A stretch of DNA of 64,000 bases, taken from NCBI GenBank assembly GCA_000002445.1, contig AE017150.2, positions 608,001-672,000 on the forward strand. The letters are read 5' to 3'. Both the position numbers and the translations under genes were made by a program. The notes under the pieces are model-generated. The model made no database searches. It had not been told where the DNA came from and worked only from the letters and a program-made list of their open reading frames with translations. Positions within the stretch are counted from its first letter, which is position 1. Each line of letters begins with the position of its first letter. Source of the DNA: Trypanosoma brucei (taxonomy: Eukaryota). Positions 1 to 64,000 of the stretch are shown here, one piece after another.

Positions 1-680
1 CTAGGGATCGAAAGCTCTCAGGTGGCAATGCTTGGCGGTGTAATGTATGCATGGCCGCAGTGTTGAATACCATTCCTTATATCTACTCGATGAGTTCAGT
101 TTTGGCGAGTTAGCCTATGATTGTGTCTTCGATGTTTTATCTCGGGGTTTAGTAGAGGTGGACACATATAAAGTTATGGGGGCGGCTGTTACCTGTGGGA
201 GTCCTATTATAAAGTGGTAAGTACTGTGCCTCTTTTATGGGTGCTGTCAGACAAGCATTTTGTTTTGTGTGGAGACGAACTTTCCTCCATCTGCTTTGGA
301 GGGACGATTTAAGTCACTGCTGGTTTCTGTTGTGCAATAGAAACGCGAGAGGCAAAGTGTGTCTGTTGAAGTGCGATAATTCTTTTTGGGCGCGTCTTCA
401 TTACCGGGATGTTGGGAATGCTGATTACTGCTGTTTCCACTGTAGTGAGGCGAATAAACAGCTGCAAGTGTGTTTCGAATCCCTTTAGTTTTTAGTAAAT
501 CCTTTTCCGAATATGTGAATACCAAGCATACACACGCAATAATTTCCAAGCTAATATTTGTAACTCTGGATATTTCACAACTTGGGTATGTATGTAACAT
601 TGTAAATTGCTTTGCTTCTTTTGCAAAATCATTTGTGGAAGAGTTCTTGATAAGACTGAAAGGTGGAATAATATAAAAAA

Positions 681-1991
681 ATGATGAAGTATTTGCTGGT
701 ATTTGCAATTATTGCCACAAGAATCCCTGTGTTGTTGGCGACTAATGGTGGAGATAAACATGTGAAAGCTAACAAGAAGTTGACGAAAGAGGGAGCAGCG
801 GCACTCTGTAAAATGAAGCATCTTGCTGATAAAGTTGCAGAGGAGAGATCACAAGAGTTGAAGGATAGAACTCAAAATTTTGCTGGTTATATAGAGTTCG
901 AGTTGTATAGAATAGATTATTGGTTGGAAAAGCTGAACGGTCCGAAGGGGCGAAAAGACGGTTATGCTAAGCTGTCTGACTCTGATATAGAAAAAGTAAA
1001 GGAGATATTCAACAAGGCAAAAGATGGAATAGCTAAGCAACTCCCTGAGGCAAAGAAAGCCGGTGAGGAAGCTGAAAAACTACACACCGAAGTGAAGAAG
1101 GCCGCGAAGAATGCACGCGGAGTGAGGTTAAGTGAAGGAACGAACTCTAGTGGCCTTTACAGGATTTTGGATTGGTATTGTTTTAAAGAAGGGGAGAATG
1201 CGGGTAAGAGCGACAACTGTGATGGCGTCAAGTTCAGCGTGCATTACGAAACGCACAGAAGAAGGAATGTTATTGACTGCAGCAGCACCGGCTATGAGGA
1301 GAATTATGATTGGTCTGCGAACGCGCTGCAGGTGGCCCTAAATAGCTGGGAGAATGTGAAGCCAAAAAAAGTGGAGTCAGCCGGGTCGGACATGAATTGC
1401 AACATCGGCCAATCTTCCGAGAGCCATCCGTGCACCATGACAGAGGAGTGGCAGACTCCATACAAGGAAACTGTCGAAAAGCTAAGGGAACTTGAGGATG
1501 CGTACCAAAGGGGAAAGAAGGCTCATGATGCTATGTTGGGTTACGCTAATACCGCATATGCTGTGAACACGAAAGTGGAACAGGAAAAGCCGCTGACAGA
1601 GGTGATAGCGGCAGCCAAGGAAGCAGGGAAAAAGGGCGCGAAAATTATAATACCCGCAGCTGCCCCAGCAACACCGACTAACAGCACAAAAAATGAAGAT
1701 AGTGCTTCAACCGAGCATGTTGATAGAGGGATTGCAACAAATGAAACACAGGTGGAAGTTGGTATTGATGCTGACTTTGATAGTCTCCTAGATGCCACAG
1801 AGGCTGCAGAGGTAACGCGTAGACATCAGAGAACAGCAATGATTATATTGGCAGTCCTTGTACCTGCCATTATTCTTGTGGTTACGGCCGTTGCATTCTT
1901 CATAATGGTGAAACGAAGGAGGAATAGCTCCAAGGATGTGGACACCGGAAAAGCGGAGGGTGGGGTTTCTAGCGTAAAAGTAGTAATGTAG
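681..1991 (+). CDS. ISG65: Invariant surface glycoprotein ISG65, copy 1 (436 aa). N-terminal signal peptide, a charged ectodomain rich in conserved Cys, one C-terminal TM helix, and a short Lys-containing cytoplasmic tail ending VKVVM.
   Basis: The ATG at 681 was checked by hand. Signal-like N-terminus MMKYLLVFAIIATRIPVLLA. TM segment MIILAVLVPAIILVVTAVAFFIMV followed by KRRRNSS...KAEGGVSSVKVVM. The overall architecture and sequence match my memory of T. brucei ISG65, a tandemly arrayed type-I surface protein. Confidence 0.85.
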   Translation: MMKYLLVFAIIATRIPVLLATNGGDKHVKANKKLTKEGAAALCKMKHLADKVAEERSQELKDRTQNFAGYIEFELYRIDYWLEKLNGPKGRKDGYAKLSDSDIEKVKEIFNKAKDGIAKQLPEAKKAGEEAEKLHTEVKKAAKNARGVRLSEGTNSSGLYRILDWYCFKEGENAGKSDNCDGVKFSVHYETHRRRNVIDCSSTGYEENYDWSANALQVALNSWENVKPKKVESAGSDMNCNIGQSSESHPCTMTEEWQTPYKETVEKLRELEDAYQRGKKAHDAMLGYANTAYAVNTKVEQEKPLTEVIAAAKEAGKKGAKIIIPAAAPATPTNSTKNEDSASTEHVDRGIATNETQVEVGIDADFDSLLDATEAAEVTRRHQRTAMIILAVLVPAIILVVTAVAFFIMVKRRRNSSKDVDTGKAEGGVSSVKVVM

Positions 1992-2303
1992 ACTCACCTT
2001 CACTCTTAGACAAATGTGCAGTTTTTTTTTTAAACAGCGAGTGTAAATAAGGAAAACCAAAGAGAATAAAAATGATAATGAGTTGAATGAAAGTATATAG
2101 ATTCATGAGATAAGGAAGAAGGTCTAGCAGCATTTTCGTTGTTTTTGTTTTGTGGTAATACCTTACCTATATTTTTTTTAAAAATAAAGAATTGACACAA
2201 TAGAGTAAATATTTTCGCTTGAAGAAGCCGTTGTTGATTTTCTCTTCCATTTGTAAATTCAGCTGATCGTTTGAAGCATCCATCTCTCACACTGTACGTC
2301 ATC

Positions 2304-2681
2304 ATGGCTGGCGTGCTTCATGAAACTGCCACAACCGTATCATACAGGGGAGCGCTATGCAAATTAGCAGGTGTTGAGCTACAAGGGATTAATTTATCAC
2401 CACCTCAAAGGTTGTGTCAGTTGGAGTTGCTGATCAGTCGTGAGATCAACTGGCTGGCAGCAGTCCTCGAGGAATGGGAAGAAAAATATATGCTCTTCAC
2501 ATGTGTGCCGTACCGTGGTGTTGTGGACGCGTTTACAACCCTGCTCAGGACAATTAAGCGGCACCTGGAGACAGAGAACAGTTCAAAGGACAATGAAAAG
2601 GAGTGGGATGCGTTGCTGGCTTCTAGCATTACTGAATTTCAGGTGGAGGTTATGGAAATCGGAAAGGGTAAGAGTTACTAG
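2304..2681 (+). CDS. Conserved hypothetical protein (125 aa), interleaved between ISG65 copies. No TM segment and no signal peptide are evident.
   Basis: The ORF track starts at 2271 on TTG. The first ATG is at 2304, which matches the ATG-initiated copy at 5848 exactly. Across the two copies there are only 3 aa differences. Confidence 0.5.
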   Translation: MAGVLHETATTVSYRGALCKLAGVELQGINLSPPQRLCQLELLISREINWLAAVLEEWEEKYMLFTCVPYRGVVDAFTTLLRTIKRHLETENSSKDNEKEWDALLASSITEFQVEVMEIGKGKSY

Positions 2682-4223
2682 CATTTTTTTCTTTTCTTCC
2701 TAAATGGACATTTAACTTTTTTTCCTCTTTTTTTTACGGTGGTATATCCTCTTTTTTTGTCACCCAATGGTTAAATTACCATGCGGTGACAAAACAAAGA
2801 CTCGGTTTTTAAACTCATTGAGAATAATAGAGTACGCATACCTAAAAAAAAGTGTATGCGGAGTGGATTATGTATTCTCATGAAATCAATCATTCAAATA
2901 TCTAATGCAAAGCGCAAACAACTGTACGACGGAAATTTTTTTAATTTTTGCGGTGCCTCTATAAATAACTCCTTCACTAACCGTTATTGCTCGACGTAGC
3001 ATCACTAGGTAAACCTTTACGCGTTCGTCTGCTTTGAATGCACTAGTTCATACAGCTCCCTAAAGTCTAACTCCGTCTCAACTTTTTCCCCACTCTTACA
3101 CATCGAATAGTCTCCGACAAAATACAAACCCTTGGGAGTCGCACCTCCACAAGAAATTAGTTATAGCTAGCCTTCCCCCACTGCCCACATTATGCATCCT
3201 TATCAATTGCCTCGGCTGATAACTTAAATTGACAGCGTAATTGAACTATCCGTCTCTGTTATGAGTCCCTGATGGCAGTACTCGTGGTTTCCATAGGAGG
3301 GGGAACGATCCGTCCGAATAATCCAAATTTGAGGGGTTAAAGGGTAGTAAAATACATTACTTTCATCAGATGAAGAACACACGAAATGACTTAAGGGTGC
3401 GAGAGTGGCATTCTGAACCTGTAAAATGTGTACCTTGCCTGCTTCTTCATGCCATGAAATGTAAATATATCCCAAACATTCAAGTCTGCTTTGTCGATAT
3501 ATTTGTCACAGAAGTGTAGTAGGTTACATGGTCTGTGTGAACTAGGGATCGAAAGCTCTCAGGTGGCAATGCTTGGCGGTGTAATGTATGCATGGCCGCA
3601 GTGTTGAATACCATTCCTTATATCTACTCGATGAGTTCAGTTTTGGCGAATTAGCCTATGATTGTGTCTTCGATGTTTTATCTCGGGGTTTAGTAGAGGT
3701 GGACACATATAAAGTTATGGGGGCGGCTGTTACCTGTGGGAGTCCTATTATAAAGTGGTAAGTACTGTGCCTCTTTTATGGGTGCTGTCAGACAAGCATT
3801 TTGTTTTGTGTGGAGACGGACTTTCCTCCATTTGCTTTGGAGGGACGATTTAAGTCACTGCTGGTTTCTGTTGTGCAATAGAAACGCGAGAGGCAAAGTG
3901 TGTCTGTTGAAGTGTGATTATTCTTTTTGGGTGCGTCTTCATTACCGGGATGTTGGGAATGCTGATTACTGCTGTTTCCACTGTAGTGAGGCGAATAAAC
4001 AGCTGCAAGTGTGTTTCGGATCCCTTTAGTTTTTAGTAAATCCTTTTCCGAATATGTGAATACCAAGCATACACATACGCAATAATTTCCAAGCTAATAT
4101 TTGTAACTCTGGATCTTTCACAACTTGGGTATGTATGTAACATTGTAAATTGCTTTGCTTCTTTTGCAAAATAATTTGTGGAAGAGTTCTTGATAAGACT
4201 GAAAGGTGGAATAATATAAAAAA

Positions 4224-5534
4224 ATGATGAAGTATTTGCTGGTATTTGCAATTATTGCCACAAGAATCCCTGTGTTGTTGGCGACTAATGGTGGAGATAA
4301 ACATGTGAAAGCTAACAAGAAGTTGACGAAAGAGGGAGCAGCGGCACTCTGTAAAATGAAGCATCTTGCTGATAAAGTTGCAGAGGAGAGATCACAAGAG
4401 TTGAAGGATAGAACTCAAATTTTTGCTGGTTATATAGAGTTCGAGTTGTATAGAATAGATTATTGGTTGGAAAAGCTGAACGGTCCGAAGGGGCGAAAAG
4501 ACGGTTATGCTAAGCTGTCTGACTCTGATATAGAAAAAGTAAAGGAGATATTCAACAAGGCAAAAGATGGAATAGCTAAGCAACTCCCTGAGGCAAAGAA
4601 AGCCGGTGAGGAAGCTGAAAAACTACACACCGAAGTGAAGAAGGCCGCGGCGAATGCACGTGGAGTGAGGTTAAGTGAAGGAACGAACTCTAGTGGCCTT
4701 TACAGGATTTTGGATTGGTATTGTTTTAAAGAAGGGGAGAATGCGGGTAAGAGCGACAACTGTGATGGCGTCAAGTTCAGCGTGCATTACGAAACGCACA
4801 GAAGAAGGAATGTTATTGACTGCAGCAGCACCGGCTATGAGGAGAATTATGATTGGTCTGCGAACGCGCTGCAGGTGGCCCTAAATAGCTGGGAGAATGT
4901 GAAGCCAAAAAAATTGGAGTCAGCCGGGTCGGACATGAATTGCAACATCGGCCAATCTTCCGAGAGCCATCCATGCACCATGACAGAGGAGTGGCAGACT
5001 CCATACAAGGAAACTGTCGAAAAGCTAAGGGAACTTGAGGATGCGTACCAAAGGGGAAAGAAGGCTCATGATGCTATGTTGGGTTACGCTAATACCGCAT
5101 ATGCTGTGAACACGAAAGTGGAACAGGAAAAGCCGCTGACAGAGGTGATAGCGGCAGCCAAGGAAGCAGGGAAAAAGGGCGCGAAAATTATAATACCCGC
5201 AGCTGCCCCAGCAACACCGACTAACAGCACAAAAAATGAAGATAGTGCTTCAACCGAGCATGTTGATAGAGGGATTGCAACAAATGAAACACAGGTGGAA
5301 GTTGGTATTGATGCTGACTTTGATAGTCTCCTAGATGCCACAGAGGCTGCAGAGGTAACGCGTAGACATCAGAGAACAGCAATGATTATATTGGCAGTCC
5401 TTGTACCTGCCATTATTCTTGTGGTTACGGCCGTTGCATTCTTCATAATGGTGAAACGAAGGAGGAATAGCTCCCAGGATGTGGACACCGGAAAAGCGGA
5501 GGGTGGGGTTTCTAGCGTAAAAGTAGTAATGTAG
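4224..5534 (+). CDS. ISG65: ISG65, copy 2 (436 aa). Differs from copy 1 at 4 residues: N66I, K143A, V222L and K422Q.
   Basis: Same features as copy 1. Start ATG checked at 4224. Confidence 0.85.
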   Translation: MMKYLLVFAIIATRIPVLLATNGGDKHVKANKKLTKEGAAALCKMKHLADKVAEERSQELKDRTQIFAGYIEFELYRIDYWLEKLNGPKGRKDGYAKLSDSDIEKVKEIFNKAKDGIAKQLPEAKKAGEEAEKLHTEVKKAAANARGVRLSEGTNSSGLYRILDWYCFKEGENAGKSDNCDGVKFSVHYETHRRRNVIDCSSTGYEENYDWSANALQVALNSWENVKPKKLESAGSDMNCNIGQSSESHPCTMTEEWQTPYKETVEKLRELEDAYQRGKKAHDAMLGYANTAYAVNTKVEQEKPLTEVIAAAKEAGKKGAKIIIPAAAPATPTNSTKNEDSASTEHVDRGIATNETQVEVGIDADFDSLLDATEAAEVTRRHQRTAMIILAVLVPAIILVVTAVAFFIMVKRRRNSSQDVDTGKAEGGVSSVKVVM

Positions 5535-5847
5535 ACTCACCTTCACTCTTGGACAAATGTGCAGTTTTTTTTTTTAAACAGCGAGTGTAAATAAGGAAAA
5601 CCAAAGAGAATAAAAATGATAATGAGTTGAATGAAAGTATATAGATTCATGAGATAAGGAAGAAGGTCTAGCAGCCTTTTCGTTGTTTTTGTTTTGTGGT
5701 AATACCTTACCTATATTTTTTTTAAAAATAAAGAATTGACACAATAGAGTAAATATTTTCGCTTGAAGAAGCCGTTGTTGATTTTCTCTTCCAGTCGTAA
5801 ATTCAGCTGATCGTTTAAAGCATCTATCTCTCACACTGTACGTCATC

Positions 5848-6225
5848 ATGGCTAGCATGCTTCATGAAACTGCCACAACCGTATCATACAGGGGAGCGCT
5901 ATGCAAATTAGCAGGTGTTGAGCTACAAGGGATTAATTTATCACCACCTCAAAGGCTGTGCCACTTGGGGTTGCTGATCAGTCGTGAGATCAACTGGCTG
6001 GCAGCAGTCCTCGAGGAATGGGAAGAAAAATATATGCTTTTGACATGTGTGCCGTACCGTGGTGTTGTGGACGCGTTTACAACCCTGCTCAGGACAATTA
6101 AGCGGCACCTGGAGACAGAGAACAGTTCAAAGGACAATGAAAAGGAGTGGGATGCGTTGCTGGCTTCTAGCATTACTGAATTTCAGGTGGAGGTTATGGA
6201 AATCGGAAAGGGTAAGAGTTACTAG
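5848..6225 (+). CDS. Conserved hypothetical protein, copy 2 (125 aa), interleaved between ISG65 copies.
   Basis: ATG-initiated. Near-identical to 2304..2681. Confidence 0.5.
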   Translation: MASMLHETATTVSYRGALCKLAGVELQGINLSPPQRLCHLGLLISREINWLAAVLEEWEEKYMLLTCVPYRGVVDAFTTLLRTIKRHLETENSSKDNEKEWDALLASSITEFQVEVMEIGKGKSY

Positions 6226-7765
6226 CATTTTTTTCTTTTCTTCCTAAATGGACATTTAACTTTTTTTCCTCTTTTTTTTACGGTGGTATATCCTCTTTTT
6301 TTGTCACCCAATGGTTAAATTACCATGCGGTGACAAAACAAAGACTCGGTTTTTAAACTCATTGAGAATAATAGAGTACGCATACCTAAAAAAAAGTGTA
6401 TGCGGAGTGGATTATGTATTCTCATGAAATCAATCATTCAAATATCTAATGCAAAGCGCAAACAACTGTACGACGGAAATTTTTTAAATTTTTGCGGTGC
6501 CTCTATAAATAACTCCTTCACTAACCGTTATTGCTCGACGTAGCATCACTAGGTAAACCTTTACGCGTTCGTCTGCTTTGAATGCACTAGTTCATACAGC
6601 TCCCTAAAGTCTAACTCCGTCTCAACTTTTTCCCCACTCTTACACATCGAATAGTCTTCGACAAAATACAAACCCTTGGGAGTCACACCTCCACAAGAAA
6701 TTAGTTATAGCTAGCCTTCCCCCACTGCGCAGATTATGCATCCTTATCAATTGCCTCGGCTGATAACTTAAATTGACAGCGTAATTGAACTATCCGTCTC
6801 TGTTATGAGTCCCTGATGGCAGTACTCGTGGTTTCCATAGGATGGGGAACGATCCGTCCGAATAATCCAAATTTGAGGGGTTAAAGGGTAGTAAAATACA
6901 TTACTTTCATCAGATGAAGAACACACGAAATGACTTAAGGGTGCGAGAGTGGCATTCTGAACCTGTAAAATGTGTACCTTGCCTGCTTCTTCATGCCATG
7001 AAATGTAAATATATCCCAAACATTCAAGTCTGCTTTGTCGATACATTTGTCACAGAAGTGTAGTAGGTTACATGGTCTGTGTGAACTGAGGATCGAAAGC
7101 TCTCAGGTGGCAATGCTTGGCGGTGTAATGTATGCATGGCCGCAGTGTTGAATACCATTCCTTATATCTACTCGATGAGTTCAGTTTTGGCGAGTTAGCC
7201 TATGATTGTGTCTTCGATGTTTTATCTCGGGGTTTAGTAGAGGTGGACACATATAAAGTTATGGGGGCGGCTGTTACCTGTGGGAGTCCTATTATAAAGT
7301 GGTAAGTACTGTGCCTCTTTTATGGGTGCTGTCAGACAAGCATTTTGTTTTGTGTGGAGACGAACTTTCCTCCATCTGCTTTGGAGGGACGATTTAAGTC
7401 ACTGCTGGTTTCTGTTGTGCAATAGAAACGCGAGAGGCAAAGTGTGTCTGTTGAAGTGCGATAATTCTTTTTGGGCGCGTCTTCATTACCGGGATGTTGG
7501 GAATGCTGATTACTGCTGTTTCCACTGTAGTGAGGCGAATAAACAGCTGCAAGTGTGTTTCGGATCCCTTTAGTTTTTAGTAAATCCTTTTCCGAATATG
7601 TGAATACCAAGCATACACACGCAATAATTTCCAAGCTAATATTTGTAACTCTGGATATTTCACAACTTGGGTATGTATGTAACATTGTAAATTGCTTTGC
7701 TTCTTTTGCAAAATCATTTGTGGAAGAGTTCTTGATAAGACTGAAAGGTGGAATAATATAAAAAA

Positions 7766-9079
7766 ATGATGAAGTATTTGCTGGTATTTGCAATTATTAC
7801 CACAAGAATCCCTGTGTTGTTAGTAATTGGCAGTGAGGATAACCGTGTTCCAGGAGACAAGAAGTTGACGAAAGAGGGAGCAGCGGCACTCTGTAAAATG
7901 AAGCATCTTGCTGATAAAGTTGCAGAGAAAGGAGCAGAGGACTTGAAGAAGAAAACTCAAAATTTTGCTGGTTTTATAGAGTTTGAGCAGGAGAAAGTTG
8001 ATAACTGGTTGGAGAAGCTGAGAAACCGGAAACAGTATAGCGACGGCTACGCTAAGCTATCTGATTCTGACGTTGAAAAAGTGAAGGAGATATTCGACAA
8101 GGCAAAAGATGGAATAACTAAACAACTCCCAGAAGCGGAGAAAGAGGCTAGAGAAGCTGAGAGGCTGTACGATGAAGTGAAGAAGGCGGCACAGGATGCA
8201 CGCGGACAGGATCTTGATGACGATACGGCGAAGTCCACGGGCTTGTACAGGGTGCTGAATTGGTACTGTATCACCAAAGACAACAACAAAGATATCACCC
8301 ACAATTGTGACGATGGGATCAAATTCAGAGATCATTATCTGTCGGTGAATAGAAGCGCTATTGACTGCAGCAGCACCGGCTATAAGGAGGATTATGATTG
8401 GTCTGCGAACGCGCTGCAGTCGGCTTTGAATGACTGGGAGAATGTGAAGCCAAAGGAAGTAAAACCAGAGAGCGGTGGTAATGACGTGTGCAAAAAGGAC
8501 GAATCTTCCGAGAGCCATCCGTGCACCATGACAGGAGGGTGGCAGACTCACTACAAGGATAGTATATTGAAGTTGAAAGAACTTGAAGATGCGCACAAAA
8601 GGGGAAAGGCGGCTCATGATGCTATGTTGGGTTACGCTAATACTGCACATGCGGCGAACACGAAAGTGGAACAGGAAAAGCCGCTGGCAGAGGTGATAAC
8701 GGCAGCCAAGGACGCAGGGAAAAAGGGCGCGAAAATTATAATACCCGCAGCTGCCCCAGCAACATCAACCGATAGCACAAAAAGTGAAGATAGTGCTCCA
8801 GCCGAGCATGTTGATAGAGGGATTGCAACAAATGAAACACAGGTGGAAGTTGGTATTGATGCTGACTTTGATAGTCTGCTGGAGGCCGCTGAAGCTGCCG
8901 AAGTAAAAAGCAGACATCAGAGAACAGCAATGATTATATTGGCAGTCCTTGTACCTGCCATTATTCTGGCTGCGGCCGTTGCATTCTTCATAATGGTGAA
9001 ACGAAGGAGGAATAGCTCCCAGGATGTGGACACTGGAAAAGCGGAGGGTGGGGTTTCTAGCGTAAAAGTAGTAATGTAG
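7766..9079 (+). CDS. ISG65: ISG65 family, divergent copy 3 (437 aa). The ectodomain is substantially diverged from copies 1 and 2. The first ~19 aa and the last ~130 aa (membrane-proximal region, TM and tail) are near-identical.
   Basis: Conserved Cys spacing is kept (CKMKHLADKVAE, WYC, IDCSSTGY, ESSESHPCTMT). The mature N-terminal region differs (VIGSEDNRVPGDKK versus ATNGGDKHVKANKK). The TM and tail are identical apart from LAAAVAF versus LVVTAVAF. Confidence 0.8.
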   Translation: MMKYLLVFAIITTRIPVLLVIGSEDNRVPGDKKLTKEGAAALCKMKHLADKVAEKGAEDLKKKTQNFAGFIEFEQEKVDNWLEKLRNRKQYSDGYAKLSDSDVEKVKEIFDKAKDGITKQLPEAEKEAREAERLYDEVKKAAQDARGQDLDDDTAKSTGLYRVLNWYCITKDNNKDITHNCDDGIKFRDHYLSVNRSAIDCSSTGYKEDYDWSANALQSALNDWENVKPKEVKPESGGNDVCKKDESSESHPCTMTGGWQTHYKDSILKLKELEDAHKRGKAAHDAMLGYANTAHAANTKVEQEKPLAEVITAAKDAGKKGAKIIIPAAAPATSTDSTKSEDSAPAEHVDRGIATNETQVEVGIDADFDSLLEAAEAAEVKSRHQRTAMIILAVLVPAIILAAAVAFFIMVKRRRNSSQDVDTGKAEGGVSSVKVVM

Positions 9080-11488
9080 ACTCACCTTCACTCTTATACA
9101 AATGTGCAGGTTTTTTTTTAAACAGCGAGTGTAAATAAAAAAAAAATAATAATGACAGTGAATTGAAAACAGCTGCATAGATCCGTGAGACAGGGAAGAA
9201 GTGCCGGCGACCTTTGCTTTTCTTTTTCCTTTTTTTCACTACTTTTATGGCCGTCCGTAAGGCGGTCTATAGAAAGGTAACGCCTTTCTGCGGAACGGTT
9301 TCCCACGCCGTAGTTGTTGTTTCCACCTTGCTCATCGTAAATGAGTGTTTCTACCGGAACTAACTGTCATGTAAACTATAAGCTTCTTCACCTCTTGCTA
9401 AACTAGGAGTTTCATGTTGCGACAATAAGCACATCCCTTGACGCACTCAGTGTTCTTTCCATACGGAAGTTGCCTGTGGTTTTCAATCTTTGAGAGGTAT
9501 TACCTTGTTTGTGGAATGTGGACCGGAGGGCGGTGGCGGAGACTGGTACCGGAAGGCCATTTGGCACTGTGTCTACCTGGTGGCGTCGTAGGGGGCACCG
9601 GGTAACGAGGCGAGGGCGCGATGTGGAGTCGCCTTTTGGGTCATGGGGTTTTTGTTTTACCGGGAGACATGGCTCCTTTTTTCGTCCGCCTCCACCTGGA
9701 CTCTTACTTCACGCTCTGCTTTCGCTTCCCATGTAACGCAAAGGCGCGGGGGCATTATGTACGATGCCGCAGGGGGCGGGTTGCTGGGCACATTCGTGTT
9801 CACATGACTGGCGCAGTTCCGTTAAGCTTAGAACGACCAACGCGGCTGGCATCTTCTCAAAAGAGCGTGGCGTTGGGGCGCTCCCCCGAATTTGCTCGGG
9901 AAGGTAATGCAGTACAATTTCTTCATCGTGACGAGGCGGGTTGTCTTCGGTCTCTTTGCTGGCTCACCGATGTGGGCGTACAGTCTCGTCCTTCCCGAGA
10001 AGTTTTTCGTGCAGCACTGACCTCTCTGGACAGGGAAATTTTACCACTCGTCAGAGCGCCGAAATGTAATGCCGTCGAAACTTCAGGAAGCCAAATCGTT
10101 ACTACTCCTTGAGGGTAAGGCGGTGAGACCTCTCCCCTCTGTTTTATTGGCTGTGGTTGCGTTTCCTCCACCACTGTTGGCGGCTTTTTTTTCCACTGCA
10201 TCTGTGAGCCCATTTTTTCCCCTTAGCTCCTTCGGGGCGCCATGCTGCAGCTGGCGGTCGACAATTTCTGGCAACCAATCTCTAATCTTCTTTGGAAACG
10301 ATTGTTGTGTAGCCCGCTAAAACCCTTCAGCGCGCTCTGTTAGCATCGCATCTACAGCTAAACATAACTCCTCTTTACAACTTTCGGTTCCAGCGCACGG
10401 AAGGTTAATTGCTTTTTCTGACATTTGGGAGCCGCACCGTGCATTTGTCTTCTCAGGCCTCTGAGGTTTTCGAGACGCAAAGCTGTTCCTCACCCCGGAG
10501 ATATCACAACCACTGATGCGGGGATGGATCCCCCATGAGCACTGCTTTGAAGCTTGTCGAGGTCCGTTTTCCTTTTTCTTTTCGGACGGGTGCCTGAATT
10601 CCTGCATGTGGTTCCTAAAGTTGGGGAAGCGCTTATTGGCGCTGTGTGCCAGCGGTCATGTGTAGTTTGCGCATTCATTCGTCCCGTGAGCGAGCCCCAA
10701 CGTAGCGGTGGGATCGTTGCAACAGAAGAGGAAGAGAAAGAGAGGTTGAAAGTCTATTCTAAGGCGGATATTGTTCCGGGTCTTTTCCCAAGAGCGTAAC
10801 CCTCTGGACACGCATTGTGTACGATTGGTCTTTGGACGCGAAAGGGTACGTTCAGCAAGGCCGCTCATACGGAACGCCCAACCAAAACGTTCCTGTTTCC
10901 GTCAAACCATTATGGAAAAGAAATTGCCAGTAGTTTGAAAGCATTTAACCAATGCAACACTTCTCACTCTTTTTCTTGAGTCCCCGTCTTTTGGCGATAT
11001 CTCCAATCTTACGCGGTGGTTACACTCGCACTTCCCCCTTTAATCCTTCAACCACACTGATTTTTCCTCTAATAATTATTAAGCACTACCTTAGCATAAG
11101 CAAGACCATCCGCTACCAGGGGTAAATGTGTCCTTGGCGACTTTTTCCCTACCCGCAGCATCCCCCCTTTTTTGTTTCAAAACCGACCCAAATCTATTTA
11201 AGGTAACGGAACAGCGTCAGTATACGCGCATGTATATATGCCCCTTTTTAAAAATCCATTCCTTCTGCCGCTGACCGAACAACACAAGGGTAGGGGACCG
11301 GAAAAGAAAGAAAACCAAACCCTCCAGAGACAGTGGGGGCCTCTTTAACAGGGCAAGGCCGCTGTTTACCGCAATAAAATCCTCGAAACAAATTTTCCAC
11401 GGAGAAGCTGCTTTGCCGCCTTGTGTCAGAAATGGCGGTGAATACTAGGAAGAAAAGAAAAAGATGTGATGGTGGGTCCTTTCCTCAG
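9080..11488. other. Convergent strand-switch region. The last + strand gene ends at 9079 and the first - strand gene's 3' end is at 11489. It contains a GC-rich island of about 1.4 kb at about 9500-10900.
   Basis: All supported CDS up to 9079 are on the + strand and all supported CDS from 11489 onward are on the - strand. The island's base composition is visibly GC-richer than any other non-coding stretch in the window. Confidence 0.75.
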
Positions 11489-12136
11489 TTACACCATTTC
11501 CACTCTCCTTGGATATCCCTGAACCCTCATTTGATGTTGTTGTTGTGTCAGCAGGCACCCCAAAATCATCTCTTGGAGGGCCAGCCAAGCCCCGGGAACA
11601 AAACGAGGATCCCATAACAACAATAACAACGGAAGGAAGCAGGCAGCCGCTATGACCACTGTGTTCACGAGACTTTCCTGAAGTCCATAGTGTTGAAGAA
11701 CCATGAACCGATTCGCAAACACGGCGCACCACGGGCAGCAGAAGACTTCCGTGCCCATACAACATTTTTCGAACCCATGACAAACACAGCATGAGCACTG
11801 GCCACACATACCACCAAAGCAGGTGTATTGTTGAAAGTCGCTTAGTAGTAGCGCTTCCCGTTGCGCATAGGCACAAAATATGGTACCAGCACAGGAACCC
11901 AAGCAAAAGCAGCAATCTTTACAAGGGGCGGTGATCATTCCTGTTTCCCACTCATTTTCGGACCCCGGCGCACCCGACGCTCCATCACCAAACCCTTGGC
12001 CGGGAGGAACGTACGTTGACTTGGGAGGTTGGGGATATCCCTGGCCTGGTTTTGAAATGTCAACTTCACCCACTACAGGTGCCATTTCAGTTTCCCTTCC
12101 CCCACTTGGGTAGCTTTGGGCGGGGTTTTCAGACAT
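11489..12136 (-). CDS. PLAC8-family (FW2.2/CNR-like) Cys-rich protein of about 215 aa, with a Pro/Gly-rich N-terminus and a hydrophobic C-terminal extension.
   Basis: Signature Cys clusters: WETGMITAPCKDCCFCLGSCAGTIFC and CCMGTEVFCCPWCAVFANR. Compare human PLAC8 ...WQTGMCDCFSDCGVCLCGTFCF... and CCPHCTLCQ. The track start at 12169 is GTG, so I reset it to the first ATG at 12136 (MSENPAQ...). Confidence 0.7.
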   Translation of the reverse strand: MSENPAQSYPSGGRETEMAPVVGEVDISKPGQGYPQPPKSTYVPPGQGFGDGASGAPGSENEWETGMITAPCKDCCFCLGSCAGTIFCAYAQREALLLSDFQQYTCFGGMCGQCSCCVCHGFEKCCMGTEVFCCPWCAVFANRFMVLQHYGLQESLVNTVVIAAACFLPLLLLLWDPRFVPGAWLALQEMILGCLLTQQQHQMRVQGYPRRVEMV

Positions 12137-12199
12137 GCAGCGTACTCTTGATTTTAAATTACTAACCACTGGTTGTGCAGAACCCGTAAGTGAAAAAGG

Positions 12200-15100
12200 C
12201 GAAGCGCTTTTACCATTTTCAGCAGGGGCGAACGGACCAGTGGTTTTATTAAATTGCGACTGGAAGAAAAAGTGACGTCACCAACCCGCTGACGAAACGG
12301 CGCGCGGACTATTCATTCTGAGATGGTCCGGAATTACGCTGAATAGTAAAAACAGCGATGGCGTACCTGGAAACGGCGTGTGGGTGTCTGCAGCGCAGTG
12401 CGGATCAACACCGTGCGGTATCATGATATTCACCACAGTTCCAAACGAATTTATATAAGGGAGTGCGTATGGAAAAATCCGGCGCCAAGTTTACAGCATT
12501 CTAGACGGTGTTAAAATTGCCCTCCTTTTACACGTTGACACAACTGTGGTATCAGCATCACTTTTTATGGTTCCCTTTACTCCGCCACAAAAGCAACTGC
12601 GCTTCTTAATACCGTAAAACGTTATAACTCCTTCTCCTTTCTCCATTGTTTGCTACCTCCCAATCACATGCCACTAAATCGTGGCGCAACCTTCTCCCCA
12701 TTTTCCGGTATGTCACTTCGCCACATCCAAATGAACTGGTACATTTTAATTTGTGGCGCCACATGTCTTTAATCAAATGTACCCATTGCTTCATTCCAAA
12801 CAACATATGTGCACAAATACGTCCCTCCCTATTCGCGTTTGGCGACGGAAATGGCAATATTCCCTTCTTTTTTTTCTTTTCCTCAACACCAACACGCTCC
12901 ACCCCGTAAGATCAAAATATTTCTTGTAAAGTCAAAACCATAATCCACCAGCTCCAATTGCTTTTACCGGTGTGGCGCCCGTCGTCTTTCCCCCCTCGTG
13001 AGAAGCGGCACCATCGGGGAAGTTTTGAGGGAGATGTGATGATATCGTGCATTTGAGCTTCAGTGCAAAGCGCAGAGCAGACAAACACACACGTAAAAGT
13101 GGTAAACATTGTTTAGAAATGAGACATCACTAAACCTTTCCTTTCTTTAGCGTTGGCACTTATTGAAACTTAAAACTGACAATACACCTTACATAATCCC
13201 TTTACGACTCCATTTCCCTTGTCGGCTGGGTAGTTTTTTTTTTCCCCCTTTTTCCCTCTTTTTGGAAGCTTCATTCCTCTCACCTATCGGAGTGTTTCAC
13301 CTGAATTAAGATGAGTAACCGGCATTATTCCTTCAGGTGTTCTGTGAAGTCCCTTAAACGGGATCCTATTATTATTATTATTGTTATTACAGTTAACGAG
13401 TCCGGATAAATAACTTCCCTTCATTGTTAGCGCACCTTCCCTCCACTATTCATCAGAATCAACAACATTTAACAACAACTGCAACGCACCTCGCTTTCCA
13501 ACACTCAACTGTTGAGAGTTTTTTTTTTCTTTTCCATCCTTGAGGCTTTAGCGTGTTATGAAATCGGGTCCGCTCAAATTGCGAGGCTTAAATTACCATT
13601 TATTTATTTTGCCCCCGTGTATGCAATAACATGTGCAAACCACCACGTATAGCCGGATGGAAAAAAATGATAATAATAAAATAAGGCGACATTATCCGAT
13701 AATTACGCACCATTTTCTCTTTACAATATCATTGGGAGTAAATTGTGCTCTCGTATGCGCGGCGAGATTACGAGACAATAGTGAAGTCAGAAAAAAAATA
13801 ATAATAATATAAACATGTTTTACCGGCAAAAGAAAAAAGCCGATTTAAAAGGAAATGTTTGTGCATTCCCTTACAGAAGTGAGGAATTGGAGGGGGGGGG
13901 GGAGGAATTATTGAGTCCGGTTACTGTTTTTTTTTTTAAATTAAATTTAATCTAATTTAACTTTATTATCCCCCATTGGAGTAAATTCACCTTCAGGGTT
14001 ACAAATATGAAGTGGAGGCGCAAACAAAAACATACCTCTGGTTGAAGTCCGCGACTGATACATTTATATTTGACCCCCACTTTTTTTTTTAAATCCTGAG
14101 GAAAAAAAAAAACTCAATAGTCGCTTATAATTCAATACAAAAACCTTTTTTTTTTTTTAAAGACGCGAGTTGCAACATTGCGGTTGCGCATGGAGAGGCT
14201 TCCAAAAGTTTGTTTGAGCTTACGGACGCGTGTATTTGTGGAAACTTTTGCATTTAAACTAAAAAGAAATAAATAAATAAATATATATTTCTATATTTAT
14301 ATATTTGAGCTTATGTAAGCAATTACCTTTTTTATATTCATGTACAAATGGAGGGGAGAGGATGGAAGAAAAAAAATAAAAAGAGAAGAAAAGAAAAGAG
14401 AAAATACCTGTGACTAGTAATTAAGCAAAACGAACCATTCACAGGATCTGGTAAATTAAAATAACAGCAGAAATAGAAAGAAAAGGAAAAAAAAAGGAGG
14501 AATTAAAATGGGTTCGTGAAGTTAATCTACCGTCCTGTTGGGTTTCGCTGTTGGACTCAACCCTCACTGTTACAATCATTAAAAGGAAAGAAAGAAAAAA
14601 AAAGAAAAAAAAACAAATACGAATAAATAAAAAAATTTTTGTACCGTTTAATTAATAAGCAGAAGTGAGTCGAAAACGTTCGCAAACAAACAAATAAATA
14701 AAAAGATGAGAGAAGCGAAGAGGGAAAATTAAAAAAAAAAATCAAGAAAAAAAAGAAGAAAAAGGAAAAAAAAAGCCCCCATCCGCTTTTTCTCTCCCCG
14801 TTTCCCGTCACTAAACATTTCCGTCCATTCCGCATTCCATATGTATGAAATAAGCAGTTGGGAGGAGAGCGGGTTATGTGGAAGGACTTAAATAAAAATA
14901 AGTGAACGAATAAACATGCGAACCACCACCAAAGTTACTACAACCACAACCACAACCACAACCACAACAAAAAAAAAACAACAATAAACCAAGGAGGAAG
15001 GAGAAAAAAAAAAGAGAAACAACAAAAACAAACAAACAAACGACATTGCCGTCGAAACCCCCACATGATAATTTGGGAAAATGTGTGCGAGTACGCGAAG

Positions 15101-15660
15101 GCAAAAATCCCCATTGTGTATACCCTCCTCACCTCCCGCTGTGATGCAGTACACGGGGTTAATCGATAAATTACAAAAAAAAATAATTAAGAAAACATAA
15201 ATGAAACAAATAAACAAAAGATATAAATAAAATAAATAAATAAATATATATGTAGGAGAGAACAGAAGTAAACACACACGAGAAAACAACAAAAACAACA
15301 ACAATTTGGAACGTAAATCGACCGCGCCTTGTACATTTCATTTCAGCTTTACCGCCACTTGCATCGTCAGTTCCCACATGCGCATCTGCCAATTCGCACA
15401 AGCAGCCATGCAGGCGGTTAGCCGACCCTCCGTGCGTAAATCAACATGTCCTAACCCATCCGTGTTGAGTGTGTAATACATACATGATTGCTAAACGGAC
15501 GAAAATGATAATAATAAAAATAATATTCAAACAAGTGGAAAATCGATGTTTTTCCTTTCCTTTACTTTCTTTTCTCTCATTTTTTTTCTCTTTTGTTGCG
15601 GTGGTCGCCCCCTTTTATTTAACTTAACACTCCCCTTCACCGGTAACTTTTACCAATTGG
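12200..15660. repeat. Low-complexity spacer of about 3.4 kb. It holds homopolymer runs (A/T tracts and G11 at about 13884), purine-rich tracts on the + strand (14560-15010), an (ACAACC)n run at 14938-14966, and AT microsatellites.
   Basis: Read directly from the sequence. ORFs called here (14557..14835, 14888..15304, 15171..15401) are Phe/Leu/Lys-rich translations of these tracts. Confidence 0.8.
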
Positions 15661-15668
15661 AGCCTAAA

Positions 15669-16802
15669 TCAGCATTTCCCACGAGCGAAATTTTTGTCTT
15701 TCCACTGCAGCACCACGGGCGGAGGCGTTTCCGAGTTGTTGGGAAACAACTTCATTAAATATCCGTAATCCTTTTCCTTAATATGATGAACAACCATAGT
15801 TTTTTCTGTAACCACCTTTGACAAACGCCTCCTTAAATGACTAATGTAGTGGCATCTACCAATATCAGCCGTCACAAGATCGCTATATCCCACCTTTTCC
15901 CCTAACGTCACGGCCACCATCACATCTTCATTAAACATCGCCATTTCACGGAAATCTTCTATGTTACTTTCCGAATAAGGTGTATTTACTAAACGCTCAA
16001 GTGGACTGTAATTTACTACACCATCTGCAACATCTCGTGATAATGTAACACAATATCCTGCTATAAATGGAACCCATCTGTCTACGAAAACTTCAGGTGT
16101 TAGGCCATACCAACCCATGTATAAACGATATTTTGGCATTAATTTCAGGCTAGATAAATAATACGGAACTCTAATGAACAAATCATCATCGGCCTTCATT
16201 ATATACGTTGCAGTTCCAAAAAAATTCGAGGCGAATTTGAGCCACAAATATGTCTTTTTGCTCATTACCAGTTCCACCTCATTTCCCCAACTTTGCAACT
16301 CGCCGATTACCTTACCATTTGTTGAGGGTACATCAAACGTTGGGAGCACAATAATATCATGATTTTTTTGTGCCTCAGCCCTCACGGAATCGGAGAGGAT
16401 GAAATCATTTCTCTCATGAGGGGAGAGAAGATATAATGGTATAAGATCGCCTGCGAAATCATTGCGTCTCGTGGCAACACCACCATATGTCCAACATGTG
16501 GATCGTTGCAACCCACGCCTTCTAAACCGCTCCTTGTTGTCTATTGAAGGTATGCCAGCTGCCACAAGATATTTGGAGCTCTCCCAGATTTTAATAGTTT
16601 TCTCGGGGACAAGTGTCAGGTACTCGTCATTATCGACTTCGGTTAAGTGCATCTGCTGACGCCTCTGCTGGAATGTTAGTTCTTTTCGTTTGGGTTGTTT
16701 ATTTATCCAAGCTATGAATAGTACAGCAAACACAAGAAAAACAACCAATACGATGCGCTTCCTTCGTGTGGAGCCCACCATCTGTAAACCCTTCGACACC
16801 AT
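15669..16802 (-). CDS. Putative UDP-sugar-dependent glycosyltransferase (377 aa), a type-II membrane protein. It resembles the trypanosomatid family of beta1-3 Gal/GlcNAc transferases.
   Basis: Short N-terminal cytoplasmic tail (MVSKGLQMVGSTRRKR) followed by one TM helix (IVLVVFLVFAVLFIAWI). A DxD-type motif sits at IMKADDDLFIRVPYY. The overall size and topology fit a Golgi glycosyltransferase. Start ATG checked. Confidence 0.65.
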   Translation of the reverse strand: MVSKGLQMVGSTRRKRIVLVVFLVFAVLFIAWINKQPKRKELTFQQRRQQMHLTEVDNDEYLTLVPEKTIKIWESSKYLVAAGIPSIDNKERFRRRGLQRSTCWTYGGVATRRNDFAGDLIPLYLLSPHERNDFILSDSVRAEAQKNHDIIVLPTFDVPSTNGKVIGELQSWGNEVELVMSKKTYLWLKFASNFFGTATYIMKADDDLFIRVPYYLSSLKLMPKYRLYMGWYGLTPEVFVDRWVPFIAGYCVTLSRDVADGVVNYSPLERLVNTPYSESNIEDFREMAMFNEDVMVAVTLGEKVGYSDLVTADIGRCHYISHLRRRLSKVVTEKTMVVHHIKEKDYGYLMKLFPNNSETPPPVVLQWKDKNFARGKC

Positions 16803-18204
16803 TTTCCGGATCGTATACCTAAAACAAGAGATTAAATAACAGCAACAATAATAATAACAGCAATAATAATAAAATCATCACATAATGATTAATTGTGGTG
16901 CCGCTACAGAGTAGAGGGTATTATTTCCACCAACACCTCACCGCCTTACGACTTACTTTCGGGGAGGGAAAACTGGGGAAGGGGGTTAGGAGGCGGGCTA
17001 AGCACCTCTTTTTTGTTTTGTTTTGTGTTTTTTTTTTCGATACGGACGAACTCCTTTTTGCATCCCCACATATGAGGGAGACCACGCTGCGTGAGGTGGA
17101 GCGTATAAGTAAAAAAGTAAAAAAATAAATAAATAAAATAATATATATATATATATATATACCATTGACGCCTAATCGTTTCCCCCCTTCCCCAACTCAG
17201 CAACCTTTCCTCATCTCCCCCCATTCACGTAAGTGAGTTGTAACAGCCAATTTGCGGAAACCTCCACTTATACGTCCAGATAAGTTACACCAGCCATAGA
17301 ATGGGTCATTCTCACAACATGGTGCTGGTACTTACGACATATATATATATATATATATATATTCATTTATATATACATAAATATATGTATACGTAAGTCC
17401 GCTTTTATATTATAGCTGGGTCTCGTGCTCCCGGTTGCGGTGGAGCGATTTGTCCCTTCTTCCTTCCCTTACATAAACTCTACACGTGAATGAGGGGGAA
17501 TGACCGCCCAAAGCATGAGTTAGTGTGCAACACGGCAAATGTGGATGATGTTCCTCACTCACTCACGCATGAGCAAGAACACACACACACAAAAAAAAGA
17601 AAAATAAATAAATAAAAGCAAGGGATATAGAAGGGTATTCACGCCACGCGCACATTAAAGCGCTTACATATATTTGTGCATTTACAAGGGACTTATTTTA
17701 TTGGCATCTACGAACGGGTACCATTTGGAGGTTCCAGCTTCACAAACACTGGGTTGTAGGGGCAGACACTTACTTTCACTTTTCGCACAATGGGGACTTC
17801 CCCCCCCCCCCTCGTAAGTACTAATGATGATCATGGATGCCCAAAGAATGAATTGGCGAGGCTTGAGCTAATACACACACATACACATACACGCACACAC
17901 ATACCTATATATAATTATATATGCAAATATATATATATATATATACGTATATATATTGTGTATACAATGTGAACAAGGGTAGCGAGAGAGGGCGCTTGGA
18001 CCCCTCGCCTATAGCAACAGCCCTCAGTTTCACATCATGCTTTGATAAACCTGTTCGAATAAGCACTACAGCGACTGCCACGTCCTTTACGTGCCCTTCA
18101 AAAAGCTCAGGTAAGCCGCAGTTACTGGACTTCCATTTGCGGCTTTTCATCGTTGATGGCCACCCTTTCTTTCCCTTTTCAACTTATAGGGCGATCACTT
18201 GCCT

Positions 18205-20490
18205 TCACATGAGCGCAGACAAGGCAAACGGAACTGTGCATGTGACATACCAACCCCACATGAGAGCCAGAAACCAATCCCGTGCAATGAGCGGTGCTCG
18301 CAGTCTGTCATAGCGCATCCGTATCATTGCCGTAAGCAAATATGATAGCGTGAAGGCTGTTACAGCAAGAATAAACGGTACAACAAATGGTACCAACTCC
18401 CTTGCTATAAGTCCATCGCAGCAACTTTGAGGTAACACTCGATCCCATCGTGGCAACCACAGAACAGGGGAAACACCGCACAAAGCAAGCGCCAGAGAAG
18501 GCCATCGGACTTGTGTAGAAATGTTGACAGGGTCTGACACTTTGATTGAGAATACCTGAGGCGGTTGGCGCTTCACGCACGCCACGGCCACTGTAAACAA
18601 TCGCAACGCGGTGAACTCCAGCAGCAACGTATTGAAGAGCATCTCAAAGATGAATATTTCCACTGCCATCACAGTGGAAACAACCAGCCACCAGTCATAC
18701 GGCAAAGAAACGGCTGAGGTAAGAACGAATAGAGTGTATATAGCGGCAAAGGAGGAGCTAAGAGTTATTTTCACCCCAACTGGTGTCGTCTCCGGCATCA
18801 CGGCGGCTGACAAATACCATAACATCCGTTCGATGACAACCAACAATAGTGGATGGAAAATATGTTCCATTCCCTTGTCAACCTTGATAGGCGCAATAAT
18901 GGGTGGCGACAGCAACGGAAAGGCATCCAATAGCATGAAGGGTACAACTAATCTGAAACACCCGTGATATTTCGCTACCGCCGCTAGCGGGGCACTCAAT
19001 GCCAGCACAAGCCCAGCGTCGTATATGAAAGCCAGTTTATCTGGACGGACAACTCGTGTATCCAAAACGGAAAACGAACCGAAACGTATCAGCACGACTA
19101 CCCAGAAGATGATGTTGGAAGCCAGGGTAGACAAAGCTGGAGGAAGATCCCACCGCAGAGCCCGCGTCGGTGCACTTTCATTGCGCGTACCGTAAGGCTC
19201 GCTTACCTCAAAATCATCACCGGCAACATTGTCGTGTGCGTGCTGTGAAATGTCATCTGAGGTGACGTAGCAGTGCATACGAGCGAGCCGCCGCTTCCGT
19301 TCACGATCCTCGGTGATTGAGTTTATGGTTAAGAAGAACAAGGCGGTCGGGAACAATGCAAATGGAACGTACACGTGCAAACCGTACGTCACGACATACT
19401 TTAACACATCTGTCAGGAGGCACGGGCACCTCCCCTCTGCATTGCAAAGCTTGTTCTCTTCGTGGTGAAGGTCGTTAAATACTAAAAACAGCACGTTTAT
19501 TACCGAGGCCAAAAGTATTCCATACAGTATGAAGACGACGCTGCTTGAGTGGTGTAACCCCGGGTCATGCCGATCCCCATCGGGGTTACTTTGAAACCCA
19601 TAAGCCTGGTAAAGTGGCTTCCTACCACGCAACTGCCCATCGTACATGACAATACCTGATAATGTCGGCTGCAACTTTTGCGCCTGCTGCATTTCATCCA
19701 CACTCGCAGTGTTTCTGTAAGGAGATCCCAATTCACTAAATGAGGGGAACACTGGCATGTCAAGTGCCTCGCCGGGTGTGTTGGTTAACACCGAATGTAG
19801 TGACGCCTGTGCAAAGTCCGTGCCGCTGCTCCAAACACGCGACGTGTTTACCCGCAGCGTCAGGTCGTTTGGTGAAGCGCATGCCATACCCTTCCGGTCA
19901 GCCCGGTCGGGGATACTCACTGGTGACAAGTCATGAGATGCAGTTGGCCTGTCTGCTATCGGTGGTTGCTCCGACATGCTGTTCAATGCGATATCAAGCC
20001 GTGAGCTGTATAATGAAAGAGGTCCTCCACTGTTTCTATACAAGCCAGCTATGAAATCGGCAGGTTCACTCCTGTTTTGATCAAATTGTGTTTCCAAACT
20101 TCTGTGATCCTCGCTATGGCTGTATCGCTCGACCCGGTAGTTCCCCATTCTATGATAGTCGCAAAAGCTTTGCCCGCTCCTATGCACGCTACTGTAAACA
20201 AGGGAGTCATCTATTCGCACGCAGTCATCCTCGTTAGAACGCCTGTTTGCGGTAAAAAAATCGTTGGGAGTCTCCATCAGAGCATTTGAACCGAACAACC
20301 GCTCCTCCAAGGGTTGGGAATAACCGGACAACCTCGCCGACCTCGCGCACGATGGCGTAGCTTCATCTACTCCGCGCGACTCCTTCTCTCCATGGGGCCA
20401 CTTGTTACCCGCTTCAGATCCTGTTTGAGCCCCGCTGTGATTTTGTTTTTTTTTTTCTTCGTGATGTTGCGTTCCATCACCCACGTGCAT
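18205..20490 (-). CDS. Hypothetical multi-pass membrane protein (761 aa). About 300 aa of hydrophilic N-terminal region are followed by at least 8 hydrophobic helices.
   Basis: Long ATG-initiated ORF on the strand of the surrounding polycistron. Repeated hydrophobic segments of about 20 aa in the C-terminal 450 aa. I recognise no family. Confidence 0.6.
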   Translation of the reverse strand: MHVGDGTQHHEEKKKQNHSGAQTGSEAGNKWPHGEKESRGVDEATPSCARSARLSGYSQPLEERLFGSNALMETPNDFFTANRRSNEDDCVRIDDSLVYSSVHRSGQSFCDYHRMGNYRVERYSHSEDHRSLETQFDQNRSEPADFIAGLYRNSGGPLSLYSSRLDIALNSMSEQPPIADRPTASHDLSPVSIPDRADRKGMACASPNDLTLRVNTSRVWSSGTDFAQASLHSVLTNTPGEALDMPVFPSFSELGSPYRNTASVDEMQQAQKLQPTLSGIVMYDGQLRGRKPLYQAYGFQSNPDGDRHDPGLHHSSSVVFILYGILLASVINVLFLVFNDLHHEENKLCNAEGRCPCLLTDVLKYVVTYGLHVYVPFALFPTALFFLTINSITEDRERKRRLARMHCYVTSDDISQHAHDNVAGDDFEVSEPYGTRNESAPTRALRWDLPPALSTLASNIIFWVVVLIRFGSFSVLDTRVVRPDKLAFIYDAGLVLALSAPLAAVAKYHGCFRLVVPFMLLDAFPLLSPPIIAPIKVDKGMEHIFHPLLLVVIERMLWYLSAAVMPETTPVGVKITLSSSFAAIYTLFVLTSAVSLPYDWWLVVSTVMAVEIFIFEMLFNTLLLEFTALRLFTVAVACVKRQPPQVFSIKVSDPVNISTQVRWPSLALALCGVSPVLWLPRWDRVLPQSCCDGLIARELVPFVVPFILAVTAFTLSYLLTAMIRMRYDRLRAPLIARDWFLALMWGWYVTCTVPFALSALM

Positions 20491-20936
20491 GTGGGCTCAA
20501 TGTTAGCCTATGATGGATAAGGGCTTTCCTCCCTCTTTTCCCTCCTCCAGAGGGGAGGGAAACTGCGAGCGTGCGTGTAGACACACACGGGGCCGGCCTG
20601 CCAAACGAGGTAGATGGTAAAGACGTCCTCTAGAAGGACGAGGAGGTAATTATTGTTGAAGAACCTTCAAAATAATAATAATAATAAATGAGCACAAAGA
20701 GGAGAAAAAATAGAAAGAGACTATGTGGGCAAAGAATTGGAACATATATTCCACCATTCAACTGCGGCAGATCCTACCACCATGCAACGTATACAAATAT
20801 AGGGAGAAGACATACCACGGTAACCGTTCCTTCGGTCACCGCAACTTACCTACGTGTAGGCGAGGTTTGATCAAAAAACGGAGCCAGACAAGTCCAAACT
20901 GTTGCTGGGCGAATCCCACCAGTTCATGTGATTAAC

Positions 20937-22088
20937 TTACTCACCCTTCTTGCGCTCGCGGTGAAACTGCTTCCGTTGTGCGCGCATACGCATGATTTCC
21001 TTTTGAACCCTCGCAGCTTCAGTCATATTTGACCATAATTGCTCACCATGTGGGGCCGTCTCCGCAGCCGAATTCGTAAGTGATTGCCGACCCTTCTGTT
21101 GTTCTATCCATGCAACTCGCCGCAGGTACGACCGCACGGCGTCTCCACCAGTTCCTTCCGTCCCGGCAACTACTTCACTACGACTCATGATGGATTCAGC
21201 CATAATTTCCCACTGCAACCGCTCTTCCACTTTCCCACTCCCAGCCACACCCCTGCTGGAGTTCTGATCGCCCCCGGGCGCTTTTTCCGAGCCGCAGGAG
21301 CCGTTGTTGTGCGCACCCGCTGAACGCATTCCCCCGTCTAGCGGCTTGCGAATAGCTTCCAATATCAAGCGGTCCTCCTCCTTGTGATGGGGGAATCCAC
21401 GTTCCACGCCGCTATCATTTTGTGTCGTCTTTCCCTCTCCGCCTTCTTGGCTGTGGCTTACCGTTCCATCTCTATTTTTTGCTTTCTTTCCCTTCTCATT
21501 GTCATCCGTTGTCTCCTTTTCTGGTGTTTTGCTTTTTTGAGCTGCACTTCGCAGCGCAGTTTCTGACCTACGGAGTTCGTTCTCCAACAACGTGAGGAAA
21601 CCTAATTGTGTTGGCAGCGCTACCCTGTCGTCTATTGACCGCAGAAGTGCTCCGCCATCGCCATTTGACGGCTCATCGTCAGTCCGCTGCCGTTTTTGCG
21701 GGTTGCTAAATATCACACCGCTGCCGTCCATTTCCGCTGAAGTTAAGGAATAAATGCGATAAACATCAGATCCGTAGCACAACAGATTACATTCCGCCCG
21801 CGGGTCATCTGGGGTTTCCTGGGCGTATGCGCGTGCTTTGGCGAGTAGAGGAAACTTTCGAAGCAGCAGTTGTGAGCCAACTCGACTCCGCACGTCACCT
21901 GAGGTGTCAGTTTCCCCTCCTAATTGTGGTGTTGCACTCATTCGTTTCCACACCAGCGCCACCGCCGCTACTGCTTGCGTGCTCCCTAAAAGTCCATTGA
22001 AAAAGAAAAAAAAAAGAGAAACAAAGACGTGAAAAGGAGTCGGTTGGTGGACGATGAGGGGGAAAAGAAACGCCACAACCGATGCCAT
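20937..22088 (-). CDS. Hypothetical protein (about 383 aa) with a basic C-terminus. The true start may be an internal Met (MSATPQ..., about 21941) because the first ~45 codons translate an A/T homopolymer region.
   Basis: Long ORF on the polycistron strand. The N-terminal FFFFF stretch derives from a poly(A) tract at about 22005-22020. Confidence 0.5.
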   Translation of the reverse strand: MASVVAFLFPLIVHQPTPFHVFVSLFFFFFNGLLGSTQAVAAVALVWKRMSATPQLGGETDTSGDVRSRVGSQLLLRKFPLLAKARAYAQETPDDPRAECNLLCYGSDVYRIYSLTSAEMDGSGVIFSNPQKRQRTDDEPSNGDGGALLRSIDDRVALPTQLGFLTLLENELRRSETALRSAAQKSKTPEKETTDDNEKGKKAKNRDGTVSHSQEGGEGKTTQNDSGVERGFPHHKEEDRLILEAIRKPLDGGMRSAGAHNNGSCGSEKAPGGDQNSSRGVAGSGKVEERLQWEIMAESIMSRSEVVAGTEGTGGDAVRSYLRRVAWIEQQKGRQSLTNSAAETAPHGEQLWSNMTEAARVQKEIMRMRAQRKQFHRERKKGE

Positions 22089-23649
22089 ACACCTTAGGGA
22101 CTTGTATAGTTACCGCAGTGCAGTTCTCCAATAATTTCCAACAAAGAAAGAAAGAAAGGAACCATGACAAATTACAATCTCACGAAGAGAGGTGCAGATT
22201 AAAATTGCTCCCCCGCACTCATACTTTTTTTTATTTTTTAAATTCTTTCTCGAATGTCCATACACAACTTGCGTTGAAGGAGGCAACGCACAAGACATTG
22301 AGACTGTGTTTTTGTTGCACTTTGCCCCGCGGTCAATAAGCCCCGACATTTTGTATAATATCCTTCTCTTCTCTTCTACTTTTTTTTCTTTTTAAATACC
22401 TTTTGCCGATGTTGTTTCGACGTACTCATTCTTCTGTAAAGGGCGGGATGCCGATCTCGCGCCAATCCGCCAGGAGGTTTCCCTCCGACCCGAGTCCCAT
22501 AACGCCGCTGAGGCCTCCCGTGGCAGTCGCTACAGCCGCCGCCCGTCGCATGCCTAAAGTTGGCGGGAGATTTGCAGGGAAGGCGAAACTTGAGGGATCA
22601 TCGAAGTCAACGAGTAACTCCAACTTGGGTTGTTGGATGGTAAGCGTAGCATCCTCTAAATACCAGCGGCGATGAATGTAACGGGAGTCCCTGGAAACCA
22701 TCACGACCTTTTCTTTTCTATCTCCCTCTCTCTCTCTCTCTTCTGTCTACTTCCTTTTTATCTTTCTTTTTTTTTTTTTGTGTGTGTGTGTGTGCGGACC
22801 CTTTTCTACTCCTCTGATTTTCTATTTAAGAAGCCTTTCCGTTGCGATCTCTGTAATGGAGTTACGCTTGCAAAAACTTCTATCGACGGCACATGCAACG
22901 GATTACGTGAATGCGGAAGGAATGCCAACATAAGAAAGCAACATAAATATATGAATGCTGGGAAAATGCATATAGAACGGTAGCCCCGCTGCGGAGCTAC
23001 AAACAAATTATAGGCGCCAGCGGATACACAAAACGTCGCAGCACTTAAATATCTCGGCTATCTGACGGTGCCCAATTCCGTCTCTTTTCCCTCTCGTTTG
23101 CGGCAGCGAGAAAACAAAAAGTCATGGGAATAGAATACACCCTGGAGGAATCCTGCGCCGCCTAAATACAAAGCCGCTCCGCTCAATGACGAAGAGGGCT
23201 AATGGTAGCAACGGATGGGAACGGATTTATGCGAATTGGTTGTCCAGTGGCATGCGCCACTCCACAGGACCGGGCACATCATATGAGGGTAATTCAGTGT
23301 AATGTAACAGAAGGGGAAGGCAACATAACAAAAAAAAGGAAGAAAGTACACCATGTACCTTACAACAAATCCAACTCCCTCCACATTCTGAGGCCAATAC
23401 CCATTTCCCCATGGGTACGACATTACGGCACGCGCCCGAAAAAAAGGGAAAAAATTGCTGCAAAAAGAAAATAGCAGCATCATACGGTCCGGCTCCACTT
23501 CACTCAAAACGGAAAAATAGTTAGGGTGAAGAAATCGGTTTGTATGAACAACATACGTGAGCGTATACATATATATATATATATATATATATTGCACAAA
23601 CGCTGGTCTCGCTCACACTCGTTTCAATTCGACATCAATCGAACTGATC

Positions 23650-24471
23650 TTATTCATACCGCACCCACCCCTGCACTGTGACATTATCCTTTTCACGTAC
23701 GGTACATGCCGTGCCATTGGGATTACATGACAAGTTAAGCACACGCGAGTAATTATGATACGGGCCTGGCCATGCTGTGTTTTCCCAGTTCTGTTCCGCT
23801 ACAAACATACGATCCCCTGTCACACCCGCAACAACGGCAACATGACCGTATGGAAAACCATTGGGTTGCCGTGGGTAAATCAACAAATCCCCCACACGCG
23901 GCTTAGAGTTTGCAGATGTTGCATTTCCGTTATGATATTTGAGTAATGGTTTCCGCTTTTGACCATTGAGCAGTTGAACATCTTTAAGATCCCAAATGTC
24001 AGCTGCTCCATCTACAGAACCAAAAGTGGCTGGTTGTGGTGTACCTCGAAGCATCCAATACCGTCGGGCATATTCCACGCATTGCCATTGCATACCATAT
24101 ATGGGTGGAACCGCATGAGGGTCCACACGACCAGCCGGTATCCGTATGTCTTCCACCTTGACAGTGTTCCAAAGTTCTGCTGTGCAACTATCACTGTTGC
24201 AATTGCTCATAGCTGGAACTCCGTTGTAAATTCCCAACACATTACCAAAAGGGGCCGAGCAATTCTGTTGGCAGCCCACTGAAAGACTCCCAGTGTTTGT
24301 ACTCACCGTATCTTTACTATTTTCCGCGCGAGGGACCTTCATAAGGCAGAGAATGATGACAACTCCCACAGCAAATGAGGCGCCTGCGTAAAGCTTATAT
24401 GAGTCGAAGTTTCTTGCCTCACCCTCACGTTGTAAAAGAGGTCTGGCGGTGCCTGCTTTCCTCGCCGCCAT
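23650..24471 (-). CDS. CHAP-domain protein (Cys/His amidohydrolase, like the glutathionylspermidine/trypanothione-synthetase amidase domain), 273 aa, with an N-terminal signal anchor.
   Basis: Catalytic-Cys motif QCVEYARRYW (compare Gsp/TryS amidase QCVEFARRF/W...). Catalytic-His motif GHVAVVAGVTGDRMFVAEQNW (compare GHVAIIT....IAEQN). Hydrophobic segment ASFAVGVVIILCLMKV near the N-terminus. N-glycosylation sequons (NGT, NYS, NLS, NVT) occur in the catalytic half. Confidence 0.8.
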   Translation of the reverse strand: MAARKAGTARPLLQREGEARNFDSYKLYAGASFAVGVVIILCLMKVPRAENSKDTVSTNTGSLSVGCQQNCSAPFGNVLGIYNGVPAMSNCNSDSCTAELWNTVKVEDIRIPAGRVDPHAVPPIYGMQWQCVEYARRYWMLRGTPQPATFGSVDGAADIWDLKDVQLLNGQKRKPLLKYHNGNATSANSKPRVGDLLIYPRQPNGFPYGHVAVVAGVTGDRMFVAEQNWENTAWPGPYHNYSRVLNLSCNPNGTACTVREKDNVTVQGWVRYE

Positions 24472-25648
24472 TGCTTCAATTTACACGATACCTCGGGGGA
24501 GGGGGAGGGGCAAAATTAAACTCGATAAACAGGCGAAAAGGGAGTAATGAAGAAGACGAAGGAATTATTTGGTTTATGAACTGTGAGGCTGTATAAATGA
24601 ACTATTATCCACTGTTTCGTACCCCAATCACGCGTGTGCTCACAGCAGGTACTTTCTTTCCTTCCCCCCTTTTTAGTTAATTTGTTTCCTTTTTACCTCC
24701 TAATTACGGGATGGGGTTTCTGTATTTGCTCCCGCTGACTTGTCAGTGAATGAGTATTTGGGACCTTTCAAAGCTGAATAGAAGAGCAACAAAACAAAAC
24801 AAAATGTATAACTCACGAAAAGAAGTCACGTTGTGCGACGTAGCTCCTCAATCGTTTGACAATAATAGATAGCATCACCATATTAAGCAGCAGTAAGGAA
24901 ATAAAAAATAATTTGAAGTAATATAGAAAAGTAAAGGTAGAAAAAATAGAAAAATAAAAATGTTTTCAACACCGTATCGCAGTTGCTTTACGTTTCGTTG
25001 CACCTTTCCTTTCTTTCCCCTTCCTGCCTCTCCACAGTTGTCTGTATTTTTATGCTAAATTTTGTCTACTTTCTCTTTTTTTTTTTTCGTGACCCGCTTC
25101 TCGTTCCCACCAATCACTTGCTCGTATGCCTTCCCTAGAACTAGATTTGTTAAAAAATATTACCCTAGTTAATTAATTAATTTAAATATATTTGCGTTTT
25201 TAAAGAAGGAACCGTTTGGTGGGGAGCGACACCAACTGGCTGGCACATTACCCTCATAACCGGCTTTGTGCTCCACTTCTTCACCGTTGCCGTTGTCGTT
25301 GTTGCTAAATACGCAATATATAAAACAACGTGGACGAAAAGAGGGTAAAATCAAAACAAATTTTGCGCGGAGAATCATCAATTGATGCGAAGCGAAGGCC
25401 AAATGCTTTGAAAAAGTGTGACAACGACACCAAACATATAAAATATGCTTAAATTGCTCCTCGAAAAATAAGATAAAAATAGGAAACTATGGGAGGAACA
25501 AGAAAATCACCTTCCCCCTGTTTTCCTACAGAATCCACCTACCTGTCACCAGAAGTTACCAACTGATGAAATTACTTGCCGTTTTTGTTAAGAAAGTCAC
25601 TAGTAGAGGAAAACAAAACAGAAAAAAAAACGAACAATCGAACTGATC

Positions 25649-26491
25649 TTATTCATACCGCACCCACCCCTGCACTGTGACATTATCCTTTTCACGTACG
25701 GTACATGCCGTGCCATTGGGATTACATGACAAGTTAAGCACACGCGAGTAATTATGATACGGGCCTGGCCATGCTGCGTTTTCCCAGTTCTGTTCCGCTA
25801 CAAACATACGATCCCCTGTCACACCCGCAACAACGGCAACATGACCGCATGGAAAGCCGTTGGGTTGCCGTGGGTAAATCAACAAATCCCCCACACGCGG
25901 CTTAGAGTTTGCAGATGTTGCATTTCCGTTATGATATTTGAGTAATGGTTTCCGCTTTTGACCATTGAGCAGTTGAACATCTTTAAGATCCCAAATGTCA
26001 GCTGCTCCATCTACAGAACCAAAAGTGGCTGGTTGTGGTGTACCTCGAAGCATCCAATACCGTCGGGCATATTCCACGCATTGCCACTTTAAGCCGCTTT
26101 GGTAACTGGTTCCAGCCACTGTGACGTTGTTATACGTAGTGGTATTCTCTGTTGCACCACAGTTGCTGTAAGAGAAGACGCCCTCATGTGCGCCAAGAAT
26201 AGCACCGACTGGATTGAGGCAATGTTTTTCCACTTTGCCGCTGCCTTCGGGGTAGCGAATGCCAGAGTAAAGCACGCCAAAGGCAATGAAAGAAATAAAA
26301 AGAAGAACGAGTACGCCAAATGTCCAAGCGAATATCGCCTGGGCAATTGAGCATAGGCGTTTTATACCACGCTTCCGGTTGTTGAAAGAACCATTAATGG
26401 CTCCATCATTGGTTTCTGGGACATCGTGAGGATCTTTTTCGTTAGATGAAAGTCGATTAGTCTTCGATGTTACCGCTGGCTCTCTTTCCAT
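25649..26491 (-). CDS. CHAP-domain protein, paralog 2 (280 aa). It has a longer cytoplasmic N-terminus and a different TM anchor and stalk. Its C-terminal ~154 aa are identical to the paralog except for 2 residues.
   Basis: Same catalytic motifs (QCVEYARRYW and GHVAVVAG). TM segment AIFAWTFGVLVLLFISFIAFGVL. Nucleotide identity with 23628-24085 extends about 10 bp past the stop codon. Confidence 0.8.
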   Translation of the reverse strand: MEREPAVTSKTNRLSSNEKDPHDVPETNDGAINGSFNNRKRGIKRLCSIAQAIFAWTFGVLVLLFISFIAFGVLYSGIRYPEGSGKVEKHCLNPVGAILGAHEGVFSYSNCGATENTTTYNNVTVAGTSYQSGLKWQCVEYARRYWMLRGTPQPATFGSVDGAADIWDLKDVQLLNGQKRKPLLKYHNGNATSANSKPRVGDLLIYPRQPNGFPCGHVAVVAGVTGDRMFVAEQNWENAAWPGPYHNYSRVLNLSCNPNGTACTVREKDNVTVQGWVRYE

Positions 26492-27581
26492 GCAGTTAGC
26501 TTATTTTGCCTCCCTTTTTTACTTTGACTCCTCTTTACGTCACCAATGGGCAGGGCGTCTTCTTCCTTTAGGTGAGAATTAATTTGCCGCTGCGGTACCG
26601 CGTTGAAGAAGCGCGCTGTAATATGCTTAAATGAGTAAAAATGACGAACACAATCTAAGAGAGTGTGCTGTGGCACTTCAAATACCCTTGTTGCTTTTGT
26701 TTTTTTTTTTAAAAAACTTGTAATGGTTGTTTGGTTACGTACGCTAAGTCCTTAGTGATCACTTAGGTGCAGACAATCAGAGATGGGCGGTGCACCACAG
26801 CCGAGTTAGTATATATTTTATCCTTAATTGCGAGATTCTAAAAAAGAAAACAACAACAGCAGCAGATGTGTGACTGAGGCACAAGAGATTGAAAGGAAAG
26901 CCACATATTGCGTCAGAGTCATTGACAAAGGGGGGGGGAAGGGTAGCAGGAGATCTATAACGGAATCAACTCCCGTTATTTCCCCATGCATTTTATTTTA
27001 TTATTATTGTTGTCGCTGTCGTTACTGTTGACGCCATCAAGAAGAGCAGTGGAAAAACACATGTGCTGAAGTGAAGACGATCTCAATAGAACTAATTCTA
27101 GCGGCAGAGAACAGTATTTACCCATCTGCAGTGATATCATGGTGAACAAGGGGGTAAGAAGAAAGCTCTTCCAACGTTTCACACTCGTAAGCCCCTTCCG
27201 TTCTGCTCCTTCTTTATCGCTGCTTGCAAAAGACAAAAATAAACCAACGACTATTCATTCTGCATTATTTTCTTATGTTTAAAGTTCTTCTTTCGGTATT
27301 ACACGTTCGTGGGCAAATATCAATTCCACTTACCTCATAAGCTGATCACGCACACACTCACGACTCATCTCCAACCCTGAGCGTCATTGCAGAGGCAACT
27401 GCGTGGCTGACCGATGGACCGAATCCCCGCACCGGGATTTCCCTCGGATGCGCGGTGTAGAAACTCATGCAAAAATTATCTTTTATCCCCCCCTCATATT
27501 CCCCGAAGCCGTGTCTACGGTTTTAACAGCTCTCTTCCACTTCGCGTGTTATTTTCACATGTCGCCACGGTGCACGTTTTA

Positions 27582-28727
27582 TCACTGTTCAGCACCATCC
27601 ACCACCTTCTCAGTTTCCTCCTTGTCCTCATGAACTTCCCCAACTGGCGTTGTTCCGAGGGCCCGCTTCGCCAGCAGTTGCTTCTGAACCTCCTCAGGCA
27701 GTTGGCGAAACCAGTAATCAAGAATGCCTTTAGAGAACCTAACAATATGAGGTGGAAAACCATCAGATAGGAATTGGCCCACAGCCACCCCAATCTTGGT
27801 GCCTATAAGTTGTTTCAGGGTAACGTTTGCACTCGCCAAGGAGGAAAGTAAGGAAACAATACGTTCCTCGTTTGCGATGCTAACCTCAACAACGTCACCG
27901 TTCAGACATTCCATGTACGTCTCTGTAAGTTCCTTCCCTGTAGTTTCTAAAGTTGCGTTCGTCACATCATGACGGCTCTTGCGCAGCATATCCACAACAT
28001 AAGCCACGTCGTCGTCTGCAGATGCGGCAGATCCTTCCCTTCCCACAGTGTCGTACGTTGCATTAGGGAGGTCTCTACCATCTTCACGGCCTCGTTTCCT
28101 TTCGGTACGTTTGCCGTACTCATCATCACTGGAGCCACCAGCCAACTCGGACTCGGAGCTGTCGCCACCAAAGTCCCTCAGAGTCTTGATTTTTCGCTTT
28201 TTTCTGTGGCGCTGCCCACTTTCCTCACTTTTTGTCTCCTTCCTTGAGATGTGATGACGTCCTTCGTCTTCTTTCCGCCTCTCTTCCACATGCTTTGATG
28301 CACCTCTTCTTAACGATAGTTTCCGTCGTTGCGGTGCTTCAACCGCTTTTTGCTCTCCGCCGTCGGCGAATTCCGTTTTTACACCTCTAACCCTCCGTTC
28401 ATTTGTTCCTCCAGCTTGTGCCTTGAGTTGTTCTTCATATAGTTGTATCGCCTCTTCGATTGCGACCGCGCAGCTCGCGTCTAACTTTCCTTCTTCCATC
28501 ATTCCCTCATCTCGATCCGGAAGAAAATATCTAATTTGCCCCTCATCTTCGCTGTTGGCGGCTGAGAGAGTGAGGGAATCGCGAGGAAGACAACAAACCC
28601 ACACGTCTGACCCCTCAGGCAGTGTTATGTCCCTGACCTCGTCGGGGTCCATGACAAAACCCGGCCACCAGGGGAATCGATCCTGTTTCAACCACACAAG
28701 GGTCCCTGGAGCAAATGATGGAATCAT
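27582..28727 (-). CDS. PWWP-domain protein (382 aa from the first ATG) with a C-terminal TFIIS N-terminal-type (TND/LW) domain and no TFIIS domains II/III or Zn ribbon.
   Basis: PWWP motif VWLKQDRFPWWPGFV near the N-terminus. The C-terminal segment SLASANVTLKQLIGTKIGVAVGQFLS parallels LASVSVTLRQLLRTKIGVSVSRALS of the neighbouring TFIIS paralog. The ORF-track start at 28787 is GTG. The first ATG (MIPSFAPG...) is at 28727. Confidence 0.7.
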   Translation of the reverse strand: MIPSFAPGTLVWLKQDRFPWWPGFVMDPDEVRDITLPEGSDVWVCCLPRDSLTLSAANSEDEGQIRYFLPDRDEGMMEEGKLDASCAVAIEEAIQLYEEQLKAQAGGTNERRVRGVKTEFADGGEQKAVEAPQRRKLSLRRGASKHVEERRKEDEGRHHISRKETKSEESGQRHRKKRKIKTLRDFGGDSSESELAGGSSDDEYGKRTERKRGREDGRDLPNATYDTVGREGSAASADDDVAYVVDMLRKSRHDVTNATLETTGKELTETYMECLNGDVVEVSIANEERIVSLLSSLASANVTLKQLIGTKIGVAVGQFLSDGFPPHIVRFSKGILDYWFRQLPEEVQKQLLAKRALGTTPVGEVHEDKEETEKVVDGAEQ

Positions 28728-30765
28728 TTTTTTTCTTTTCCCCCCGTGGCTGGATGGGTTCAAAATGATGTCCCGACTGGTGTGCACATGTTTTTTTTAC
28801 CCGGTAATTGTAATATATGTAATGTATATATAAATATATATACGTATACGTGGTGGTGTGTGTGTGTGGGAGGGGGGGGGGAGGTGAGTAAAGTATGAGA
28901 GGAAAAAAAGAAAAAGAAAAGGAGAAAGAACAGAGGAGTTGAGAGACACTGACTTGTGAAAAGTAAACTCAAATAAAGCAGGATGGGACCAGGAACTGGA
29001 AAACGTGCAGGGGTAAAGGGAGTTAATGTACTGCTCCACCTCGTTATTACGCCCTTGTTGTTATTTTCCGTTTAGTTTATTTATTTGTAGGGGGACAAAC
29101 AAAACAACGTGCTATAGGGAGGGTGGAGATTTCCACCGGTCTACAGTAGTGTGACAACAAATCGCACGGATATAAGTAGAAAAAAAAACTAAAGAAAATG
29201 AAAGAAAGCTCGCAAGGGTGGAGATTTTTAGAAATACGGTAATAGCATTGTTGGCTTTTCTTTTTCTCTTAACCTCTTGTTTGATGTACAAACACTCGTG
29301 GGGGTTCATTTACCTTTTGAATTCTTTCTGTATTTCCCCTTCAATGCGTGCTAATATATTTAAGAATATATTTCAATTGAAGAAGTATTCTTTCTCAGAA
29401 TCCACTCCACCATCCCCCACCTTTGGCTTCGGCTTTGGTCTCGTCTTTCTTTTTTTTTTTTTTGTAGCCTTCATGTATTTACATATTCCCTTCACTCGGA
29501 CGCTTGATCTGGCCTTTTTTTTCTTTACGTTTTACTCTACTTCCCCTTTTAAAATTCTTTGCAAATCAATATGTTGCTTCCGGCTCCCTCTTCGTCTCTT
29601 CCTCTTTTTTTTCCGTTATTTCTCTTTCAATGTTATAAAAGGAAATAAAAAATTCACAAGGCGACTCCACCGTCGACATGATGTACTGAAACACGTAGAC
29701 ATCTGAAGATAAGGAATAATAATAGTAATAATAAAGGCGAAGAGTAAAACACACGCACACACACAAAGCCCAAGGGAAGAGGAAAAAAAAAGGTATAAAT
29801 CAATACATACATTTTATGTGTGTACATGCCACACGTAAAATAAAGAAAGAAAGTAAAAGCAAAAACGTGCATTTGGTGCGGCGGCAAATGGGAACAACAA
29901 AAACAACAAAAGAAAATTGCGTAAAGGATACTCGTGGGGGCTTCGCTGTACGGGGGCAGAAGGAAACCCAGTGGCATGAAACTAATATATATATATATAT
30001 AATTAATTAATTATTTATTTATTATATTTCCTTCAAAGTTTCCCCCTCTGGCGTTTCAATCTTGCTTTTGGTTCTTATCCCCATTCTCATTTTCACTCTC
30101 CTCGCTTTCATTTTCCCCTTTTCTTCTCTTCTCTTTTTTTTCCTTTTCAAATTTAAGCTTGCTTTTGTCTCTTGAACTTAGCCGAAGATACGTTACCGTA
30201 AATAATCGCCTGAAAAAGATGTTAAAAAGCAAATTCTTCTTTCCGTCCTTTTTTTTTTTGAAAAATAAAACAAGCACATCCCTGTTGACTTCTTTTCCCT
30301 TCACTTCTCTTTTAGACCGCATAAAGTAACTCCTCTTCCGTTGGGCGTAAAACAGAATATGAAGAGAAAAAAAAAAGAAGGTGAAGGTGAAGGTAAAGGA
30401 AGAAACAGGGTACTCAAGAAAAAAAAAACGCAAAAAAAAACTACAAAAGCAAAATCAACGGCAAAGCAGTGTTTTTCCTTTTTTTTGATTCCTTCACCGC
30501 ATTTCACATTCTCTTCTGGTGACAAACTGAGGCTCAGGCTCCACCATAAGAGAATATGAAAAAAAACATACAAGAAAAAAGAAAAAAATAGTAACGGTAG
30601 ATAAGTAAGTGACGCCAAGTGAATTAATACATATATCCTGATCGGCATTAATTTACTTGGCATTATTCGTTAAACAGCACGTGTGCTCATAAAAAAAGAA
30701 AAAGAAAGAAAAACATCGGTGCAAGATAAGTAAGGACAAATGCAATGATACGCACGGTAGTGACA

Positions 30766-31613
30766 AGAAGAGAATTCAACTGTAAGAATAAAGAAGAAAA
30801 TTGCTTCGTGCCATATTGAATGATTTTCCATTTCCATCTCTTCTTCTTACAGTTGAATTCTCTTCTCTTTTTTTTCTTTTCCTTTTTTTTTTAAACATAA
30901 AAGTTACGTCATCATTACGACCATCACCCTTCATCTGATAAAGTTTCTGGCGTCTTTTTTTTCCCCCTTCTGTGCGTCCCATTTTACCACCTCACCTACT
31001 GTTTCACGATATGGTGAGATTCTACATTTTCATATCGTATCATATTTCATATTTCCTTTATTGCCTCACATATAAATACAAAAATATGTTAATACAAATA
31101 TATAAACATATGTTTGTTTATGCATTTATTGTATGACATCACAAACACTTGTGACTAACAACAACCACGACTACAAGAAGAATAACAGCAACTACAACAA
31201 AAAAAATGCCAGAAACTTTATCAGATGAGCCGTGATGGTCTTTTTTTTTCTTTTTTCTGGTGACCTAACGCCAATTTCCCCCACCATTTTGTTACCCCTT
31301 CCCCCACCCTTATAAATTAATATATAAATATATATCTATATCTATATATTTGTATTAAAAAATGTATTTTATACATATTTATGCGTAAGCTTTCCGTGTT
31401 CATCCGTACAAACCACCACAGACATATATAGATAGATAGATAGATCATGTTTCAATTGATCGCGCAAGAGGAACATAAATTGTAGGCAACAATGAAAGTA
31501 GGGATTTAATGGTTATAAGTGAATTAATAACCAAATAAATGAAAACCATATGAATAAATATGTATAAAATACATTTTTAAATACAAATATATATATTTAT
31601 TTATAAGGGTGGC
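30766..31613. repeat. Cluster of three inverted-repeat pairs within a 4.7-kb spacer. IR-A is a 23-bp perfect IR (30766-30788 and 30844-30866). IR-B is a 33-bp IR at about 91% identity (30919-30951 and 31208-31240, spacer about 256 bp). IR-C is an imperfect IR of about 65-80 bp (31303-31382 and 31549-31613, spacer about 165 bp containing (GATA)n).
   Basis: Reverse-complement matches checked by hand. Examples: agaagagaattcaactgtaagaa with ttcttacagttgaattctcttct; gaccatcacccttcatctgataaagtttctggc with gccagaaactttatcagatgagccgtgatggtc; tttgtattaaaaaatgtattttatacatatttat with ataaatatgtataaaatacatttttaaatacaaa. Confidence 0.85.
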
Positions 31614-33497
31614 GCACATGGCTCAGAAGAGGCAAGTGAAGGAATGCCTCAAATGTACAACAAAAGGCCGACGTTGGGTGAATTGCGGGAGGAAAAACAA
31701 AAAAAAGGTTGAAAAGCGTAGAGACGATCAAAGCAGTTGGGTGACCATAAAGGCAAGAAAAAGTATATCATTAAATGATGTGCACAGTCAGACACACACA
31801 CACACACACACACGCATGTGGACAGATGCATATATAAATATAAATAAATAAATAAATATATATATATATATATACAAAGGTAAACATACATGTCCGTACA
31901 ACAATAATGATAGTGTTTATGATAATAATTAGTAATATCATAAAGGGAATCACCTCCAGCAACAATAATAAAAGGGGGAAGTGATACTGAAATTTGTGGT
32001 GGTAGCAAAGATGGTAAGTAACAAAAACAGCAACAATAAAAGTAACGATGCCGACCGCCTTCGACGTTATGAAATTGTGCCGAAAGTTACGAAGCAAATA
32101 AGAGCATTGCGCCACAGTGGTTAAAAATAAGTGAAAAAAAAAGGAAGAAAGCAGAGATACGGTGCGAGCTGAATAAATATATTAATATATTAATATATAT
32201 ATATATATATTAATTAACTATATGACGGTCCATTCGAGAAAAATATACTTTCCTATTGTATTTATTTAATACACATTGAGACGCAAATGTACCATTTCTG
32301 TTATTTCTCTCCTTTCTTCTCTCAGTTTTTTAAAAATCCTGTCATTTTCTCCGTCCCCCTCCCCCCTCCTCTTCTTTTTTCCTTTCCGCACAGTAAACCT
32401 TCACGATTTCAAATAAATTGTGCATGTCGAAAAAAAAAACCAGCAAAATATAAATGGAAATGGGGCCGCCCGTAGTGCTGAGTTTTCTATATGACACAAA
32501 TGTTTCTTCCCCTCATTTCCATTAAAAAAAATTTTTTTCCCACCCTTCCCGCAAAGACTCGGCCCTCTCTCTTTTTCTTTTTCTCATTTATTCGAACTAT
32601 TTCACATTTCCCTCCGGTTGCTCACTCGCTTGCACCATTCTAGTGATGACTGTTTATTTATTTATAATAATTTTTTTTTAATTACAAAAAAAAACATTTA
32701 TTTATGTATATTTTAAAAAGGCTTTTGAAGGGGGCCGTCACAAATGATCAATGCAGTTTTCCCTTTTTTTTTAAAAAAAATCACTAAACAAAGGCAGAAA
32801 AACATTATTTTTTTTTTCCCCACTCGGTCCAGTAACTCCTCAATAAAAGTTCAGACGGATGGGGGCACACACTTTTCAACCGAGGAAAGTGAGTAGGGTT
32901 GGGGTTAGGGTTAGGAGGAGACAACCAAAAACAAAACTAAACAGGACAAAGGATCTTACAACTGAAAAAGAATAATACAAAACAAAACAATAACCGTGGC
33001 AAAAAGAATTATCCAAAACCTACAAGCACATAATTGTGAAGGACAGGGGGAAAAAAAAAGGAAACAAACGAACAAAGACAAAGCACAGAAAAGGCTCACA
33101 TTTGTTTCCCCCCTCCCTCATATCGGTCAAAGAATCGTTTCCATCTATTCGGCGACACCTTTCCTCCCAAACAGGTTGCGCCCCCTTTTTTTTTTCTTCC
33201 CCCCCTCCGCCCCCCTTTTTTTTTAAATACTTTCCCCTCCCCCGGAGTACAAAGCTGTTTTCACATTTTGCAATCTCCTTGTCTTCTTTTTTCTCGTTTT
33301 CGTAGATTTTACCTATTAAATTCACGAGTATTCGCACCTTTTTTTCTTTTCTTTTCTTTCCCCTCCCCTCTGCTCCGTGCCCCACCACCAATTTTGTGTT
33401 TGTTGTAACCATTTTAAATACAAGGTCCATATGGAACTGATTATGGCGAAGCGTCACATGATTAACATAACATTAATATGGCGACCTCCATCGGCAA

Positions 33498-34901
33498 CTA
33501 ATTCTCTGACCAATTATGTTTGCACTTAATGCACTTAATAAATTTAGTTGTCGGTTCATCCGCTGACCGGATCTGTAGTTCTCTCCATTCACATTCCCTT
33601 CCGTGACACTCCGGGCATTCAAAAAGTGAGGTGGTATGCAACAGCGACCGCTCGGTTTCTTCCAAGTTTCTTAGTTTCTCCGTAGTTCGGCGCTCTGCGT
33701 CCTCTTTTTCCTCTTGCGTCATTAGTTCCCAGCGACTGAGTTCGAGAAAATCCTTTCCACTCAGCTCCCCCATCGCCAGCCTGCGCCGTATTTCTGATAA
33801 CCCCGGTTTACTCAAATGCTCCAAAAGATACATGCGGTCCTCCGATCTTGTTACCTCAGCGCATATTTTTTCCGCTACAGATCTGAGATCATCACTTCTA
33901 ACACTAAAACTATGCGGATCCCCCGGTTGGAGAAGCAGCTTCTGCACCCGGTCAACAAACTGTGGTTGTGCCCCTCCTCCAATAGTAATTGGGTTGCCCA
34001 CGCTTTCACTTGTTGACGGTGTTGCCACATCCCGTTCCTCCCTCGTTTGTGAACTGGAAATGGTTCCCCGTCTTTTGTTATGGCGTGCACCGCCGCTCCG
34101 CGCCGTCCCCCCTCTTTTTTTGGCTTCCTGCTCGTACTTGTTGTACTCTTCAATTGCTCTCACAGTTTCCTCCGGTAGTTTGGCTGTCCAAGCGGAGATG
34201 ATACAAGTAGCCAGGCTCCTTTGTTCTTCTAGATCCTTTTTTGACAAGGCCCTTGAAACCGACACACCAATTTTTGTGCGCAAAAGCTGCCGGAGTGTAA
34301 CACTGACGCTCGCAAGTTTCAGAAGCGTGCTGGTAAGCAGAGCCCCGTCGCAGTTATCAGTGGCTTCATCAATATCTTTTTTCCATTGCACCAGTGCGTC
34401 GTCCGATGCGGGGGATAAGTGAGAGCCGGTACTCCTCTGTCGCATCCGGCTCACCTCACGGCTGCGTTTGCCCCCTGCAGTTTGCTGAGTGGCATTGTTA
34501 AGCGAACCCGCTCGCCCGCTTGTCGAAAACGCCCTCTGTGATGTTCCCCTCGGCGCCGTATTTTTTGAATGAGTCGGCTCAAATCGCAATGCGTTGGACT
34601 CCTTGTCCTCCTCTGCGTTACGAATAGCTTGCAGAAGATCCTCATTGGCGGTGACGGCTTTCTCAGATGAGGGCTCAAAAAATGTAATGGCGGAGGAGTG
34701 GCTGTCAACATTTTTATAGGTGGCCTTATTTTGGGTTCCTGGATACGTGAGAACGGTAACCGTAGATGTGCCAGTTTCTGACGACCTTCCGTCAACTCCC
34801 TCCACACCGGTAACTGAAGTGACTTTTGCCGGCCACCACGTGTTAGCTCCAGTCTTTAGCCAGACACGGTCGTTAATATGAAATACTCTTTCTTGAAGCA
34901 T
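33498..34901 (-). CDS. TFIIS2-2: Transcription elongation factor TFIIS paralog with an N-terminal PWWP domain (467 aa). The architecture matches the PWWP-containing trypanosome TFIIS2-2.
   Basis: N-terminal RVWLKTGANTWWPAKV (PWWP). Central TFIIS-N domain. Acidic-loop/domain III region. C-terminal Zn ribbon CPECHGRECEWRELQIRSADEPTTKFIKCIKCKHNW, with the canonical RSADEP motif and four Cys. ATG checked. Confidence 0.85.
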   Translation of the reverse strand: MLQERVFHINDRVWLKTGANTWWPAKVTSVTGVEGVDGRSSETGTSTVTVLTYPGTQNKATYKNVDSHSSAITFFEPSSEKAVTANEDLLQAIRNAEEDKESNALRFEPTHSKNTAPRGTSQRAFSTSGRAGSLNNATQQTAGGKRSREVSRMRQRSTGSHLSPASDDALVQWKKDIDEATDNCDGALLTSTLLKLASVSVTLRQLLRTKIGVSVSRALSKKDLEEQRSLATCIISAWTAKLPEETVRAIEEYNKYEQEAKKRGGTARSGGARHNKRRGTISSSQTREERDVATPSTSESVGNPITIGGGAQPQFVDRVQKLLLQPGDPHSFSVRSDDLRSVAEKICAEVTRSEDRMYLLEHLSKPGLSEIRRRLAMGELSGKDFLELSRWELMTQEEKEDAERRTTEKLRNLEETERSLLHTTSLFECPECHGRECEWRELQIRSADEPTTKFIKCIKCKHNWSEN

Positions 34902-37154
34902 CTTCTCCCCACAGTTTCCTTAGGCAAATAATGCTGTAAGTTTAAAGGAGTTTTTGCTTTCCTCCACCCTTTCTTTTCTTTCTTTCTCTCTCTTTCTTTC
35001 TATAAATAAATAAGGAAGTACCTTCCTCCCCGTTTGTTCTCCTTCTTGGCGAAAACCCCTCCCCCCACCGTGTGTATCGCAGCTCGGCGAATGGGTAAGT
35101 TCGGCGGCCTTTTTTTTTTAAAAAAACTATATATATATATATAGTTATGTATCGCTCGCCTTTCTCGCTTTCGCTTATATTCCACTAACCGCCTGATTGT
35201 TGTCGCCGCCTTTACTTGCCTTTTTTTTCTGGTTAACTGTGACACGGAAGTGCGGAAAACATTAAAGGAAAAGAAAAAAGAGAGGAAGAAAAAAAAAAAG
35301 AGAAGAGAAACACATGCTTGAAAATCATGTAGTTGTCCACTTGCTTACTTTTTTTTCTTTATTCTTCTAGTTTGCATACTCTGTTCATCTCACTTCGCGT
35401 CTGCAACGTGGTTTTACATCGTTAGAATTCTCCACTTTGTTGTTTTTTGCTTTTTTATTTTATTTTAAAATCCCCTCTTCCCCCTTTAACGACTACTTAA
35501 CACCTTATTTGAATATGATAATGTACAACTCCTCGCAGGTTCTCCTCCCTTCTGTGAAGAACAACATTCTGATGTTTCCCTCACCAATGTAGTTTACTTG
35601 GACTAGACTTGCTCTTAATTGAATGGTCACAAATGTAAGCCGAATAAAACAAGATATCTGGAATATGCGGCACGCCAATAACAGTCAAAAAAAAAAAAGA
35701 AAACTCGCGTGCAACGGGAGATCAACGGAGTCATTGCCACGCATGTCAAACGACCGTTTTGTTTTGCGTTTTTTTTTCTTTTACTAAACTGACTTTATTT
35801 TTTTTCTTCTTGGTTTTCCTCTTCTTCAATCTCTCCCCCCATCAAAATAGAACACTCACTTATGTCCCTTATTTTGAAATCATCCCTATGCCGTCTATTT
35901 ATATCCGCTCTGTCATTTAGATAGATGTGCGTTATCCTTTAATTGAAGTTGTGAGGGGTTTATCATTTGGCTTGAAATAATAACTTCTTGCTGATTCATG
36001 AGGGCATTAGGCGTTGTTTTTCTGAGACACACAGTTATGAAGTGTAAATACAAAAAAAAAGGGGGGGAGGAAGGGGGAAGGGGGAAGAGATAAATACGGA
36101 TGCAAATGCACTGCGACCATATGATACGATGGAAACAAAATACCCGAAAACATAATCATAAATATACATATACATATACATACGCACACTGGCACTTGGC
36201 GCAGCACAATCACCTTTCCTGAGAATCTCAGTTGTGCTTGAGCGTGTTTATCACGGCAGTTTGCGTCACTGTCCCGGTGGGTTCTCTCTTTCCTACCTTG
36301 TTATGATCTCACCCTCCCTCTTTTTTTTAAAAAAAATTATTATTTTTCTACACTTCATCATTCTGATTCGGTCACTGTGAGAAAATATTCATGTTGTCAT
36401 TTCAGCCTTCTGTTTCCTTATATGGAAGTCGCAGTAAACTATAGGCGTTGATCGGGGTTGAGAGCGCGCGGAAAGACGAGGGAGGGAACATTATTTGTGT
36501 GAGAACTGGTGGAAGGAAAAGACAAATAAAAAAAAAAGAAGACATAGAAGTGAGCTCAAAGCGGAAGCGGATCAAAGACATAGAAAGACATACAAAGACA
36601 GTATGGTGATCATCTTCACAAGCCCAACTCTGGAAGGTTCCACTCAACCACGACAGGAAGATGCAAAACCATTTGGTTTCTCAGTGCATGTGCGAGGCGA
36701 GGTTACGGAGCCAACAGATGCAACAAATAACTTCACTTCACTTTTCTTCTTTTTGCACGTTCCCTTTCCATTTACTTGTGTGTGTGTGTGTTTTTTTTTT
36801 TATAAATTTTAAACTTCACCACTCCCTACTGTCACATCTTCAACGGCCTTTCCCATTCCCTTAACGCGTTCTAAAACCTGGTGAAATCATCCAATCGAGA
36901 GATCGCCTCAGCCTAACACACCAATTTCATACGCCTTCATCGGTACCTAAAAATGCGCTAACCGCATAAACGCTCACCCTCTTCACACAAGCGCACACAA
37001 AATAATAATAATAATATGAAATAATTCATCAACCGTTGCGGTGCTTGTCATTACAGATGTTTCTGCTGCACGTCAAGGTCACTTCACCAACAAAACGTCA
37101 ACAGCAACATAACCAAATGCATGATCGAGTGTCAATCAATCAATCAATCAATCG

Positions 37155-37589
37155 CTAGTAGTTGGGATTTACCTTCGTTACCAGTGCTTCCACTAGTGGA
37201 GAATCCGGGTCGATTGGTGGAAAAATACTTTGCCTTCCCAACACTGTTCCAATGAGGAAAAGTACCACCAACTTCGTGAGGAAGCGAAGGTCCCAAATTA
37301 AATTCACTTTTGTGTACTGCGCGAAGTACTCGCCGGAGGTAATGTAGTGGCATTCGTCAAAGAAACGCACCACACGGTAGTGGAAAAGTTGTCTCTGTTC
37401 AGCCAAGTACCGTTTCGTACTGCTCACCGCTGCGTCAGTTCCGTTGGCGTTGTGTTCGCTGATGGTCTTTTGAATTCCCGCGTCTGTTAGTGCGGCAAGT
37501 TTCTTTGCAGAACGCGCTTGAACCTTACTGGCCGCATTGCATAACGGCGTCATGATCTTACAGGCAACGGCGCACTTCGTGGAAGACAT
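37155..37589 (-). CDS. Small hypothetical protein (144 aa) with a single C-terminal hydrophobic segment, giving a tail-anchored topology.
   Basis: ATG-initiated ORF on the polycistron strand. C-terminal LTKLVVLFLIGTVLG followed by about 30 residues. No family recognised. Confidence 0.4.
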   Translation of the reverse strand: MSSTKCAVACKIMTPLCNAASKVQARSAKKLAALTDAGIQKTISEHNANGTDAAVSSTKRYLAEQRQLFHYRVVRFFDECHYITSGEYFAQYTKVNLIWDLRFLTKLVVLFLIGTVLGRQSIFPPIDPDSPLVEALVTKVNPNY

Positions 37590-38501
37590 AACTTATGAGA
37601 GTCGTTCAGCTCACACAATTGCTTCTCTGCTTACTTTTTTTTTTTTGGGGGGTGCGCTCTCTTTCCATGTATGTATACATATATATATATTTTAGAGGGA
37701 GGCCGTGGGGAAGGGAGGGAAAAATTGTTAGAATAAAGCAGGGAATATGACAGCAGTGAGAAGAGGCGAAGCAGCACAGAATTTATATATGCCAGTGTTG
37801 TAAGTGGTTTTACTGTCGTCTCTCTACCAGTGTCGCCGCAGCACGTGGGGATTTAGACGGTTTGGGTAGAAGTAATAACACTGAGACAACGGAGAAGAAC
37901 TTTGACTTAGCAGCGCTTCTGTTTTTTTTTCTTTTCTTTCGCTGTTGCATGTTTTGAGTGTATTCACACTCTTGTATGATTGCCGTTGCCGCTTGCCAGT
38001 TCTATAGAAAAACTCCCCCCACCATTTGTACTAAAATTAGCTGCTCTTTTCTTTCTTTTTAAAAAATTTGAAAGAGCGCTCATATGGTAGGGATGTTGTG
38101 AATGCAGAGATATCCAACGACAACATAATCATCATCCTCTTTTTTACTTACCCCAAATAAGAATTTTTATGGTAAAAATGCGTATAAACTCGGTAAGAGT
38201 AGGACTAAACACAAGGGGCCAAAAAAGTGGTATACTTCAAACGACCACATGTCAGGACGACGCTGACGGCACATTGAATCAGAAAGGGATGTACGCAAAA
38301 CAAACATACTTTTCGCATTTAAATAATAAAAATTCCTTTCCCTTTCTCTTTTCTTCTTTTTTCTTTGATTTTCGTTTTTAACAACAAAAATGTGACTCCG
38401 TTTTGCGGATTCACTCATTTCCTCGTCCGTTTGAGCTACCTCTTCTTCTTTCCGTTACTAAACATACCATTTTATGAAAGTGCACAGCACATGACGAAGC
38501 A

Positions 38502-40919
38502 CTACGTTTCTTTATGTTTCAACCTCTTCGCCAAGAGTGACCCTTCCCGAGGGCCAATGAGATTAGTCACCGTTCCAATGCCTTTTGTCCGTCCCTCTCT
38601 GAAAATAAGCTGTTGCCCAACTTTCATGAACTCCGGTCGGTATAAGAAGTGAAATCGCACAAGTGACCGGTCACCTGTGCGCAGAACCTCTTTTTCCACA
38701 AATACAATTCGTGCTGATTGCCGCACTGTGGTGGAATGAATGACTGGCTCATAGTTCACAAGGATGGTGGTAGAATGATAGAGAATAACAACATCGGCCT
38801 CAAACTGCCAGTACGCCTCTACTGGATGCTTAGGATCTGTGAGTATATTTCCCTTGCGGATTCCCCGACGCTTCTCCTTCTTGAGGCAAAAGGATGCATC
38901 GCAACCGGCTACTGCACGCTGCTGCTCCACTCCCTTAACGTGGATTGATTTAATTTGTACGGTACGGAATCCACCACTGGCATCTGGCCCTAATAGCACA
39001 GCATCATTGACATTAAAGACACCCTGCGTGACGATTCCACCTACAACTGTTCCCACGCCCGCCACAAAAAATGTGCTGTCGATCACCATCTCACGTGGGA
39101 GCTGGCGAGCGTTACGCCAATCCTTCCGCATTGGTAAAAGGTTTAAAAATCGCACTAATGATTGTAGACCCTCGCCACTGACGTTGCTAATTTCAAAGAT
39201 GGGCGTGATGCGGTCGTTTCGAAGATTCTTAGCGGAAAGCACTACGTCATCTACACGACGCACGGGGTACGGCAGCTTTCTGACAGTGGGGACCTTGAGC
39301 AATTTGTGAACACTGGCAAGCGTCTCCTGCCGGATGTTTTCCGGTGTGGAGTCTATACGCGTGATAACGACAAAGAAAGGAATCTTCAAAGCAAGGCATA
39401 AAGCTACGTGCTCCTTTGTCATACGTTGGATACCGTTATTGGCGCTGATGACGACACAGGCATAATCGGGAATGTTACGCGTCATGCCAAGAACGGTCGT
39501 TTTCAAGTACCGCTCGTGTCCAGCGAGGTCATAAAGAGTAAGGACTTTTGAACTCTTTGCCGCAACCTCCTGCCCGAGCTGGTGTGAGTTAATGGTAACA
39601 GGTTTATTACCAATAGGACCATCACCACCACCACCACCACCGCCGCCGTCATTGGGAGTCTCCTCACCAAGACTTACACCGCCTAGAGAGTGCTTAGCAC
39701 CTGCAACCACGTAATTCACCACTTCACCTGCTTCCGAGAAGCCCAAGTGGTTTTCACTCACGCTAGAAGTACGACCCGTCGCGGCCTCGTGCTTGTGTTT
39801 GAAAACAAACGCCCGCGCAGACCCACGACCATTATCGCGACAACCACGTGTCAGTACCGAAGTAAGCGTAGATTTACCGCTATCGACATTCCCACACATC
39901 GCAATACGCATTTCAATATGCTGCTCAACGGATGCACCCTGGCGCACCAGAAACTCCTGCGCAAATACCTTTGTTTTGGTGCCACTGTTACTTGTTTGCA
40001 CTTCACGGGGTTCAGCTAATACGGGTGAGCAACCAACTCCAATACGTGCCGCAGAAGCCTTGAGCTCCCAAACGCGCTTCTGAAATTCTTCCATAGTTGT
40101 TCCCGATATGACAATGAAGCACTCACCTTGTCCTTCCTCCACACGTCCGGCGACAGCGGAGTCACTCAGATCTTCCACACCAATAACATTATTACCGCTC
40201 CCACCATCACCGGTACCATTCTGTGAACCCTTCTCTTTTTGAGTTACAGTAACTTTGTCTACCCTTCGGGATGCGGCTGCGTCAATACGAGTGGGATCGA
40301 CGTGCTCCGATGGGCCGCAAGCTGACTGCAATTTCTTGCGGAGGCTGCACACTACAGCATCAAGAGTTTCTACGAGTTTTTCATTACTCTTCTTGGCGTT
40401 CAACGCTTGAAGAACAATATGAACATTTGAACCTATCAGAGAAGGCAGCTTTTGCTTGCCGTCACTCCCGCTATTGTTAGCCTTATCCGCATTTACCTGA
40501 GGATCACTAGCTTGTTTGTTTGTTTCATCTGCCAACTCCCGGAGCCGAGCAAATTCCGCTTTCGCTGACTCACTCTGGCCGTCCCAAAACAGTGCTACAA
40601 CAAGAACTCGCATGGACGTCATCGGAACGCCATGTTTGCCGCTGTGATGAAACTCATTCAACACCCTGGTCAGGGCGTTTTGAAAGCATCCATTTCCCTC
40701 ACTCCCTCCAGATGCGGCGCGTCCGTTGCTGTTGCTGTTGTTGTTGTTGCTGCTGCTTTTACCACAGGCTTCACTGACGTTATAAAGCATTGCGTGCACC
40801 ACTGGGGGCATGAGATGCTTCTCCGCAACTTCCTTCAACCACTGCCCAACCGTCATGGCTTCAGGCTCCGATAGCACGAGGAAGAGAGCGGCTTCCCTGT
40901 CATGTGATCCGTCAGCCAT
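38502..40919 (-). CDS. GTPBP1/GTPBP2-like translational GTPase (EF-Tu superfamily), 805 aa. It has a long low-complexity N-terminal extension with poly-Asn/Ser and Gly9 tracts.
   Basis: G1 motif MCGNVDSGKSTLTSVLTRG. G3 motif DLAGHERYLKTTVLGMT, characteristic of GTPBP1 (compare DLAGHEKYLKTTVFGM). Downstream beta-barrel domains are typical of the EF-Tu family. Confidence 0.8.
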   Translation of the reverse strand: MADGSHDREAALFLVLSEPEAMTVGQWLKEVAEKHLMPPVVHAMLYNVSEACGKSSSNNNNSNSNGRAASGGSEGNGCFQNALTRVLNEFHHSGKHGVPMTSMRVLVVALFWDGQSESAKAEFARLRELADETNKQASDPQVNADKANNSGSDGKQKLPSLIGSNVHIVLQALNAKKSNEKLVETLDAVVCSLRKKLQSACGPSEHVDPTRIDAAASRRVDKVTVTQKEKGSQNGTGDGGSGNNVIGVEDLSDSAVAGRVEEGQGECFIVISGTTMEEFQKRVWELKASAARIGVGCSPVLAEPREVQTSNSGTKTKVFAQEFLVRQGASVEQHIEMRIAMCGNVDSGKSTLTSVLTRGCRDNGRGSARAFVFKHKHEAATGRTSSVSENHLGFSEAGEVVNYVVAGAKHSLGGVSLGEETPNDGGGGGGGGDGPIGNKPVTINSHQLGQEVAAKSSKVLTLYDLAGHERYLKTTVLGMTRNIPDYACVVISANNGIQRMTKEHVALCLALKIPFFVVITRIDSTPENIRQETLASVHKLLKVPTVRKLPYPVRRVDDVVLSAKNLRNDRITPIFEISNVSGEGLQSLVRFLNLLPMRKDWRNARQLPREMVIDSTFFVAGVGTVVGGIVTQGVFNVNDAVLLGPDASGGFRTVQIKSIHVKGVEQQRAVAGCDASFCLKKEKRRGIRKGNILTDPKHPVEAYWQFEADVVILYHSTTILVNYEPVIHSTTVRQSARIVFVEKEVLRTGDRSLVRFHFLYRPEFMKVGQQLIFREGRTKGIGTVTNLIGPREGSLLAKRLKHKET

Positions 40920-42278
40920 GGGCAGTGCGAGTCAAATGCACTGGTCTCTTTCCCTTCGCTAGACAGTGGGATGAGAGGAGAGTTATACACACTCTAACAA
41001 GAGAAGAAAATAAAACAAAAGGTGGATTTCCTCACTTTACTCTTTTCTTTTTTTTTTATTATTTATTTCTTCAGGTTTTATTTCTTGAGGTTCCTCTCCT
41101 CCACGTTTCCGCCTCCGGAAGAAACTGCCAGCTTGATAACTGAAGTTGTGAGAGAGTCAGAGGAAGAAATGGAGTACAAATGTGCGACAGCGAGTTACAT
41201 AAAACGGTAGCAGGGAATGTGTCACCAAACGATGAGTTACATAAAGAAATAAAGAGGGTGTGAGTGAAAGTCGTAGACTGGAAGAAAAATAAAATAAAAT
41301 AAAAATACGCCACTGCGCGGCCACTTGATGATGAGGGACCACCTCCACTAGCGGTTTCATAACATCGAACCCAAATGGGAAAGAAGAGAATAGGCAAATG
41401 CGAAGGGAGGATGCTGCTAATATCAACAGAAAGGAGGAGGAGAAAGAGGGAATGGGATAAAGGTTTGTATAGTGAAGGAAAGTGGTTGCGTAAGGTCGCA
41501 CAATATAATATACGGATGTATATTTAGATGTATACATCTGTGTCTGGCATTCAGTTGAGTACACACACACAAACGAAAACAAAAAACGGTGTGTGCGACA
41601 GCATGTTCCCCATTACTTTCTCTCTTTTTTTCCTTGTCGAATGGGTAGAAGTGAAAAGTTTTAGGAAAAGAAAAAAAGAAGATGGGTAAATGCTTACAAC
41701 GGGAAGCAGTTTTTTTTCTTTTGTATCGTGTTTATTTCCACTTCTCAACTGCCTGTTTAACCCATTCACGAGCGAAGGGGGGGGTGGAAAATTGGAAAAT
41801 AATTGAACAAACGACACATTTTGATAACACCATTTCCCTCGAGTGGTTCATCACAGCCAACAGCTGTACACATATCCCGTGCCCACATGCATGTCTCAAA
41901 GGGTAATACGATGCAAAAGCGAGAAAAATAGCAACGCCACAGAAAATAAAAAAGGAGGAAAACCCCTAATTGGAAGGGAAATAGATGGAACCAATGAAAC
42001 AACAAACAAATAACGAAATTCCCCTTCCACTCTCCTTATTTTCACTGAAGAGGTGCTAGTACAGTTGCCCACGTTATTCTTCATTTTCGCTGCAATCATC
42101 CCAGCATGTACTCCTCGCTAATGTGTGCTCGAAACTCATCTTTTTTTCAACGAACAAACAAACAACAACAACAACAAACACAAACACAAGCACAAGCAAA
42201 CAAACAATTCCCACCCACTTGAGCCCCAGGGGGCCGCCCTATCCTATCCTATCTGTTCTTGCATCCACGCTTTTCCTA

Positions 42279-45200
42279 CTAAGCTTTTCCCCCATATGGT
42301 GTAGCAAAACTCAGCGCCTTCACCTTGCCGCTTCCGTAACCAATTAAAAACGCCGGTTCACCCCATTGCTGCTGCTGCATTGCCGTTACAGACCCAAGAT
42401 TGGCTTGACAACTACCATCAACAATAATCGCATGGTGCGTCACACTAACGATGTTACCGTGTGTGACCCCATCAGGCGGCAGACGGACTGCCCGCCACAG
42501 CGAAATACTGCCATCCTCATGCCCAGTTAGCAAAAGCTGCGTGCCGTATGCCCACTCCAATGTATTGTACGGAGTCACAGCAGTTATAGCCGCGGTGCAT
42601 GATCCATCAAAACTGTGCACTGCTCCATGCAACTTTCCATTGCCCTGCATTGGTGTTTTAGTACCCTCCGTCGCAGAGAGAGAACCAACTCCGTAGCGAT
42701 CACCGTTGGAATCGAATATTAACAAATGACGTCGTGTAACCACAATAGTGTTTGAAGTCAGAGGGTCGATTACGGAAGCTACCACACGTGAGTCATCTTC
42801 ATCGACAAAAAGGTGACCAAGGGCGTGCACCACGTTAAGGCGGTGTAACATTACGACCCGTTCCTGCTGGACACACCAAACAATGGGGGCGTCATTTCCA
42901 CTAACTGTGAAGCTAACCATTCGGCCGTACTTCGTGTCAATAGTGAGTCCTGCAATGGCGTGCATGTGATGACACAGCGTTGAGCTCAATGTCAACACTC
43001 CACTGTCCATGCTAGGCCTGAGACAATATATTGTGCCAGTTGTGGAACCAACAGCCACCAAAGTCTCCCGACAACATACGCAGGTACAGCTTATATTCGC
43101 GGACGGCTCCAGTAGAGTTGAGTATCGCATTGTTGAAAGAAGATCTCCACCTTTCAGGTCAATGTATATCATAGTATCTGCACCTAAGTCGAAGCAAATT
43201 AGATAATCTTCGTCATCCACAGGTATGAGGTACCTATAGCAACAAGCTATTTCTCCGCTACGCGTGGTGGCGAAACCAACGACAGGCTCCCGCTGAGTGT
43301 TGCAGAATGCCACAGCAGCGACTGGGAGTGTCATTAGGCTTCCAGGAGTGAGGTCCTTCAGGGTGAACCTTGACTGGCGCCCAGCAGCAACAAACTCCAT
43401 CATCAAGTGTACTTTCGGGCTAGGGTCTCGAGCACCATGCAACTTTGAAGTTACTGTTCGCGAGGCAAAACTGCTGGTGGATGCAATAGAGTTGTTGCAA
43501 GCAAAAGAGGAGTTACTACCAGCAGTGTTCGTGCTGTTTTTGTAGCGATGGTCACCCTTCTTTGCTGTGCTGGAGGTACTCACGACTGTGAAAATGCCAC
43601 TACTCAAGCTCGCAGTGGGATTACTTTCACTTGACCCGCTGACGAGCAGGCGCAAGTCGCTTTGTGGGGGATGGTGCTCCTGGAACAACTGCATGGGCGT
43701 TTGTCCGAAGTTGTCAACCTCCGCAACAATTACGTCGATGTCACGTGAGTTTTGGCTTTCTTTCAGCGCCTTCACAACCTCTTCACCGTACGTCATGCGC
43801 TGAAAGACGTTATGGCAGTCCACCGCCAGCTTTCCTCGCCGACAAACACCGAAAACAAGATCGATCCAATGGTGGATTGAGTGCGCAACGCGGTCGCTCT
43901 CCAGTATGTACCGCATCACCGCAGTGAAAACTTGTGCAGAGTCCTTTGCCCACGGCGGAAGCTTCACATCATCCACGGCAGTCCCGTCGGACTTTGTACC
44001 AAAGTTACAACGATTCATATTCACGAGGAACGAGCCGTCCAAAAAGAACTCAGGAGTTAGCTCCTTACAATCCGCCGGCCCATTAACACACGATTGGAAT
44101 GAACCATCGATCGTGTCAAATAGTCGAGAAGCAACATCGAAATCCCCTCCTTGAAAGATACGAGCAAATGTTGTAAAGGGCTCCATGCGAATGAGATAAT
44201 AAAGTACCCCACCGCTGGTGGAGTAATGCGTACCGTGGTGAAAGGGCTGCGTTAGTTCCATTGCGGCAACACCGCCATCGCCAAGTTGTTGTGCTACCTC
44301 CATCATTTGTTGGTATAAATCCTCTACACTTCTGCGCCGCTCCTTTGTTTGTGCCCCCATTGGTCGGGACAAGTCACGATACGTCGAATCCGAGCTGAGA
44401 TCAAGTGTAGAAGATCTGTAGTCCGCAATAACCCAAGGGAAAATGGGGTATTGGTTGTAGTCGAGAATTGTACGGCCTGCGGCGCGGTTGAGGAAAAATA
44501 GGTACTCGAACGTAGAAACAGACCTCCCACCCCAACCTGCCAGCATGTTGCGCATATTTGAGATGCGTTTGCCATGGTCGTGAATGGTACACCGTTGTGT
44601 GCCGATGACTTCCTGTAGCACCTCAAGAAACTCGTCGCGGGCACGAGTGTTCATCGACTGTCGTGGATCCACGAGCGAAAGCATGAGCCCGTCACTGTAC
44701 ATAACGTCGAGAAAAATGGCAGTGTCCTGGTGCATGTAGAGTCCTACTCGTATGCTTCGAATGTTTCTAACTAGGTAACACCAGTAGAGACTTTTGCACG
44801 GATGTCCTGTTGCTTGCCTAACGGATTGAGCCACTTTCGTGCCATCTTCGTGCTCTTCGTGTTCTCGCCGCCGCCGTCCCTTAGTTCCCCCATCTGTGAG
44901 GAACCGTTGCAGTTTGTTCGTCATAGATACTGCAAAACCTCGTGTGGTATTGTGAGACCGCTGCTTTTGACCCTTCTGCACACCTCCTTCGCCCCCACGT
45001 GAGGAGGCGTTCACTTCATCAGTTTCCTCATCGCAGTCTCCGCCAAGGTTATTGCTGCCGTTGCCCTCATAGTCGTACAGGAACACATCGCCCTTTTCAG
45101 TAATGCGCGAGAAGGAAAAAACCTTCACTGCCACATTTGTCACTAGAATGAGACACGGCGCCACATGTATGCCGTTGACACGGAACCCATTACTGATGTA

Positions 45201-48200
45201 ACGCAACACCTCATTCGGTTCTAGGAGATGCTGCAGAAGAACCGCAGCGGAGGACGTTACCTTGCATCGTGGATCAATGAAAGGAACTGAACCGCAATCC
45301 ACATACGGGCGACACCGAACCGCGACAGGTGGGATAAGGGCAGAAATGTGGCAGACCTGCGGCTCGCAGCTGCTGGTGTTGAGTATAGTGATGTGATCCT
45401 CGGCAGAGACACCCTTCATATCATCTGATTCAGCATTCGCAAAAAATGTACTCGCAGTCAATATTGTGGACCGCTTGTGCCTAGAATCGATACGAAAAGC
45501 TTCACTCAAATGAGAGTCACCACGACTAAGTGAACTACGCGGCACTGCTAGCCAGTGTAGCTGTGCGGGTTGTAAGCGTGCAATGGAACCGACTCGTGAA
45601 GAGAACCGCCCATTATATGCCTGCACCAATACTGCGACACTATACCCATTCGACAATTTCGCGGTAGAATTGTAGCTCTCGTTGAACAAGCGCATCTGGT
45701 TAACATAAAATGACCGTTTCTTCAAAAAATGATTCACTGCTAACTCCACTTTCATTTTAAGCCGCCCCGACATAACCGCCTTCAGTTTGGAGGTATTACT
45801 ACTAATGTAAACGTCGAACGCCACGATAGCATTCGTCTCATCTTGCGAAAGTAATGCAGACACAAAGCCTTCGTAGATCGAGACTCGTGAAGCAAGTGAG
45901 TTCACGGTGACAGCTTTCTTTAGGTCCTTGCTTCCTTGGTAAACGAGTGCGATGCGCCGAAGGCACAATGTGATGACCTCTTTGCGCTTTCTGCTGTCCG
46001 GATTCATTGTGTCCTTGGATGATGGATCGTCGTAAACGCGCATCAAACTTCCGATCAAGCACGCCATCAACGGTTTCATAGGCCACGGTGAGTCTAGTAC
46101 ATGGGTAAGCATAGTGTGTATCAGCCCCATCTCCTCTAGACTCATTTCACTTACCGGCTTTCGATTAATGGCCGCGACACAAATCTTAACTATCTGCAGG
46201 CGAATTTCCAGCAAGTCTGAAAGATTCCAAGACACCCTCGCATACAGCAGGAGACGCACAAAGTATGGGGCAATGGTTGAGAGCTCAACTACATGAAAGG
46301 AGAGAAGATCCACCAGAAGATCATTGAAGGCACAGACATTGAAAGCGAATATATTCGAAATGATGCCCGCGTACGCTATGCCTCCATTCATTTCATTTTC
46401 CATGGGAACGCTGGCCGCGCACTCGTCGACCCTCTGTCCATTGTCAGCAAGCGACTCAGTTGATCTTGACAATGGTAACGATGACTTCATCCGCCCACCC
46501 GTTTCGGGGGGCAGCTGTAGTGCAGATTGCGTCTTGGGGCTTTTGCGTGTGGCGACCAGCTCCAGCACCTGATGCATGAAAAAATTGATGAGCACTGATG
46601 CCCCTTCTTCCTCGTTTGCCATGGTACCGGTGATTAGTATCAGCTGGAAAAGTAGATAACCGCAAGCACCATAGGAATAAGGATTAGCCGGCGCTGTCCT
46701 CGCGGGCATCGCTTGCAGCGACGATGCAACGATGTTGCTCAAAATGTCCACGGCAGGTTCCAGCAGAGAAGCAAGGGAATGCGATTGAAGGACATCCGGC
46801 CTCACAACAGATCCTATCGTCTCCGCCAATAGCAAATCCTCATTCCCTTCTTCCTCTTCTAGTTCACACCCATCCCTCTCCTCGAAACCAGTAAAACCCC
46901 TTGCAAACGGAGAAAAGCGTGTTTTTCTGATATCCAGCGACCGCACACTCTCAAAAGGATCGCTAATAAGCGTAGGCGGAGCGGCGTCACTTCTTTCGAG
47001 TGTTGATACTACGGTTCCGGACTGAGGCACATCATCGTGAGTATGAGTAGACTCAGATAACTCAGGAAGGTTTGTCAAAGGCAACGAAGGTGACATGTGG
47101 CACGGTAGAGCCACGTTCTCGACCTCACCGATACCGCTGAGCACATTCTCCTGGGGTGTTGGGGGCACTTTCCTTATTCCGCTTTCCATGGAAGAAGATG
47201 ACCTGCAGCACTTGCCATTCTGCGTTTGGCAATCGTCTCCCTCGACAGATTCCTCGTATGCATCATCTTCATAAGCGTTGTCCTCGCTATCAGCGTACAG
47301 TGGTGTTTTCAAATCAAGAATGCCAAAAATACTGTCTGCAGCAGAACCCTTCTTTCCATCGGTATCCACTTCCTGTTTTTGTAATGCCGAAGTTTCCACG
47401 GCCCCCCTTAACCTCATTATTTCCCGGCAGCCGAAGTCGTGCATGGCGGATGCGAGCTCCCCACTTTTTGCCATTACATCCTCCTTCCGCAGAAACGATC
47501 CGAAAAAAGCAAGCGTCGCCACCTGAAACGGAGATCGCGTCATGAGAGCAAAAGCATTTGGTTGCATAGATATCTGCAACAATGTTTTCAGTATAAATAG
47601 TGTTCCACACATTTCCTCCTTTTGGGCTCTTCCTCTTGCTCCTCCTCCGTCGATCAGAAGGAAAGGGATGTCATTTCTGAGCAGTCGTGCGTACCGTGAA
47701 CGCTGCACGCGGCGCCAAATGTAAGTGGCGATGCCAACAACAATGAACGATGGTCGATGCCACAAACTCCTTGTCACTACCGGCAAAGAGGAATCCTTTG
47801 CCTGCGCCCAATGCTCGCTTGCACCTCCCGCAGCTTCTGGAAGATGTGTGTTACTCGAATCCCTTGAAAGCGTGGGGTTCCACCAGAGCGACGAGCAAGC
47901 GTCAGGGACAGCACCTGTTGGGCGATGCGATAGTCGTTTCACATAAATGCCTAACATCAACCGCGAGCACACCACGGCAAGGTGAAGGTACTTAAACAGT
48001 CGAAAGGAGCGAAGGAGGCGACGGCCCCCCACCTGTGATATAGGCCCCGGACGAAAGAGAAGGGGTCGTGTCAACGACGCACTCAAATGAAGCATTAGCA
48101 ACCTGAAGAAAATTGGAGTTATGGCCGTGTCAGAATCGTGTAATGACGAACCCAGGGCGCTATCCAGCTGCAAATGCAGGGACTTGCTTGAGTGGAGTAA

Positions 48201-51200
48201 GTCCAAGAATCCATCGGCTCCCACGCTATGACCAAGAAGTAAAAGTAAAAGGTCCTCGCTGAAACTGTGTGGCTCCAGGGCGGTGGCTACGGTGGCTGGG
48301 TGTTGCATTACTTCCGCACGGAGCTCCTCGTTGAGCCGCAGCGCCCCAAGGAAGAGGTGTGTAGCGTACACAACGCAGGTAGTTTCTGCAAAGCGCGATA
48401 CACATACGACGAACCAGTTGAGGTCCACGAGACGCGAAAAGACGGAAAGGAATGCGTCACTCACGCGACTACACTCGATGAGGCACCTCAGAATTGCTAA
48501 AGAGACGTTGTAGGCTGTTTTATGTGACGCTTGAATTTGTGTAAAACGAGCTCGCGGAAGTTTCAACCGCTGCTTTTGTTTGCTCTGCGCATCCACCTCT
48601 GCAGGTGTAAGGACGGCTGCTGCTGTCATGAATGAACTCACCAGGTTGGTTTCAAAGCCACACGCGATGATGATGTGCTTTAAATTAGAAATCACACGAT
48701 TCAGGACGGTGAAGGGGAGCGACAGCCGGCTGTAAGACAAACTGTTGAGTATACCATCCACAAAGCGAAATGGGCGTATGTACTGCACGTTGTGATCAGC
48801 AAAACGGCAAGAGAAGACGTCAAACATTTTCCCCACGCGCTCTGTTACGTGCGTAGCGCTTTCGAGTGGCATCGCAGCGAGCAGCTCCATGTCTCCCAGT
48901 AAATGGTCAAAGACAAGACGATTTATAATAAAGGGATGAAATTCGTTGCCTGCCCGCACTTCCGCGGTAGCAAGATGCACCAGACTATCACAGACTGCTG
49001 GTGTGATTAGATGAGCTGAGCGACGAAGATAATAATGCAACATCGCGTAAGTGCGGAAGTCAGTTGCACTAGCATTTGCCGTGCAGCGCAAGGTTGTGCA
49101 CAGGAGTGATGTATTTCGTTCAAGCTCAGCCGAGTCCTTTGATTTCCCTATCCAACGCAGTAAGTGCATAAGTCCACCTCGGTTACTGAAGAAACTCTTG
49201 TAATCGATCCAACAACGCGGTGGCTGAACGCATCCTCCAATTGCTTTAGCAGTGATCATAGAACAACCCTCCGCGCTACGGAACAATGTGTTCAAGAGCA
49301 CTTGGCCGTCATCTACTTCGCATGGGCTGAAGTGCGCAACGCAATCCCCAACAGGGGAGACACTTCGTGACCCTGAAATCTCCCTTGGCACTTCACAGGG
49401 AAGGAGTTTACACACGCCTGCTTCATGACTCCTGCCAGCCAAGTGAGCTTCTACTTGGGGGGTTATAAGTTCTTCCTCCCACAAACTTATGTTTCCAATA
49501 GAATAGAGGGCGTTTGGCACTACCGTGTTGACGAGGCCAATGTGAATCAAAGCCTGCGACCCTGAGTGGAAGTAAGGCAGCGAACACGTACCGATCTTCA
49601 TAGCGTTGAAGTACACACTGACAGTGTGAGCAACACTCATCACGATATGAAAATGTACCCACTCTCTGGGGGCAAGTCCCTTCAGCATTCCGGGTTCGCT
49701 CAACTGCACCGTTTTACCAGCGTACTCAATATGCACGCTCTCGCCCCCCAATAGAAATACGCATGTTGGTGAGCGCAGCGTCCCGTCAATTCCCACGAAT
49801 TGAAAAATATTTACCCGAGGGTATATTTCTTCGAAGCGAAAACATGAAGCCATGGAGAACCCCTTCTTTGGCCACTCCCCAACAGTAATGACCACACCAC
49901 CAGACCAACTGAACCGCATTTCACTACGCTCCGAAGCATTTGACAAAATAGGCGTCCAAAACGCCTTCAAATCTTCCGCATCACCGGAAGAAACTAGTGG
50001 CAACCGCTGCTCCGCTGAGGTGGCATCAAGCTCAAGGTATGGCACTAGTGACGCGTGCCCCATCTCTATTGCCCAGTCCAACAAAGCATCGCAGCGCACA
50101 ACTGCGGTGGCGCGTAACACGTCCCGCACAGCGCGGAGTACATCATTTTCCAACTCCGAGGCATGCACATGCATATGGCGTAGCAGAGGTGGGAGCAACT
50201 CCATGAACACGGGTTTCCTTAGGCAGCAGTTCGGGTGGGGTAGTGACAACTGGCCGTAAGTATTCAACTTAGATGAGGCATTTCCAGCACTGTCATAGGT
50301 CGACATTGCCGCATCGAGAACTGCCTGCACGATGAATACGATGTGCTCCACGCTCTTAATGGAAGCAAGACTGCTGGAGAATACTTGTGCCAGGTTTGTA
50401 TTTGAAAGGTGAGCGCCGAGACCGTAGACGGGCTCAGCTACTGAGAGGAAGCAGAACAGTTGGCGAATGAGTTGCTTGAACTGTTTCAATTGATTGGATA
50501 TCTTCAGCACGCGCTCCATCACTACTATCACGGCATCTACACAATTGAATTTAAATAGCCACACCTGCCGTTCGTATTTGGCAGCAGCGGCAAGCCCGTC
50601 TGAGGTCAGCTGACTGGAAAGGAATGAAAGTAGGTCCAACAGTAGGGCGGGTGACGCCCCGCGAATAAGCTCCTCGAGAACTACATAAACCTCACTATGT
50701 GAAAGGCTACAAGAGAGGGATGCGGATCCTAATCTGGTCAACAGCTCACCCTTGGCTGACACAAGGTTGAGCAACATTTCCAATTCCCTCGCAGAAAGGA
50801 AGCGTGGATTCCTCTGTAGGAGAAGCGCCAACACGCCACGTAAGTGGACAACAATATCATCGCTCTCTTCCAGTTGCTGGTTCCCAGAAAGGCTGACCAG
50901 TTCACCTTTTCCGGAGCTGCTCGCACTCACACCACCATCATCCGCACCACTTCGATGTTCCCGCACTAATATCTGCTGAATAATTGATGTCTCACCGTCG
51001 TCCAAGATGTTTCGCAGAAGTTCCGGAAGAACCTCCTGCGAGCGTTTGATATTTGCTTCGTCGACGTTGAGTGCCAGAACGGTGTACCACAGAGCGGTAG
51101 CTTGGGACATTAAGCGCCGTGACAACTCCCTTTCCTCGTTGGATTCCATGGTGTCAAGATGTTTTAATAATAAGGGCGGGAGTTCTATGATGTCCGCGAC

Positions 51201-53012
51201 GTCACAAGGACGCGGTTGCACGCGAAGTTTACCGTACAAGTGCAACAGTGCCGCGGTGACACGGTGTAACAATGTTAAGAGCACCAGTCTCTCTTCAGCC
51301 TCCATCGGTGTAGAAGTGGACTGCGACCGTCGTACGCATTTGAGTGACAATGAGAGAATGCACTGAACTACACAATGACCTTCCACCGCAACAAAGGCAT
51401 CCTTGCTTCTCATTGTTATTTGTATTAGAGACTCCACAATATGCTCCGTCAATGAAGTCGACATGATGGCAGTCTCGAGTGCGTCCTTGAGTACTTGTGT
51501 GATGCTGCTAGTTATGGTGATGAATGGTTTATTATTGTACCACCACGTGCTGTCCAACTCTGATCCTAGTTGTGAATTTTGCAAAGATTCTTCAGCACCA
51601 CTGTTCCCCAAGAGACCCCCGAGTGACTCATCGCATGCGCCGCCATAAGATTTCGCCCAAAAAACGGATGGAGTACATTGAAGCGTGACAACCCTAAACA
51701 ATGTCGGATCTGCGCTTAGTAACTCAGCGCAGTTCTCTAAGAGCTGCTTCAGACTTCCAGCCATATCATGCTTCAGTTGGTGCCGCAAAAATGCATCACG
51801 GCGAGCGCCAAGGGGTGTGGACGAGCTGCAACCTTTAGTAGAATGCAGCAACTTACACAGCCCCCTCCAAGCAGAAATTACATTCTCGTACATAGCGATC
51901 CGCACTTCCGGAGGTGCATTCACCGGCAAACCGTCTTTCCTTTCTGGCATGAGGGAGCGAGCGCTCAGTTCAATAATGAGACAGAGCGCTGTGATAACTG
52001 TGGGACTCTCGTATCCGGCTGCCATTTCCACAACGATAAGCGCAACCTCCAGTGCCTTTCTGTTGAGTTCGTCGTACACATTGCCACGACCCCTGGTGAG
52101 CAAATCAACCAACTCACCTTTCCCCAACCTCTCCAGTGACTCAGTATTTTGAAAAATCACAGGGAGTGCAAGAGATGGATCAGTTGGGGCTATTGAAACA
52201 GATGAAGTCAACATACCATTATCGTCCTGCAATGGCTTGTCATCGTACACATGTGGACGGATGAGCGAGTTGTGAGCAATACGAATACGGAGCCCATGAA
52301 TCAAGTTGACAACAAGCGGCTTCGGCTCCGTATGCATGAGGGCACGAGCGCAATCAGCGCTAGTCATGGAGCATTCCTCCAATATACCTAAAATCTCACG
52401 CACGGTACAAACTAAAGATGAAGCAAGACCCGTCTGTTTCGCGTATGCGCGCTGCGCGGCACTGCAGAAATCCTGAAACACAGCTGTCATCCACCGGAAG
52501 TGTTGTTGATTAATCAATATGTCGTGCATGTGAATGCAAAGGTCATTTCCCGCATCGCTGTCGCCGTTCATTAATTTGGTACATCTGCTGGGCGTGCAAA
52601 ACGCCCCGATGAAAGATAACACATGATCATTTCCAAGTGATGTTACTCTCTCGAGCAATGTCGCAGAGGAGCTACTGTTCCCGTCATTAGTTAACCTTTG
52701 AGACGCGTAATTCAGTAGTCCCTCGCACAATCGATACAGTAAGCAGCATGCATCGCCAGAAACCTGTGAGAGGAGTTGCAACTTATTCTCCCGCATGATT
52801 CGCCATAATAGAGTTGCTGCTTCCTTCCAACCATTTCGTTCTTCCATTGAAATACCCGCAGCTGATGAGACTGTGCCTGACGAGGAGGTTTTATCATGCG
52901 AAGATTTCATCTCCTGCTCACGCCGACGACTATCTGCAACCTCTAACACACTAGCGGCGCTTTTGAAGAACTTCTGCGCTGTGGAGAGATCAACATCGCA
53001 ACCATTATCCAT
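42279..53012 (-). CDS. BEACH-domain protein with C-terminal WD40 repeats (3577 aa), in the LYST/neurobeachin/LRBA class.
   Basis: BEACH core motifs are present: ...[43 protein letters not shown]... and ...[12 protein letters not shown]... WD-like repeats at the C-terminus (...[15 protein letters not shown]...). A single uninterrupted ATG-initiated ORF. Confidence 0.85.
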   Translation of the reverse strand: [3577 protein letters not shown]

Positions 53013-55361
53013 TCCTCCGAAAACTTCTCTTTCTTATTTTCACTTTTATTTGCTTTCTCACCAGAATGAAAATATTATTCGACTTTCGTGTTATGTCGTT
53101 GTTCTATTTCTTTGCTTCCCGTCCAAATTCACTGTTTAGACGTACCAACGACTACTATACTAATTAATGTATTACTCCAACCTTCCTTCACTCGGCCCCA
53201 AACCTATATATATATATATATATATATAATTTTTTTTTTTGAGGTGTGACGGATATTTTTATTATCCTCTCCTCGCCTTTTCCCGTCTTGGATTTGGAGC
53301 CCTGCCAATATTTCGCCGCTACAACAACAACAACGTCACGAGTTCTCTTCTTTTTTTTTTTGTTGTCTCCTCACCCTTTCCTTCCCCGTTTTTTCAACTA
53401 TATTTTACAAATACAAATATGTATTTGTTGCTTTCGTTTTTGAGAGTCGTGCTTAATATATATATATATATATCTTCAAGCACAAGGAGCAACGCCGTGC
53501 AAATCACTGCAGGTTCACTACGACTTTGCGGCAATACGTGTGGAATGAATTCCCTTTTCTTTTTCTCTGCCGCATCTTTTGTGGTAAATGAAGTACAATT
53601 TATTATCGTATCGTATCAGCATTACGCACATGTGCGTGTATGTGTATATGTATGTGTAATACAACAGAAAACAAAGAAGCGGAAAGAAGAGTAATATTTT
53701 TTAAAAAGGGAAAGTGGTAAAAAAGCATCGAGGAAAATGTGAGAGAACAACTTTTTATTTTTTTATCTTTGAAATGAGGGGGGGGGGAAGTTGAGAAGAA
53801 GACAAATAACACGATTGAACATGACAGTTAATGAAGCGGCAGTGACGCCTGCAGCACAGAATTAAATGGAAAATGAAATGAAATAATAAAAAAAAATTGC
53901 ATGAACACCTCCCCTCACCTCCTCTTCCTTCTACTCCCTTCTTTTTATATTATTATTATTATTTATCCCTCCCTTCTTGCAGAGACTGTAAACAATACTG
54001 GATGAATTTCATTTTATTTTTTTTTAAATTTTCCTTTCCCTTTTCTTTTTTTCCTCCTTTTGAATTTTAATTCTCTTCATTGAAAACTTGTACAAACCCG
54101 TATAAATAAATACACACAAACACACAGTTGTAAATAACTAAATATAATTAATATATTTATATATTTGCATATTGGGAATTATAAACTTACTCGCATTGAA
54201 TCCATCATCGTCCCGATGTTGCGAAGATACGAAGCAAAAAAAAAAAAAAGGAAAGAAAAAAAGAAAGAAAGACAGGGAAGACAAACAAACACACACAAAT
54301 AGAGAGAAAGAGAAAGAGAAAGAGAAATAAAGAGGTACGGTCATGCACGGGTAGGTGATAAATAATAATAATAATATTAACAAAAAAAACAATTATGATG
54401 GTAATAACAATAATAGTACAAGATCAACAATATATGTACATATACAAATATAAATATATAAATAAATATATATATATATATATAAGCAAATAAGCAAGGG
54501 AGGGAGAAAGAGGAAGAGAAAGAGGGTAAAAGACAGAAAAATAGGGGGGGGGGGGAGAAAATGAAAATCGAAAATCATAAAAGAGGAAGAGGGGAGGAGG
54601 GGGAAAGAAGAAAGAAAAAAGAAAAAAGAAAAGGACTCACACGATTCGAGCCGAGGGGACTGACAAGTAAAAAAAAAAGAGAAAGCTGATGTACAAACAA
54701 ATCAAATACACTACAGAAGCCACCCATACAAAACAAACAAACAAGGGTAAATACAAGCGTAAAACTGAATTAAACTAAATAATGAAATGAATGGAAGAAC
54801 ATTTAGATAATACACAGAAAATGAACAGCAGGAGGTGAGAAAAAAAAAGTTAAAAAGAGAATTTTTTAAAAAAAAGATGAGTCACTGGAGTTGGAAATAA
54901 TATAAATGCGGATTCATCACTCACATTACCTCTCTCTTCTTTTCATCATGCCTTGCATGCACTTAATGCTGCTGCGTCTCTCACGCAAACAAATCTGCGT
55001 TACAAAACCGTGGATTCTTTCTTTTTTTAAAAAAAAAATTATTATTTCTCCCCTTTTATATTGAATCCCAAACGGTACGGTGGCAAGTGCCCCAAAACAG
55101 TTCTTCACCTTCACTTATACAAACTTATACAAAATGTTACGTATAAATGAATATACAAATCAAAGAAACAACAACAACAACAACCCTTACTTTAACTTTA
55201 CTTGTGCTCTCTTGCATTTTCATCATTCGTTCGATCATTCTTTTGGTTTTATTATTTGCCTCAAACCTACGCTAATTCTACTCTTATCTCTCTATTTTTT
55301 TTTCTTTACTTTTGCATCACAGTTGTGTGAGCAACGCAAGGGCGGAACAAATTCACATTTT

Positions 55362-55363
<2 letters not shown>

Positions 55364-55433
<70 letters not shown>

Positions 55434-55442
55434 TTTTTCCCC
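55364..55442. repeat. (CT)n dinucleotide microsatellite of about 31 units, immediately followed by a T17 homopolymer.
   Basis: Read directly: ctctctctct...ctctcttttttttttttttttt. Confidence 0.95.
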
Positions 55443-55509
55443 CTCTCCTTCACCTGTTGTTATAATAAACAAAAATAAATGGTAGGTAACTATAGAAATA
55501 TATATATAT

Positions 55510-55541
<32 letters not shown>

Positions 55542-56927
55542 ACAGTGAAAGTTCGTTACAATTTCAAATAAGCGAAAACAACAGCAACAGCAACAAAACA
55601 GGCAACAAACAGACACACGAAAAATTGAAAAATTAAGTAACGGAGATTTAAAACAAGAACAAAGAAACAACTGGATGCCACCGCTCATGAGCAGAAGGCC
55701 ACAGAAAATTGTTACGCAACTTGAATAAAATGATCGAACAAAAAAGTGAGAAGGTAACAAAAGAAAAAAAAGAAAAAAGAAAGAAGAGAAAATTTATCTC
55801 CTCTGAAGCTCCATCCGACAAATTGATGAAACACAAGTACAAACGGCAGAAGACGCGGAAGAGCAGCCGGAAATTGGCATTTGACGAGTAATTTATTTTT
55901 CTTTAAAAAAAAAAGCAAAATCAAAACACCTTCACATATAAAAATGAAATGAATAGATAAACGAATATTTATATGTTTTAATTATATACCATGATTGATT
56001 TTTTATGTGGCTACTCAACTGCTCAATCTATTTTCCCTCTCCCTCTCTCCTTTTGTTTTGTTTTGTTTTCTTTTTTCTTTTCTTTTCATTTCTTTTCCAC
56101 TGTGCAGTAATAAAAATATTTGAACATTTAAGAAAAAACAAATGCCGACTCGGTTTGTGCTTGCACTGCTCTCAACCCTTCGTTCTATTTTTTTCCTTTT
56201 TTTTCCCCCTACCTCTTAGCGTAAACAAACTGGCACCAAAGTTAACTTTTTCAGTCTACAAATACAATAATATCATACACTAATTTATTTTTTCATCTTG
56301 TCTAATTAGTAAGTCCCCTACTTGTTTTTTTCTTTGTTATCATTATTTGTATACAAACGCCGACTAGGGTAAAAACAAAACAAAACAAAAACAAAAACAA
56401 CAGCAATAAAAATCGACCCCTTGTGCACTCGAATCCGTTTCTTTTGTCTCATTTTTTTAAAAAAAAACTGGAAGGCTTCCCCGCGATGAAATAAAACACG
56501 GGAAGCGAACAAGCGAACAGAAGGAAAAAAAAAGAAACGGCGTTCATGCGTATTTTTAAAAATTTCTTTGACACATTTTATCTTCTGTTGTATACAAGAG
56601 TTTACCTACCATTTCTCACCCCTTTGCTTTAACAATTTTCCACCGCAACGTAAATTAGATGTGCTGGGAACCTTTTTTTTAAAAAATTATTGAAAGATGA
56701 TAATTCTCTTTTTTTTTTCTTTCCTTCTTTTGTTTCTGTTTCTTTTCGTTTTCCACCCCCTTTTCATTCTCTGTTTTGCCTCCCATACAAACCGCAACAC
56801 AACAAAAACATGAAACTCGCTCCCTCCCCCCTCCTACAAAAAAGAAAGAGAAAAAGAGAAAAAAAAAGACACAAAAAAAACAAGAAAAGAAATTGTGATT
56901 AAACTTCATCTATCTCTCTCTCTCCCA

Positions 56928-57683
56928 TCAAATACGTCTGAGTGCTGCCCGCTTCTTCTCCACAGCTTTTTTTGCCGCTGTGGCTGCTGCTGCTGCCGCT
57001 GATGATGATAATGATAATGATGAGGAAGCCGGTAATTCCCCCAATGTCCCTTTATTGTCTACATTGTTCATATGAAGCGAAAGCCTTAAACCACCTCCAC
57101 CCACTGCGTTATTGCTGTCATTTTCCTCCTCATCATTACATTTGCCGCTGCTCGTCACCCCGCCGTTTTCTTGAAAGCCATCGACTCCATTAAAAGGCCG
57201 TTGGGATTCCATTGGAGCCCTCCCACTTTTTATCGCATGTACTTTTGTCATCATATCTGCCTTGCGCCTGTATGCATCATAATCCTCCATCAGGAGCCGT
57301 GCTGCCTCTTCATTTAGCGCACTTTCTGCATTCGGTTCAATAAGAAGACACCGCACAATCGTGAGTACATGCCGCAAACCCAAACTTGGATTCCAGTCCC
57401 TTTTGAGTACATTCACACAAATGTCTCCCTTTTCTGCTATGTTGGGATGAAATATTTTGGTCCGGAATACACCCCGTGGTGGCACCTCCGGATATCCCTC
57501 ATCAAAATGAAACACAACTTGAAATGAGCCGCCAGCGAAGGGAGTTCCTTCAGGTCCAGTGATCTCAAATAACAACTCGCTGAGATCATCAGATCTCACC
57601 AACCGAATCCCTTCCGTGGGATTCGAATTAATATCTTGCACTTGTCGCATTATGAGGTGCATGGCAGCCGGTGAAACGGGCAT
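56928..57683 (-). CDS. Ubiquitin-conjugating enzyme E2 (UBC fold) with a low-complexity C-terminal extension of about 100 aa (251 aa total).
   Basis: HPN motif and active-site Cys: KIFHPNIAEKGDICVNVLKRDWNPSLGLRHVLTIVRCLLIEPNAESALNEEAA. The C-terminal tail is Ser/Ala-rich (SSSLSLSSSAAAAAATAAKK). Confidence 0.85.
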   Translation of the reverse strand: MPVSPAAMHLIMRQVQDINSNPTEGIRLVRSDDLSELLFEITGPEGTPFAGGSFQVVFHFDEGYPEVPPRGVFRTKIFHPNIAEKGDICVNVLKRDWNPSLGLRHVLTIVRCLLIEPNAESALNEEAARLLMEDYDAYRRKADMMTKVHAIKSGRAPMESQRPFNGVDGFQENGGVTSSGKCNDEEENDSNNAVGGGGLRLSLHMNNVDNKGTLGELPASSSLSLSSSAAAAAATAAKKAVEKKRAALRRI

Positions 57684-58966
57684 TGCAAATACGTATGTGC
57701 GAAATCCTGTAAGTTATATCTGTTAATATTAATATCCTCTAATAACAGCAGTAATAGTTGTGGTGATGGTATATATTTTTATTACTATTATTATTACTAT
57801 TGTTATTATTAGTATTAATATATTACACTCAAGAGAATATTCACCTATATCGGTTCAAATCTCTTTTTTCTTGTATTGATACTACTTTTTTCTTTTCGCT
57901 CAGTTTTTCCTTTCTCTGTTGATTATACCCCTCTTGTGAAGTGTGAGACGGTCAAATAATAATAATAATGCACCCACTCCCCCCAAAAAAAAACAGCAAT
58001 AAAAACGAAGTGTCAAAGAAGCAGAAGTGGAGTAGCAGACGATACGGGAAATAAAACCCTGCTGATGAAAGTAAAAAAGAAATATTACTGCTTTAGTATC
58101 TAAAGCATACATATATATATATATATATATATATAGGCGCAAAATAAACATATCATTCACACACAACTCAAATGTACAGATGCAGCCGCGGCGTGAAAAG
58201 AGAGCCGGGGGAGTAAGCGATAGTAATACATTGATTACAGAAACATATTTGTGTCTGCAGCTCTACCACACTCAGAAATGCAGCAAAAACTAAAAAAAAA
58301 AGGTCAGCACACCGACCATCACGACTATTTTTGAGCCCTTTTCCTTTTTCCCCCTTTCTCTCTAACATTGTGTGATATGTGAAAAGACATTAAATAGTAA
58401 TAATAATAATATAAACGTATATTATTTTTAAAACAGTACAAGTGACACCTAATTTTTGCATAGCGCAAAGAACTGAAATAATATTTCTGGCCTTCGTTTG
58501 CTTTTCCCCCCCTCTCCGACCATATTTACGACACGCGTGCCTGAGTGTAATATTACCGCTTATGATCAGTCGGTCATCTCGTTGTGGTACGCCGCCCATA
58601 GACGTCGCCTAGCGAATAACTGCAATACCATTGAAAAAACAAAGCTTAAGAGAAAAGTTAACAGCATTGTTTAAAGAATAAGTAAAGAGATGTTGCAGCG
58701 AAACCCGCAAGTGGTGTTGACGCCTAACTGAAGCTTACATGCGGAATATTTCACATGTTATGGGCGCAGCGGTGGCAACTTCGTGAGTTTTGTGGATAAT
58801 CTCCCGCGCTGCCTGCCACTCTCCTTTGAGAAAATCGTAAAGGTCGGGTATTAAAAGAAAAAAAAATGTACAAGTGCATGCAGAAGGTGAATGGGAATTG
58901 GGATAATTATATACCGCCACATGAGATAAAATTGACGAATGGATTGTGCCCATAATAGAACTCTCA

Positions 58967-60730
58967 TCATCCGTCTGTTTTGACACTATTCGTAGCTAAA
59001 TTTTCTTCTATTTTCTCTTCTCCGTGCCCCTCTTTTAGTTCCGAATTTCTCTCGCTATGTTTCTCGCCGATGGCGAGACAACCTTCTCGGAACTTTCTCA
59101 TCAAATCAACGTCCCACTCACAAGCTTCTATGATTTCAACTTCCCGTGCATGACAACGCTCCATCAAAGCGAACACAAAAAGGTGTTTCTTGGCTCGCTC
59201 CGCGTTCTCTTCCTCTTCAATCGACCGCCGCTTGATCTCTTCTGAAAATAACGCAATATCATCGAGCTCCATCGCGCAGCGTAGAACCGTGCGGCCATGT
59301 TCCTCGAAAAGAGCCAACGCATCTCTGTCATTTTGGCATCTCAAAACAAGTTCTCTAAAAAGCGTTACACCTGTTGCACGTCCACACACCAAGCGCCGTG
59401 TCATTTCAATACCATACAATTTTGGGTATACATCAACCTGAGATTGCATAAACAGCCATGCATGGACTTGTGCCACTTGTGTAAGCAATTGAAACGACTC
59501 CAACTCTACACGGAACAGTGTCTCCATTGTGCTCAACAAGTGGCTAAAAAGTTCTTGCTCAAGAGAAGCATGCTCCTCCATGATCTCGCTGCGTGACTTT
59601 TCCTCGCGCTCGTGAAGTTGCTGCAAGCTAACGCGGTAACGCTCCTTGCGTCCCCTTGTCAGGTACACCCAACGCCTGAGATAATTCTTCAATGGGGCAC
59701 TTCCAAGCAACATGCCTCGATGCACAAAAACAAACAAATCCCAGATGGGTTGGAATGCTTTGTTCTCCTCCTCAAGTACATAACTTCGGTTGATTTCTTC
59801 TCTGTAATTTATCGCCTGGAGTCCATTCAGCATCGTGTCTTGCAGTAATTTTTGCACCGGCTCGCCGTATTCACTCTCCTTGTCACAACTATCCACGAGG
59901 TGCAACGCGCCCAGGTGTTGAGAAAATAACTTAACAGCTTCAAGGTGTTCCTCATCTACAATCGTTTCGCGAGCGACAAGTTCTTCGCGTATGTATGACA
60001 ACCGAAGTGTCGCAAGCTCCCGTGGCCCAAGTGACTTCCACTCACCGTTCACAAGTATTGTCCTCCGTTTAAACCTTGCCTCATCCAGCAATGAGGCGTG
60101 GTTTGCAAAATCTGCTGACAGACGGCTTGCTCGACCGGGAACAAAAACGCTCGGGCCCCATCCTGAACTTGCAGATGAAGCAACACGTGTCTCTGTAGCA
60201 TTATCGCTTATATGAATACCATGGTTACAAAATGTATTTCCCCACGGAGATGGGGCCGTAGGGTAATTCACCGGCGGGCCTTGTGTATGAACTGATGTGC
60301 AGCCGCCGAAGCTCGTTGGCCGGATGATGGAACCTCTATTATTGCTATACCGCGTACCAAGTTTTCTTAAAGCATCGCCAACCAAGTAATCAAGGCGTGT
60401 TTTCAACGACTTGGACCACAATGGATGCTCACTCACATGAACCACCGTCCGCACGTTATACGTTGGGCACGTTGATACTGGTTTAAGCGCTAACTTTTCC
60501 CAAGATGTAAGCGGCCTGCTGAACTGTCCAAACGGCTCAGTGGGCTGATCCCCATAGCTTTCAGTTGGGCAACTTCGATATGTCATGGTGTAATCACGTA
60601 AGCTTTCCCCTTCTACATCACGGCCTTCAGATGACGAAGTTCCCAGGGGGGGAAGAAATGACGTGTGACTCACGCGAGGAGTCTGTGGGCACTCACCAGG
60701 CGGATTCCCATCTCCTTCAGTGTAACTCAT
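58967..60730 (-). CDS. Hypothetical protein (587 aa). No family recognised.
   Basis: Long ATG-initiated ORF on the polycistron strand. The composition is non-repetitive. Confidence 0.55.
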   Translation of the reverse strand: MSYTEGDGNPPGECPQTPRVSHTSFLPPLGTSSSEGRDVEGESLRDYTMTYRSCPTESYGDQPTEPFGQFSRPLTSWEKLALKPVSTCPTYNVRTVVHVSEHPLWSKSLKTRLDYLVGDALRKLGTRYSNNRGSIIRPTSFGGCTSVHTQGPPVNYPTAPSPWGNTFCNHGIHISDNATETRVASSASSGWGPSVFVPGRASRLSADFANHASLLDEARFKRRTILVNGEWKSLGPRELATLRLSYIREELVARETIVDEEHLEAVKLFSQHLGALHLVDSCDKESEYGEPVQKLLQDTMLNGLQAINYREEINRSYVLEEENKAFQPIWDLFVFVHRGMLLGSAPLKNYLRRWVYLTRGRKERYRVSLQQLHEREEKSRSEIMEEHASLEQELFSHLLSTMETLFRVELESFQLLTQVAQVHAWLFMQSQVDVYPKLYGIEMTRRLVCGRATGVTLFRELVLRCQNDRDALALFEEHGRTVLRCAMELDDIALFSEEIKRRSIEEEENAERAKKHLFVFALMERCHAREVEIIEACEWDVDLMRKFREGCLAIGEKHSERNSELKEGHGEEKIEENLATNSVKTDG

Positions 60731-61477
60731 TTCTTCTTTTTTACAGATATCGAAATATCAGACACGCAGGTACGCCCTGGTGTATTGAGACAAAGAGCCC
60801 ACGTAAACAGTGCAAGAAAAAAAAATAATTATTATAAAGAAAGAAAGGAGGATGCGACTTGAAGCGATAATTCACTCTATCTTCCCCCCCTCTCTCTTCT
60901 TTAGAGTATGTTTCTCCCAGAAAGAAACAAAAACCTAGAAATACTCTATGGTAGAGTGAAAGGTGCTCTACTCACCTCTTCCTTCCTTCCTTCCTTTGAA
61001 CTTTCTTTTCTACTATTGAGTATATTGAAAAATCATAGGTGATGTGACGGAAATATTACAAGCATTTTTTTAAAAATTCATACAGGGATTCAAAAGGAAC
61101 GAGACAAGAAAGAAATATGGTCAAGCGCACCTGCAACATGAGGCAGTACAACGGCTCCAGGACAGTTCACCCTTATAATACACACGAACGCAGGTGGAGT
61201 GAGGGTTCAACACTCCCTTCTGTAACTTCGAGCCTCTCTATTCCAGCTTCACCCACATCAACGGGACAATCTATGGGAGAGACACACATATGACAAATTT
61301 TAACGTGCACTCATTCTATTAACAGAACAGTATGCAGGGCAAAATGGACCTCGTTTCGAGGAACGAAAAAAGAACAAGGAAAAGAGCCGTAATTCCAGTT
61401 TCTGCTGACGCCACGGCAGCAAACGGGCTGGAGATATGGATAGTTGTATAAACGTACGCAAGACACCAGTCAGTCAC

Positions 61478-63694
61478 TCAAGTGAAATAAGTCGAATCGT
61501 CTCGGTTTAGTAGCGATCGATTTGTCCGGCATAACTTATCACTCCCGTCCAGAAGCTCCCTCGTGCGCTCAAACAGAGCCTGAAGGTTCCGCTCCACTTG
61601 GTTTGTTTGCTGCCATTCTGTCTCCTCTAGAAACTGTAGTTTAAGCTCATTTGTGCCTTCCACAACGGCATTCCGCGCCTCAGGAGAGAGGCGTACGAAC
61701 CGACGAAAGCGCAAAGCGTACGCCACATACTGAAACATCGGGTTATTATTGAGACACTTCGACAGACGTATGGAACACTGAGTAGCGTCACGGAAGAGAC
61801 ACGTAGCCACAAGGTTCTCTTCCTTGTCATCCCCACCTGGAATAAGATATAAAATCGTTCGGTCGTCAAAATGACACCGCACCGTGCCATTCGTTAGTGC
61901 GGCAAACGTACCGATCCCATCGATGGCACTTGTGAGGAACACAACACTTCCAGCGGTAGCCGCAGCATTGATTGCGGGGTCGTCGCTTACCATACGCATT
62001 TGCGTACGGTCGATGGCGGCTTCTGCTGCATCTGAAGGTGATATCGGGCCTATGGTCAACCCAGACGTGGAGCATGCGGTGGCACTTCTAGCAATCCTGT
62101 CGGCCCCGTTTGCAAGAGCAAACCTCAAATCAAAGCCCGCTATTTCGTCAAACATTTCCCGTTGCTTTTCTACACGCGCTGCAGCAATATTCCGTTGTGA
62201 TATTTCAATGCAAGAACCACCCACTTCCGGGAGGTAACGACCACGCTGAGCAACAGCAAATGGCGCCTCTTCCAATACACTACTAAAGTAAAGTAGTGAT
62301 CCTCCAGCCCTTGACATGACAACACCATCGCTGTACTCGCCTTCTGGGACTGGCGGTGATGATGGATCTTCTGGAGGGAGTTGACTGTTTCCATTATTAC
62401 TCAACGGTCCCTCATGTTGCTCCGGAGGAATAACAGGTGGGAGGCCTAATAGTCCATCCGCGCTTTGATGGTACACCTTGTATCCACCACTGCGACGCCA
62501 GTGATGCACGACATAACTTTCACCTATTGGTTCCACCAACGCAACGCTTTCATCTTCTCGTATCATACAAAGTACGGATCCGGCTACGAAATATGGTTCG
62601 CGGGGCCCTGACGTTGCTGATGCGTCAACAGTACGAGTATTCTCCCTATTAACACCACTATTCGGCCAACTTGCTTTACGTCCTTCAGGAAGGCACAATG
62701 AATGTCGCACATCTTTGGTCTCGCAAACACCAAGGCCCCAGTAAATTGCATGCGGTACACGACCCATAGGGTCGGCGTCGTAGCGCCACACAACCCGCTC
62801 TCGCGGATTACGTATCTGTCCATTGCACATGGCATTTTGCATCTGTGGGTTGGCAATGAGTGCGTGTACATGATCATACCGGATGGAAGAGAAACGGCAA
62901 GGTTTATGATCTTGCGCTGTGCGAGGTGTTGTCTCGTAGTACATGCGACACTCTTCATCTTCAGTAGCTAATGCTGCGGCCTCTGCTGGGGTATGATCCG
63001 CTGGTAACTCCTCATCGAACTGGAGGGCAACCTCAAGCATACGAATCCACTCACGTGGCGGGTCAATGAGAGGAAACGTTTGCTCCATCCACACATAATG
63101 AAAGGCCCGTAGACTATCAACGGTCCCTGTGATGAACCCCCGTGAATCAGTGGGGCGAACAAAAATAGACCTTGCTCCGCTCCTCTCCACAGCTGGTGCC
63201 GGCCAACGCACTGAAAAAGTCATTCGTCCACCGTGAAGTGTCAGTGAGACACGTCGCAGTGCACACCACAGTGTGGCTCGCGATCCGCAACGCTCAAATA
63301 GCCTTCGGTCAACAGCTACCACGAGAGAGTCAATGGGGCCTGGGTGCCGCCACACTTCACATGGTGTCACTGTGAGCCCAGAAATGACACGTGGATGAGG
63401 AGAGTAGTAATTATATATCTGCAAAGCCTCACTTACCTTTTTCTCGTACTTTGAGAGAGTGAGGGCAGTAAAATAATAATCACCTCCCTTCCCTTCATCG
63501 CCTGTTTCGCTTATGTCAAGACGGCTGCGTGCCCCCATACTTCCATCAATAGCAACAAACGTTTGCATCTCATCACAGAATGAAAGCACCGTGCCATCCC
63601 CATAGACGAAATCTACCGAACTGTCGGTCCACGCACAGGCTTTTACAACATGATCAGCGACGGAAACCTCATTGTAGAATCTGCGAAGACTCAT
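61478..63694 (-). CDS. Hypothetical protein (738 aa from the first ATG). No family recognised.
   Basis: The ORF-track start at 63703 is GTG (translated MAVM...). The first ATG is codon 4, at 63694. Long ORF on the polycistron strand. Confidence 0.55.
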   Translation of the reverse strand: MSLRRFYNEVSVADHVVKACAWTDSSVDFVYGDGTVLSFCDEMQTFVAIDGSMGARSRLDISETGDEGKGGDYYFTALTLSKYEKKVSEALQIYNYYSPHPRVISGLTVTPCEVWRHPGPIDSLVVAVDRRLFERCGSRATLWCALRRVSLTLHGGRMTFSVRWPAPAVERSGARSIFVRPTDSRGFITGTVDSLRAFHYVWMEQTFPLIDPPREWIRMLEVALQFDEELPADHTPAEAAALATEDEECRMYYETTPRTAQDHKPCRFSSIRYDHVHALIANPQMQNAMCNGQIRNPRERVVWRYDADPMGRVPHAIYWGLGVCETKDVRHSLCLPEGRKASWPNSGVNRENTRTVDASATSGPREPYFVAGSVLCMIREDESVALVEPIGESYVVHHWRRSGGYKVYHQSADGLLGLPPVIPPEQHEGPLSNNGNSQLPPEDPSSPPVPEGEYSDGVVMSRAGGSLLYFSSVLEEAPFAVAQRGRYLPEVGGSCIEISQRNIAAARVEKQREMFDEIAGFDLRFALANGADRIARSATACSTSGLTIGPISPSDAAEAAIDRTQMRMVSDDPAINAAATAGSVVFLTSAIDGIGTFAALTNGTVRCHFDDRTILYLIPGGDDKEENLVATCLFRDATQCSIRLSKCLNNNPMFQYVAYALRFRRFVRLSPEARNAVVEGTNELKLQFLEETEWQQTNQVERNLQALFERTRELLDGSDKLCRTNRSLLNRDDSTYFT

Positions 63695-64000
63695 GACAGC
63701 CACAATTCCTGATTTAAGTAGATATAATCGATATTATTAGTTGCTGATTTTTTTAATTTTTCCTTTACTAAAGAAAGTTAATTTATAGTCCCCACCGTAA
63801 CCGGAGGCGTAGCAGTGGGCACTACAGCTCCACCGTTAGAAGTTGACAGATTCACCTTTTGCTAACAAATAAAGTAGAAGCATAATGGAAGGAGAACATA
63901 CAAGACAGGTAATGGCTTTGAAGAGTTGTTGCATTTAAACAACAATGCGACGTAAACAAGCAAACCACCACGGGCGGGGTTGAACAATATGTGTACAAAC

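What the first reader, a model, noticed from the sequence alone, without database searches (positions are those of the whole stretch)
30766..31613. Nested inverted-repeat cluster, MITE-like in geometry, inside a 4.7-kb intergenic spacer
Three separate inverted-repeat pairs lie within 850 bp. They are a perfect 23-bp IR with a 55-bp spacer, a 33-bp IR at about 91% identity with a 256-bp spacer, and an AT-rich IR of about 65-80 bp with a 165-bp spacer. Long perfect IRs are not expected by chance even in AT-rich DNA. The second pair has the geometry of a miniature inverted-repeat element, about 320 bp with 33-bp termini, which would be unexpected in T. brucei if my species guess is right. All three could instead form cruciforms or hairpins in nascent RNA. 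As far as I can see, no annotated feature type explains them.
Basis: seen in the sequence. Interest (0 to 1): 0.55.

Follow-up and report, generated by a model that had tools for sequence, protein, structure and literature searches.

The report
Hairpin repeats in TFIIS2-1 3'UTR
Three real, side-by-side hairpin-forming inverted repeats sit inside the very long 3' untranslated region of the Trypanosoma brucei TFIIS2-1 gene; they look like products of replication template-switching, not a mobile element, and the spacer of one is exactly flipped in T. b. gambiense.

Summary
Three inverted repeats (IRs) lie at 30766-31612, and they are the only non-low-complexity IRs in the 64-kb window. Their scores of 37, 27 and 23 exceed the maximum of 19 in 200 shuffles. 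They lie side by side, not nested. The window is T. b. brucei TREU927 chromosome 2. The "4.7-kb intergenic spacer" separates TFIIS2-1 (Tb927.2.3580) from TFIIS2-2 (Tb927.2.3480). A published Northern blot shows a ~7-kb TFIIS2-1 mRNA with a 3'UTR of at least ~3.5 kb, so the cluster, 1.9-2.7 kb past the stop codon, is transcribed within that UTR. The MITE reading is not supported: there are no target-site duplications, no further copies, no empty sites in three genomes, and trypanosomatids are reported to lack DNA transposons. All three IRs are present in T. b. gambiense DAL972 and T. equiperdum. T. vivax, T. theileri and T. melophagium have a ~1-kb spacer at this position and no such IRs. In DAL972 the 55-bp spacer between the perfect 23-bp arms is the exact reverse complement of the TREU927 spacer. 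That is the classic signature of template switching or recombination between IR arms. Published siRNA surveys do not list this locus. Best reading: lineage-specific hairpins made by template switching and carried in a giant 3'UTR. An RNA-level function is possible but has no support so far.

The parts
30766..30788 (.). IR-A left arm (perfect 23 nt; imperfect extension to 30801)
30789..30843 (.). IR-A 55-bp spacer; it is the exact reverse complement in T. b. gambiense DAL972 compared with TREU927 and T. equiperdum
30844..30866 (.). IR-A right arm (perfect 23 nt; imperfect extension from 30830)
30919..30960 (.). IR-B left arm (42 nt, 37/42 complementary to the right arm)
30961..31198 (.). IR-B 238-nt spacer; its two halves are not significantly complementary, and it contains small local palindromes
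31199..31240 (.). IR-B right arm
31304..31393 (.). IR-C left arm (63-nt ungapped core 31331-31393; outer CCACCCTTATAA segment joined across an expanded TA/TATC microsatellite)
31394..31542 (.). IR-C 149-nt spacer; it includes an (ATCT)n / (AGAT)n microsatellite that varies in DAL972
31543..31612 (.). IR-C right arm
33498..34901 (-). TbTFIIS2-1 ORF (Tb927.2.3580; PWWP + TFIIS domain II + Zn ribbon), whose 3'UTR carries the IR cluster
29000..33497 (-). Inferred 3'UTR of TFIIS2-1. At least ~3.5 kb by published Northern blot. The distal end at about 29000-29250 is inferred from the polypyrimidine tract and AG acceptor of TFIIS2-2.
   Evidence: (PMC2610381); the distal end is inference
28868..28938 (-). 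Minus-strand polypyrimidine tracts upstream of TFIIS2-2, the probable trans-splicing signal that sets the end of the upstream 3'UTR
   Evidence: inference from sequence
27582..28727 (-). TbTFIIS2-2 ORF (Tb927.2.3480; 381 aa counted from the ATG, as annotated in DAL972; PWWP + Med26, no Zn ribbon)

Best explanation
The cluster is three independent short inverted duplications, each able to form a stem-loop. They lie in the giant, AT-rich 3'UTR of TbTFIIS2-1, which is specific to the T. brucei lineage.

They were most likely created by short-range template switching, or intra-strand recombination, between nearby reverse-complementary sequences during DNA replication. The same process would keep IR-A perfect and occasionally flip its spacer.

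The region is transcribed as part of the minus-strand Pol II polycistron and is retained in the ~7-kb TFIIS2-1 mRNA. The mRNA is therefore predicted to carry three long hairpins. No selection for them and no small-RNA output is evident, so they are best treated as near-neutral structural passengers.

Shown:
- The IRs are real, statistically significant and clustered.
- They are present in three T. brucei-group genomes.
- The IR-A spacer is exactly inverted in DAL972.
- The orthologous spacer is about four times shorter and lacks comparable IRs in T. vivax, T. theileri and T. melophagium.

Inferred:
- Template switching, rather than recombination between the arms, as the molecular route.
- Neutrality.
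- The exact end of the 3'UTR.
For: - The IR scores far exceed all shuffles, and these are the only non-low-complexity IRs in 64 kb.
- The IR boundaries are sharp. Spacer halves and outer flanks are not significantly complementary.
- The 55-bp IR-A spacer in DAL972 equals the reverse complement of the TREU927 spacer, with identical arms and unchanged length. T. equiperdum matches TREU927.
- Template switching between short IRs is described as causing homogenisation of the arms and inversion of the spacer (PMC8604942 abstract).
- Template switching is also described as creating or perfecting hairpin stems in one step, with loop inversion as its strongest footprint (PMC8794818).
- The arms are not more conserved than the rest of the spacer. 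Between TREU927 and DAL972 there are 2 substitutions in the 84 nt of IR-B arms, against about 1.2% across the spacer. Neither change is compensatory: one gives a G.U pair on the minus-strand RNA and one gives G.G.
- The spacer is 1183 bp in T. vivax, 972 bp in T. theileri and 940 bp in T. melophagium, with no comparable IR in any of them.
- The cluster lies 1.9-2.7 kb downstream of the stop codon, inside a 3'UTR of at least ~3.5 kb (PMC2610381).
- The hairpins are predicted robustly: -43.7, -103.8 and -92.7 kcal/mol, with z-scores of -7.6 to -8.9.
Against: - Only three closely related genomes (1-2.5% divergent) were available. The inversion therefore cannot be polarised, a one-step origin of any IR cannot be shown, and selection on the stems cannot be tested properly.
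- Three IRs within 850 bp is itself unexplained by a purely random mutational process. It could reflect function rather than a local mutational hotspot.
- IR-B and IR-C are imperfect (88% and 86%), so they are not being actively homogenised.
- Homologous recombination between the 23-bp arms would give the same flip as template switching.
- The inversion rests on a single DAL972 assembly.
Confidence: 0.6

Rival explanations
1. The hairpins are functional RNA structures in the TFIIS2-1 3'UTR. In this reading the 23-63-bp dsRNA stems are bound by RNA-binding proteins, or are cut by the trypanosome Dicers as an endogenous hairpin-siRNA or miRNA-like source. This would tune the level of a Pol II elongation factor mRNA.
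For: - The cluster is transcribed within a mature ~7-kb mRNA.
- The predicted structure is very stable on the transcribed strand.
- Three hairpins are clustered in 850 bp and conserved in all three T. brucei-group genomes.
- One DAL972 arm substitution keeps pairing only on the minus-strand RNA, changing U-A to U.G.
- T. brucei makes siRNAs from long inverted repeats (PMC3447711).
- IR-A has pre-miRNA-like geometry, though it gives only sub-threshold generic hairpin hits in Rfam.
Against: - The locus is in neither Tschudi et al.'s table of siRNA-producing IRs (all >=422 bp) nor their 'miscellaneous' list, which has no chromosome 2 entry.
- Two small-RNA surveys report no miRNAs in T. brucei.
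- The plus strand folds equally well, as expected of any DNA-level IR.
- The arms show no excess conservation and no compensatory change.
- Flipping the spacer replaces the loop sequence with its complement, so the loop sequence is unconstrained.
- The IRs are absent from T. vivax, T. theileri and T. melophagium.
Confidence: 0.2
2. IR-B, or all three IRs, are miniature inverted-repeat transposable elements (non-autonomous DNA transposons) inserted into the spacer.
For: - IR-B spans 322 bp with 33-42-bp terminal inverted repeats and an unrelated interior, which is MITE-like geometry.
- The spacer is ~3.7 kb longer than in other trypanosomes, so sequence has been gained.
Against: - There are no target-site duplications at any IR.
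- There is no second copy of any arm in 64 kb.
- There is no empty site in DAL972 or T. equiperdum.
- The three arm sequences are unrelated.
- No class II elements were found in 57 trypanosomatid genomes (PMC12278014).
- No transposase-like ORF lies in the spacer.
Confidence: 0.03
3. The IRs are the surviving ends of larger, older inverted duplications (palindromes) whose centres have decayed.
For: A lenient gapped alignment can be stretched across nearly the whole IR-B interval, with 106 Watson-Crick pairs.
Against: - That extension is not better than shuffles (30 of 500 shuffles reach it), and a direct-orientation control scores about the same.
- The interiors of A and C score at or below the shuffle mean.
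- Decay confined to the centre while the ends stay 88-100% complementary would need an extra explanation.
Confidence: 0.07
4. The IRs are chance matches or a by-product of overlapping low-complexity AT repeats.
For: - Parts of IR-C are TA/TAAA/TATC microsatellite.
- Those parts cross-match other microsatellites at about 14.3, 17.1-17.9 and 54.4 kb.
Against: - The arms of A and B are 60-70% AT and are complex sequence.
- The IR-C core and its CCACCCTTATAA ends are unique in the window.
- All three scores exceed every one of 200 composition-preserving shuffles.
Confidence: 0.01

Closest known systems
Template-switch mutations and IR spacer inversion (Loytynoja & Goldman 2017, PMC5453318; Monttinen & Loytynoja 2022, PMC8794818; yeast IR study, PMC8604942)
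   Same: - Short reverse-complement repeats lie close together.
- One repeat (IR-A) has perfectly homogenised arms.
- Between close relatives its spacer is replaced by its exact reverse complement with length unchanged.
- The result is hairpins embedded in a transcribed region.
   Different: - This has not, as far as the searched library shows, been described for T. brucei.
- The inverted spacer (55 bp) and the stems (23-63 bp) are much longer than the 4-8-nt loops typical of the rRNA cases.
- Three such IRs are clustered.
- A one-step origin could not be reconstructed, because no alignable outgroup was available.
Hairpin-associated small inversions in chloroplast non-coding DNA
   Same: Loop flips bounded by short inverted repeats, recurring among close relatives and located in AT-rich non-coding sequence (own knowledge; papers listed).
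   Different: This is a nuclear, diploid, Pol II-transcribed locus. Only one flip has been seen among three genomes.
T. brucei long inverted repeats that yield siRNAs (Tb927_02_IR1 to Tb927_11_IR7; Tschudi et al. 2012, PMC3447711)
   Same: [quoted passage not shown]
   Different: - The known ones have 422-10,011-bp arms at 99-100% identity and documented AGO1-bound small RNAs.
- These have 23-63-bp arms and are not in the published lists.
- The two chromosome 2 IRs in that paper are elsewhere, at about 899 kb and 994 kb.
MITEs (non-autonomous class II transposons)
   Same: IR-B has terminal inverted repeats of 33-42 bp around an unrelated interior of ~240 bp.
   Different: There are no target-site duplications, no other copies, no insertion polymorphism, and no class II elements are known in trypanosomatids.

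Membership tests
MITE / class II non-autonomous transposon | Terminal inverted repeats bounding a short non-coding element | tested here: met
   IR-B spans 30919-31240 with 42-nt termini at 88%. This is geometry only.
MITE / class II non-autonomous transposon | Target-site duplication directly flanking the termini | tested here: not met
   No direct repeat of 3 bp or more was found at A, B or the outer ends of C, allowing boundary shifts of +-3. The 4-bp match at the C core lies inside a microsatellite.
MITE / class II non-autonomous transposon | Multiple dispersed copies in the genome | tested here: inconclusive
   There is no further copy in the 64-kb window with up to 3 mismatches or by blastn. 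The whole T. brucei genome is not in any searchable collection here.
MITE / class II non-autonomous transposon | Presence/absence (empty-site) polymorphism between strains | tested here: not met
   All three IRs are present and collinear in DAL972 and T. equiperdum.
MITE / class II non-autonomous transposon | Cognate autonomous DNA transposon in the lineage | tested here: not met
   Literature: no DNA transposons in 57 trypanosomatid genomes (PMC12278014). The spacer ORFs have no Pfam hit.
Template-switch-generated hairpin / IR spacer inversion | Reverse-complement repeat within short range on the same chromosome | tested here: met
   The arms are 55, 238 and 149 nt apart.
Template-switch-generated hairpin / IR spacer inversion | Spacer replaced by its exact reverse complement, length maintained, bounded by both stem halves | tested here: met
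   The IR-A 55-bp spacer in DAL972 equals the reverse complement of the TREU927 spacer. The whole 101-nt unit is 100% identical in reverse orientation.
Template-switch-generated hairpin / IR spacer inversion | Homogenised (perfect) arms | tested here: inconclusive
   Met for IR-A (23/23). Not met for IR-B (37/42) or the IR-C core (54/63).
Template-switch-generated hairpin / IR spacer inversion | Ancestral state without the repeat, converted in one step (phylogenetic reconstruction) | not testable with these tools
   The only outgroups obtained (T. vivax, T. theileri, T. melophagium) have an unalignable ~1-kb spacer without IRs. T. congolense could not be retrieved.
T. brucei siRNA-producing inverted repeats / hairpin-RNA loci | Inverted repeat is transcribed so that fold-back dsRNA can form | tested here: met
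   The cluster is inside the 3'UTR (at least ~3.5 kb) of the ~7-kb TFIIS2-1 mRNA (PMC2610381). Hairpins are predicted on the minus strand. Transcription is taken from the paper, not measured here.
T. brucei siRNA-producing inverted repeats / hairpin-RNA loci | AGO1-associated, Dicer-dependent small RNAs of 22-25 nt (the size range in PMC3447711) map to the arms | tested here: not met
   The locus is absent from Table 3 and from the 'miscellaneous' supplement of PMC3447711, which has no chromosome 2 locus. Raw reads could not be examined, so low-level production is not excluded.
Curated RNA families (Rfam 15, including trypanosome snoRNAs and miRNA precursors) | Covariance-model score at or above the family's gathering threshold | tested here: not met
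   No hit in the window at gathering thresholds. IR-A gives only 22-26-bit hits against thresholds of 70-100.

The most novel reading that the evidence does not exclude
The three hairpins might form a discrete, Dicer-processed endogenous hairpin-RNA (miRNA-like or hpRNA) module.

The module would either be embedded in the TFIIS2-1 3'UTR or be released as its own ~0.9-kb non-coding RNA. Minus-strand polypyrimidine tracts with AG bracket the cluster at 31687-31708 and 30689-30715, which would allow separate processing.

Such a module would couple RNAi to the level of a Pol II elongation factor. DNA-level flipping of the IR-A loop would then add strain-specific variation.
Probability: 0.06. Interest if true: 0.7.

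Novelty: new member of a known kind. Interest (0 to 1): 0.3.

Why it matters
- It removes a false lead. A DNA transposon in T. brucei would have been a major surprise, and the evidence here is against it.
- It assigns an "unannotated" 4.7-kb gap to a documented giant 3'UTR.
- It gives a clean, checkable example in a kinetoplastid of an IR-bounded spacer flip between subspecies. This is the signature of short-range template switching or arm recombination.
- Such flips appear in ordinary alignments as dense clusters of false substitutions. Here about 24 apparent substitutions fall within 55 bp.
- Such events can also change spurious ORF calls. The DAL972 "hypothetical protein, unlikely" reads through the flipped loop.
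- If the hairpins turn out to be Dicer substrates, they would be the shortest endogenous hairpin siRNA sources known in T. brucei.

Tried and rejected
- **Exact look-up of the window's TFIIS2-1 protein and of P0008 (TREU927).** Neither is on record as a gene position, so the TREU927 chromosome could not be fetched beyond the window.
- **Concatenated spurious ORFs from 30300-32100 as a protein query, to fish Logan contigs of other strains.** No hits.
- **Cluster look-up of the DAL972 110-aa "unlikely" ORF that spans the flipped loop.** It is a singleton.
- **Logan contigs carrying TFIIS2-1 or the upstream GTPase gene.** They are too short or extend the wrong way, so no fourth genome was available to check the flip.
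- **T. congolense.** It was not among the hits.
- **Rfam.** No family at gathering threshold, and only generic sub-threshold hairpin hits in E-value mode. No tRNA was found.
- **Extension of the IRs into their spacers or flanks.** Not significant, so the decayed-palindrome idea was dropped.
- **Strand-specific G.U analysis.** The core arms show no clear bias: IR-B has 2 G.U on plus and 1 on minus, and IR-C has 2 and 2. The 11-versus-3 bias in the over-extended IR-B alignment reflects purine/pyrimidine skew in a non-significant alignment.
- **Pfam on all longer spacer ORFs.** Nothing, so there is no sign of a coding or retroelement remnant.
- **Scans of the metagenome, viral and prokaryotic collections for the arms.** Not run, because those collections do not hold trypanosome genomes.

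Full report
**1. The observation**

Reading 30400-32000 and running the repeat finder confirms three inverted repeats.

- IR-A: 30766-30788 pairs with 30844-30866. The arms are a perfect 23 nt with a 55-nt spacer. A gapped alignment extends them to 36/37 nt.
- IR-B: 30919-30960 pairs with 31199-31240. The arms are 42 nt with 37 complementary positions and a 238-nt spacer.
- IR-C: 31331-31393 pairs with 31543-31605. The arms are 63 nt at 86% ungapped. Across an expanded TA/TATC microsatellite the repeat continues out to CCACCCTTATAA at 31304 and 31612.

I scored ungapped IRs with +1 per match and -2 per mismatch. The three score 37, 27 and 23. In 200 shuffles of the 4.7-kb spacer that preserve dinucleotide content within 250-bp blocks, the best score averaged 12.3 and never exceeded 19.

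Scanning the whole window, these are the only IRs with score >=18 and arms <=600 nt apart that are not pure AT or simple repeat. All three fall within 850 bp. The IRs lie side by side in the order A, B, C. They are not nested.

**2. Where it is**

Three tandem ISG65 genes at 681-9079 (Pfam ISG65-75, E = 1e-101) place the window in T. brucei.

The two minus-strand ORFs flanking the gap are PWWP/TFIIS-like proteins. The 467-aa protein is identical to XP_951597.1 of T. b. brucei TREU927. Uzureau et al. 2008 name these genes TbTFIIS2-1 (Tb927.2.3580) and TbTFIIS2-2 (Tb927.2.3480).

The same paper reports a ~7-kb TFIIS2-1 mRNA, about 5.5 kb longer than the ORF. With TFIIS2-2 lying 4.8 kb downstream, the authors concluded that the 3'UTR is at least ~3.5 kb (PMC2610381).

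The IR cluster begins 1885 nt and ends 2731 nt downstream of the stop codon, so it lies inside that 3'UTR and is transcribed as the minus strand.

The strongest minus-strand polypyrimidine tract is at 28868-28938, followed by an AG near 28777. This sits just upstream of the ATG at 28727, the start used for the 381-aa DAL972 annotation. It suggests the UTR runs about 4.3-4.5 kb (inference).

No spacer ORF has a Pfam match. No Rfam family reaches threshold and no tRNA is present.

**3. Structure**

As RNA, the 901-nt minus strand folds to -269.9 kcal/mol, with a z-score of -11.3 against shuffles. All three hairpins appear in both the MFE and the centroid structures.

Folded individually on the minus strand, the hairpins give:
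- A: -43.7 kcal/mol (z = -7.6)
- B: -103.8 kcal/mol (z = -7.9)
- C: -92.7 kcal/mol (z = -8.9)

The plus strand folds about as well. That is expected of any DNA-level IR, so folding alone does not indicate an RNA function.

The spacer halves and the outer flanks are not significantly complementary. The IRs therefore have sharp edges and are not the ends of decayed larger palindromes.

**4. Mobile element?**

- None of the arms has another copy in the window, allowing up to 3 mismatches or using sensitive blastn. Only the AT microsatellite parts cross-match other microsatellites.
- No target-site duplication flanks any IR.
- The three arm sequences are unrelated to one another.
- A curated survey of 57 trypanosomatid genomes found no DNA transposons and concluded the group is devoid of class II elements (PMC12278014).

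The MITE reading fails the defining features that could be tested. Genome-wide copy number could not be tested, because no searchable collection here holds the T. brucei genome.

**5. Relatives**

Through the protein cluster of TFIIS2-1 I obtained the orthologous loci of two close relatives:
- T. b. gambiense DAL972 (L005), 97.5% identical over 14.4 kb.
- T. equiperdum (L006), 99.0% identical.

All three IRs are present and collinear in both (alignment A1).

The striking difference is in IR-A. BLAST found the 101-nt unit of TREU927 matching DAL972 at 100% in the opposite orientation. Direct comparison shows the DAL972 55-bp spacer is exactly the reverse complement of the TREU927 spacer, with identical arms. 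T. equiperdum has the TREU927 orientation. In an ordinary alignment the flip looks like about 24 clustered substitutions and small indels.

Elsewhere, the TREU927-DAL972 differences in the spacer are ordinary: about 1.2% substitutions plus microsatellite indels. The IR-B arms carry two DAL972 substitutions.
- One changes a U-A pair to U.G on the minus-strand RNA.
- The other changes C-G to G.G next to the internal loop.
- Neither is compensatory, and the arms are not more conserved than their surroundings.

In more distant trypanosomes the gene order is conserved: BEACH protein, GTPase, TFIIS2-1, TFIIS2-2, CHAP. But the TFIIS2-1/TFIIS2-2 spacer is only 1183 bp in T. vivax, 972 bp in T. theileri and 940 bp in T. 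melophagium. These shorter spacers hold no comparable IRs, only polypurine/polypyrimidine matches. The ~3.7-kb expansion and the IRs are therefore specific to the T. brucei lineage. T. congolense could not be retrieved.

**6. Mechanism**

An exact spacer flip bounded by perfectly matching arms is what short-range template switching between IR arms produces.

- The yeast study summarises this as "homogenization of IR arms and ... IR spacer inversion" (PMC8604942).
- Monttinen and Loytynoja show the same process can create perfect stems in one step, and they treat loop inversion as its strongest footprint (PMC8794818).
- Recombination between the 23-bp arms would give the same product.

I therefore read the cluster as hairpins made and remodelled at the DNA level in a fast-evolving AT-rich UTR, and carried passively in the mRNA (confidence about 0.6).

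The main rival is that the dsRNA stems are functional, either as regulatory structure or as Dicer substrate. T. brucei does make siRNAs from inverted repeats. However, the seven known loci have 422-10,011-bp arms, and the chromosome 2 ones lie elsewhere. The "miscellaneous" list has no chromosome 2 entry, and neither small-RNA survey found miRNAs (PMC3447711 and PMC3683921).

With only three near-identical genomes, selection on the stems cannot be judged properly. I give this rival about 0.2.

The tight clustering of three IRs remains unexplained by either view. A local mutational hotspot or a structured RNA module would both fit.

**7. Verdict**

The MITE interpretation is not supported. The feature is a new example, apparently undescribed for T. 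brucei in the searched library, of a known kind of event: template-switch or IR-mediated hairpins with a spacer flip. It is located in a documented giant 3'UTR.

Interest is modest at 0.3. It would rise if small RNAs or an expression effect were shown.

Noticed in passing
window 30789-30843; L005:11086-11140: The 55-bp spacer of IR-A is exactly inverted in T. b. gambiense DAL972 relative to TREU927 and T. equiperdum. In collinear alignments it looks like a dense cluster of about 24 substitutions.
   Followed up: yes
L005:10852-11184 (minus strand of locus; about window 30745-31075 +): DAL972 annotates a 110-aa 'hypothetical protein, unlikely' (XP_011771762.1) that reads through the flipped IR-A loop and into IR-B. 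It is a singleton in the protein collection and is almost certainly a spurious ORF created or lengthened by the flip.
   Followed up: partly
window 28788-33497 compared with L009:16858-18040, L002:11435-12406, L003:7438-8377: The TFIIS2-1/TFIIS2-2 spacer is 4.7 kb in the T. brucei group but only 0.94-1.18 kb in T. vivax, T. theileri and T. melophagium, despite conserved gene order. The source of the extra ~3.7 kb is unknown. It has no coding or Pfam signal and no repeats elsewhere in the window.
   Followed up: partly
window 681-9079 (+): Three tandem ISG65 genes (436-437 aa) occupy repeats of about 3.5 kb. The first was confirmed as Pfam ISG65-75; the other two are inferred from equal length and spacing. 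The first and third units also carry a 153-aa antisense ORF (247-708, 7332-7793).
   Followed up: no
window about 9100-11450: A convergent strand-switch region lies here, with plus-strand ISG65 genes meeting a minus-strand gene cluster. It probably corresponds to Tb927_02 CTU3 (615.5-623 kb), which Tschudi et al. list as a weak siRNA source with 101 reads. The match is inferred from position only.
   Followed up: no
L006 about 10658-10680 (window about 31218-31240): The T. equiperdum assembly has a run of about 22 N exactly over one arm of IR-B. This suggests the hairpin disturbed sequencing or assembly there.
   Followed up: no
window 31687-31708 and 30689-30715 (minus-strand polypyrimidine tracts): Polypyrimidine tracts followed by AG on the transcribed strand bracket the IR cluster, so a separately trans-spliced and polyadenylated ~0.9-kb RNA is conceivable. 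Such tracts are frequent in the spacer (9 on the minus strand), so this may be chance.
   Followed up: partly
window 31790-31875, 32172-32223, 29980-30033; also about 14250-14310, 17110-17160, 17340-17390, 17870-17955, 54430-54486: (CA)n followed by (TAAA)n/(TA)n microsatellites recur in several intergenic regions. They account for all cross-matches of the spacer elsewhere in the window, and they vary in length between TREU927, DAL972 and T. equiperdum.
   Followed up: partly
window 27582-28787: The mechanical ORF for TFIIS2-2 starts at a GTG (401 aa). The DAL972 annotation (381 aa) and the position of the polypyrimidine tract and AG indicate the real start is the ATG at 28727. As published, this paralogue lacks the TFIIS zinc ribbon.
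   Followed up: partly
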